From Dubosiella newyorkensis (GTDB lineage: Bacteria > Bacillota_I > Bacilli_A > Erysipelotrichales > Erysipelotrichaceae), in assembly GCF_001945605.1 (NCBI RefSeq), contig NZ_MPKA01000065.1, positions 1-32,000 on the forward strand: a stretch of DNA of 32,000 bases, given 5' to 3'. The notes beneath the pieces were generated by a model. It saw nothing but the letters and a program-made list of their open reading frames with translations. It made no database searches and had not been told where the DNA came from. The position numbers were made by a program, and so were the translations under genes. Position 1 is the first letter of the stretch, and each line of letters starts with the position of its first letter. Of the stretch, positions 1-32,000 are shown piece by piece.

Positions 1-1
1 T

Positions 2-181
2 CCGCAGGAACGTTTTCACGGTCTTACTGCATCTGAAGTAAGAGAAGCTGCAAAAGCAACCGATGAACCGGTACTGTATCCAATCAAAGAGAATAAACGA
101 ATCAAAAAATACTGGGAAGGTATAGATGAAAAAAAGGCCTCTTTAATAGCAAGTGCTATTAAAGAGGCGGATCTCCAGTAA
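2..181 (+). CDS. 3' end (59 codons) of a gene that starts left of the window; product not recognised
   Basis: Frame 2 is open from the window edge (...PQERFHGLTASEVREAAKATDEPVLYPIKENKRIKKYWEGIDEKKASLIASAIKEADLQ*). TAA at 179-181, followed by a hairpin terminator. Confidence 0.5.
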   Translation, partial: PQERFHGLTASEVREAAKATDEPVLYPIKENKRIKKYWEGIDEKKASLIASAIKEADLQ

Positions 182-202
182 ATTATTTCCCGTGTCTACT
201 TG

Positions 203-240
203 ACAGGGGGCTGATCACATATCAGTTTTCCTGTTTTTTT
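203..240 (+). terminator. Rho-independent terminator of the left-edge gene
   Basis: Nested hairpin ACAGG(203-207)..CTGAT-cacat-ATCAG..CCTGT(230-234) running into a T7 tract (234-240). Confidence 0.55.
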
Positions 241-246
241 CGTTGA

Positions 247-444
247 TCAGATTTCACGCTCGAATAAGATCATCGTTTCGCTGCTTTCTTTATTTGAGAT
301 CGGGATCTGTTCGATCATCTTGATGCGCCAGCCTAAGCGAGCATATTTATTGATCGCTTGCTCGACCTTGATCGAATCGATTCCCTCTTCAAAATAAGAA
401 TTTTTTAATGTAATCACTTTATAATCGTACATATTTCCCCCCAT
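247..444 (-). CDS. DUF4177-like small protein
   Basis: 65-aa ORF. The MYDYKVITLK...YARLGWRIKMIEQ pattern matches my recollection of the small DUF4177 family. Only 3 nt separate it from the upstream gene in the same orientation. Confidence 0.6.
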   Translation of the reverse strand: MGGNMYDYKVITLKNSYFEEGIDSIKVEQAINKYARLGWRIKMIEQIPISNKESSETMILFEREI

Positions 445-447
445 TTT

Positions 448-789
448 CTATTTGATTTTATGATTGTGAATGATATAAGCTTGATCCGCGTACGGAACTT
501 CGATCGGCTGGAAGCGCTCGACTTTCATCGTTAGATCGTACTTTTTTCTCAGCTCGCTGATCTTTGACATCAATTCTGTTTTATGGTGCAGATTGATCGC
601 GTCTTGATCTCTCCATTCATCAATGAGCAAGACCGTTTCGCGATCATCCATAGGAAAGAAATATTCATACCGCAAACACCCCTCTTCTTTGCGGATTTCA
701 TCGACAAGCTTCGTCGCTACCATTTCTTCGGCAAATGCCCTAGCGGCCCCGCCTTGTCCAGAATAATAAATATTGACAACTATACTCAT
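448..789 (-). CDS. Antibiotic-biosynthesis-monooxygenase (ABM/YgiN-like) domain protein
   Basis: 113-aa ORF. IVVNIYY...GCLRYEYFFP...VLLIDEWRDQDAINLHH is the typical ABM ferredoxin-like domain pattern. Confidence 0.65.
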   Translation of the reverse strand: MSIVVNIYYSGQGGAARAFAEEMVATKLVDEIRKEEGCLRYEYFFPMDDRETVLLIDEWRDQDAINLHHKTELMSKISELRKKYDLTMKVERFQPIEVPYADQAYIIHNHKIK

Positions 790-870
790 ATGGATTCTCC
801 TTTTTTTGATTATATCATGCCTACTTTATCAATGTAGAGACTATAATAAAAAAAAAGGAGTGTGAATTGA

Positions 871-1101
871 ATGCGTACAATCAAGATCCATCACGCATAT
901 CGTCACTTTAAAGGGAAAGAGTATTTCGTAGAAGGGATCGCTAAAGATTCAGAAACACTCGAAGATCTCGTTTTATATCGTCCTCTTTATGGGGAGCAGA
1001 AATTATGGGCTCGCCCTCTTTCTATGTTTCTAAGCGAAGTCGATCATCAAAAATATCCGGAGGTCAAACAAACATACCGGTTCGAAGAAGTGGAAGAATA
1101 A
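871..1101 (+). CDS. DUF1653 domain protein
   Basis: 76-aa [12 protein letters not shown]...[27 protein letters not shown] matches the DUF1653 signature. AGGAG at 856-860 lies 10 nt before the ATG, and TATAAT is at 842-847. Confidence 0.7.
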
Positions 1102-1103
1102 GT

Positions 1104-2387
1104 ATGACGACGATTCGAAAAGCCGAGATTTTCTCGATTCTCCTCTTCTTGTTTTTGAGCTTGGCATGTTTGTTTTATCCTTACAACACGGCTATGGTCC
1201 TCATTCGAATGACTGCTTTGATCGGGCTCGCTTCAGGACTTCTCTTCTTTTTCGACGCGTTTCGTAAAAAAAGAAGTCTCGATCTAGTCGCTTCGATCGT
1301 ATGTCTTCTTTATTTTGGCTGGGCGCTTTTATGGTGGAAAAGAGACGCTGATATATTGAGGACATTGTTCATCGTATATTACGCCATCATCGCAGCCGTC
1401 TTTTATATTCAAACGATCCTGGATCTAAAAGATCATTCTTCAGATTGGAAGGCGGAGCTTTTATTGGCCTTTTTCTATACCTGCTTTGTGGTTTTTAGTT
1501 CCTATCGTTTGGCGACGATCTCCCATATGCTCGCTTTGTATTTCTTTATTCAAGCGTGTCAAATGGGATTGGAACTTTATTTTTTTTCCTCCCCTTATAA
1601 TGCGCGCTACTATTCATTTCGTGATTGGATCATGCTTCCGGCATGGTTCGTGAGCGTATTTCCAAGTTTTGTGATGGGACATTTAGTTGAGAAAAAAATG
1701 CACGATGAAAATACACATTTTGATGCGAAAAAAAGCGAAGACAAGCCTGATTTGATCGTTTGGATCCATACTGGTGAATATGGTACAACACTCTACGGTC
1801 ATATGACTTTTTCTCGTGATTCGATCATGTATTCGTACGGTGATTACGATCTCGCTAAAATGAAGTGGTTCAAAACGATGGGTCCTGGCATCTTCTTTTC
1901 TGTCAACGATCAGATCTATGCGAACAATTGCTGTATCGTCGAGCATTGTCCTCTCTTCGCGTATGGGATCAAGCTCACGGATGAACAAAAACAAAAGTTC
2001 GAAGCGATGAAAGATTCGATCTTATCGCAAACGATCCGTTGGCATTGTCCGATGCAGGAAGCGTATTTCAAAACAGGTCACGCTTCCCTTGCCGATTTTG
2101 AAAAAGATTATGCCAGCCGCTTATGGGATCGGACGTGCGCGATCTTTCGGATGTATACGAAAGGCCAATGGGCCTGGTATTCTTTGCTTGGAAACAATTG
2201 CTCAAATTATTCGAGCGCGATGCTCAATGAGATCGGACTCCATATCCCGGTTTCAAAAGGAATCGTTTCACCTGGCGAGTTTTTCGAATATTTCGAGCAA
2301 GCGTATCAAGATCCGGATTCTTGTGTGATTTCGAAAAGCTGGCATTCTGCCAAAGTGCCTTCCACCTTATTTGATACGATCGACTAA
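1104..2387 (+). CDS. Polytopic membrane protein with a C-terminal PPPDE/permuted-papain-like soluble domain
   Basis: I start the ORF at ATG 1104 (MTTIRKAEIF...), 2 nt after the DUF1653 stop; the track's 1005 start overlaps that gene. The first ~200 aa form about six hydrophobic helices. The C-terminal half carries IHTGEYGTTLYGH and YSLLGNNCSNYSSAMLNEIGLHIP motifs. Confidence 0.7.
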   Translation: MTTIRKAEIFSILLFLFLSLACLFYPYNTAMVLIRMTALIGLASGLLFFFDAFRKKRSLDLVASIVCLLYFGWALLWWKRDADILRTLFIVYYAIIAAVFYIQTILDLKDHSSDWKAELLLAFFYTCFVVFSSYRLATISHMLALYFFIQACQMGLELYFFSSPYNARYYSFRDWIMLPAWFVSVFPSFVMGHLVEKKMHDENTHFDAKKSEDKPDLIVWIHTGEYGTTLYGHMTFSRDSIMYSYGDYDLAKMKWFKTMGPGIFFSVNDQIYANNCCIVEHCPLFAYGIKLTDEQKQKFEAMKDSILSQTIRWHCPMQEAYFKTGHASLADFEKDYASRLWDRTCAIFRMYTKGQWAWYSLLGNNCSNYSSAMLNEIGLHIPVSKGIVSPGEFFEYFEQAYQDPDSCVISKSWHSAKVPSTLFDTID

Positions 2388-2419
2388 AAAAGCCATGACG
2401 AATGTCATGGTTTTCTTTT
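2386..2419. terminator. Bidirectional terminator between convergent genes
   Basis: AAAAA-GCCATGAC-gaat-GTCATGG-TTTTCTTTT. A-tract upstream and T-tract downstream, sitting between the stop codons at 2387 and 2418. Confidence 0.55.
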
Positions 2420-2762
2420 AAGACAGCGTGGCTTGATAGCTTTCTTCGATCAATTTTTGAATCGTTTCATCGGTTAGGGTTCCATCTAATACAAGCGAGA
2501 TCCACGTTTTTTTATTCATATGCCATCCAGGATAGATCCCTTTTTCTTGAAGCAAATCATCGGCTCCCTCTTTCGGAATGTGCAGATCGATCACCTGGAT
2601 CGGTTCTTTGCTTTGGATCTTGAGCTTGGATGCTAGGATTTCCATGAGCAATCCAAACCATTTTTCGTTATTTCGATGCCGGAAAATGCAATAGTCTGGA
2701 AATTTTTCCCATAAGAATTCAGGTTCGACATCGTATTTGGCTTTGATATAATCAAGAACCAT
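2418..2762 (-). CDS. MmcQ/YjbR family protein
   Basis: MVLDYIKAKYDVEPEFLWEKFPDYCIFRHRNNEKWFGLLM...GIYPGWHMNKKTWISLVLDG is the YjbR-family pattern. ATG at 2762 is preferred over the TTG at 2783. Confidence 0.75.
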   Translation of the reverse strand: MVLDYIKAKYDVEPEFLWEKFPDYCIFRHRNNEKWFGLLMEILASKLKIQSKEPIQVIDLHIPKEGADDLLQEKGIYPGWHMNKKTWISLVLDGTLTDETIQKLIEESYQATLS

Positions 2763-3072
2763 GCGTGGCTGCTTTTTTTTCAAAATAAGCAGGAATCGTG
2801 CAAGATTGGCGTATCTTTTCTAGAAGGTCTCGGATCGAGTTTCGAACACAATCTATATAGGGTCCTTTAGCGGACGTTTGATATAAAGTATACAGTTCAA
2901 GACTCTTCTCATCTTCCACTTTGATCTGTAGCTTTTGGTCTTTGATCACGATCGTAAGGAGCAGCTCATCGTTTTGGATCTTTTGCGTATAGGTTAGAGG
3001 AGATCTTTTGAAACCAAACTCTTTCAGTTTATTTTTTTCAAAAAGGAATCCATCAAAATCTACCGTTTCCAT
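2752..3072 (-). CDS. Hypothetical protein; possibly the detached N-terminal module of the downstream YjbR protein
   Basis: 106-aa ORF with a GAGGTG RBS 7 nt upstream. Its 3' end overlaps the YjbR ORF in another frame at an A8 tract (T8 on the plus strand, 2773-2780). Confidence 0.5.
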   Translation of the reverse strand: METVDFDGFLFEKNKLKEFGFKRSPLTYTQKIQNDELLLTIVIKDQKLQIKVEDEKSLELYTLYQTSAKGPYIDCVRNSIRDLLEKIRQSCTIPAYFEKKAATHGS

Positions 3073-3119
3073 CCTTTATCACCTCTTCATTTAGGGGAAA
3101 TAATAAATATAAAAATATC

Positions 3120-3710
3120 TTATTCTTTAATTTGAGCGAGATGAGAAACGATCGAATCGACGATCGTAAAGTTTTTTCCATCATAATCAACTTCGTAGAT
3201 CACGCAGTTTATGAATCGGATCGCATCTTTAGCATGGTCGGGATCGATCCTTTCTAGTAAATTCATAAGATTGGCGCCATGGGCGACGATCAAGATCGTT
3301 TTGGCATCGTCTTCATGAACGATGTCGTTGAGCGTCTTTTCCATACGATCTTGAACTTTTTGAGGGTCTTCGCCACCAAATTGCGTATACGACGTGTTCA
3401 AAAGATCGTGTCCAAACGATAAGATCAAATCAGTGCTCGCTCCTTCTAAGCGTCCGAAGCCAAATTCTTTCAATCCTTCATATCTTGTATAAGGAAGGTC
3501 GCTAATGTGCTTTAAGGTCTCCTCGGTTCTTAAAAGTGTCGAACAGCACGCTTTGTCAAATGTGATCTGCCGGTTTCTAAAATACTGCCCGACCGCTTTT
3601 GATTCCGCGACTCCTTTGGGAGTGAGAGGCGAATCGCACCAGCCTTGGATCTTATGTTTTTGATTGAACAGCGTTTGTCCATGTCGGACAAGAAACAATT
3701 TTTTACGCAT
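3120..3710 (-). CDS. Histidine phosphatase (phosphoglycerate-mutase-like) family protein
   Basis: LFLVRHGQTLFN (RHG catalytic motif), GWCDSPLTPKG and VAHGANL. Start placed at ATG 3710 (MRKKLFLVRHGQT). Confidence 0.85.
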   Translation of the reverse strand: MRKKLFLVRHGQTLFNQKHKIQGWCDSPLTPKGVAESKAVGQYFRNRQITFDKACCSTLLRTEETLKHISDLPYTRYEGLKEFGFGRLEGASTDLILSFGHDLLNTSYTQFGGEDPQKVQDRMEKTLNDIVHEDDAKTILIVAHGANLMNLLERIDPDHAKDAIRFINCVIYEVDYDGKNFTIVDSIVSHLAQIKE

Positions 3711-4301
3711 CCTCTTCCTCTTTGAGATCTTTGACGTGTTCATCGATCACTTGTTTGAGATTGAAATGTCCGTCTTCATATTCGTATTCGTAGATGATGC
3801 AGTTGTTGAATTTTCGCATTTTTCTCGCTTTGGATGGCTCGACTCGGTTGGCGAAGCGAAAAGAGTTGGATCCATGCATCACGATCAAGATCGACTTGGC
3901 GTCATCTTCTTCCATGATCGTTCTAATCGCTTTTTCGACGCGGTCTTCCACTTGTTTTGGCGTCTCTCCTCCGAATTGAACGTAATAGGTATTGAGATCG
4001 TCTTTTTTTTGACAAGCTAGATCGGTGCTCTCGCCTTCTAGAAGGCCATAGTTGAATTCTTTGAGCGCATCGTATCTTGAATAATCGAGATCGGTAATAT
4101 CTTTGAGTGTTTCTTCGGTTCGATGCAGCGTTGAGCAGCACGCTTTATCGAATACGACGCCTCTTTTTTCAAAATACTCTTTGTGGCTTTGGCTTGGCGA
4201 TGACCGAGTTTTGTGAGGGGCGAATCGCACCAGCCTTGGATCCGATTCTTTTTATTGAATAAAGTTTGTCCATGACGAACGATATATAATTTCTTTTGCA
4301 T
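3703..4301 (-). pseudogene. Frameshifted tandem paralogue of the histidine phosphatase
   Basis: The N-terminus MQKKLYIVRHGQTLFNKKNRIQGWCDSPLTKLGHRQAKATK (frame of ORF 4038-4352; GGAGG RBS before ATG 4301) continues as EYFEKRGVVFDKACCSTLHRTEETL... in the frame of ORF 3703-4230. Alignment to the downstream paralogue places a 1-nt loss near 4180-4183 (acaaag where acaaaag is expected). Confidence 0.75.
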
Positions 4302-4376
4302 GCTCTTTCCTCCATACGCTTCTATATTAGAATCGTTCGAGGTGATTTTCAATTTTTAATGTTCTAGAATGAAGCT

Positions 4377-5060
4377 ATGAATACGTATTCCAATACGATC
4401 GATCAAATTCAAGTCGATTTGATCGAATCTTCTCAAAAAAATGCGCCAACCGTGGTTTTGATCATGGGAATCGATGAACATGAGTCCGTTCTTTCTCGAG
4501 CCCGCAAACAACAATGTCCTTCCTTTCACCTTGTCTCGCTTTCTCATTTCAATTGGGATCAAGATCTTTCTCCTTGGCCAAGCAAGTCTATAATTTATCC
4601 GAACGATGATTTTGCGGGAAAAGCCAATCAATTTTTGAAAACAATCGAAACTAAGATCAAAGATTGGGTCGATTCCTTGCTTCCTGTAGAAGCGGGTCCT
4701 TGGATCATCGCGGGGTATTCGATGGGTGGATTGTTCGCAATGTATTGTCCGTATCGTTCTAGCTTGTTTACAAACGTATGTTGCGTGTCAGGTTCTGTTT
4801 GGTATCCTGGTTTTGAGAGCTTTGCCACCACCGAAACTATGATCAAAAAGCCAAAATCTGTCTATTTTTCTTTAGGAAGAAAGGAAATTCAGGAACGAAA
4901 TCCATATTTACAGACGACTGGCAAGATCATGGAAAGCTTGGAAGAGGATTATAAAAAGAAAGGGATCAAGACAACGATGGTTTGGAACAATGGAAACCAT
5001 TTTACCGATCCTGTAGGGCGAATGGTCGACGCATTGATCTGGACGTTGCATCAAAAATAA
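4377..5060 (+). CDS. Alpha/beta hydrolase (esterase-family)
   Basis: 227-aa ORF with the nucleophile elbow GYSMGG, and a C-terminal NGNH motif consistent with a serine esterase. Confidence 0.7.
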   Translation: MNTYSNTIDQIQVDLIESSQKNAPTVVLIMGIDEHESVLSRARKQQCPSFHLVSLSHFNWDQDLSPWPSKSIIYPNDDFAGKANQFLKTIETKIKDWVDSLLPVEAGPWIIAGYSMGGLFAMYCPYRSSLFTNVCCVSGSVWYPGFESFATTETMIKKPKSVYFSLGRKEIQERNPYLQTTGKIMESLEEDYKKKGIKTTMVWNNGNHFTDPVGRMVDALIWTLHQK

Positions 5061-5073
5061 CCAAACAAAAAAA

Positions 5074-5457
5074 TCACTTTTTTAAGGAAATCATCTTTCC
5101 AATCCCTACGATCAAAATCAAAGGCAATGCTTTCAAAAAGCCGAAAAGATAGATCCAATAAAGACTGATCAATCCTACCACGATCCATGAAACAAGCCTC
5201 CCAGAGAGATACGCTTTTTGAATTATATTTTGATTTGTCACATTCAACATTGTTTTCGCGCAAACGAATTCGAACGCTCCGATCAGGCCAAGAATGAGCA
5301 AGACAAGAAAAGCTGTATTCCAGTTTTTTTGATAGCCAACAAAAACAAATAGAAGCAAGCACACGAGGATATAAGGAACGATCGATTTGATCGTCCGTTC
5401 ATAGTTTTTTTGAGGATCTTTACTAATCATCAAGAGATGAAACCAAGATTGATTCAT
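5074..5457 (-). CDS. Small integral membrane protein, function unknown
   Basis: 127-aa ORF with 3-4 hydrophobic helices. Native GATC-rich composition. Confidence 0.55.
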   Translation of the reverse strand: MNQSWFHLLMISKDPQKNYERTIKSIVPYILVCLLLFVFVGYQKNWNTAFLVLLILGLIGAFEFVCAKTMLNVTNQNIIQKAYLSGRLVSWIVVGLISLYWIYLFGFLKALPLILIVGIGKMISLKK

Positions 5458-5477
5458 CCGTATTTTTCCTTTCTAAA

Positions 5478-5508
5478 ATGCAGGTCAACATAATAAGCTG
5501 ACCTGCAT
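5478..5508 (-). terminator. Hairpin terminator downstream of the secreted-protein gene (left edge of the islet)
   Basis: 10-bp stem ATGCAGGTCA / TGACCTGCAT with an 11-nt loop. Only a short T tract on the minus strand (cat-TTTag). Confidence 0.45.
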
Positions 5509-5545
5509 AATAATTTTTCAAGTTTATAAATCTTTTCGCTTATAA

Positions 5546-6121
5546 TTATGAAGGCCGAACTGGATCAAACCATGCTCCATTTACTGGTCCGTAGATGAGC
5601 ACATTCCGTGGACTATAAGCTCGAATATTCATATTAATTGCCTTTTTATAATAGGATCCTGTGTAAGAAGAATAGTAATTTTCTATGCTTTTATATTGGG
5701 TCATTGTTATAAACAGAGGATTTCCTTCTGTTGCAATTGCAGCCGCAATACTACCAGCAATCGTCCAACCTATACCTGGAATAGTTGCTACAATGGCGCC
5801 TGCCATTGCTACTGCGCCTCTCCATGGTATTTCATAAGATAAGTTGATTGCAGAATTTGAATCTAATGTAGCTTGAGGTTGAGGATAATCAATAATTGTA
5901 GGGATTATTTCTTCACCATCAATAGTAAGAATATGGGTTGTATGATTAATCGTGATGATATGTTCTTCACCATAACCATATGCTTTGATTTGTTCAGTAT
6001 AAGCATCGATCATTTTAGATTCAAATGTTATATCTTGTTTTGATTCAGCAAATATAGGAGAAAAGCTAAATAATGATAGTAAAAAAACAAGTATAGAAGC
6101 CAATAGTTTATTAATTTTCAT
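5546..6121 (-). CDS. Secreted protein of unknown family with a Gly/Ala-rich hydrophobic core
   Basis: Start at ATG 6121, preceded by GGAGG (6125-6131 region). Signal peptide MKINKLLASILVFLLSLFSFSPIFA|ESKQ. Internal GAVAMAGAIVATIPGIGWTIAGSIAAAIATEG segment. Confidence 0.7.
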   Translation of the reverse strand: MKINKLLASILVFLLSLFSFSPIFAESKQDITFESKMIDAYTEQIKAYGYGEEHIITINHTTHILTIDGEEIIPTIIDYPQPQATLDSNSAINLSYEIPWRGAVAMAGAIVATIPGIGWTIAGSIAAAIATEGNPLFITMTQYKSIENYYSSYTGSYYKKAINMNIRAYSPRNVLIYGPVNGAWFDPVRPS

Positions 6122-6214
6122 TTTACTCCTCCATTTTCTATAATCGTCAGACATACTTTTAAATATTAAGTATTATAAACTAAATTTAAGAGCTCTTGAT
6201 ATCATTGAGATAAG

Positions 6215-6373
6215 TTATTGACCTAATTCTAAACCATGAAGTGGAGCAAGTTGAGTAATCCAACAATAATCCTTAATATTATGTTGAACACAAAGCTTTT
6301 GCTCGACTTGAACACCACCAAACATATAGAATAGGATTGAAACAGTTAAAACTGTTCTTTTTAATGACTTCAC
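6215..6373 (-). CDS. Candidate unannotated 52-aa secreted pro-peptide (below the ORF-track size cut-off)
   Basis: AAAGGAGA RBS, 5 nt, then GTG at 6373. Translation: VKSLKRTVLTVSILFYMFGGVQVEQKLCVQHNIKDYCWITQLAPLHGLELGQ*. It has a basic n-region and a hydrophobic h-region. It lies upstream of, and co-oriented with, the secreted-protein gene, and divergent from the HTH regulator. Confidence 0.35.
   Translation of the reverse strand: MKSLKRTVLTVSILFYMFGGVQVEQKLCVQHNIKDYCWITQLAPLHGLELGQ
6337..6365 (+). promoter_or_regulatory. Putative sigma-A promoter of the regulator gene with an operator-like inverted repeat in the spacer
   Basis: TTGAAA (6337-6342), 17 nt, TTTAAT (6360-6365). The inverted repeat AACAGTT-aa-AACTGTT occupies 6341-6356. 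Confidence 0.4.
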
Positions 6374-6412
6374 TAAGATCTCCTTTCTTTTCCCAGGTTA
6401 TGATTCTATTAT

Positions 6413-7696
6413 ATGATTATGGAAAAAAATTTAAAACATATTAAAATTCGAGAACCATATAAGTCGGCTTCTCCTTTCCTTTTTGGATTTTATGAAAAAA
6501 TTAAGCGAAAAGAATTGGGGTACTCATTAGATAATGTCTCCAAAGACTTATCCATCTCAAAAGGAAATTTGAGCGAAATGGAGAATGGACTCCGAATTAT
6601 GAAAATTGAGATCTTTCATCGTTTTTTGACTCGCTACAATATTGAATTTGCTGAAGATTTGAAATACTTAGTTGAAATGAGAGAGATTCTAATTCAGATT
6701 TTTGAAGCATTTTTAAGATTTAATCGTAAAAAACAAGAAAAAGTTCGAGAACAATTCGAAAGTATGGATAGAAGCTGGGAAAATACATCTGGCTTTTTAA
6801 TTGGTCTACTTATTGAGTATTTTATTCGATCTGTGTTAGATCATAAAAGTCAAGAAGACGTATTTGAGCTTTTAGTTTCGAGTGAAAGCTGCTTATCAAA
6901 TGATGAAAAAGCTCTATTATATATGATTCGTGGAATGGAAGGACGGCGGAATACAACATTTAAGAATAAGGAAACCTTCTTTGAACAAGCACTAAATTAT
7001 GTAGATGAGAAAGAAATGAATGATTTGGAAGCACTGATTGAGTATTATCAAATAATGGATGAAATTCGCTCGGGTTCTACTTTCGAGGTTTATACAAAAT
7101 GTAGTCAAGTGCGGAACAAATTTTATAACTCACATAATTATATTCGGGCTCTTTATCTTGATAATCTAGAAGCGGTAAGTATTACTTATTTAAGAGCTTA
7201 TTCAAGTGCTTATCGTCGATTTGAAACCTTACTTTACAATATGGAATATGTAGATGATCCTTATTTAAGATTTTGCGTTGTTCAAAATGCTATTTTGGTA
7301 CTATGTGTTCTGAAAGAATATAAAAAAGCTTTAGAATGGATGAAGAAGGAAAGAAATACTTTTTCTTATGGTTTGTCAAATTTTGTGTTCGCGCCATATT
7401 GTTTTTATATGTTAGATGATTTAGAAGAGGCGAATAATACGATTAAAAAGATCAAACCCTATGTAAAGGATCAAAGTGATCAACTTCTTTTGAACATTAT
7501 AAAATATGCGATTGAAAACAATGAAAATGCCTTTTTTGAAGATTCTCAACGATTGCTGATTTTGGATCAAAAAAACAAGAAGCAAGAAAATATAGAATTA
7601 ACATATCGTTTCATGATCTCCTTTTATAAAAAAAATGGCATTGAGTCAAGACAAATCAAATTACAAGAAGAATACATTTCGTTCTTAACAAGATAA
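6413..7696 (+). CDS. XRE-type HTH regulator with a long helical-repeat (TPR-like) C-terminal domain; RNPP/NprR-like
   Basis: 427 aa. The N-terminal LGYSLDNVSKDLSISKGNLSEMENGLRIMKIEIFHRFLTRYNIEF is an XRE HTH. The remaining ~350 aa are helical and rich in Y/L/E/K, as in TPR-type peptide-binding domains. Confidence 0.7.
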   Translation: MIMEKNLKHIKIREPYKSASPFLFGFYEKIKRKELGYSLDNVSKDLSISKGNLSEMENGLRIMKIEIFHRFLTRYNIEFAEDLKYLVEMREILIQIFEAFLRFNRKKQEKVREQFESMDRSWENTSGFLIGLLIEYFIRSVLDHKSQEDVFELLVSSESCLSNDEKALLYMIRGMEGRRNTTFKNKETFFEQALNYVDEKEMNDLEALIEYYQIMDEIRSGSTFEVYTKCSQVRNKFYNSHNYIRALYLDNLEAVSITYLRAYSSAYRRFETLLYNMEYVDDPYLRFCVVQNAILVLCVLKEYKKALEWMKKERNTFSYGLSNFVFAPYCFYMLDDLEEANNTIKKIKPYVKDQSDQLLLNIIKYAIENNENAFFEDSQRLLILDQKNKKQENIELTYRFMISFYKKNGIESRQIKLQEEYISFLTR

Positions 7697-7718
7697 AAGC
7701 TCCCATCAGGGAGCTTTT
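7695..7718. terminator. Bidirectional terminator shared by the regulator gene and ppdK
   Basis: AAAAGCTCCC-atca-GGGAGCTTTT between the convergent stops at 7696 and 7723. Confidence 0.7.
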
Positions 7719-7722
7719 GATT

Positions 7723-10356
7723 TTATGCTTTTTCGTTTTTGATCGTTGCTTGCGCTGCAGCCAAACGAGCGATCGGTACCCGGAATGGCGAGCAAGAAAC
7801 ATAGTTCAAGCCGACTTTATCGACAAATTCGATCGAAGCTGGGTCGCCGCCATGTTCACCGCAAACACCAAGCTTCATGTCTGGACGTGTCTTACGACCA
7901 AGATTCGCTGCCATTTCGATCAGCTTGCCAACACCGTTTTGGTCAAGACGAGCGAATGGATCGTTTTCGTAAATCTTAGCCGCATAATATTGAGGCAAGA
8001 ATTTACCAGCGTCATCGCGCGAGAATCCAAATGTGAGCTGCGTCAAGTCGTTCGTTCCAAAGGAGAAGAATTCCGCTTCTTCCGCGATCTCGTCAGCAAG
8101 AAGAGCCGCGCGAGGAACTTCGATCATCGTACCAACGTGGTATTTCATATCCGATCCTGCTTCTTTCAAGATCGCGTCCGCTGTCTCGGTAACGAGCTTT
8201 TTCACATATTTCAATTCCGCGAGATCGCCAATGAGAGGAAGCATGATCTCAGGTTCGATGTTCCATTCTGGATGTTTTTTATTCACATTCAGAGCCGCTT
8301 TGATCACAGCCGCTGTTTGCATTTTCGCGATACCAGGATTGGAAACATCCAAACGGGATCCACGATGACCCATCATAGGATTGACTTCGTGCAAGTTCGA
8401 GATCACTTGATTGAGCTCTGCTTCCGAAATATTCATTTCATTGGCAAGTTCTTTAATGTCTTCCGGATTTGTTGGCACGAATTCGTGAAGAGGTGGATCC
8501 AAGTAACGGATCGTGACTGGTCTTCCCTCCATCGCTTCATAAATACCTTCGAAATCTTTTTGCTGCATCGGTTCGAGCTTGTCGAGAGCCGCTTGCATTT
8601 GATCATCGTTTTTCGCGACGATCATTTCACGGATCGCTTTGATCTTATCGCCTTCGAAGAACATATGTTCTGTACGAACAAGACCAATGCCTTCCGCACC
8701 AAAATCGACCGCCTGTTTCGCGTCTTTTGGCGTATCCGCGTTCGTTCTCACTTTTAAACGACGACGTTTGTCAGCCCATTCCATGAAACGTTCAAAATCA
8801 CCAGAAATTTCAGCCGGAACCGTTTCGATCGCTTCGCCATATACATTTCCGGTCGAACCATCGATCGAGATCCAGTCGCCACGTTTGAACGTTTTTCCGT
8901 TCACTTTGAAGGATCCTTCTTCTTCGTTCATTTCAATATCGCCAGCGCCCGATACGCAGCAAGCGCCCATTCCACGAGCAACGACAGCCGCATGGCTCGT
9001 CATACCGCCACGCACTGTCAAGATTCCTTGCGAAACCGCCATACCTTCGATATCTTCTGGAGAAGTTTCTAAACGAACGAGAATGACTTTTTTGCCTTTA
9101 TCCGCTTCTTCTTTCGCTTCCTCGGCTGTGAATACGATTTGACCGCAACCTGCACCAGGCGATGCTGGAAGTGCACTTGTGATCACTTCGGCAGCTTCTA
9201 AAGCTTCTTTAGCAAATGTAGGATGCAACAAAGAATCAAGCTGTTGTGGTTCGACCATCATCAAAGCTTCATCTGTGCTGATCAAACCTTCATCCACCAT
9301 ATCGCAAGCGATCTTCAAAGCCGCCTGCGCGGTTCTTTTTCCATTTCGAGTCTGCAGCATGAAGAGCTTACCGTTTTCGATCGTAAACTCCATATCCTGC
9401 ATATTTTTATAATGATTTTCTAATTTCGAGCAAATTTCAACAAATTGATCGTAGGCAGTCGGAGAAACTTCCTTAAGCTGATCGATCTTCTTTGGAGTAC
9501 GAACACCCGCAACGACATCTTCGCCTTGCGCATTCATCAAGAATTCACCATACAATTTATTTTCCCCCGTTGCAGGGTTTCTCGTGAACGCGACACCTGT
9601 ACCACAGTCTTCGCCCATATTTCCAAAGACCATCATTTGTACGTTGACCGCTGTCCCCCAGTTTGAAGGAATATCGTTCATGCGGCGATAGTAGATCGCG
9701 CGCTCATTGTTCCAAGAACGGAATACCGCTTCGATCGCTTCCATCATCTGCGTTTTTGGATCCGTTGGGAAATCTTCTCCTAATTCAGAACGATAAAACT
9801 CTTTGAATTTCTCAACGAGCGTTTTCATATCGTCGGCTGTCAATTCCAAATCGTCCTTGATGCCTCTTTCCGCTTTGACTTCGTCGATGATCTCTTCAAA
9901 CCGTTTTTTCGAAAGGCCTTTTACGACATCCGCGAACATTTGGATAAAACGACGATACGAATCATACGCGAAACGCTCATTACCCGATTTTTCGGCGATC
10001 GTGTTGGCCACGACATCGTTGATCCCTAGATTCAAGATCGTATCCATCATTCCTGGCATGCTCGCACGCGCGCCAGAACGAACCGATACTAAAAGCGGAT
10101 TTTCTTGATCCCCGAATTTCTTCCCAGTCTCTTCTTCGAGTTTTTCAAGATATTCCATGATTTGGGCTTGGATCTCGTCACTGATGACTTCCCCATCATC
10201 ATAGTACTTATTGCAGGCTTCTGTCGTGATCGTGAATCCGTTTGGAACGGGCATTCCTAATTTTGACATTTCTGCCAAGTTGGCTCCTTTTCCCCCGAGG
10301 AGATTGCGCATGTTGGCATCACCCTCGTTGAACAAGTAAACATATTTAGTTTCCAT
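7723..10356 (-). CDS. ppdK: Pyruvate, phosphate dikinase
   Basis: 877 aa. N-terminal ATP-grasp LLGGKGANLAEM, phospho-His loop RGGMTSHAAVVARG, C-terminal PEP/pyruvate domain with CGEHGGDP. GGAGG-type RBS. Confidence 0.97.
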   Translation of the reverse strand: METKYVYLFNEGDANMRNLLGGKGANLAEMSKLGMPVPNGFTITTEACNKYYDDGEVISDEIQAQIMEYLEKLEEETGKKFGDQENPLLVSVRSGARASMPGMMDTILNLGINDVVANTIAEKSGNERFAYDSYRRFIQMFADVVKGLSKKRFEEIIDEVKAERGIKDDLELTADDMKTLVEKFKEFYRSELGEDFPTDPKTQMMEAIEAVFRSWNNERAIYYRRMNDIPSNWGTAVNVQMMVFGNMGEDCGTGVAFTRNPATGENKLYGEFLMNAQGEDVVAGVRTPKKIDQLKEVSPTAYDQFVEICSKLENHYKNMQDMEFTIENGKLFMLQTRNGKRTAQAALKIACDMVDEGLISTDEALMMVEPQQLDSLLHPTFAKEALEAAEVITSALPASPGAGCGQIVFTAEEAKEEADKGKKVILVRLETSPEDIEGMAVSQGILTVRGGMTSHAAVVARGMGACCVSGAGDIEMNEEEGSFKVNGKTFKRGDWISIDGSTGNVYGEAIETVPAEISGDFERFMEWADKRRRLKVRTNADTPKDAKQAVDFGAEGIGLVRTEHMFFEGDKIKAIREMIVAKNDDQMQAALDKLEPMQQKDFEGIYEAMEGRPVTIRYLDPPLHEFVPTNPEDIKELANEMNISEAELNQVISNLHEVNPMMGHRGSRLDVSNPGIAKMQTAAVIKAALNVNKKHPEWNIEPEIMLPLIGDLAELKYVKKLVTETADAILKEAGSDMKYHVGTMIEVPRAALLADEIAEEAEFFSFGTNDLTQLTFGFSRDDAGKFLPQYYAAKIYENDPFARLDQNGVGKLIEMAANLGRKTRPDMKLGVCGEHGGDPASIEFVDKVGLNYVSCSPFRVPIARLAAAQATIKNEKA

Positions 10357-10377
10357 GTTTTCCTCCCTTTATGTAAT

Positions 10378-10391
10378 TGTAACCGTTTACA
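10378..10391. promoter_or_regulatory. cre (CcpA-binding) box in the ppdK leader
   Basis: TGTAACCGTTTACA matches TGWAANCGNTNWCA on both strands. It lies between the predicted -10 and the RBS. Confidence 0.6.
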
Positions 10392-10399
10392 TCATAAGG

Positions 10400-10408
10400 A
10401 TTATACCA
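10400..10408 (-). promoter_or_regulatory. Extended -10 element of the ppdK promoter
   Basis: The minus strand reads TGGTATAAT (TGnTATAAT). A weak -35 (TTTTCA) lies 16 nt upstream. Confidence 0.45.
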
Positions 10409-10458
10409 TACTTTTCACAAATGAAAACCGTTTTTTGTTTTTTTCAATTGATATGCTC

Positions 10459-10489
10459 AAAAAAAGCCGGTTTTTTACCGGTTTTTTTT
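10459..10489. terminator. Terminator after the lactate dehydrogenase gene
   Basis: A7-G-CCGGT-ttttt-ACCGG-T8, immediately downstream of the stop at 10492. Confidence 0.6.
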
Positions 10490-10491
10490 AT

Positions 10492-11904
10492 TTATAATTG
10501 AGCAATTTTATGAGGGTTTAAAATATTTTTTGCATCAAATACTTGCTTGATCCCATTCATCAAATCAATATTGTCTTTCGCCAAACTTTCTTTGAGATAC
10601 ATCTTCTTTGCATATCCGATACCATGCTCGCCAGACACTTGCCCATTGAGCTCTCTTGCTTTGGCATAAATAAGATCCATCGCTTTGTTCAAACGCTTTT
10701 CCCATTCTTCGTCGCTCAAGTTATCTTTCAGCATATAGGCATGCAAATTTCCGTCCCCCGCATGTCCAAAACTTTTGATCCTTAATCCAACTTCGCGCTG
10801 GATCGAATGCAGGTATTCGACCATGTCATTGACATAGCTTCTAGGCACGACCATATCGACCTCGTCCATATATGTAGTCGATCCTTTGATCGCTTCCAAA
10901 AACGCGCCTCTAGCCTTCCAGATCGACTCGTCGCGCTCGGCGGTATCCGAGATCAAGACATCCAAAGCACCCTCTTCCAAGCAAAGATCCGCGACTTTTG
11001 CATACGCCCGCTCGATCTCATCTTGCGAATTGCCATCAAATTTCAACAACAAATACGCTTCGCTTTGATGGTCCGGGAACGCTTTGCCAAGATACTCTTC
11101 CGCGTCCTCGATGACTTCTTTTTGCATAAATTCGATCGCGGTCGGGATCGCCTTCGATTTTATGATCTTTGGTACGGTCTGGATCGCCTTTTCAAGCGAA
11201 GGGAACGGAATCAACAAAGAAATCGTTTTCTTAGGGAGCGGTAATAGCTTCAAGATCGCCTTCGTGACGATTCCTAGCGTACCTTCTGAACCGATGATCA
11301 GATCTTTCAAATCGTATCCAGAAGAGTTTTTCACGACTTTGCCGCCAAACTCTACGATATCCCCATTCGGAAGGACGACTTCGAGCCCACGAACGAAATC
11401 GCGCGTAACTCCATATTTAACAGCCCGCATTCCACCTGCGTTGGTGGAAATGTTGCCACCGATCGTCGCCGATTTTTCACCGGGATCTGGTGGATAGAAC
11501 AAGTCATGATCTTCTACGAAAGCCGTAAGATCCATCAACAAAACACCCGGCTCGACTGTCAACGTCAAATTCTCTTCATCAAGCTCCAATATGTTGTTCA
11601 TCAAAGAAAGGTCGAGAATGATTCCATGCTCCATCGGCACACATGATCCAACTAAACCTGTCCCAGAACCTCTAGCCGTGACAGGGATCGAATGCTCGTA
11701 GGCATATTTCATGACGGCCGAAACTTCATTCGCAGAAACTGGCTTAATGACAAGTTCTGGCCAAGAAGATGTCCCGCCAAGTTCATCGTGACTGTAATCT
11801 TCAGAAATCTGCTCTTTCCAAAGCATCCGCTGCTCTTCTCCAATCAACGCTCTTAAATTTAAAACATCGTTTTCATCGATCGTATGATATGTCCAGTTAG
11901 GCAT
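10492..11904 (-). CDS. lctD: FAD-linked oxidase (GlcD family); predicted Etf-dependent lactate dehydrogenase
   Basis: 470 aa with FAD-binding PCMH-type domain motifs ([19 protein letters not shown]) and a C-terminal GEHGIG. AAAGGAG RBS. It overlaps etfA by 8 nt. The context matches the lctBCD clusters of anaerobic Firmicutes. Confidence 0.8.
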
Positions 11905-13099
11905 TTTGTACTCCTTTCTTTGCTTCTATTTTCTCGATCAAAGATGGGACGATCTCGTACAGATCGCCGACCAATCCATAATTCGCGTTTTTAAAGATCG
12001 GCGCGTCAGGATCCATATCGATCGCTACGATTTGATCCGAATGGTCCATTCCTGCCGTGAATTGGATCGCGCCCGATACGCCGCAGGTGATGATCAATTT
12101 AGGACGGACGGTTCTTCCAGAAAGACCAATTTGTTGTTTGGCGCTCATAAAGCCATTCTCTACAAGAGGACGAGTGCAGGCAAGTTTTCCATGCAGAAGG
12201 TCGGCGAGTTTTTGAAGCATTTCTAGATCGCTTTCATTTTTTACGCCACGTCCTGCTACCACAAGGACATCCGCGCTTTCGATCGATTCTTCCGCTTCTT
12301 TTTTCAAAATATCGAGGACCTCGATCTGGCTGTCGACCATCGAATTGGTGGATGCGCAATCAATGATGATCCCTTCCTCTTCGTCTTTTCTTTCTGGGGC
12401 GTTCATGATCTTATAACGAACGGTCGCCATTTGCGGACGATGATTTGGCGTTTTGATGTGCGCCATGATATTACCGCCAAAAGCAGGACGGATCTGGTTA
12501 AGATCGCTATTGTCTTCCATTTCGAGAATCGTGCAATCCGCTGTAAGACCTGTCTTCATTCGAGCGGCGACTCTTGGCGCTAATTGTCGTCCGATCGTTG
12601 TCGCACCCACTAAGATCGAAGATGGTTTATGTTTTTGAATAAAGTCTTCGAACACATTCGTGTACGCATCGATCTTAAAACGATCCAATCGTTCATCATC
12701 ATAAACATACACTTCGTCCGCACCATAATGGAGGAGCTCATGGGCTAGATCCGATACATTCGATCCGATCAGCAAGGCTTGTACTGGCTGATCGATCACG
12801 TGAGCCATATCTTTGGCTTTTCCAAGCAATTCGAAGGTAACAGGATGGATCGCGCCATCGACTTGATCGACATATACACAGATCCCGTTCCAGACACTTT
12901 TATCGATTTGTGGCTGCACTTGATCTTCCACGAATTCGACAGCGCCTTTCGGTCCTTTGCGAACGCACAACTTGCACATTTTGCAGCCAGCGTTGATATT
13001 CAATCCATCTGCTGTCATTTCCATAGCTTTGAAAGGACAAAGATCGATCAACACTTGAGGGTCATCTATATTTTCTGGATGAAGGACTAGTTTTGCCAT
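11897..13099 (-). CDS. etfA: Electron transfer flavoprotein alpha subunit with an N-terminal ferredoxin-like 4Fe-4S domain
   Basis: Start at ATG 13099 (AAAGGAG, 6 nt, ATG). Cys pattern CPFKAM...CKMCKLC in the first 60 aa, then an EtfA fold ([32 protein letters not shown]). Confidence 0.9.
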
Positions 13100-13112
13100 A
13101 ACGAACTCCTTT

Positions 13113-13901
13113 CTAGACAAATTTTAATTCTTCGATTTTATGGAACAATTGATCCGCTAAAACAGCTGAACTTCCATCCCACATTTCTTTTTCTTTTGAA
13201 GAAGTTGGTGGGAAGATCCTTTGAACTTGGGTCGGAGATCCGTTCAATCCATAGTGGGACGCGTCTGTATCTTCCATATCTTTTAAACTCAATACTTTGA
13301 TTTCACGATCTTTCGTCGCTTTCTTTTTCACATACGAAGGCAGACGAGGCATAAAGATATCTTGATCGACCGACAGAAGACATGGAAGCGAAATCTTGGC
13401 CACTTCAACTTCTTGTGGTAGATCCATCGAGATCGTGATCGAATCATCATGGACTTCTTTGATCTCTAATACATTATTCACACTTGGGATCTGCAGCCAT
13501 TCTGCGATTTCGGCTCCAACTTGGGCCGTATCGCCATCAATGGTCTGCTTACCGCATAAGATCAAATCATAATTTCCGCTCGACTTGATTCCTTGCGATA
13601 ATGTATAGCTTGTCGCCAACACATCCGCTCCGCCAAAGGAACGATCAGAAACGAGGATTCCATGATCAGCTCCCATCGCGAAGGCTTCACGGATCACTTC
13701 TTGCGCTTGTGGAGGCCCCATCGAGATCACATCGACGACCCCTCCCATTTTCTCTTGGATACGGAATGCCGTCTCTAAAGCATAAAGATCGTACGGATTC
13801 ATCTTTGAAGCGGCGCCGTCACGCTTGATTACACCAGTAACTGGATCCACTTCCACCTTATTGCTTTCAGGAACTTGTTTGATACAAACTAGAATATTCA
13901 T
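13113..13901 (-). CDS. etfB: Electron transfer flavoprotein beta subunit
   Basis: Start at ATG 13901 (AAGGAG, 6 nt, ATG). MNILVCIKQVPE..., NPYDLYALE and LILCGKQTIDGDTAQVG. Confidence 0.9.
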   Translation of the reverse strand: MNILVCIKQVPESNKVEVDPVTGVIKRDGAASKMNPYDLYALETAFRIQEKMGGVVDVISMGPPQAQEVIREAFAMGADHGILVSDRSFGGADVLATSYTLSQGIKSSGNYDLILCGKQTIDGDTAQVGAEIAEWLQIPSVNNVLEIKEVHDDSITISMDLPQEVEVAKISLPCLLSVDQDIFMPRLPSYVKKKATKDREIKVLSLKDMEDTDASHYGLNGSPTQVQRIFPPTSSKEKEMWDGSSAVLADQLFHKIEELKFV

Positions 13902-13925
13902 GTCTACTCCTTTCATATTATGCTA

Positions 13926-13939
13926 TGGTAGCGCTTACA
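13926..13939. promoter_or_regulatory. cre-like box just upstream of etfB
   Basis: The minus strand reads aTGTAAGCGCTACCa. It fits WTGNAANCGNWNNCW completely and TGWAANCGNTNWCA at 13 of 14 positions. Confidence 0.5.
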
Positions 13940-13977
13940 TTGAAGTTCTAAATAAAGAGCCTCGAAGGCTCGTTTGT

Positions 13978-14007
13978 ATTCTATTTATTGGTCCTACCAA
14001 TTTACAA
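13978..14007 (-). promoter_or_regulatory. Putative lctBCD promoter with an LldR/FadR-type operator in the spacer
   Basis: Minus strand: TTGTAA (14002-14007), 18 nt, TAGAAT (13978-13983). The spacer holds the perfect palindrome ATTGGTaggACCAAT (13987-14001), i.e. a TGGTnnnACCA core. Confidence 0.5.
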
Positions 14008-14010
14008 CTA

Positions 14011-14044
14011 TAAAATACCCCTTGCTTCTTTCAAAAGCAAGGGG
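14011..14044 (-). terminator. Terminator after the GntR-family regulator gene
   Basis: 10-bp stem CCCCTTGCTT / AAGCAAGGGG with a 7-nt loop, followed on the minus strand by TATTTTAT. Confidence 0.65.
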
Positions 14045-14075
14045 TTTAACCGTAAAAGTGTAAGCGGTTTCTTGA

Positions 14076-14753
14076 CTATTTTTTATATTGTTCGATGTAT
14101 CCAAAATGGTCATGCAAGCCTTGCAGACTTAAATCAAGATCGCTTTGGATCAAGCCTTCGACCATTTTTCGATGGGCCTCCTCCAAAAGATGTGAGCTCT
14201 CCATGCCTCTTACGATCCTTTGACGCATCGATTTGATATGAGAATCCATGAAGCTCGTGAACGCGTTATAGTTGGCGATCAAAAAATCGTTTCCGCACGC
14301 GTTGACGATCGTCGAATGCAGCATCTGGTCGTATTGGATCTTTTCTTCTTCGTTTTTTGAAGCGATCAAAGCCGAGAGATTCGTTTTGAGCGCTTTGATA
14401 TCCTCTTCTTTCATACGGTGGAGCGAAAGCTTGAGCGCTTCTTCTTCGATCATCCATCGAAACTCGATGACTTGTTCTTCATCGATCCCTTTTAGAAAAT
14501 ACATAAAAGAAAGCATTTCAGACATCGTCTCATCAAAATTCAAAGAAATATAATTACCGGAACCTTGAACAGGCGTAATGATCCCAATATTTTCAAGGAC
14601 GCGAAGACCTTCTCGGATCGAGTTGCGGCTCATCGACAACGAACTAGCAAGCTCGCGTTCAGTAGGAAGCTTACTTCCAGGTAACAATCTTCCTTGAACG
14701 ATTTCATTTTTTATATACGAAACGACTTTATTGTGTAGTTTGCTTGTATCCAT
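14076..14753 (-). CDS. GntR/FadR-family transcriptional regulator (LldR/LctA-like)
   Basis: Start at ATG 14753 (MDTSKLHNKVVSYIKNEIVQGRLLPGSKLPTERELASSLSMSRNSIREGLRVLE is a GntR winged HTH). The C-terminus is helical and FCD-like. It sits upstream of etfBA plus the GlcD-type dehydrogenase. Confidence 0.85.
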   Translation of the reverse strand: MDTSKLHNKVVSYIKNEIVQGRLLPGSKLPTERELASSLSMSRNSIREGLRVLENIGIITPVQGSGNYISLNFDETMSEMLSFMYFLKGIDEEQVIEFRWMIEEEALKLSLHRMKEEDIKALKTNLSALIASKNEEEKIQYDQMLHSTIVNACGNDFLIANYNAFTSFMDSHIKSMRQRIVRGMESSHLLEEAHRKMVEGLIQSDLDLSLQGLHDHFGYIEQYKK

Positions 14754-14755
14754 GC

Positions 14756-16162
14756 TTATTCTTCGCCATTCCAGCAATACGTGCACAATTTGCATTGATC
14801 TAAACCGATCGATTCGATCATATCGTCGAGACGATGATAGCGAAGCGAAGTAAATCCCAGCTTTTCGCGAATCTTTTCACACATCAGCGCGTATTGTTCG
14901 GAATCTGGATCAGCGTATTTCTTTAGCGTTTCAAAAGAGACTTCATCGCCTTCGATTTCCTTGATCACTTTTCTCGTGATCAATTCCATTTCAGAATTCG
15001 AGCGCGAGAAATTCAAATATTTGCATCCGAACATGATTGGCGGACACGCTGGACGAACGTGCACTTCTTTTGCGCCCGAATCGTATAAGAAGGAAGTCGT
15101 TTCCCCTAATTGCGTCCCGCGAACGATCGAATCGTCGATCAAAAGGAGCTTTTTGTCTTTGATCAATTCCGCAACCGGGATCAGCTTCATTTTCGCGATC
15201 CGATTGCGTTGCGCTTGATTGGTCGGCATGAACGATCTTGGCCAAGTCGGCGTATATTTAATAAAAGGTCGCGAGAATGGGATACCCGTCGTATTGGAAT
15301 AACCAACCGCATGCGCGATCCCAGAGTCTGGCACGCCCGCTACATTATCGACTTTCACATCATCCCGTTTCGCTAAAAGCTCTCCGCAACGATTGCGCAT
15401 CTTTTCGACATTGATCCCTTCATACGTCGAAGTTGGATAGCCATAATAGACCCATAAGAAAGAACAGATCTTCATATGCTCGTTAGGCTGTTTCAAGACT
15501 TTTACTTCATTTGGTGTGATCAGATCGATCTCGCCTGGCCCCATATCTTTAGAGTGTGTATAGCCTAGATTCAAAAAGGCGCTGCTCTCGAAGGTGGCGC
15601 AAAAGCCCTCTTCTTTTTTGGCCAAGATGATCGGGGTCCTACCTTCCCGATCGCGCATCGCATAGATCCCATCTTTATTCAGCAATAAAATGCTCATGCT
15701 GCCCTCAACAATATCTTGAACTAACTCCAACCCTTCTAGGATCGAATTTTTTTGGTTGATCAGTGCGCCGATCAGCTCGGTCGGATTGATCCCCCCTATA
15801 CTCATTTCTTGAAAGTGGGTCATGCCCTTTTCAAAACAATGCGCTTTCAAGCCATCAAGATTGTTGATCCTTCCCACGGTACATAAGGCGAAAGAGCCTA
15901 AATGAGAGTGAAGGATGAGCGGCTGTGATTCAAAATCCGAAATACAGCCGATTCCTAGATTTCCTTCAAAAGAATCTAGATCTTTATCGAACTTCGTCCG
16001 GAATGGCGAATTTTCGATATTATGGATCGCTCTCGTGAATCCATTTTGTCCATATACTGCCATTCCAGCTCTACGTGTTCCTAGATGCGAATGATAATCG
16101 ATCCCGAAAAATAAATCTAAAACACAGCTCTCTTTGGAAGCTACTCCAAAAAAACCACTCAT
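14756..16162 (-). CDS. Amidophosphoribosyltransferase-like protein with a divergent N-terminal (Ser instead of Cys) glutaminase domain
   Basis: 468 aa. The PRTase motif LLLIDDSIVRGTQ and a PurF-like C-terminus (CKLCTYCWNG) are intact. However, the N-terminus is MSGFFGV rather than M-C-G-I/V. Confidence 0.75.
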   Translation of the reverse strand: MSGFFGVASKESCVLDLFFGIDYHSHLGTRRAGMAVYGQNGFTRAIHNIENSPFRTKFDKDLDSFEGNLGIGCISDFESQPLILHSHLGSFALCTVGRINNLDGLKAHCFEKGMTHFQEMSIGGINPTELIGALINQKNSILEGLELVQDIVEGSMSILLLNKDGIYAMRDREGRTPIILAKKEEGFCATFESSAFLNLGYTHSKDMGPGEIDLITPNEVKVLKQPNEHMKICSFLWVYYGYPTSTYEGINVEKMRNRCGELLAKRDDVKVDNVAGVPDSGIAHAVGYSNTTGIPFSRPFIKYTPTWPRSFMPTNQAQRNRIAKMKLIPVAELIKDKKLLLIDDSIVRGTQLGETTSFLYDSGAKEVHVRPACPPIMFGCKYLNFSRSNSEMELITRKVIKEIEGDEVSFETLKKYADPDSEQYALMCEKIREKLGFTSLRYHRLDDMIESIGLDQCKLCTYCWNGEE

Positions 16163-16180
16163 TCCCTTCCCCTAACCTTT

Positions 16181-18910
16181 CTATTCTTTTTCTAAAATAC
16201 GCGCGCAGCGATCGCACAAACCATCTTCGTGCTCGCTTGTCGTATAGTTCCAGCAGCGAGGACAAACGTGTCCTTCCGCTTTTTTCACTTCGATCTGACA
16301 GTTCTCATAGGCTGAAAGATCCGCCTTGACAAAATCCACTTTTGAAACGATCAGCCATTGCGCTGGATTTTGAACAAGCTCGTCGAAGATCTTTTGATCT
16401 TCTTCGTCCATCGACATCACAAGATGCGCTTCGAGCGATTTTTTGATCTCGCCTGCGTTTCTCGCGATTTCTAGCGCTTTTAAAACATCTTTTCGAATCA
16501 GCAAGATGCGCTGCATCTTATCAAGGAGGCTTCTTTCATCGATATCAAGCTCGATTTCTTTGAACGCGGCCAAATGGATCGATTCTTCGTCAAAATGCAT
16601 GAAGTCGTTGATTTCTTCACACGTATGTACGAGGATTGGAGCCCACAGTCGAGTCAAAGCGTCCAAACACAAGTATAGAACAGTCTGCACTTGTCGGCGC
16701 TCAGGATCGTCAACATTTTCGATATATAAGATATCTTTGGTGTAATCTAAATAATAAGCGCTCAATTCATTGGTCATGAAATTGGTGAGCATGCTGACGA
16801 CATCGGCGAAACGATACTCATTATACGCCTTGATGGAAGCACGGATGACTTCGTTCAATTTTACTAAAATATATTGATTGAGCTTCGACAATTCATTGAC
16901 AGGAACTAGATTTTCTTTGGTGAACGTATTATTGTCGAGATTCGCCATCAAGAACCGGAATGTATTTCGTACTTTGCGGTAGTTTTCTGCAACCTGTTTC
17001 AAAATGTTCTGTCCCATCGAACAGTCGGCTTGATAGTCGACTGAAGTGGCCCATAATCGCAGGATATCGGCTCCATACTTCTTCGTGATTTCAGAAGGAG
17101 CTACCGAATTCCATTGCGATTTAGACATCTTCACGCCTTTTTCATCCATGACAAAGCCATGGGAGAGCACTTGTTTATATGGAGCTTCGCCATACACGGC
17201 CGTACCGATGATCAAGGAAGAGTTGAACCAGCCGCGATATTGATCCGATCCTTCAAAATAGAGGTCGGCAGGATAGCCTAAGTCTCTTTCTTTCATCGCA
17301 CCGGTATGCGAGGAGCCAGAATCGAACCAAACATCCATCGTATCGACTTCTTTGCGGAAGATGCCATTTGGCGAATGTTCGTTCGTATAGCCTTCTGGAA
17401 GAAGTTCTTTCGCTTCTTTTTCAAACCAGATATTGCTTCCGTGTTCCGCGAACAAGGCGGCGACATGTTTGAATACTTCTTCGTCCATGATCGGTGTGTC
17501 ATCTTCTCCATAGAAGATCGGGATCGGAACGCCCCATGCTCTTTGTCGAGAAATACACCAGTCTCCTCGATCGGCGATCATATTATGCATTCTTCCCTCT
17601 CCCCAACTAGGCACCCACGAAATCGAATGGATCTGATCTAAAAGCTGGTCGCGGATCTTGTCGATCGAAGCGAACCATTGCGTGGTCGCGCGGAAGATGA
17701 TCGGTTTTTTTGTCCGCCAGTCGTGCGGATACGAGTGCGTGATAAATGTCAGATTTAAAAGCGAACCATTCGCATCAAGCATTTGGGTCACAGTTTTATT
17801 GGCGTCTTCTACATATTGACCTTCTAGTTCTTTTCCTGTGGAAGCCATCAATTTTCCTTGCTCATCGACATTGACATCCATATCTAAACCGTATCGCATG
17901 CCTGTGTTGAAGTCATCGACACCAAAAGCTGGAGCCGTATGGACACAACCTGTTCCCGCGTCAGCTGTAACGTAGTCGGCAAGAACGACTAGGCTTTCCC
18001 GATCATCATAGAGCGGATGGATCGTCGTGATGCTTTCAAGCTCTTTTCCTTTAAATGTTTTTTCGATGGAGTATTCGTCGATGTTGAATTTTGGCATGAG
18101 TTCTTCAATGAGCTCATTCAATACGACAAGCTTTCCTTTGTTTGTATTTATGAGGGCGTATTCCATATTTGGATGGAGCGCGATCCCTTTATTGCCTGGA
18201 ATCGTCCATGGCGTCGTTGTCCAAATGACAAAATAAGTATCTTGATCCAGGATCCCTTTGCCATCTTTCACTTGGAATTTTACATAGATCGTTGGCGACT
18301 TGATGTCCTTGTATTCGACTTCGGCTTCTGCCAAGGCGGATTCGCTAGAAGGAGACCAATAAACGGGTTTAAGTCCTTTATAGATCAAGCCGTCCATCGC
18401 CATCTTACCGAAGATCTCGATTTGACGGGCTTCAAAATCTTTCGTCAATGTGATGTATGGATGGTCATAATCGCCGACGCTTCCTAAAGACAAGAAGCCG
18501 GCTTTTTGTTTTTCAACTTGTTCGAGCGCATAATCGTAGCAGATCTTGCGGAAGTCGGCGATATTCATCTTTTTGCGGTCAAAGCCAAGTTTAGTAACGG
18601 CTGTCTCGATTGGAAGACCATGTGTGTCCCATCCTGGAATATAGGGAACTTTGTATCCTTCCATGAACTTCGAACGGTTGATGACATCTTTTAAGATCTT
18701 ATTGAGCGCGTGACCTAAATGGATGTCTCCATTGGCGTATGGAGGCCCATCGTGTAAAACGAAAGATTCAGCGCCTTCTCTTTTGACAAGCATTTTGTCA
18801 TAAAGCCTCTCCTCTTCCCAACGTTTTTGGTATTTAGGCTCTTTTTTGGTCAAATTCCCGCGCATTTCAAATGCGGTCTTTGGCATGTGTAACGTTTCCT
18901 TATAGTCCAT
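16181..18910 (-). CDS. ileS: Isoleucine--tRNA ligase
   Basis: 909 aa. HIGH-type motif PYANGDIHLGHALNK, KMSKS, a CP1 editing domain and a C-terminal Cys-rich zinc motif (CPRCWNY...CDRC). Confidence 0.97.
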   Translation of the reverse strand: MDYKETLHMPKTAFEMRGNLTKKEPKYQKRWEEERLYDKMLVKREGAESFVLHDGPPYANGDIHLGHALNKILKDVINRSKFMEGYKVPYIPGWDTHGLPIETAVTKLGFDRKKMNIADFRKICYDYALEQVEKQKAGFLSLGSVGDYDHPYITLTKDFEARQIEIFGKMAMDGLIYKGLKPVYWSPSSESALAEAEVEYKDIKSPTIYVKFQVKDGKGILDQDTYFVIWTTTPWTIPGNKGIALHPNMEYALINTNKGKLVVLNELIEELMPKFNIDEYSIEKTFKGKELESITTIHPLYDDRESLVVLADYVTADAGTGCVHTAPAFGVDDFNTGMRYGLDMDVNVDEQGKLMASTGKELEGQYVEDANKTVTQMLDANGSLLNLTFITHSYPHDWRTKKPIIFRATTQWFASIDKIRDQLLDQIHSISWVPSWGEGRMHNMIADRGDWCISRQRAWGVPIPIFYGEDDTPIMDEEVFKHVAALFAEHGSNIWFEKEAKELLPEGYTNEHSPNGIFRKEVDTMDVWFDSGSSHTGAMKERDLGYPADLYFEGSDQYRGWFNSSLIIGTAVYGEAPYKQVLSHGFVMDEKGVKMSKSQWNSVAPSEITKKYGADILRLWATSVDYQADCSMGQNILKQVAENYRKVRNTFRFLMANLDNNTFTKENLVPVNELSKLNQYILVKLNEVIRASIKAYNEYRFADVVSMLTNFMTNELSAYYLDYTKDILYIENVDDPERRQVQTVLYLCLDALTRLWAPILVHTCEEINDFMHFDEESIHLAAFKEIELDIDERSLLDKMQRILLIRKDVLKALEIARNAGEIKKSLEAHLVMSMDEEDQKIFDELVQNPAQWLIVSKVDFVKADLSAYENCQIEVKKAEGHVCPRCWNYTTSEHEDGLCDRCARILEKE

Positions 18911-19125
18911 ATTTTCCCTCCAAATAAAAAAACGTCCTCGAAAGGACGTTATGAACGCGGTACCACCTTACTTCCCGCAAAAGCGGGCTCTTGACAGGAT
19001 AACGGCCTAAACCGGGTTGATCTACTGCTTTCGATCCACCAGCCAAGAAGGGATACCCAATCAATTCCGCGTACAGCTCTTCCACCAAACGAGCTGCTCT
19101 CTATTCGTTTCTCTTGATTCGACGC
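18911..19125 (-). promoter_or_regulatory. T-box riboswitch leader of ileS
   Basis: The minus strand shows, in order: AGAGAG, a distal hairpin with GGTGG, the T-box sequence AAGGTGGTACCGCG (18956-18969), and the terminator AACGTCCT-ttcg-AGGACGTT plus a T tract (18925-18950) just before the GGAGGG RBS. AUC at 19052-19054 is the likely specifier. Confidence 0.85.
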
Positions 19126-19139
19126 GTCTTCTTCATTGC

Positions 19140-19877
19140 TTATATATATTGTTCAAATCGCAAAACGAGTCGGTCTTTTTTTGTTTTCGCATCAATCCCT
19201 TTGTATTGAAATCGACCCACTTTGCGGATAGAAACAAAGTCATTATCGCATAATTGTGTGTTTTCATCAAGAACAATATCGTTGACCTTCACATACTGCG
19301 CTTTGAGCATTTCTTTCGCTTTGGAGCGAGAACAATGCGCCAATTGACTAACGACGCTATCGAGTCTCAAGGAAGGCGCGATGATCGTCATTTCTTTTCT
19401 TCGAATTTGCGTTTGTATCTTTACTTCTTTTGGCTGAAAAGAAAGCGAGGTCCTTTTGGCGCATGTTAGCTCGCTTTGAATAAAGCTTGCCATTTCGTAG
19501 GTCGTAAAAACGATGATTCGATCGTCTTCGATCAATAGATCGCCAACGACTTCCCTTTCAATTCCCAATGCCATCAGAGCGCCAAGAAGATCTTTGTGCT
19601 CGATACTTTGAAAACGGTGATCATATTTAGAGGCGAGAGCGCAGACGTTGTTTGTGTCTTCTTCCTCATAAAGAGAAAGAATCGCCCGCTTTCTTTCCGC
19701 TTGTTCATAGCCACCATCCCACTTCACGATCAGATCTTTCGGGATAAGAGAAAGAAGGATATTTTGTTGCGGGATCGATAAAAAAGAGGTCACTACGCAT
19801 CTTCTTTGCATTGCCTCTTTGATCCAATGCTTTGCTTGCTGAAGAAATTCGTTGTGACCTTTTACATTCAAATACAT
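19140..19877 (-). CDS. ylmH: YlmH-family RNA-binding protein (S4 domain)
   Basis: 245 aa. C-terminal S4-like LRLDSVVSQLAHCSRSKAKEMLKAQYVKVND. Its position between sepF and ileS matches the Bacillus ylm cluster. Confidence 0.8.
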   Translation of the reverse strand: MYLNVKGHNEFLQQAKHWIKEAMQRRCVVTSFLSIPQQNILLSLIPKDLIVKWDGGYEQAERKRAILSLYEEEDTNNVCALASKYDHRFQSIEHKDLLGALMALGIEREVVGDLLIEDDRIIVFTTYEMASFIQSELTCAKRTSLSFQPKEVKIQTQIRRKEMTIIAPSLRLDSVVSQLAHCSRSKAKEMLKAQYVKVNDIVLDENTQLCDNDFVSIRKVGRFQYKGIDAKTKKDRLVLRFEQYI

Positions 19878-19886
19878 AGACGAATC

Positions 19887-20324
19887 TTAGTCGACATCGT
19901 CCATATCGTCAGGCGCGCCTAGCGAGATCGATCCTGAAACGCCGATTTGAAGCGGCGAGCACAAAATAACATTTTGACCGATCTTTTGGATCTTTCCATC
20001 CAAAGCGAAAACGACGCCTGTCAAGAAATCGATCGTTCTTTGTGCGTATTCACGATCCAATTTGTGCAGATTGACAACGACAGCGCGTCCTTCTTTGAGC
20101 CGCTGACCTACTTCTTCAGCTTCTCCGAAACTTCTTGGTTCGAAAAGGACCATTTTCGTATTTGCGCTTAAAGTTGAAGCGTTGGAACGGTTCTTTGGTC
20201 GTTCATATTGACTCTGCGGTTCCACCTCAACGTCTTGTCTTGTTACTGTTTGGCTCTCATATCCAGGATTGTCATCCTCTTCGATCGGAGCTACGAAGTC
20301 TTTAACTTTATCCATAAATCCCAT
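19887..20324 (-). CDS. sepF: Cell division protein SepF
   Basis: 145 aa. MGFMDKVKDF..., then the conserved core VLFEPRSFGEAEEVGQRLKEGRAVVVNLHKLDREYAQRTIDFLTGVVFALDG. Confidence 0.9.
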   Translation of the reverse strand: MGFMDKVKDFVAPIEEDDNPGYESQTVTRQDVEVEPQSQYERPKNRSNASTLSANTKMVLFEPRSFGEAEEVGQRLKEGRAVVVNLHKLDREYAQRTIDFLTGVVFALDGKIQKIGQNVILCSPLQIGVSGSISLGAPDDMDDVD

Positions 20325-20530
20325 GTGACAGACCTCCCTTAATGAAATGATTATAACATAAACGCGATAGAATCAAACGACTTTCGCTATGAAAACCCTT
20401 TGCACCTTTCCTTATTTATGCTTGCTTATTTTCTTCACTGGAATAAGCAACTCTCCATGAATTGCCTTTATGACTATACCACAAAATCCAAAAGATAGAA
20501 ACTAAAATTCTTTTTTTTAAAACAAGGCTC

Positions 20531-20554
20531 AAAAAAGAGGAGCAGCGCTCCTCT
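20531..20554 (-). terminator. Terminator of hpf
   Basis: AGAGGAGC-agc-GCTCCTCT flanked by A6 on the plus strand (T6 on the minus strand), 8 nt after the hpf stop. Confidence 0.7.
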
Positions 20555-20561
20555 GTTTGAC

Positions 20562-21095
20562 TTACTCCGTTTCGATCAAGCCATATCCGCCATCGTTGCG
20601 TTTGTAGACAACGGCGATTTTATTTGTCTCATCATCGGTGTAAATGAAGAAATCGTGTCCCAAAAGCTCCATTTTAGTGATCGCTTCATCCAAAGACATC
20701 AAGCCTGGAACGATCGATTTGGTGCGGACGATCTCGTCATCGCTGACTTCCGCCTCGTCCAAAAGTTCTAGATCCAAGAACGCGTCGCTGAGCGGATGCG
20801 TCTTTTTCTTTGTGATCCGTGTTTTCTGTCGGCGGATTTGATCTTCGAGCTTATCGATCGAACGATCGATCGCCCGATAAAGATCGTCGTCGCTAACTTC
20901 TGTACGCAGGATCGCGAATTTTGTTGGGATCGTGATCTCGATTTTTTGTTTTGTCGGATATGTACGAATCAATACATTTGCCGTGTCGTTCTCGTCAATG
21001 ATGAAGTATTTGTTCAATCCCCCTAGCTTTTTCTTGATCTTGTCCGAGATCGCTTCAGTGACGGTAATGTTTTTTCCAACAATATTGACTTTCAT
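20562..21095 (-). CDS. hpf: Ribosome hibernation promoting factor (long form)
   Basis: 177 aa. MKVNIVGKNITVTEAI...LGGLNKYF..., RAIDRSIDKLEDQIRRQK, and a C-terminal dimerisation domain (HDFFIYTDDETNKIAVVYKRNDGGYGLIE). Confidence 0.92.
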   Translation of the reverse strand: MKVNIVGKNITVTEAISDKIKKKLGGLNKYFIIDENDTANVLIRTYPTKQKIEITIPTKFAILRTEVSDDDLYRAIDRSIDKLEDQIRRQKTRITKKKTHPLSDAFLDLELLDEAEVSDDEIVRTKSIVPGLMSLDEAITKMELLGHDFFIYTDDETNKIAVVYKRNDGGYGLIETE

Positions 21096-21261
21096 ACACT
21101 ATACCTCCTTTAAATATTCAAAGATCTTATCTTTGCCTATATTGTAACACGTTTTTGTCTAATAATGAAAATGGATGATTTTTCTTTCAATTTAGCCAAA
21201 ATCATACCCATTTTGGCCTTCTCTCTTGACAAAAACGCTTGCATTGCGATCTTTCTTTCGC

Positions 21262-21392
21262 TACACTAAAAGCATGAATTCCAATTTAGTGTATCGATTT
21301 TACAACTAAATCCAAAAAAACATTCCAGCGATTTCGATTTGGATCTTTTTTTGGTTCATTCAGCATTTCTTTTTTCAAAGAAATGCTTTTTT
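21262..21392 (+). promoter_or_regulatory. Structured aroF leader with terminator-like hairpins (possible attenuator)
   Basis: Hairpin 1: TACACTAAA / TTTAGTGTA (21262-21293). Hairpin 2: ATCCAAA / TTTGGAT followed by C then T7 (21310-21352). Hairpin 3: AGCATTTCTTT-tttc-AAAGAAATGCT followed by TTTTTATT (21362-21392), only ~7 nt before the AAAGGAGA RBS. Confidence 0.5.
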
Positions 21393-21411
21393 ATTAGAAA
21401 AGGAGAAAATT

Positions 21412-22428
21412 ATGATTATCACTTTAAAGAAAACTGCCCCCGAAGAAGAGGTCCAGAAGCTGATCAAGCGCTTCGAAAATATGGATCTGCAAGTCACGAT
21501 GATCTATGGCGCCAACTATAACGTGTTTGGTTTAGTGGGAGATACTTCCAAAGTGGATGAAAAGAACATTTCTGCCAATCCGATCGTGACGAATGTTCAG
21601 CGGGTCGCCCAGCCTTATAAGCTTGCCAATCGTATGTTCCATCCAGAAGATACGATCGTTGATGTCGATGGGATCAAGATTGGCGGCAAGAATATCGTTT
21701 TGATCGCCGGCCCGTGTTCTGTCGAAGGAGAAGATCAAATCGTGAGGATCGCAAAAGAAGTCAAGGAAGCAGGCGCAAACATGCTTCGTGGCGGCGCCTA
21801 TAAACCGAGAACTTCGCCTTACGCCTTTCAAGGTCTAGGTACAGAAGGTGTTCTCGATCTTGTCAAAGCAAGAGATCTTACGGGCCTTCCAATCGTTTCG
21901 GAGCTGATGTCAGTCGACAAGTTGGATGAATTTGTCAAAAATGTGGATATCATTCAAATTGGAGCAAGAAACATGCAAAACTTTGATCTTTTGAAGGCGG
22001 TCGGTCGCACGAAAAAACCTGTCTTGTTGAAGCGGGGATTGTGTAATACGATCGAAGAGTGGATCATGGCGGCTGAATATATCATGGCAGAAGGCAATCC
22101 AAACGTGATCTTCTGCGAGCGGGGGATCCGCACTTTTGAAACATATACGAGAAATACGCTTGATCTAGCCGTGATTCCGATCATTAAAGAAAGAACGCAT
22201 TTGCCGATCATCATCGATCCTTCCCATGCGGCGGGCGATTATAAACTGATCGAATCGCTTTCATTGGCCGCGATCGCAGCGGGCGCGGATGGTTTGATCA
22301 TCGAAGTCCATGATGAACCTGAAAACGCTTGGTCGGATGGCGCGCAAAGCTTGAAGCCGAGCAAATTCAATGACCTTGTCGCGAAAGGGAAAGCGATCGC
22401 GCATGTGATCGGCCGTTCTTTAGGATGA
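21412..22428 (+). CDS. aroF: 3-deoxy-7-phosphoheptulonate (DAHP) synthase, type I-beta, with an N-terminal ferredoxin-like regulatory domain
   Basis: 338 aa, collinear with the Thermotoga-type enzyme as I recall it: MIITLKK...KPYKLANRMFHPEDT...IAGPCSVE...LRGGAYKPRTSPYAFQGLG...IQIGARNMQNF...KRG...CERGIRTFE...DPSH. Confidence 0.92.
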   Translation: MIITLKKTAPEEEVQKLIKRFENMDLQVTMIYGANYNVFGLVGDTSKVDEKNISANPIVTNVQRVAQPYKLANRMFHPEDTIVDVDGIKIGGKNIVLIAGPCSVEGEDQIVRIAKEVKEAGANMLRGGAYKPRTSPYAFQGLGTEGVLDLVKARDLTGLPIVSELMSVDKLDEFVKNVDIIQIGARNMQNFDLLKAVGRTKKPVLLKRGLCNTIEEWIMAAEYIMAEGNPNVIFCERGIRTFETYTRNTLDLAVIPIIKERTHLPIIIDPSHAAGDYKLIESLSLAAIAAGADGLIIEVHDEPENAWSDGAQSLKPSKFNDLVAKGKAIAHVIGRSLG

Positions 22429-23429
22429 TGTCCAATCAGATCCTGGACAATCCATTTCCTTTTTCGAACACGAACAAACGGTACTATACGCTCAGTTATT
22501 ATTATAAAGAAAAGTATGGACAAAAAGTATGCAAGGTCCCTTTGGATGCGGGTTTTACGTGTCCGAATCGGGATGGCAAAACGGGGTTTGGCGGTTGCAC
22601 ATTTTGTTCTTCGCAAGGGTCTGGGGATTCGATCCTCGCTCGTCGTTCTTCTTTGGCCATTCAATTCGAGGAAGGCCTTGAGCGGATGCGAAGAAAATGG
22701 CCAAACGCTCTTGGTGTCGCTTATTTTCAAGCGTATTCGAACACGTATGCCGATCTTGAAACTTTAAAAGCGGTGTATGATCCATTTTTCGAGCGGGAGG
22801 ATGTTTTAGAGATCAGCATCGCGACGAGGGCGGATTGTTTGAACGATGAAATCGTTGAATATTTATCCGGAATGGCAAAAAGAAAGCCTGTTTGGATCGA
22901 GCTCGGTCTACAGTCGATTTTTGATGAAACGATGAAGCCGCTCAATCGGGGACACTCTTCCGCTCTTGTTTTTGAGTGGATCGAAAAACTAAAAAAGACG
23001 CCGATCCGCTCTTGTGTTCATTTGATCAATGGATTGCCTAATGAAACGCTCGAGATGATGAAAGAAAGTGTGAAAAAGGTTGGTGAAGTCCATCCTGACG
23101 CGATCAAGATCCATATGTTGCATGTTGTGAAAAACTCCATCATGGGAGAACAATATCTTGTTTCCCCCTTCCCGCTTTTGGAACGAGATGAATATGTTGA
23201 TTTAATCGTTTCTCAATTAGAAACGCTTCCGATGGATATGATTGTAGAGCGTTTGACGGGAGATGCGATCCAAAAAGAGCTCATCGAGCCGGAATGGACA
23301 TTAAAAAAGACCATCGTTCTCAATCAAATTGATCAACGAATGGTCGAAAGAAACACTTGGCAAGGCAAGCTTACGCAAACTGCTGGATCCACTGCTTCAA
23401 AGTCGAAAAATAAAGTTCTGGATCTTTAA
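22425..23429 (+). CDS. TIGR01212-family radical SAM protein
   Basis: 334 aa. KVPLDAGFTCPNRDGKTGFGGCTFCS (Cys-x-x-x-x-x...C-x-x-C cluster signature of this family). The ATGA start/stop overlaps aroF. Confidence 0.85.
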   Translation: MMSNQILDNPFPFSNTNKRYYTLSYYYKEKYGQKVCKVPLDAGFTCPNRDGKTGFGGCTFCSSQGSGDSILARRSSLAIQFEEGLERMRRKWPNALGVAYFQAYSNTYADLETLKAVYDPFFEREDVLEISIATRADCLNDEIVEYLSGMAKRKPVWIELGLQSIFDETMKPLNRGHSSALVFEWIEKLKKTPIRSCVHLINGLPNETLEMMKESVKKVGEVHPDAIKIHMLHVVKNSIMGEQYLVSPFPLLERDEYVDLIVSQLETLPMDMIVERLTGDAIQKELIEPEWTLKKTIVLNQIDQRMVERNTWQGKLTQTAGSTASKSKNKVLDL

Positions 23430-24294
23430 AGCGGGAGACTGCGTGTTCCCCATTTTCGATCAGGAGCAGCTGTTTTGGATAGTTCGCGTAATGATAAAGT
23501 TTGTAGACCATATTGGTCGGGACAAAATCGTCTTTGGTGCCATGAATGAATAAGGTCGGGATCCGGCTCTTATTGACCGCGTTGAGCGGATTGGCTTGTT
23601 TGAACTGAAATCCGCCTCTTATTTTTGTGATGAGATTGGCGACATGAACGATCGGAAAAGATGGCAGTTTTGTCATCTTTTTTAATTGGTACGCGAATTC
23701 GTCCCACGCGCTTGTATAGCCGCAGTCTTCGATAGCCGCTTTGATATTGCGAGGAATATCTTTGCCTAGAGTCATCATCACGGTCGCAGCGCCCATCGAA
23801 ACTCCATAAAGAACGATCGAGCAGTCCGGATCGCGTTTTACGATGTACTGGATCCAGTCGAGCAGATCATCGCTTTCATAATAGCCCATACTGATGGTGT
23901 CGCCTTCGCTTTTGTTGTGGGCTCTTTGCGAGATGGAAAGAACGTTGTAGCCTTCTTTGATAAAGAAGTTGCATACATCGACGAGTTCTCCATTTCTTCC
24001 CATGTAGCCATGCGAGAGAATGGCCCATTTTTTACTTCCTCGATCGACTTCGATCGCATGGAGGCGAAGTCCTTCTTTGTTTGTGATATAAATGTCTTTT
24101 GGATCATATTGACGAAATTCGTTCTCATAGCGCAGTCCTCGAGCATCCATTTTATAAAGCGGCCCGGTTATGAATTCTTTGTCGATCTTCATATGCAGAA
24201 CTAGGCTATAGAACACTTGGCCAATAAAAAACAAAATCAAGATCAAAGAGAAAATTACGATCAGTGCGATCAAAAACCCCCACATTTTCATCAC
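23371..24294 (-). CDS. Membrane-anchored alpha/beta hydrolase
   Basis: 307 aa. N-terminal TM helix (WGFLIALIVIFSLILILFFIG), GVSMGAAT nucleophile elbow, HGTKDDFVP and ENGEHA completing a Ser-Asp-His triad. Confidence 0.8.
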   Translation of the reverse strand: MMKMWGFLIALIVIFSLILILFFIGQVFYSLVLHMKIDKEFITGPLYKMDARGLRYENEFRQYDPKDIYITNKEGLRLHAIEVDRGSKKWAILSHGYMGRNGELVDVCNFFIKEGYNVLSISQRAHNKSEGDTISMGYYESDDLLDWIQYIVKRDPDCSIVLYGVSMGAATVMMTLGKDIPRNIKAAIEDCGYTSAWDEFAYQLKKMTKLPSFPIVHVANLITKIRGGFQFKQANPLNAVNKSRIPTLFIHGTKDDFVPTNMVYKLYHYANYPKQLLLIENGEHAVSRFKDPELYFSTLKQWIQQFA

Positions 24295-24410
24295 CTCTAG
24301 CTCTATTATACAACGCTTGATTAGTTTCTCGTCATATATAACACAAAACCTAGAAAAAGAGGTGATTGACGCAATAGAATACGTATCAAAGAATGTCGTT
24401 TTCTTATCGC

Positions 24411-25036
24411 TTAAGCGTTTATTTGCACGTCAACAACCTCGCCTTGTTCCATATGAATTATTTCATCATATAAATCGAGGTTTTCTTTAACTGGTTTATG
24501 ACAGATATGGATCAACGTGATTTTCGGATCCTCGAGAAAGAAACGCTCAATTTTTTTAGTGGTTTTTGAATCCAGAGCTGAAAAGGCTTCGTCCAAAAAG
24601 AGCCACGATTTCTTTTGATAGATTACACGTGCCAATTGGATCCTTTGCATTTCTCCTCCGCTCAGCGTCTCATTGTCTTGTCGAATCAAATGGTGCGGAT
24701 CCAAGTGCTCCAAATTCACTTGGAAAAGGGCGCTGTCGATTTTTTGAGAGGATAGATTTTGATTTAAAGCGATATTTTTTTCGATCGTCCAAGGAAAAAG
24801 GGATCCTTTTTGAGCGACAAAGCTAGCATCTAAAAAAATTCGGCGTGAGTTAGCCCATTGATCGTGACGGCGTTTGTGGAATATAAACCTTTAATCGTTT
24901 TGCGCAACTAAACTTTTGCCTCGGCTACAACATTGGAAAGATCTAGAAGTGGATATTTTTGTCTATCTGATGTTGATCGATCATTATGAAAATGTGCAAG
25001 ATTGGCAATCTCTTTGTTTTTATCAAGCAGAAATGA
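24411..25036 (-). pseudogene. Remnant of an ABC-transporter ATP-binding domain
   Basis: Q-loop, signature and Walker B are readable (FVAQKGSLFPWTIEKNI, LSGGEMQRIQLARV, WLFLDEAFSALD). Further upstream the reading needs a frameshift at the A7 run (24832-24838) and crosses an in-frame TAG (24908-24910). No Walker A (GxxGxGKS/T) is present, no TMD, and no start codon. Confidence 0.75.
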
Positions 25037-25070
25037 TCAAGTTTTTAGGGTATTAAAAATATTGAGTCCA

Positions 25071-25724
25071 TCAACATAGATCTTGATCCCGGCTAATAAA
25101 AAAATTATCATTCATGAAATTCCACAACGCATCGTTCGACCTCATCTTTTTTCCTCCATACTGAGGATCTTGGCTGCGATAGCTTGAATCGATACAGTAA
25201 TATATGAGTGTATTACCCGAATCGTCATAATCTGCGTCATACAATACGAGTTCATGAACGGCATCTTGCTTATAGCCATAAGCAGGCGCCACATTGATTG
25301 AAACAAAAACAGGATCGCCATGCTTCAAATCGGTTTTTAGACGCTCTTCAAAATAGCTTTGGCATTCGGCTCTGCTTGATTCCGTGTCCAAAGAGACGCT
25401 CTATATCCTGAATCGGTATCGGTTTTAGGTGCTTTTTCGAAAATATAAATCGAAGCTTCTCGAGCTAGATCTTCGTATTCAGTTCCCGTGATTGATTTCT
25501 TGGATCTTTTCTGGAAAAGGAAGACGGATGGACGCTTTGTCTGAATTTGACTCGAGTTCTTTTGGATCTTGACCTTCGTTATTTTTAGGCTTTTCGTTCT
25601 TGATCGTTTCCATTTTTTCAGAAGCTTTCTCGTTGGTTTGGATTTCTTCCTTCTCGTTCTGAAAGCAAGCTGGTAGAAATAGAAGACAAGTCACGATCAA
25701 TATATACTTTTTCTTCATCATCAT
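25071..25724 (-). pseudogene. Probable disrupted lipoprotein gene
   Basis: The N-terminal ORF has a lipobox-like signal (MMMKKKYILIVTCLLFLPAC) and stops at 25479. ORF 25071-25391 is in the same frame, but three stops separate the two. A different frame is open across the gap, implying two compensating frameshifts. There is no convincing RBS. Confidence 0.4.
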
Positions 25725-25744
25725 TTTTATAAAGAAAAACACAA

Positions 25745-25768
25745 TAAAAAAAAGGCGTGTACCGCCTT
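25745..25768 (-). terminator. Terminator of tyrS
   Basis: A8-GGCG-tgtac-CGCC-TTTT abutting the tyrS stop codon (25769-25771). On the minus strand the hairpin is followed by T8. Confidence 0.6.
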
Positions 25769-27007
25769 TTACTCTTCAACAAGTTCGATACAATATGAAT
25801 TTTTCTTTCCGCGCCGAAGGATCAGCACATTTTCCACAAATAGATCTGCATTGTCAATGATCTGATTTGGATCGGTGACTTTGATCCCGTTGATCGCGAT
25901 CGAATTGCCTTTGATCCACTCTCTCGCTTCACGTTTACTTTTGGCGACTTTGGTTTCGATCATCAAGTCTTCTAATTTTTGGCCAGCCTTCGCCTGAATC
26001 TTTTCCATATCTTTGATCGCATCTTTGCGTTCTTCTTCATTGAGATCTTGCAAATTGCCTCTAAAGAGCGCGTTCGTGATCTTCAAAGCCGATTCGAGAC
26101 CTTTTTCACCATGCAAGTCTTTGACGACAGCTTCCGCCAACGCTCTTTGCGCTTCTCTTCGACCGGCATCTTCTTTTGTTTTACGTTCGAGTTCTTCGAT
26201 TTCCTCGACAGAAAGGAATGTGAGCTTCTTCAAATACTCGATGACTTTGCTATCTTCCGTATTGAACAAAAATTGATACAATGCGTAAGGAGACGTTTTA
26301 TTCCCGTCTAGCCATACTGTTCCTGTCTCGCTTTTTCCAAATTTTGTTCCATCCGCTTTCGTGATCAGAGGCATCGTCAACCCAAAACATTTGACATCGC
26401 TTCCCTCCACTTTACGGATCAATTCAAGGCCAGATGTAATATTGCCCCATTGGTCTTGTCCTCCGATCTGCATTCGGCAATTATAAGTTTGATAAAGATG
26501 CAGAAAATCGATCGACTGCAAGATCATATAGGAAAATTCCGTATAGCTGATTCCAGAATCGAGTCTTTTTTTGACCGTTTCTTTATTGATCATATAGTTG
26601 ACATTGAACAGCTTTCCATAATCGCGAAGAAAGTCGATCACTGATAGCTTTTTGATCCAATCTAAATTGTTGACCATTTGAAAGCCCCAAAGCGCCTGGA
26701 TCTGCTTATGGAGCGCGTTGTAGTTGGCTTCTAAAACTTCTGGCGTGAGCATGCTTCTTTCTCCGCTCGCTTTTGGATCGCCAATAAAGCCAGTCGCCCC
26801 GCCGACAAGCATGATCGGATGATGGCCATGCTTTTCTAAACGTTTTGCCATCAAAAGAGACGAATAATGACCGATATGCAAAGAATCTGCCGTTGGATCG
26901 GTGCCAATATAAAATGTGAGCGAATCGTTGTTGATCGCGTCTTCGAGTTCTGGACTTGTCGTATTATCGATCAGCCCTCTCCATTTTAGTTCTTCAAATA
27001 AATTCAT
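25769..27007 (-). CDS. tyrS: Tyrosine--tRNA ligase
   Basis: Start at ATG 27007 (GGGAGG RBS): MNLFEELKWRGL.... HIGH motif (SLHIGHYSS), KFGKS, and a C-terminal S4 domain. Confidence 0.95.
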   Translation of the reverse strand: MNLFEELKWRGLIDNTTSPELEDAINNDSLTFYIGTDPTADSLHIGHYSSLLMAKRLEKHGHHPIMLVGGATGFIGDPKASGERSMLTPEVLEANYNALHKQIQALWGFQMVNNLDWIKKLSVIDFLRDYGKLFNVNYMINKETVKKRLDSGISYTEFSYMILQSIDFLHLYQTYNCRMQIGGQDQWGNITSGLELIRKVEGSDVKCFGLTMPLITKADGTKFGKSETGTVWLDGNKTSPYALYQFLFNTEDSKVIEYLKKLTFLSVEEIEELERKTKEDAGRREAQRALAEAVVKDLHGEKGLESALKITNALFRGNLQDLNEEERKDAIKDMEKIQAKAGQKLEDLMIETKVAKSKREAREWIKGNSIAINGIKVTDPNQIIDNADLFVENVLILRRGKKNSYCIELVEE

Positions 27008-27226
27008 CTTTGTTTTCCTCCCAAAAAAAAAGACCGCTAAAAGGACGTCAGTCAACGCGGTACCACCTTTTTTTCCATAGATCGTTCCTATGGACCCTCA
27101 AACCTTTAACGCAGGCATACGTCGAATCGATGCTCCAAGGTGTATTCAACAGATGGTATCAAGGCTTTTCAGCACCCAGCCTCTCTCTAAAGACCCGTTT
27201 CTGTTTACTCTGTCTTTTCATAGCGT
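27008..27226 (-). promoter_or_regulatory. T-box riboswitch leader of tyrS (UAC specifier)
   Basis: The minus strand shows AGAGAG, a distal hairpin AGGCT-GGGTGCtgaaa-AGCCT, the specifier loop GAA-UAC-A (UAC at 27142-27144), the T-box GGTGGTACCGCG (27056-27067), and a T9 tract (27023-27031) before the RBS. Confidence 0.85.
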
Positions 27227-27232
27227 GTTCTC

Positions 27233-27261
27233 ATTATAACGAATATTTAGAACGGATACAA
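27233..27261 (-). promoter_or_regulatory. tyrS promoter
   Basis: Minus strand: TTGTAT (27256-27261), 17 nt, TATAAT (27233-27238). Confidence 0.55.
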
Positions 27262-27321
27262 CCTAGTTCCAAACTAAAACGTTTTAAGTAATATGCTATA
27301 CTAGTCTATGAGGTGATGGAG

Positions 27322-28251
27322 ATGGCAACGATCAAGGATGTGGCAAAAAAAGCAGGTGTGTCGATCAGCACAGTATCGATCGTCATCAACGGCAAAGACA
27401 AGGAACGTAAGATCTCCCAAAAAACTGTGCAAAACGTATGGAACGCGATCGAAGAACTCCACTACAAACCAAATAAAAACGCGCTCCGATTAAGAAGCGC
27501 GCCTCAATCAAAAACGATCGTTCTCTTTTATAATCAAGAAATGGATCTTACGGTCTTGACGGCGTTTATAAAAGGCGTTTCGAAGCAAAGCCTAGATATA
27601 GATCTGCAGATCGTTGGCTTAAATCCACAAGACTTATCCAAATCCTTGCTGCTTGGAAAGATACTAGAAGCCGATGGTTTGATTTGTATTGGCTTCGATC
27701 AAAAAATGATCGCACTTCTTGAATCTTTTCCGATCGAAGTGCCTCTTGTCCTATTCAATCGTCAATCCGACTCGTTTTCTAGCGTCTGCATCGATGAAGA
27801 AAGCGTCTTGGATTTGATTCACTCACATTTTTCGCTGAATAATAGAACAGCTTGCATTTATTCGAAAAAAGATCCTTTTTCAGGAGCGATCGCTGAAAAA
27901 ATGAAAACCAAGTATCATTGTTCTCTCTATCCTGCCGTCACTTTCGAGCCCAAAGAAGGCTATGACGCTTGTCTTCTAATTCCATTTTCAAAAGTTAGCC
28001 ATCTCGTCGTGACTTCTTTTGATTTATGTTGTGGCGTGCTGAAATACTGCTCTCAATATCAGATCCAAGAAATCGAACTGCTTGTTTTATGCGATGAAGA
28101 ACAAAGTCTTTTGTCCTATATTGCTCCCAATACTCGATCCATTCGGATCCCCTATTCTAAGATGGCGGTCGGATCGCTTGTTCTTGTTCAAAAGTTGATC
28201 GAAGGAGCCGTCAAAGAAGATTGGATCGCCGCCCCTCTTTTCCTAGATTAA
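27322..28251 (+). CDS. LacI-family transcriptional regulator
   Basis: MATIKDVAKKAGVSISTVSIVINGK...VQNVWNAIEELHYKPNKNALRLRS is the LacI HTH, followed by a periplasmic-binding-protein-like effector domain. ATG 27322 is preferred (GAGGTG 6 nt upstream). Confidence 0.85.
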   Translation: MATIKDVAKKAGVSISTVSIVINGKDKERKISQKTVQNVWNAIEELHYKPNKNALRLRSAPQSKTIVLFYNQEMDLTVLTAFIKGVSKQSLDIDLQIVGLNPQDLSKSLLLGKILEADGLICIGFDQKMIALLESFPIEVPLVLFNRQSDSFSSVCIDEESVLDLIHSHFSLNNRTACIYSKKDPFSGAIAEKMKTKYHCSLYPAVTFEPKEGYDACLLIPFSKVSHLVVTSFDLCCGVLKYCSQYQIQEIELLVLCDEEQSLLSYIAPNTRSIRIPYSKMAVGSLVLVQKLIEGAVKEDWIAAPLFLD

Positions 28252-28284
28252 AAGCGTAAGTCAAAATCGACCTACGCTTTTCTT
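28252..28284. terminator. Bidirectional terminator between the LacI-family gene and the patatin gene
   Basis: AAGCGTA...GTC-aaaatc-GAC...TACGCTT followed by TTTCTTTT. It lies between the convergent stops at 28251 and 28285. Confidence 0.5.
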
Positions 28285-29574
28285 TTAGAGATCTAAAATC
28301 GTTCGAAAATGCGAAATCATCCTCCACACGTTCGCGATCAAATACATCGGATAAAACTTCTGCTTGATTCCCTCAAATTCTGGAGGCAATTTGCCATGAA
28401 ACGAAATCAAAGCCGAATGGAAAAAAACAATAAAATCTTGAACTCCTTTGATATCCATCTGATCATAAATTTGCGGATACGGCTGTTTGTTTGGATCTTC
28501 ATTGAAATGCTCCAAATGCATCAAAATCAAACGAATAAAGTCTTTAAAGTGGTATTGACGATCTAGAGGGATCTGACAAATCAAACCTATGATCTCCAGC
28601 AATCGTCCGATGATATACTGTTCCGAATAGGCATTCTTCATCGGACATGGCACATAATGAAAGAAAAACTTATAGACATCTTCCAACATAGAATCCATCT
28701 TCGTCAATAAGCCAATTTGTCCATCGTGAACAAGATAGCTCAAGCACGCTTTTTCAAGTCGAAGCATGTATTTCCAGTCTTCATCATAAAAGGTATATAA
28801 ATAGCCTGGCGCCTTGTTCAAATACTTCAATGTTTCTAAATATCCTTCCCGCATTTGCGGTGTCAAGTCTTTCCCTTCAAAATCGAGAACGGAATGCAGC
28901 TTAAGCAATGGCCGAATGAGACAATGTTCGCTAGTGATCATCGGATCAGGATCATCGGGTTCCAACAAGCTAACAACCACAAGATCTTTCGCGCCTAGAT
29001 CGACACACAACTTCACCGGCAATGTTTGCTCATACCCCCCATCGGCATAATATTCCCCATCGATCTTTACGAATTGATATGCTGGAAAATACGCCGTGCT
29101 ACTAAATAAAAGATCGATCACATTGTTGGCGTTCATTTGCTCTTTCGTGAAAGCGACAAGTTTGTTTTGATTCAAATTGTAAGAAAGCGTGCCAAATTCA
29201 ATCGGCGAATTTTTGAATTTGTCATATTGAAAGATCGCTTTATATTGATTTTGCAGACCCGTGATATTCGGACCGTCTTTTAAAAACATCTCCATGAATT
29301 GATCAAACCCATTCGCGTGAAGCGGCTTTGTCCTGTATTGGTTTGGATAGACAAATAAATTGTTGGAGAGCTTTTCTTGCTGGAAGCTTTGGATCCATCC
29401 TTCCAAAACTTCGACGTCATCTTGCACATAGATCGCGCCAATGAGCGCGCCAATACTAACGCCCGTCACAACATCGAATGAATAGCCAAGCTCCTTCAAA
29501 GCCAAGCAGACACCGACTTCATAACTGCCACGAGAACCTCCTCCGCCTAAAACGAGTCCCCTTTTGTTTTCCAT
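28285..29574 (-). CDS. Patatin-like phospholipase with a ~200-aa C-terminal extension
   Basis: Start at ATG 29574 (GAGGTG, 6 nt, ATG). Oxyanion motif GGGGSRG, nucleophile GVSIGA (GxSxG), and catalytic Asp in YADGGY. Confidence 0.85.
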   Translation of the reverse strand: MENKRGLVLGGGGSRGSYEVGVCLALKELGYSFDVVTGVSIGALIGAIYVQDDVEVLEGWIQSFQQEKLSNNLFVYPNQYRTKPLHANGFDQFMEMFLKDGPNITGLQNQYKAIFQYDKFKNSPIEFGTLSYNLNQNKLVAFTKEQMNANNVIDLLFSSTAYFPAYQFVKIDGEYYADGGYEQTLPVKLCVDLGAKDLVVVSLLEPDDPDPMITSEHCLIRPLLKLHSVLDFEGKDLTPQMREGYLETLKYLNKAPGYLYTFYDEDWKYMLRLEKACLSYLVHDGQIGLLTKMDSMLEDVYKFFFHYVPCPMKNAYSEQYIIGRLLEIIGLICQIPLDRQYHFKDFIRLILMHLEHFNEDPNKQPYPQIYDQMDIKGVQDFIVFFHSALISFHGKLPPEFEGIKQKFYPMYLIANVWRMISHFRTILDL

Positions 29575-29656
29575 ATTTAACACCTCGCTTGATACAACTA
29601 TTATACGAGGTTGCAAAACAACAAGGTCATCATACGCTTGAGAAAAAAACCACAAC

Positions 29657-29681
29657 AAAAGAGAAGGAATCCTTCTCTTTT
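29657..29681 (-). terminator. Terminator of the surface-protein gene
   Basis: AAAA-GAGAAGG-aat-CCTTCTC-TTTT, 6 nt downstream of the stop at 29687. Confidence 0.65.
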
Positions 29682-29686
29682 ATGCT

Positions 29687-32000
29687 TTATTTTTTCTTTT
29701 TGCCTTTTTTAGACAACATGCCAAGAACGCAAGTCGAAACGAACATAGAGGCGAACCAGATCGTTTGATGCGTGGCACTTGCCGTGCGGGCCGAAGAGCG
29801 ATTGGATCGCTCGGTCCGTGAAGCAGGATCCCTTCTAGAAGAAACGCTTCGTTTCGGGATTTCTTTCCATACGGCGATCCATGTCATATCTTCTTGGATC
29901 ATCAATGGTTCGCCTGGATCAAACGTATGGCCTTTTCCATCTTTCCATCCAATGAAACGATACCCGTCACGGATCGGCGCTTCGTGCGCCATGAAAAGCG
30001 TTCCTTTTGGATACGTGAATGTGGTTGGATCGTTCCAAGATCCGCCATTCAGATCATAGGTGATCGTGAACGTTGGCTCTTTTTCAGGATCGACTTTCTT
30101 CCACAACGCATAGAATGTTAGATCTTTAGCTTCCATCGTGACCGGCTCCTTCACTCGAAGCGATTCGAGCTCTTCGTTTTGATCCAAACCAAAAGCTTGT
30201 TCATGTTTCGATAAGCTCCAGCCAGCGAAGACTTCGTTTTCATTTCTTGTCAAATCATCCGAATTTGGAACTGTGATTTTTGTTCCTTTCTTCACGTTTG
30301 TTTGTGTCTTTTGATCGCCTCCTTTTCCACCATTGAGATCGTAGTATACCGAATATGTATCGAACACATCCGCGATCCCGTTTCGATCTAAATCGTAGCC
30401 CCATACCGCGTACACTATTTGATCTTGGTCTATGAGCTCGACTTCTTTGATCAAGTGGTTTTCCGGATCCTCATCTTCACGCGAATAGATTGGCAGCGCT
30501 TTTTCGCTCCATCCGATCCATACAACACACTTACCGTCATTCACGCTCATTGTCGGTTTCTTTTGAGAGAGCGTGATCGTATCTCCTGGCAAATGGAAGC
30601 TTCTTGACGGCATGCCGTGAGCTTTTCCGATTGAGTTCGTATTGGCGTTATAGATCAGCTGGACCATTTCCTTAAAATCGGCGACGCCATTTTGGTTCGC
30701 GTCTTGCGCCCATAAGGCATAAAGCGTCACGTTGTTGGCCGGCATCGTTAAATCCTTATCGGAAAATTTCAACTTCTCATACAATTTGCCATCCACCGCC
30801 TCTTCATGCTGCTGCAAGCTCCAGCCCACGAATACTTCATCCTCGCTTCGAACAAAGGCTTGTTGATCAAAGATCGAAACTTGTTCTCCTTTTTTGATCG
30901 GATCGACATGGGTAGGCAGCTCGCCTCGACCACCATTCAAATGATAGCTTAATGTGTATGTTTCCAAGACATCGGCGATTCCGTTTTGGTCGGTATCATA
31001 ACCCCAAACCGCATATACCGTCAGATCGTGGTTTTCGAGTTTGACTTCTTGAACCAACAAAGAAGTTGGATCTTCGTCTTTTCTTTCCAGGATCGGCAGC
31101 GCTTCTTGGCTCCAGCCAATAAACTTGACTTGAATTCCATCAACCGCTTCATGGACCGGTTCTCCTTCTAGAACAATCGTAGCGCCGGGCAGACACTGTT
31201 TTCGACTTTCTGGTAAATTTTTGACCAGCCCTTCTTTGGCATTGGCATCATAGTTCAGGCGGACAAATTCTTGATGATCGGCGACGCCGTTTTCATTACG
31301 GTCGCTTGCCCAAACGGCATAGACATCATTGACATCTTCCAATACGATCTCGCTATCCAGCAATTCCTGACTGATCTTGGCATGATCTTCCAGTGTTTCG
31401 ATGTCATTTTGCGGCGTCTTACTCCAGCCGACAAAGAGTGCTTTTTCTTTTTTGAAACTGTGGTTCTTGATCGTAGCGTCTTCTTTCGTTCGACCATACA
31501 AGTGTTGGGCGCTCGAAGAAAGAACCGCCTTGGTCTGAACGATATGGTGGTGTGGACAAATCACGACTTGTTCCTCATCTCCTGTATTCGAATGATAGGA
31601 AATATGGACTGCCTTTTCGGCATAATCCGGAATTCCGTTATGATCCAGGTCTTCTGCCCATAACGCATATACGATCACATCGTTGGAAGGCATCATGTAC
31701 TCGTCGTTTGTCACGATCGTTTTCAATATTTCGATGTCTGGATCGACATTCACGATCAAATCGATCTTTTCTGTGCTCCATCCTGCGAAGATCGCGTCGC
31801 CTTTTTTCAGTCCTTGCGGATGTTCGAGGATGATCTTCGATCCCGCTTTGACGGTTTGCGGTGAAGGAACCGTTCCCTCTTTGCCATTGAGATCATAAGA
31901 CAGAGTGTAGTCTTTTAAGAGATCGGCTTTGCCATTTCCATCTCGATCATATCCCCATAAAGCGTAGACGTGGATATCTTGACTTTCGAATGTGATCATC
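29687..32000 (-). CDS. C-terminal 770 aa of a large repeat-containing cell-surface protein (Listeria-Bacteroides/Flg_new-type repeats); the 5' end lies outside the window
   Basis: The frame is open to the window edge. Eight modules fit the pattern Y/F-x-[LIV]-x-Y-x-x-N-G-G...F-x-G-W...V/L-Y-A-x-W. The last is the most canonical: FTITYDLNGGSW...GYRFIGWKDGKG...MTWIAVW. The C-terminus is a hydrophobic helix plus KKGKKKK. Confidence 0.85.
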   Translation of the reverse strand, partial: MITFESQDIHVYALWGYDRDGNGKADLLKDYTLSYDLNGKEGTVPSPQTVKAGSKIILEHPQGLKKGDAIFAGWSTEKIDLIVNVDPDIEILKTIVTNDEYMMPSNDVIVYALWAEDLDHNGIPDYAEKAVHISYHSNTGDEEQVVICPHHHIVQTKAVLSSSAQHLYGRTKEDATIKNHSFKKEKALFVGWSKTPQNDIETLEDHAKISQELLDSEIVLEDVNDVYAVWASDRNENGVADHQEFVRLNYDANAKEGLVKNLPESRKQCLPGATIVLEGEPVHEAVDGIQVKFIGWSQEALPILERKDEDPTSLLVQEVKLENHDLTVYAVWGYDTDQNGIADVLETYTLSYHLNGGRGELPTHVDPIKKGEQVSIFDQQAFVRSEDEVFVGWSLQQHEEAVDGKLYEKLKFSDKDLTMPANNVTLYALWAQDANQNGVADFKEMVQLIYNANTNSIGKAHGMPSRSFHLPGDTITLSQKKPTMSVNDGKCVVWIGWSEKALPIYSREDEDPENHLIKEVELIDQDQIVYAVWGYDLDRNGIADVFDTYSVYYDLNGGKGGDQKTQTNVKKGTKITVPNSDDLTRNENEVFAGWSLSKHEQAFGLDQNEELESLRVKEPVTMEAKDLTFYALWKKVDPEKEPTFTITYDLNGGSWNDPTTFTYPKGTLFMAHEAPIRDGYRFIGWKDGKGHTFDPGEPLMIQEDMTWIAVWKEIPKRSVSSRRDPASRTERSNRSSARTASATHQTIWFASMFVSTCVLGMLSKKGKKKK
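29867..31999 (-). repeat. Tandem ~300-bp coding repeats (eight ~100-aa modules) inside the surface-protein gene
   Basis: Module ends (VYALW/VYAVW/LYALW/FYALW/IAVW) recur at residues 15, 114, 230, 332, 430, 533, 633 and 711 of the in-window translation. Confidence 0.8.

Follow-up and report, generated by a model that had tools for sequence, protein, structure and literature searches.

The window analysed here, the first 32,000 nt of a contig (NZ_MPKA01000065.1) from the mouse-gut bacterium Dubosiella newyorkensis, was found to carry an AT-rich islet (5458-7722) beside ppdK. The islet holds three ORFs which, together with an adjoining gene, make up a cassette of four genes: a regulator, pep52, sec191 and mem127 (Table 1). 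A preliminary description of this DNA had counted three genes and had regarded the 127-aa membrane gene as native. The three ORFs lie where it placed them, but mem127 is a member of the cassette, linked to sec191.

Table 1. Coordinates of the cassette genes and associated features in the window
Feature	Coordinates	Strand	Description
Stretch missing in D. muris	4302..7728	.	Esterase gene plus four-gene cassette; blastn of the window against L043 and gene maps
Esterase gene	4377-5060		Within the 4302-7728 stretch; GC 41%, native-like
mem127 (127 aa)	5074..5457	-	About 4 TM segments; partner of sec191
Intercistronic stem-loop, sec191-mem127	5478..5508	-	Only 4 U follow, with the mem127 SD immediately after them
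sec191 (191 aa)	5546..6121	-	Cargo; secreted, with a beta-rich body behind a Sec-type signal peptide
Perfect palindrome AAGAGCTCTT	6188..6197	.	17 nt past the pep52 stop, upstream of the cargo gene
pep52 (52 codons)	6215..6373	-	Pre-pro-peptide, candidate pheromone precursor; divergent from regulator
Putative sigma-70-like pep52 promoter	6408..6435	-	-35 TTTAAA 6435-6430, 16-nt spacer, -10 TATAAT 6413-6408
Regulator (427 aa)	6413..7696	+	HTH plus TPR-like cytoplasmic receptor of predicted RNPP fold
Terminator, right edge of cassette	7694..7719	.	Bidirectional intrinsic; common to regulator and convergent ppdK

The G+C content of the islet is 31.2% compared with 43.1% in the remaining window, and the ten GC minima obtained with sliding windows of 2265 nt all overlap it (minimum 0.310, median 0.428), making it the lowest-GC stretch of the window with a break as abrupt as had been described. 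GATC is scarce, with 13 sites in the islet (5.7/kb vs. 17.2/kb outside) and 19 in nt 1-1000, both figures agreeing with the earlier counts. As the observed/expected ratio for the base composition is 2.0 inside the islet and 4.6 outside, the depletion is more than an effect of G+C content alone. The deviation is also present at codon level, GC3 being 0.19 for sec191 and pep52 and 0.26 for the regulator vs. 0.47-0.50 for ppdK and its neighbours, whereas mem127 has a native-like GC3 of 0.44, unlike the other cassette genes.

At the orthologous site of D. muris, ppdK and His_Phos_1 are only 75 nt apart. Relative to D. muris the indel runs from 4302 to 7728 and takes in the esterase gene as well, which corrects the limits first given. 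The hairpins reported to bracket the islet were both recovered, the left one at -21 kcal/mol (z -6.5) and the right-hand terminator at -16.9 and -16.3 kcal/mol (z about -4.3). No integrase, transposase, tRNA or boundary or flanking direct repeat was found in the islet, as had been noted for all of these but the tRNA, and the mobility hallmarks of horizontally acquired islets are thus missing within it.

The regulator, for which M1 (6413) and M3 (6419) are both possible starts, has no signal peptide or TM segment. Its AF2 model (pLDDT 88.6, pTM 0.82) shows an XRE-type HTH, a helical bundle at approximately residues 23-74, followed by 18 consecutive helices forming nine TPR-like pairs. The HTH matched Pfam HTH_3, HTH_19 and HTH_31 at E ~1e-3 (HTH_3 1.1e-3), under the gathering cut-off, and PADLOC HTH_VI at 4.9e-5, while one helix, SKGNLSEMENG, is invariant across the regulator family. 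Foldseek against the PDB returned phage Phi3T Rap, NprR, RapF/J/H/I, AimR and PlcR as best matches (probability 1.00), with target-normalised TM scores of 0.5-0.71 to RNPP receptors. The 35 matches at E<=1e-3 were nearly all RNPP receptors (Rap, NprR, AimR, PlcR), with eukaryotic TPR proteins such as LGN lower down the list. The fold similarity is moderate, with 10-17% identity in the structural alignments. The model and its matches indicate a cytoplasmic receptor with the C-terminal TPR or TPR-like right-handed superhelix of the RRNPP(A) superfamily, together with the N-terminal XRE-type HTH that every member but Rap possesses.

The sequence of the regulator gives a different picture. NCBIfam yielded no match to it, the TPR part is not covered by any family in Pfam or NCBIfam, and the regulator-family profile found no RNPP match among all PDB sequences even at E<=10. 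No HMM or profile match to the described RRNPPA subfamilies (Rap, Rgg, NprR, PlcR, PrgX, AimR, ComR) was obtained. The earlier assignment to the NprR/PlcR/Rap type accordingly survives for the predicted fold (TM up to 0.71) and fails for sequence membership; as modelled, the protein is RNPP-type at fold level only and falls outside every described subfamily by sequence. Twelve close homologues were identified in 5.8 G proteins and 160 representatives at E<=1e-3 in 1.84 G proteins, the database names being generic HTH/TPR only. Erysipelotrichaceae entries are absent from two RRNPP surveys and the RRNPP_detector supplements, and Pfam and NCBIfam have no family for the system, in agreement with the first impression that no described system matches.

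The divergent gene pep52 starts with GTG here and with ATG in strain L030, and a strong SD (AAAGGAG, 6386-6380) lies 6 nt ahead of the GTG. Residues 1 to about 20 are predicted to form a signal peptide (basic n-region, hydrophobic h-region, small-residue c-region), as would suit the neighbouring gene for an exported propeptide found in RRNPP(A) systems. An invariant loop, C28-x2-H31-x3-D35-x-C37, then W, is followed at the C-terminus by P-x-H-G47 and the variable tail LELGQ. All 10 distinct systems with available upstream DNA have a homologous ORF of 50-53 aa running divergently from the regulator, a strict linkage that spans regulator identities from 65% down to 24%. C28, H31, D35, C37 and G47 are invariant in the alignment; apart from M1 and G47, no residue outside the loop is invariant among systems whose regulators have 20-65% identity. 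The motif C..H...D.C gave 0 false positives among 1.2 M six-frame residues. Both pN (0.30 vs. a pS of 0.86) and dN (0.10 vs. a dS of 0.35) indicate that pep52 is a real gene under purifying selection, bearing out the earlier proposal of a 52-codon ORF with a signal-like N-terminus, and it is called as a gene in the annotation of several assemblies.

Downstream of the [G/H]G site the tail is variable and 5-7 aa long, reading LELGQ, KELGQ, YESGQ, TETTMED, NGEVSE, NGEIFG, NGLIDE or EEIWH according to the system. The propeptides of M10-2 and D. muris are near-identical over 37 residues and diverge in the tail, and their regulators have 91-93% identity over the first 300 columns vs. 44-56% in the last 130; the regulators are mosaic. 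Taken from the alignments, tail diversity and divergence of the regulator C-terminus form a pherotype-like pattern, with covariation coming from one pair only, for which a single recombination event could account. Two paralogous regulator-peptide systems coexist in one genome, L011. The best conserved part of the propeptide is the Cys-His-Asp-Cys loop and not the tail, which is atypical for RNPP pheromones, and the loop rather than the tail could be the functional part of pep52. No Opp genes are present inside the 32-kb window.

The putative pep52 promoter is a 10/12 match in a consensus scan and looks constitutive; M10-2, D. muris and L033 have the element as TTGTTT-17-TATAAT. In its predicted position the promoter overlaps the ATG of the regulator, which implies overlapping divergent transcription units; with its -10 and -35 elements around the regulator start, the regulator transcript would have to begin upstream, inside or antisense to pep52. 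No promoter of the regulator's own was identified. The palindrome AAGAGCTCTT is unique in the window (expected 0.03) and takes the form AAAGAGCTCTTT in relatives. D. newyorkensis, M10-2, D. muris and L033, which between them have three different cargos, each contain exactly one copy, and its relative position is the same in all four systems. The RNA around it has no significant fold (z 0.16). The palindrome is a candidate operator for the HTH dimer. If TATAAT at 6177-6172 is the -10 element of the cargo, the centre of the palindrome lies near -27, from where repression would be easier to explain than classical activation. For the stem-loop between sec191 and mem127, M10-2 has a counterpart of other sequence at the equivalent position (-20.4 kcal/mol); the element probably does not act as a full terminator but in attenuation or mRNA stability.

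The cargo gene sec191 is preceded by the SD GGAGGAG (6132-6126), and the centre of its product is a Gly/Ala-rich hydrophobic helical hairpin (residues 103-129). Only 10 homologues were found, and the placement of this protein outside known families was borne out: Pfam, NCBIfam, PHROG and PADLOC contained no family for it, and its AF2 model (pLDDT 82.6) was unmatched in the PDB or BFVD (TM<=0.26). The family of sec191 is an orphan, as is its predicted fold, and the protein is a candidate membrane-active effector. The gene mem127 accompanied sec191 in every case (24 contigs) and is missing from the D. muris site. Its product has 52% identity to that of a 126-aa gene adjoining the sec194 orthologue in M10-2 and 35% to that of a 123-aa gene adjoining sec189 in L004, where the two genes are 5 nt apart. 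The linkage therefore occurs in three genomic backgrounds, one of which (L004) lies beside a LytTR/histidine-kinase cluster, and mem127 may serve as an immunity protein or as a membrane partner. Downstream of pep52, all systems encode secreted proteins, accompanied by membrane, ABC or thioredoxin-lipoprotein partners. Among the other cargos are lipoproteins, Ig-like surface proteins and a C39-like/staphopain-like protease that has cell-wall-binding repeats; the L040 cargo is coupled to an ABC ATPase and permease-like proteins, and one cargo set contains an extracellular thioredoxin-like lipoprotein.

The cassette was present at the ppdK site in every D. newyorkensis contig examined, but D. muris, Faecalibaculum, Faecalicoccus and another Dubosiella sp. 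lack it there. Its presence is variable, a point for which a synteny comparison had been suggested as a check. Deviant composition is thus combined with absence from the orthologous site in close relatives, as in horizontally acquired islets. Within D. newyorkensis, two haplotypes have the same regulator-peptide module with different cargo, both sec191 and mem127 being replaced in haplotype B, where an IS is adjacent to the replacement. In M10-2, D. muris and others, homologous modules occupy unrelated sites, partly next to transposases, and IS elements adjoin related cassettes in L001, L004 and L059. Judging from sequence, the regulator-peptide subfamily appears to occur in gut Erysipelotrichaceae, namely Dubosiella, Allobaculum, M10-2 and relatives.

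The supported conclusion is that the cassette was acquired horizontally at this site and that its cargo half is swappable. It is quite improbable that the AT-richness is instead intrinsic to the gene family and the locus old in D. newyorkensis. Such an origin would accord with a cassette that is richer in A+T than its flanks in almost all hosts examined and is fixed at its site in this species, with the native GC3 of mem127 and with an islet in which no mobility gene or repeat was found. However, the orthologous site lacks the cassette in the sister species and two outgroup genera, modules lie elsewhere at unrelated sites and partly beside transposases, the regulators are mosaic, and in M10-2, a low-GC host, the G+C content of the cassette matches that of the host, which indicates a low-GC donor lineage.

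Among known systems, NprR-NprX of the Bacillus cereus group resembles the cassette in its cytoplasmic receptor of ~425 aa with an N-terminal XRE HTH and ~9 TPR pairs, its Sec-type propeptide of 40-50 aa and its adjacent regulated gene for a secreted product, and NprR (5dbk, 4gpk) is among the best fold matches. However, NprR has no detectable sequence similarity to the regulator and NprX has no Cys/His/Asp/Cys loop. Whereas nprX lies downstream of and co-directional with its receptor gene, pep52 is upstream and divergent with overlapping promoters, the regulator stop (7696) being followed by the terminator and the ppdK stop (7723); the hosts are Bacillales rather than Erysipelotrichaceae. The best Foldseek matches of all are to Rap (8rsu, 8rtc, 8rst, with TM up to 0.70), including Rap of phages Phi3T and Phi105. 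The Phr propeptides are Sec-exported and trimmed to C-terminal 5-6-mers, and pherotype diversification and mosaicism are features of both families. Unlike the regulator, Rap has no HTH and works by protein-protein interaction, and phr, unlike pep52, is downstream of and overlaps rap. No relatives of the regulator or cargo were found in viral contigs.

AimR-AimP (arbitrium) and PlcR-PapR are HTH plus TPR transcription factors with a palindromic operator and a short C-terminal peptide from an exported propeptide. AimR aligns with the regulator over the full length of the fold (about 420 columns), and AimP peptides likewise end a conserved-Gly context. However, TM scores to AimR and PlcR are lower (0.25-0.56), the peptide gene is downstream in both rather than upstream, AimR is phage-borne, and PlcR has ~285 aa with 5 TPRs. 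A propeptide gene divergent from the regulator gene is found in PrgX/PrgQ (pCF10) and Rgg/SHP, and Rgg/SHP and TprA/PhrA modules govern bacteriocin or RiPP clusters. The promoters of prgQ and prgX are face to face with overlapping transcripts; here the regulator ATG lies inside the predicted pep52 promoter spacer. In contrast to the 427-aa regulator, PrgX/Rgg receptors have ~285-320 aa and degenerate TPR-like repeats; their peptides are short, hydrophobic and PptAB-exported, and PrgX and Rgg are not among the top fold matches. On the cargo side, sec191-mem127 has the layout of quorum-sensing-controlled Sec-dependent bacteriocin/immunity pairs (class II/III style), in which the gene for a small multi-TM protein comes after that for a signal-peptide protein, in an AT-rich, strain-variable locus with a peptide-signalling regulator nearby. 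It differs from these in that sec191 has no similarity to known bacteriocins and mem127 none to known immunity proteins in Pfam, NCBIfam, PHROG, PADLOC, the PDB or BFVD, and in that the predicted fold of sec191 is unmatched.

The explanation which we prefer, with a probability of about 0.6, is that a modular cassette for peptide quorum sensing, with swappable secreted cargo, was acquired horizontally here and belongs to an undescribed RRNPP-type subfamily in gut Erysipelotrichaceae. The peptide-signalling reading of the preliminary description is thus supported with corrections, the signalling itself being inferred. In this scheme pep52 would be transcribed from its conserved sigma-70 promoter, exported by its Sec-type signal peptide and cleaved a second time extracellularly, probably on the C-terminal side of the conserved [G/H]G, which would free a short variable C-terminal peptide, here LELGQ or slightly longer. 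At high cell density the peptide would be re-imported and would bind the TPR groove of the cytoplasmic regulator. Acting through the palindrome between pep52 and the cargo, the regulator may then switch the downstream sec191-mem127 operon. The cargo is probably antagonistic, with sec191 as a secreted bacteriocin-like and probably membrane-active protein and mem127 as its 4-TM immunity or partner protein.

It is improbable that the regulator is an HTH-TPR factor which does not sense pep52, the peptide being rather a product of the locus (a disulfide-looped bacteriocin, or an accessory or chaperone peptide) kept adjacent by a common divergent promoter region. The invariant C, H, D and C suggest a structured core instead of a short linear pheromone, the thioredoxin-like lipoprotein in one cargo set would fit disulfide-containing exports, the pep52 promoter looks constitutive, and TPR folds also bind other ligands, LGN-type proteins being among the fold matches. 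Yet the best matches are specifically to the pheromone-binding RNPP clade, and the peptide-regulator pair is kept while the cargo wholly changes, as one would expect if the two are receptor and signal. The variable tail past [G/H]G also resembles a processing site with a specificity peptide, and no conserved dedicated bacteriocin exporter or immunity gene accompanies pep52. A quorum-sensing module whose signal is the whole processed peptide of ~30 aa, with recognition through a disulfide loop (C28-C37) or through a Cys2-His-Asp metal site, would have a structurally new type of pheromone. The restriction of invariance to the loop, M1 and G47 and a cassette with no dedicated protease gene speak for it, but it is very improbable: the solved RNPP receptors among the matches all bind linear peptides of 5-8 residues (Rap-RGHTS, NprR-NprX, AimR-arbitrium, PlcR-PapR7), and with a universal core the two paralogous systems of L011 would not be kept apart.

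As regards the cargo, it is possible but somewhat unlikely that sec191, mem127 and the other cargos serve, under density control, at the cell surface, in colonisation or in nutrient acquisition, with mem127 as membrane anchor or receptor of sec191. The latter is unlike any toxin, and the protease, lipoprotein and Ig-like cargos would fit known RNPP systems, which often govern proteases and surface traits (NprR-nprA, PlcR regulon) (PMC9765709). Against this, a secreted protein with a small multi-TM protein, within-species presence/absence and IS-associated replacement are typical of a bacteriocin/immunity locus, and the L040 cargo is tied to an ABC ATPase and permease-like proteins. The sec/mem pair of L004 adjoins a LytTR-type regulator cluster; regulators of this type control bacteriocins in streptococci.

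More tentatively, and at less than even odds, the preferred reading can be extended to make this cassette the first example of a hitherto unrecognised RRNPP-type subfamily that occurs only in gut Erysipelotrichaceae, with a precursor carrying an invariant Cys-x2-His-x3-Asp-x-Cys loop (disulfide or metal site) and a portable switch for exchanged toxin/immunity cargos. If this is true, the maturation route or the pheromone chemistry would be unlike that of any described RNPP system. Unrelated secreted toxin/immunity cargos would be exchanged on one promoter switch, even between conspecific strains, and strain competition in the mouse gut would be shaped by the cassette.

Dubosiella newyorkensis, of the Erysipelotrichaceae, inhabits the mouse gut, and the ppdK product of the window is about 100% identical to proteins which NCBI assigns to this species. 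The segment at 5458-7722 was found to have a G+C content of 31.2%, compared with 43.1% in the remaining window, and the ten lowest-GC windows of its length all overlap it. Third-position GC is 0.19, 0.19 and 0.26 in the genes for a 191-aa secreted protein (sec191), a divergent 52-codon ORF (pep52) and a 427-aa HTH-TPR protein (the regulator), respectively, compared with 0.47-0.50 in neighbouring genes. GATC is the most over-represented tetramer in the whole window (524 sites, approximately one per 60 nt; 4.4 times the base-composition expectation and 1.5 times the Markov expectation), with 19 sites in nt 1-1000. The segment has 13 sites (5.7/kb vs. 17.2/kb outside), only 2.0 times the base-composition expectation, which indicates that it does not carry the host GATC signature. 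In ppdK, these sites lie mostly in codon phase 2 (nnG ATC). The AT-rich, GATC-poor islet of the preliminary description is thus borne out by GC, third-position GC and exact GATC counts. The three ORFs that it had placed in this islet were found there, the two hairpins said to bracket it are real as judged by folding energies and z-scores, and, in agreement with the absence of any visible integrase or flanking direct repeat, no boundary direct repeats, tRNA or integrase were found at the islet.

The remaining window is ordinary chromosome, with leuS and tyrS behind T-box leaders, ETF, sepF and DAHP synthase among its genes. An Rfam search of the window returned these two leaders only, both outside the islet and unrelated to the genes within it. 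Two further proteins, of 427 aa (in 1005-2387) and 468 aa (14756-16162), are conserved and syntenic in Dubosiella and belong to no Pfam family; the former is unrelated to the regulator despite its equal length.

Features of the cassette, its surroundings and the alternative haplotype (window coordinates except in the last row)
Feature	Position	Strand	Details
mem127	5074-5457	-	127-aa membrane protein
Intercistronic hairpin	5478-5508		between sec191 and mem127; -21 kcal/mol, z -6.5
sec191	6121-5546	-	191-aa secreted protein
Cargo -10 box, only plausible one	6177-6172		
Perfect palindrome AAGAGCTCTT	6188-6197		12-17 nt after pep52 stop
pep52	6373-6215	-	divergent 52-codon ORF
pep52 promoter, consensus-like	-35 6435-6430; -10 (TATAAT) 6413-6408	-	TTGTTT-17-TATAAT kept in relatives
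Regulator	6413-7696	+	427-aa HTH-TPR protein
Terminator	7694-7719	bidirectional	RNA folding
T-box leader of leuS	18939-19145		Rfam RF00230, 103 bits
T-box leader of tyrS	27038-27230		Rfam RF00230, 121 bits
Haplotype B (breakpoint at window ~6080)	L059:10236-13574		beyond breakpoint: 126-aa acidic ORF, 339-aa N-anchored Ig-like protein, IS (DDE_Tnp_1), clpB

Sequence searches of the regulator gave only a sub-threshold XRE HTH (residues 29-83) and no match in NCBIfam, and a profile of its family run against all PDB sequences gave spurious matches only. For all four proteins of the cassette (regulator, pep52, sec191 and the 127-aa membrane protein mem127), Pfam, NCBIfam, PHROGs and PADLOC returned nothing except this weak HTH. 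The AlphaFold model of the regulator, built with 12 homologues (pLDDT 88.6, pTM 0.82), consists of an HTH bundle followed by 18 helices. When it was compared with the PDB by Foldseek, the top matches were almost all RNPP pheromone receptors, namely Rap of phages Phi3T and Phi105, NprR in apo and NprX-bound form, RapF/J/H/I, the pLS20 Rap, AimR and PlcR (probability 1.00, E down to 1e-5, target-normalised TM 0.5-0.71 over ~360-430 columns), with generic TPR proteins such as LGN ranking below them. The HTH joined to a TPR-like peptide-binding fold, as proposed from the sequence, is therefore supported, and the regulator as modelled is of the nine-TPR RNPP fold class and lies outside every described subfamily by sequence.

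The regulator family is small: a search of 5.8 billion proteins yielded no more than 12 close homologues, and one of 1.84 billion yielded 160 representatives at E<=1e-3. Named relatives, for example in Allobaculum, are annotated merely as HTH or TPR proteins, and the loci come from Dubosiella, Allobaculum, Firmicutes bacterium M10-2, other Erysipelotrichaceae and metagenomes. Metagenomes were scanned with a 15-sequence regulator alignment, one of 42 sequences being too divergent. A scan of GTDB representative genomes gave no D. newyorkensis locus, though the exact search strings are present in the products of both haplotypes of this species; the module may be missing from the representative genome, or this region masked or left unassembled.

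A 50-53-codon ORF was found divergent from the regulator in all ten distinct systems with available upstream DNA, over which regulator identity to that of the window falls from 65% to 24%. In the window this ORF, pep52, has a Shine-Dalgarno sequence (AAAGGAG) 6 nt 5' of a GTG start, which is ATG in one strain. The N-termini of the family are signal-peptide-like, most of them ending in a GxA/GxS-type site. They are followed by invariant C28, H31, D35 and C37, with an aromatic residue after C37, by an invariant G47 within a P-x-[G/H]-G motif, and by a C-terminal tail of 5-7 residues which varies among systems. The pattern C..H...D.C, searched in the six-frame translation of 55 loci (1.2 million residues), matched no ORFs but these. 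Substitution rates (pN 0.30 and pS 0.86 for window vs. M10-2; dN 0.10 and dS 0.35 for M10-2 vs. D. muris) point to purifying selection. The short ORF with a signal-peptide-like N-terminus noticed earlier is accordingly a real gene by linkage and selection and, on this comparative evidence, a genuine, family-specific partner of the regulator. We know of no RNPP precedent for the invariant Cys/His/Asp/Cys loop, which may determine processing or export, or may itself be the signal.

The regulators themselves are mosaic, as those of M10-2 and D. muris share 91-93% identity in the first 300 columns of their alignment and 44-56% in the final 130, and the corresponding propeptides differ in the tail only. 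This pattern, seen in a single pair, is compatible with pherotype divergence.

The sec191 gene has a strong ribosome-binding sequence (GGAGGAG) ahead of its ATG. Its product carries a Sec signal and was modelled (pLDDT 82.6) as a beta-rich body with a central Gly/Ala-rich hydrophobic helical hairpin; only 10 homologues were found, with no family and no fold match in the PDB or BFVD. In M10-2, a regulator orthologue (65% identity) and a divergent 52-codon gene are followed by a 194-aa secreted protein (72% identity) and then by a 126-aa membrane protein with 52% identity to mem127. The secreted-membrane pair recurs in a third background, locus L004, where the genes are 5 nt apart, and mem127 was never encountered without sec191 (24 contigs). 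Although its third-position GC (0.44) is host-like, unlike that of the other three genes, this linkage makes mem127 a member of the cassette; the preliminary description had taken the gene for a native one, and the cassette thus has four genes rather than three. At L004 (1456-3610), the sec189/mem123 pair of a lower-GC bacterium lies near a 143-aa LytTR-only regulator, a 193-aa membrane protein and a HATPase_c_5 kinase, from which it is separated by an IS. This layout resembles the LytTR systems controlling streptococcal bacteriocins.

Elsewhere, the cargo (the secreted-protein genes 3' of pep52) consists of unrelated secreted proteins with membrane partners. It comprises a 225-aa secreted protein and a 90-aa TM protein in D. 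muris; a Cys-rich 220-aa protein, a thioredoxin-like lipoprotein and a 3-TM protein at L035/L011b; a C39-like/staphopain-like protease pair at L038; and a 137-aa secreted protein, polytopic proteins and an ABC ATPase at L040. The adjoining of the thioredoxin-fold lipoprotein and the Cys-rich secreted protein (L035:2368-2805) suggests that some cargos involve disulfide formation outside the cell, which may be relevant to the two invariant cysteines of the propeptide.

The start codon of the regulator lies inside the spacer of the predicted pep52 promoter, so its mRNA is predicted to start upstream, antisense to pep52. Such overlapping units, predicted here from sequence, would recall the prgQ/prgX arrangement. 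A conserved regulator promoter was sought and not found; two candidates (6303-6332 and 6115-6144) were rejected as not conserved. The palindrome between pep52 and sec191 is unique in the window and occurs once, at an equal position, in each of four systems (D. newyorkensis, M10-2, D. muris and L033) carrying three different cargos. Since RNA folding around it was not significant (z 0.16), it was treated as a DNA site and is a candidate operator, whose centre would lie near -27 of the only plausible cargo -10 box. After the hairpin between sec191 and mem127 there are just four U before the mem127 Shine-Dalgarno sequence, and in M10-2 the corresponding position is occupied by a hairpin that differs in sequence; we read the window hairpin as a putative intercistronic attenuator or stabiliser.

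The most likely reading of the cassette is an RRNPP-type quorum-sensing switch. In such a switch, pep52 would be exported and processed, a C-terminal fragment would re-enter the cell and bind the TPR domain, and the HTH regulator would then alter transcription of the adjacent secreted cargo, up or down. That the regulator and pep52 form a receptor-propeptide pair is given a probability of about 0.75, and control of the adjacent cargo by the regulator is reasonably probable. The fold, the HTH and an adjacent propeptide with predicted export agree with the RRNPP superfamily. By fold and architecture NprR-NprX and Rap-Phr are closest, and by gene arrangement PrgX/PrgQ and Rgg/SHP; the sequence belongs to no described subfamily, and NprR differs in gene order also. 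A phage origin, arbitrium-like or Rap-like, was rejected, as IMG/VR contigs carry no relatives of the regulator or sec191. As for the cargo, the pairing of a secreted protein and a small polytopic partner, in diverse forms that can be exchanged between systems, suggests a bacteriocin/immunity-type locus, a possible but tentative assignment. Orphan immunity copies were looked for and rejected, there being no mem127 copy which lacks sec191 in the 24 contigs, and a common cargo family was likewise discarded, as BLASTP found the cargos of different systems to be mutually unrelated.

Variable presence of the cassette beside ppdK was confirmed by synteny. In D. muris and a second species of Dubosiella (ppdK identity 92%), His_Phos_1 is the gene that comes next after ppdK, at a distance of 75 nt, and in Faecalibaculum and Faecalicoccus the cassette is likewise absent from this site. 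Window positions 3719-4301 and 7729-10408 align with D. muris, while 4302-7728 (esterase and cassette) has no counterpart; that species has a homologous regulator-peptide pair at another site with different cargo. In M10-2 the complete set of four genes has his genes on one side and a transposase fragment on the other. In hosts of higher GC the cassettes are richer in AT than the DNA around them, a difference not seen in low-GC M10-2, and this suggests spread from a low-GC lineage. Two tandem His_Phos_1 genes (window 3120-4230) align to a single D. muris gene, so the cassette flank carries a lineage-specific duplication; extra YjbR/DUF genes are also present there. The gene order upstream of ppdK is mraY-mur ligase-bacA-trpS-arsC in D. 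muris, Faecalibaculum and Faecalicoccus, compared with FAD-oxidase-ETF-GntR-leuS in D. newyorkensis (window 10357-18910), so that in the latter ppdK has a rearrangement breakpoint on each side.

Two cargo haplotypes were found within D. newyorkensis. Haplotype A is the form of the window and includes every contig with its ppdK, esterase or mem127. Haplotype B matches the window with 98.6% identity between positions 8000 and ~6080, a span which includes the regulator, pep52, the palindrome and the leader and first 14 codons of sec191; beyond this, the sequence is wholly different and other genes replace sec191-mem127-esterase, among them a 339-aa protein with a Cys/His-rich C-terminus. At the locus of Erysipelotrichaceae bacterium OPF54 (L010:8001-8750) only the regulator 3' half is left, pep52 and an adjacent 176-aa TM gene being deleted from flanks otherwise identical to L033:3660-6221; judged by this alignment it is a decaying copy of the module. 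In Erysipelotrichaceae 51-3 (L011:2300-3820) and Allobaculum (L012:5456-6820), an inserted lipoprotein gene has on each side a copy of the peptide-regulator intergenic region together with a regulator 5' fragment, which suggests copying of the promoter module itself. Two paralogous regulator-peptide systems lie ~5 kb apart at L011.

Nearly all charting of RRNPP signalling has concerned Bacillales, Lactobacillales and some Clostridia. For the Erysipelotrichaceae, gut commensals that are abundant and of immunological importance, the literature search gave no described cell-cell signalling system, and a study of antibacterial supernatant from D. newyorkensis is not concerned with the cassette locus. 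An RRNPP survey restricts the seven subfamilies to Bacillales and Lactobacillales, and the RRNPP surveys consulted and RRNPP_detector supplements have no Erysipelotrichaceae entry. The points of interest are the unusual propeptide, whose Cys/His/Asp/Cys motif, with zero false positives here, can serve to find further members missed by TPR-HMM-based detectors, and the clear within-species cargo polymorphism, which offers a natural test of toxin/immunity function. Several orphan secreted proteins become candidate narrow-spectrum antagonists and, if the proposed switch is true, it would be a new peptide-inducible one for bacteria that are hard to engineer. The cassette is a first testable candidate for a signalling system of the Erysipelotrichaceae, and its putative receptor, propeptide and candidate operator open density-dependent behaviour in Dubosiella and Allobaculum to direct testing.

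Follow-up and report, generated by a model that had tools for sequence, protein, structure and literature searches.

A candidate RRNPP-type peptide signaling module with a conserved Cys/His/Asp/Cys core in gut Erysipelotrichaceae

A 52-codon open reading frame (ORF) in Dubosiella newyorkensis probably encodes the pre-pro-pheromone of an RRNPP-type peptide quorum-sensing module. The ORF lies on the minus strand of the window, the whole 32,000-nucleotide stretch of contig NZ_MPKA01000065.1 analysed here, and is divergent from the gene for a 427-aa regulator (6413..7696, plus strand), as a sequence-only reading had described it in proposing a Sec-type RNPP pro-peptide. That proposal is supported by the predicted fold of the regulator, by adjacency of the two genes in eight lineages, and by co-variation of the peptide tail with a block of the regulator's TPRs. 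On our best reading, peptide and regulator form a previously undescribed quorum-sensing subfamily in gut Erysipelotrichaceae, with a pro-peptide that carries an unusual conserved core. Our literature searches turned up no description of peptide quorum sensing for Allobaculum, Dubosiella or their relatives.

Conservation, not length, identifies the ORF (6215..6373, minus strand; GTG start, TAA stop) as a real gene. A ribosome-binding site (RBS), AAAGGAGA (6379..6386, minus strand), is read directly from the sequence 5 nt ahead of the start: along the minus strand aaaggaga (6386-6379) is followed by the spacer tctta (6378-6374) and by GTG (6373-6371), the first start codon past an upstream in-frame stop. 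The sequence and the ORF list give identical translations, in agreement with the earlier description. A length of 52 codons is within chance expectation and is on its own no evidence for a gene; in 7 kb the listing contains 70 ORFs that reach 30 aa or more, and several are close to this one in length (about 52 aa). The synonymous bias that the sequence-only reading had named as a check was found, with pN 0.30 far below pS 0.85 in comparison with M10-2 and a dN/dS of 0.27 between M10-2 and D. muris, similar to that of the regulator (0.30). The D. muris gene differs by a 2-codon indel that is in frame, strain L019 starts the gene with ATG instead of GTG and has one synonymous change besides, and a GGAG-type RBS occupies the equivalent position in all homologous loci (alignment A3). 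These patterns indicate that the ORF is a real, selected coding gene. The intergenic gap to the regulator is only 39 nt, so the regulator's promoter must fall inside or near the ORF, and one could suppose that the ORF is untranslated and owes its conservation to DNA signals that overlap it, for instance the promoter or operator of the regulator, all the more as ORFs of 52 codons are not rare by chance. We consider this extremely improbable: the amino acids are conserved despite saturation at synonymous sites, indels stay in frame, the start codon is swapped for another start codon, the RBS is conserved, and a protein HMM finds ORFs of 48-57 aa with the same four-part architecture on unrelated contigs. 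Nor does the interval of the peptide-cargo transcript show significant RNA structure (z = -0.36) or an Rfam family above gathering score. Contrary to the expectation that automated calling would miss the ORF, it is called in public assemblies, as a 52-aa gene in three loci (L001-L003) and as database entry P0001. We also saw a 15-nt inverted repeat (6162-6176 and 6266-6280), which we judged to be an AT-rich chance occurrence.

The encoded peptide has four parts. Codons 1-20 (6314..6373, minus strand) form a signal-peptide-like N-terminus, MKSLKR followed by TVLTVSILFYMFGG, with a charge of +3, an h-region of 15 residues and a maximum 11-residue Kyte-Doolittle hydropathy of 2.29. The basic n-region and hydrophobic core noted earlier thus correspond to MKSLKR and to the stretch TVLTVSILFYMF(GGV), which spans 12-15 residues in the window copy. 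A simple -3/-1 rule finds no canonical signal-peptidase site in the window copy (MFG↓G, FGG↓V), although it does find one in homologues (SFG↓G, GTA↓I, SAA↓V). An n-region of +2 or +3 with an h-region of 15-17 residues is present in 5/6 members examined; in the sixth, from Allobaculum sp. JKK-2023, the simple rule could not delimit the h-region, though it is equally hydrophobic. Next comes the conserved core, K-L-C-V-Q-H-N-I-K-D-Y-C-W (codons 26-38; 6260..6298, minus strand), which includes the two cysteines that had been remarked on as nine positions apart (C28 and C37). C28, H31, D35 and C37 are invariant in 19/19 aligned representatives (alignment A6), giving the family pattern Cys-x2-His-x3-Asp-x-Cys, and the flanking aromatic residues are likewise invariant. 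The hinge P-L-H-G (codons 44-47; 6233..6244, minus strand) belongs to a semi-conserved block of the same alignment with the family pattern P-x-G-G, and is the presumed processing region. It is followed by the hypervariable C-terminal tail LELGQ (codons 48-52; 6218..6232, minus strand), the candidate mature pheromone; the tail, of 5-7 residues, is the most variable part of the peptide family in alignment A6.

All 19 representatives of the family (48-57 aa) share this order of signal-like N-terminus, Cys/His/Asp/Cys core, P-x-G-G hinge and variable tail. Relatives were reached only through regulator synteny followed by profile searches. A word-indexed search with the single peptide as query returned one near-identical entry only; among 1.84 billion representatives searched with an HMM, 16 matched at E <= 1e-3, nearly all of them 48-57 aa long. 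The peptide has no match in Pfam or NCBIfam, tblastn found no paralogue of peptide or regulator within the window, and scans of viral contigs, phages and plasmids revealed no relatives of peptide, regulator or locus. We know of no described RNPP pro-peptide with an invariant Cys/His/Asp/Cys core, nor of RRNPP pro-regions conserved to this degree, and the core raises the question of what role a conserved pro-domain plays in such a system.

The regulator has no meaningful sequence match in the PDB, so only fold comparison is informative. A profile search of all PDB sequences gave a best E of 0.019, to unrelated proteins; no Pfam family reaches threshold and NCBIfam has no match. Pfam HTH_3, HTH_19 and HTH_31 align over residues 29-83 in 12/12 homologues, all below gathering score (best E 5.8e-5). 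In these searches the regulator shows no sequence-level homology to any described RRNPP subfamily (Rap, Rgg, NprR, PlcR, PrgX, AimR, ComR, TprA). The AlphaFold2 model (pLDDT 88.6, pTM 0.82) shows an RNPP-like predicted fold, with an N-terminal helix-turn-helix (HTH) domain at residues 23-74 (6479..6634, plus strand; a 4-helix bundle of helices 23-35, 39-45, 50-57 and 65-74) and about eight TPR-like helix pairs beyond residue 105. In a Foldseek comparison with the PDB, the top 28 matches are Rap, NprR, AimR and PlcR (E about 1e-5, TM 0.5-0.7), a modest separation from generic TPR proteins at E about 5e-4. The model contains neither a signal peptide nor a membrane segment. Pfam TPR models do not detect the repeats, and the TPRs are visible only in the predicted structure, so HMM-based RRNPP catalogues probably miss whole families, this receptor family included. 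The central TPR block (residues 196-270; 6998..7222, plus strand) occurs in two allelic types, retains N242, Y243, R245 and N251 throughout the family, and is the putative peptide-specificity region. A bidirectional terminator-like hairpin (7694..7719, plus strand) lies 3′ of the regulator.

Peptide gene and regulator are linked across the family. In 8/8 lineages with known context the peptide gene lies divergent beside a regulator of about 410-430 aa, with two copies rearranged or decayed (the L009-type copy and L031). The lineages are those of the window with L019 and L020; M10-2; L027-29; D. muris; L009, L010 and L023; Allobaculum sp. JKK-2023 (two loci); L032; and L033. Allobaculum, Dubosiella and their relatives are common in mouse and companion-animal gut. 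Adjacency persists down to about 21-24% regulator identity. A search for the same ORF beside regulator homologues, suggested by the sequence-only reading, succeeded in eight lineages. Against the pairing, four homologues (L005, L012, L015 and L018) have no such peptide nearby; a motif search for tail-like small ORFs near these peptide-less regulators found none. In L009, L010 and L023, the peptide gene adjoins a duplicated fragment of the regulator's 5′ end, and a lipoprotein gene separates it from the intact regulator. Among the decayed or atypical copies, that in the metagenome-assembled genome L029 has a frameshift, the L011 tail has been replaced, L010 starts with ACG, and the regulator in L031 is disrupted by an IS.

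A promoter-like site for the peptide gene (6408..6435, minus strand) consists of TTTAAA, 16 nt and TATAAT, a 10/12 match, and overlaps the regulator's first codons; its -10 element aligns across clades (alignment A3). About 36 nt upstream of the -10 element stands box 1, GTTCTCGAA (6447..6455, minus strand), with the core TTC-N2-GAA, a candidate binding site for the regulator. The box is invariant in 8/9 aligned upstream regions, including those of regulators only 27% identical, and its variants are GTTCGCGAA, GTTCTCAAA and GTTCTTAAA. It occurs also in loci whose regulator is peptide-less, and in L009 and L010 box and promoter are duplicated ahead of a second target gene. A second copy of GTTCTCGAA, box 2 (6744..6752, minus strand), lies 297 nt from box 1 within the regulator coding sequence, at V-R-E codons that are retained exactly in 7/9 family members.

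Comparison of M10-2 with L027 points to joint exchange of the peptide tail and the regulator's TPR block. Against a background across the locus of 14/1644 nt (0.85%), the peptide gene differs at 10/159 nt (P = 1.4e-6) and codons 38-52 at 7/48 nt (P = 1.8e-7), with 6 of these non-synonymous. The second hot spot covers regulator codons 190-256 (pS 0.57, pN 0.29), and about 720 nt of near-identical sequence lie between the two. Over three successive segments the two regulators are 99%, 61% and 99% identical, and 26/33 residue differences fall within residues 201-256 (M10-2/L027 numbering). Block identity does not track the rest of the regulator: the L027 block is 80% identical to that of P0008, as against 56% elsewhere. 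Block type A accompanies the tails LELGQ, LELGK and KELGQ, and type B accompanies EEFGK. In a case limited to two allelic types, these paired hot spots look like pherotype co-variation, and the specificity block appears to move as a cassette by recombination. Such cassettes of tail and TPR block offer natural variants for studying signal-receptor co-evolution.

We infer maturation, import and binding of the peptide along the following lines. Sec would export the 52-aa product, with cleavage near Gly19/Gly20, and the pro-peptide of about 32 aa would then be trimmed extracellularly, probably after the P-x-G-G hinge. Trimming would free a variable C-terminal peptide of 5-7 residues, in this copy LELGQ or a little more, which would be re-imported, presumably via an Opp-type permease; no Opp genes are present in the window. 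The tail peptide would bind the TPR groove of the regulator at about residues 196-270, with the invariant N242, Y243, R245 and N251, and the peptide-bound regulator would switch on, through the box, both the peptide gene (autoinduction) and the co-transcribed, lineage-variable secreted cargo. The Cys-x2-His-x3-Asp-x-Cys core would serve as a pro-domain for folding, stability or processing.

It is unlikely that the receptor-peptide pair signals through the intact folded peptide of about 30 residues, or through its Cys-loop core alone, with a Cys28-Cys37 disulfide or a metal on Cys/His/Asp/Cys maintaining the fold. Contacts would then form between the core and conserved residues of the receptor, with specificity contributed by the tail; alternatively, the peptide might work at the cell surface. 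The combination C/H/D/C is classical for metal ligands. C28, H31, D35, C37 and the flanking aromatic residues stay invariant in 19 representatives while receptors fall to 21-24% identity, which is unexpected for a disposable pro-region and suggests from sequence conservation that the core, not the tail, could be the functional part; the M10-2/L027 hot spot also takes in peptide residues 29 and 41-43, next to the core. Yet variability and co-variation peak in the last 5-7 residues, past the P-x-G-G hinge, and a folded ligand of 30 residues would need import because the receptor has no signal peptide or membrane segment. Known RNPP grooves (Rap, NprR, PlcR and AimR complexes) hold extended peptides of 5-10 residues. 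A peptide with its tail behind a hinge also fits the usual layout of RRNPP pro-peptides (PMC10075063). It is doubtful, if slightly less so, that the core, in full Cys-x2-His-x3-Asp-aromatic-Cys-Trp, is a folded module, by disulfide or metal, which makes signal or maturation dependent on gut-lumen redox state or metal availability. If that were true, the pheromone would belong to a structurally new RRNPP class: it would be a mini-protein, or else a pro-peptide processed only under certain conditions, and recombination of specificity cassettes (tail and TPR block) would create pherotypes in gut Erysipelotrichaceae.

Downstream of the peptide gene lies a co-oriented gene for a secreted protein, as had been described earlier. 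This 191-aa cargo protein (5546..6121, minus strand; start at 6121) has a clear signal peptide (MKINKLLASILVFLLSLFSFSPIFA/ESK) and a Gly/Ala-rich hydrophobic stretch, and is 72% identical to 194-aa proteins of M10-2 and L027. It has no family match and no sequence relative in the PDB, and its single-sequence AlphaFold model (pLDDT 40.4) is unusable. The interval between peptide gene and cargo gene contains no promoter-like or terminator-like site on the same strand, and by sequence the two are probably co-transcribed. The last gene of the presumed operon encodes a 127-aa polytopic membrane protein (5074..5457, minus strand), 52% identical to a 126-aa protein at the same position in M10-2 and with no family match; it is possibly an immunity or accessory protein. 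Downstream cargo genes vary between lineages, even among strains of the window's species, and the peptide-regulator pair stays. The module is a candidate cell-cell signaling system that apparently controls variable secreted cargo, including possible toxin/immunity pairs, lipoproteins, cell-wall hydrolases and ABC exporters.

This neighborhood bears on another reading, in which the peptide is not a ligand but a regulated secreted effector (a small Sec-dependent bacteriocin, toxin or surface-active peptide) encoded by the first gene of the regulator's target operon. The secreted Gly/Ala-rich protein and the small membrane protein, whose genes are co-oriented and probably co-transcribed with that of the peptide, might act as toxin and immunity protein. 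Some regulator homologues have divergent target genes but no peptide, and the short loop with its two cysteines is reminiscent of disulfide loops in class II bacteriocins. Class II bacteriocins, however, are cationic and amphiphilic, and here the post-signal peptide has a net charge of -6 to 0 in 5/6 lineages (+2 in D. muris) and a GRAVY of -0.25 to -1.39 in 5/6 lineages (+0.16 in JKK-2023). No immunity or exporter gene is constant, the cargo changes while the peptide-regulator pair persists, and joint exchange of tail and TPR block in otherwise 99% identical strains would go unexplained. We regard an effector as very unlikely, and we rejected the bacteriocin reading, offered earlier as an alternative, on charge, hydropathy and variable neighbors: the post-signal peptides are acidic or neutral and hydrophilic, with no constant immunity or export partner.

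A quorum-sensing pair, the preferred reading, fits the operational definition of the candidate subfamilies of RRNPP_detector, a TPR receptor beside a small ORF with basic N-terminus, hydrophobic center and C-terminal mature part (Bernard et al. 2023, PMC10075063). The supplementary files searched for that paper mention none of Erysipelotrich, Allobaculum, Dubosiella, Faecalibaculum and Ileibacterium, and the first three are absent from its main text too. Among characterized systems, NprR-NprX of the Bacillus cereus group resembles the present pair in receptor architecture and size (NprR, at about 423 aa, combines an N-terminal HTH with about nine TPRs), and NprR structures 5dbk and 4gpk are among the best fold matches to the regulator model, although the two proteins share no detectable sequence similarity. 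NprX is a pro-peptide (about 43 aa) with a Sec-type signal and a mature part near the C-terminus, a layout proposed for the present peptide too. It differs in lacking a conserved Cys/His/Asp core, NprR has a DNA box different from GTTCTCGAA, and nprX follows nprR in the same orientation, unlike the divergent peptide gene here with its overlapping promoters. Phi3T Rap (8rsu, 8rst), RapF (3ulq, 4i9c) and AimR (6jg9, 6hp3) are also among the best structural matches. AimR-AimP (arbitrium) and phage or chromosomal Rap-Phr use pro-peptides that leave the cell by Sec and whose C-terminal 5-6 residues, taken up again through Opp, are the mature signal. Rap, however, has no HTH, aimP and phr lie downstream of the receptor gene rather than divergent from it, and in contrast to both systems the pro-region here is strongly conserved and no relative turned up in phage or plasmid collections. 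Divergent peptide and receptor genes with closely spaced or overlapping promoters are instead shared with group I Rgg-SHP and with PrgX-PrgQ; but Rgg and PrgX have about 285-320 aa and are absent from the regulator's top fold matches, and SHP and PrgQ-type peptides are shorter (about 20-25 aa), have no classical Sec signal, and use PptAB and Eep. Finally, in PlcR-PapR of the Bacillus cereus group the C-terminal residues of PapR co-vary with TPR residues of PlcR in four pherotypes, much as the tails LELGQ, LELGK and KELGQ versus EEFGK pair here with two TPR block types. Both systems have a palindromic box upstream of the peptide gene, which is autoinduced in PlcR-PapR and would be so here. PlcR differs in its smaller size (285 aa, with five TPRs) and matches the predicted fold less well (TM 0.25-0.40), papR is downstream of its receptor gene, and it is in the present system that the specificity block appears to recombine as a cassette.

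A 52-codon peptide gene with a GTG start (6215..6373, minus strand) lies divergent to a 427-aa ORF (6413..7696, plus strand), with the two start codons 39 nt apart. The ORF listing reproduces exactly the translation given by the sequence-only reading, and direct reading of the minus strand gives an RBS region aaaggaga (6386-6379), the spacer tctta and then GTG (6373-6371). The basic n-region (MKSLKR), hydrophobic stretch TVLTVSILFYMF(GGV) and two cysteines (C28 and C37) described in that reading are likewise present, as is, downstream in the same orientation, a protein whose signal peptide is obvious and whose translation really begins with the ATG at 6121, after GGAGGAG. Two of its points need correcting: the window copy has no canonical signal-peptidase site by the simple -3/-1 rule, while homologues have one, and gene callers did find the peptide gene in public assemblies, where automated calling had been expected to miss it. 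Length by itself is no proof of a gene: 7 kb of sequence yields 70 ORFs of 30 aa or more, and several are close to 52 aa long.

Evidence for coding comes from relatives. A single-sequence database search with the peptide returned only one near-identical entry (protein P0001, M17I), and relatives were reached via homologues of the regulator. The whole four-gene module recurs in Firmicutes bacterium M10-2, where the regulator has 419 aa, the divergent ORF 52 aa and the two further proteins 194 and 126 aa; the Dubosiella muris version of the peptide is 50 aa long. Synonymous sites are saturated between the window and M10-2 peptide genes (pS 0.85, pN 0.30). The dN/dS below 1 anticipated for a real gene is found between M10-2 and D. 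muris (0.27, similar to 0.30 for the regulator), and the length difference between these two peptides is a two-codon, in-frame gap. In a metagenome strain that shares 98% identity with the window (locus L019), the peptide gene differs by ATG in place of GTG and one synonymous change. A peptide profile run against 1.84 billion representative proteins gave 16 matches at E<=1e-3, nearly all of 48-57 aa. Four parts can be told apart in the 19-sequence alignment. The N-terminus is signal-like; the core reads P-K-x-C-x2-H-x3-D-aromatic-C-W, with Cys28, His31, Asp35 and Cys37 invariant; a P-x-G-G hinge, semi-conserved, comes next; and the last 5-7 residues form a hypervariable tail. Neither an RNA structure nor an Rfam family was found that would explain the peptide region. 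The peptide ORF is a real, selected gene for a small secreted-type peptide, and it is very unlikely to go untranslated.

The divergent neighbour resembles known peptide receptors in predicted structure. By sequence, HTH matches alone were obtained, sub-threshold, in 12/12 homologues, and the 427-aa protein gave no match to TPR models, NCBIfam or PDB sequences. Its AlphaFold2 model is confident (pLDDT 88.6, pTM 0.82) and consists of a four-helix HTH followed by ~8 helix pairs. The 28 best Foldseek hits in the PDB all belong to phage Rap, NprR, RapF/H/I/J, AimR and PlcR (E ~1e-5, TM 0.5-0.7), with generic TPR proteins listed only from E ~5e-4 onward. By this model, the neighbour of the peptide gene is an HTH receptor with a predicted RNPP fold.

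Every family member with visible context adjoins a divergent HTH-TPR regulator of ~410-430 aa. Peptide and regulator occur together in eight lineages: the window with loci L019 and L020; M10-2; L027, L028 and L029; D. muris (L004, L007, L021, L022); Erysipelotrichaceae bacterium 51-3 with an Allobaculum MAG (L009, L010, L023); Allobaculum sp. JKK-2023 (L024-26, with a second locus, L031); L032; and L033. Regulator identity to the window drops to 21-24% across them, and each source organism named to family level belongs to Erysipelotrichaceae (M10-2 has no listing beyond unclassified Bacillota). The expectation that the same ORF would stand beside regulator homologues thus holds in these eight lineages and fails in four homologues, 40-55% identical, that have no family peptide (L005, L012-L014, L015-L017, L018). 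In the latter the divergent position is taken by a 684-aa peptidoglycan-binding/glycoside-hydrolase-like protein, a pair of ABC exporter genes, a DUF2975 membrane protein or a protein of 71 aa, and these regulators may be orphan receptors. Some copies of the peptide gene are decayed or atypical, including a MAG copy that has lost 2 nt from the A-run following its start codon (L029 ~1452), one in which unrelated sequence replaces the tail directly after Cys-Tyr (L011 87-275) and one with ACG at the start position (L010 2779). Elsewhere it is the regulator that has decayed, broken up by IS transposases at the second JKK-2023 locus (L031 2500-2906) or shortened to 238 aa (L008 4049-4765). We found no phage or plasmid relatives of the module and, within the window, no second regulator or peptide copy and no Opp genes; the window is ordinary chromosomal context, with PPDK, IleRS, TyrRS, SepF and ETF genes. 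In D. muris-type loci a YoeB/ParE-like toxin-antitoxin pair lies directly 3' of the regulator (L004 2445-2989, L030 1413-2059).

Our key result is that the peptide tail and a block of the regulator's TPR region co-vary. Outside two hot spots, 14/1644 nt (0.85%) separate M10-2 from the metagenome contig L027. One hot spot is the peptide gene (10/159 nt, P=1.4e-6), above all its last 48 nt, with seven differences (P=1.8e-7), six non-synonymous and one synonymous. The other, beyond ~720 nt of near-identical sequence, is regulator codons 190-256 (pS 0.57, pN 0.29), which hold 26/33 of the protein's residue changes. This block corresponds to window residues ~196-270 (model helices 205-220, 224-239 and 243-259) and exists as two allelic types independent of the phylogeny of the remaining protein: the block of L027 shares 80% identity with its counterpart in database protein P0008, against 56% for the two proteins elsewhere. 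Type A regulators (window, M10-2, D. muris) pair with the tails LELGQ, LELGK and KELGQ, and type B regulators (L027 and protein P0004) with EEFGK. Inside the block, N242, Y243, R245 and N251 do not vary, even with receptors of 24-27% identity in the comparison. In Rap, NprR and PlcR complexes, conserved Asn/Arg residues of the TPR groove hold the peptide backbone and neighbouring residues give specificity; by analogy, invariant positions amid a variable block would fit this scheme.

We consider it likely that a Sec-exported pro-peptide yields a short C-terminal signal for the regulator. The peptide would be exported and cleaved near Gly19/Gly20, extracellular trimming after the hinge would free the C-terminal 5-7 residues, and an oligopeptide permease would import them to occupy the TPR groove, whereupon the regulator would act at an upstream box, autoinducing the peptide gene and driving cargo expression. 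A signal made of the entire Cys-loop peptide would account for the invariant core and matches known RNPP grooves poorly; we regard it as unlikely. Still less probable is a regulated effector or bacteriocin, since the peptides are hydrophilic and acidic to neutral in 5/6 lineages, the neighbouring genes vary, and the co-variation of tail and TPR block would be left unexplained.

The box in question, GTTCTCGAA, lies at 6455-6447 (minus strand), ~36 nt upstream of the -10 of a promoter-like site 5' of the peptide gene (TTTAAA, 16 nt, TATAAT; 6435-6408, minus strand). An upstream box is common to the loci. Across three clades, 8/9 aligned upstream regions carry the sequence unchanged; it varies to GTTCGCGAA (a perfect TTCGCGAA palindrome), GTTCTCAAA and GTTCTTAAA. 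Among peptide-less loci it stands at the regulator start in L005, L012-L014 and L018 and is absent there in L015-L017. The L009 clade carries a direct duplication of ~190 bp (85-91% identity; L009 2459-2649 and 3568-3753, also L010 and L023) covering box, promoter, RBS, first codons and regulator 5' end, which gives the peptide gene and a lipoprotein gene the same control region; a piece of the regulator's 5' end is left adjoining the peptide gene. A second exact GTTCTCGAA (6744-6752, minus strand) falls within the regulator CDS at codons V-R-E (residues 111-113), 297 nt from the promoter box in the window and 297-309 nt in related loci. Its codons are identical in 7/9 family members, and a single codon is used in only 7/79 invariant-residue columns; it may serve as another operator, in looping or autoregulation. 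Separately, a terminator-like hairpin with an almost perfect 15-bp stem (GCCTCTTTAATAGCA..TGCTATTAAAGAGGC, 137-168) lies 5' of a 460-aa membrane protein gene.

The module resembles NprR-NprX, AimR-AimP and Rap-Phr in receptor size and fold and in its proposed Sec pro-peptide with a C-terminal signal, PlcR-PapR in pherotype co-variation, and Rgg-SHP and PrgX-PrgQ in divergent gene layout. Searches of Pfam, NCBIfam and PDB sequences placed the module, at sequence level, in no described subfamily of the RRNPP class of cytoplasmic peptide sensors. The large RRNPP surveys consulted make no mention of Erysipelotrichaceae, Allobaculum or Dubosiella, the word cysteine does not occur in their main texts, and other literature searches on the module returned nothing. 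Because Pfam TPR models fail to detect the regulator's repeats, HMM-based receptor screens would probably overlook the family. On these grounds we class the module as a new subfamily of the RRNPP type, marked by a Cys/His/Asp/Cys pro-domain of unusual conservation and by specificity alleles that resemble cassettes.

The cargo genes downstream vary by lineage. In the window they encode a secreted protein of 191 aa that contains the glycine-zipper-like stretch WRGAVAMAGAIVATIPGIGWTIAGSIAAAIAT (5546-6121, minus strand; listed as a 202-aa ORF from an upstream ATG, 191 aa from the ATG at 6121) and a polytopic 127-aa membrane protein (5074-5457, minus strand). No promoter-like or terminator-like site was found on the minus strand between these and the peptide gene, so the three probably form one operon. 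The pair looks like a toxin/immunity pair and gave no family, PDB or usable structure match. Window, M10-2 and L027 share this cargo type, a 191-194-aa secreted protein with a Gly/Ala-rich hydrophobic stretch and a ~127-aa membrane protein; D. muris has an unrelated 225-aa secreted protein, and JKK-2023 other secreted proteins and lipoproteins. Even within the window's own species, L019 (98.2% identical) keeps peptide and regulator with the cargo swapped at a breakpoint inside the gene: when L019 4220-5726 is compared with the window from ~6080 leftwards, similarity stops just past the cargo signal peptide, with unrelated genes beyond. Further along the window, the second of two tandem histidine-phosphatase (His_Phos_1) genes (3703-4352, minus strand) is split into ORFs of 104 and 175 aa by a 1-nt deletion (GCCACCAAAG to GCCA-CAAAG), either a pseudogene or a sequencing error; the same gene is intact, at 216 aa, in the metagenome contig L020 (98.4% identical).
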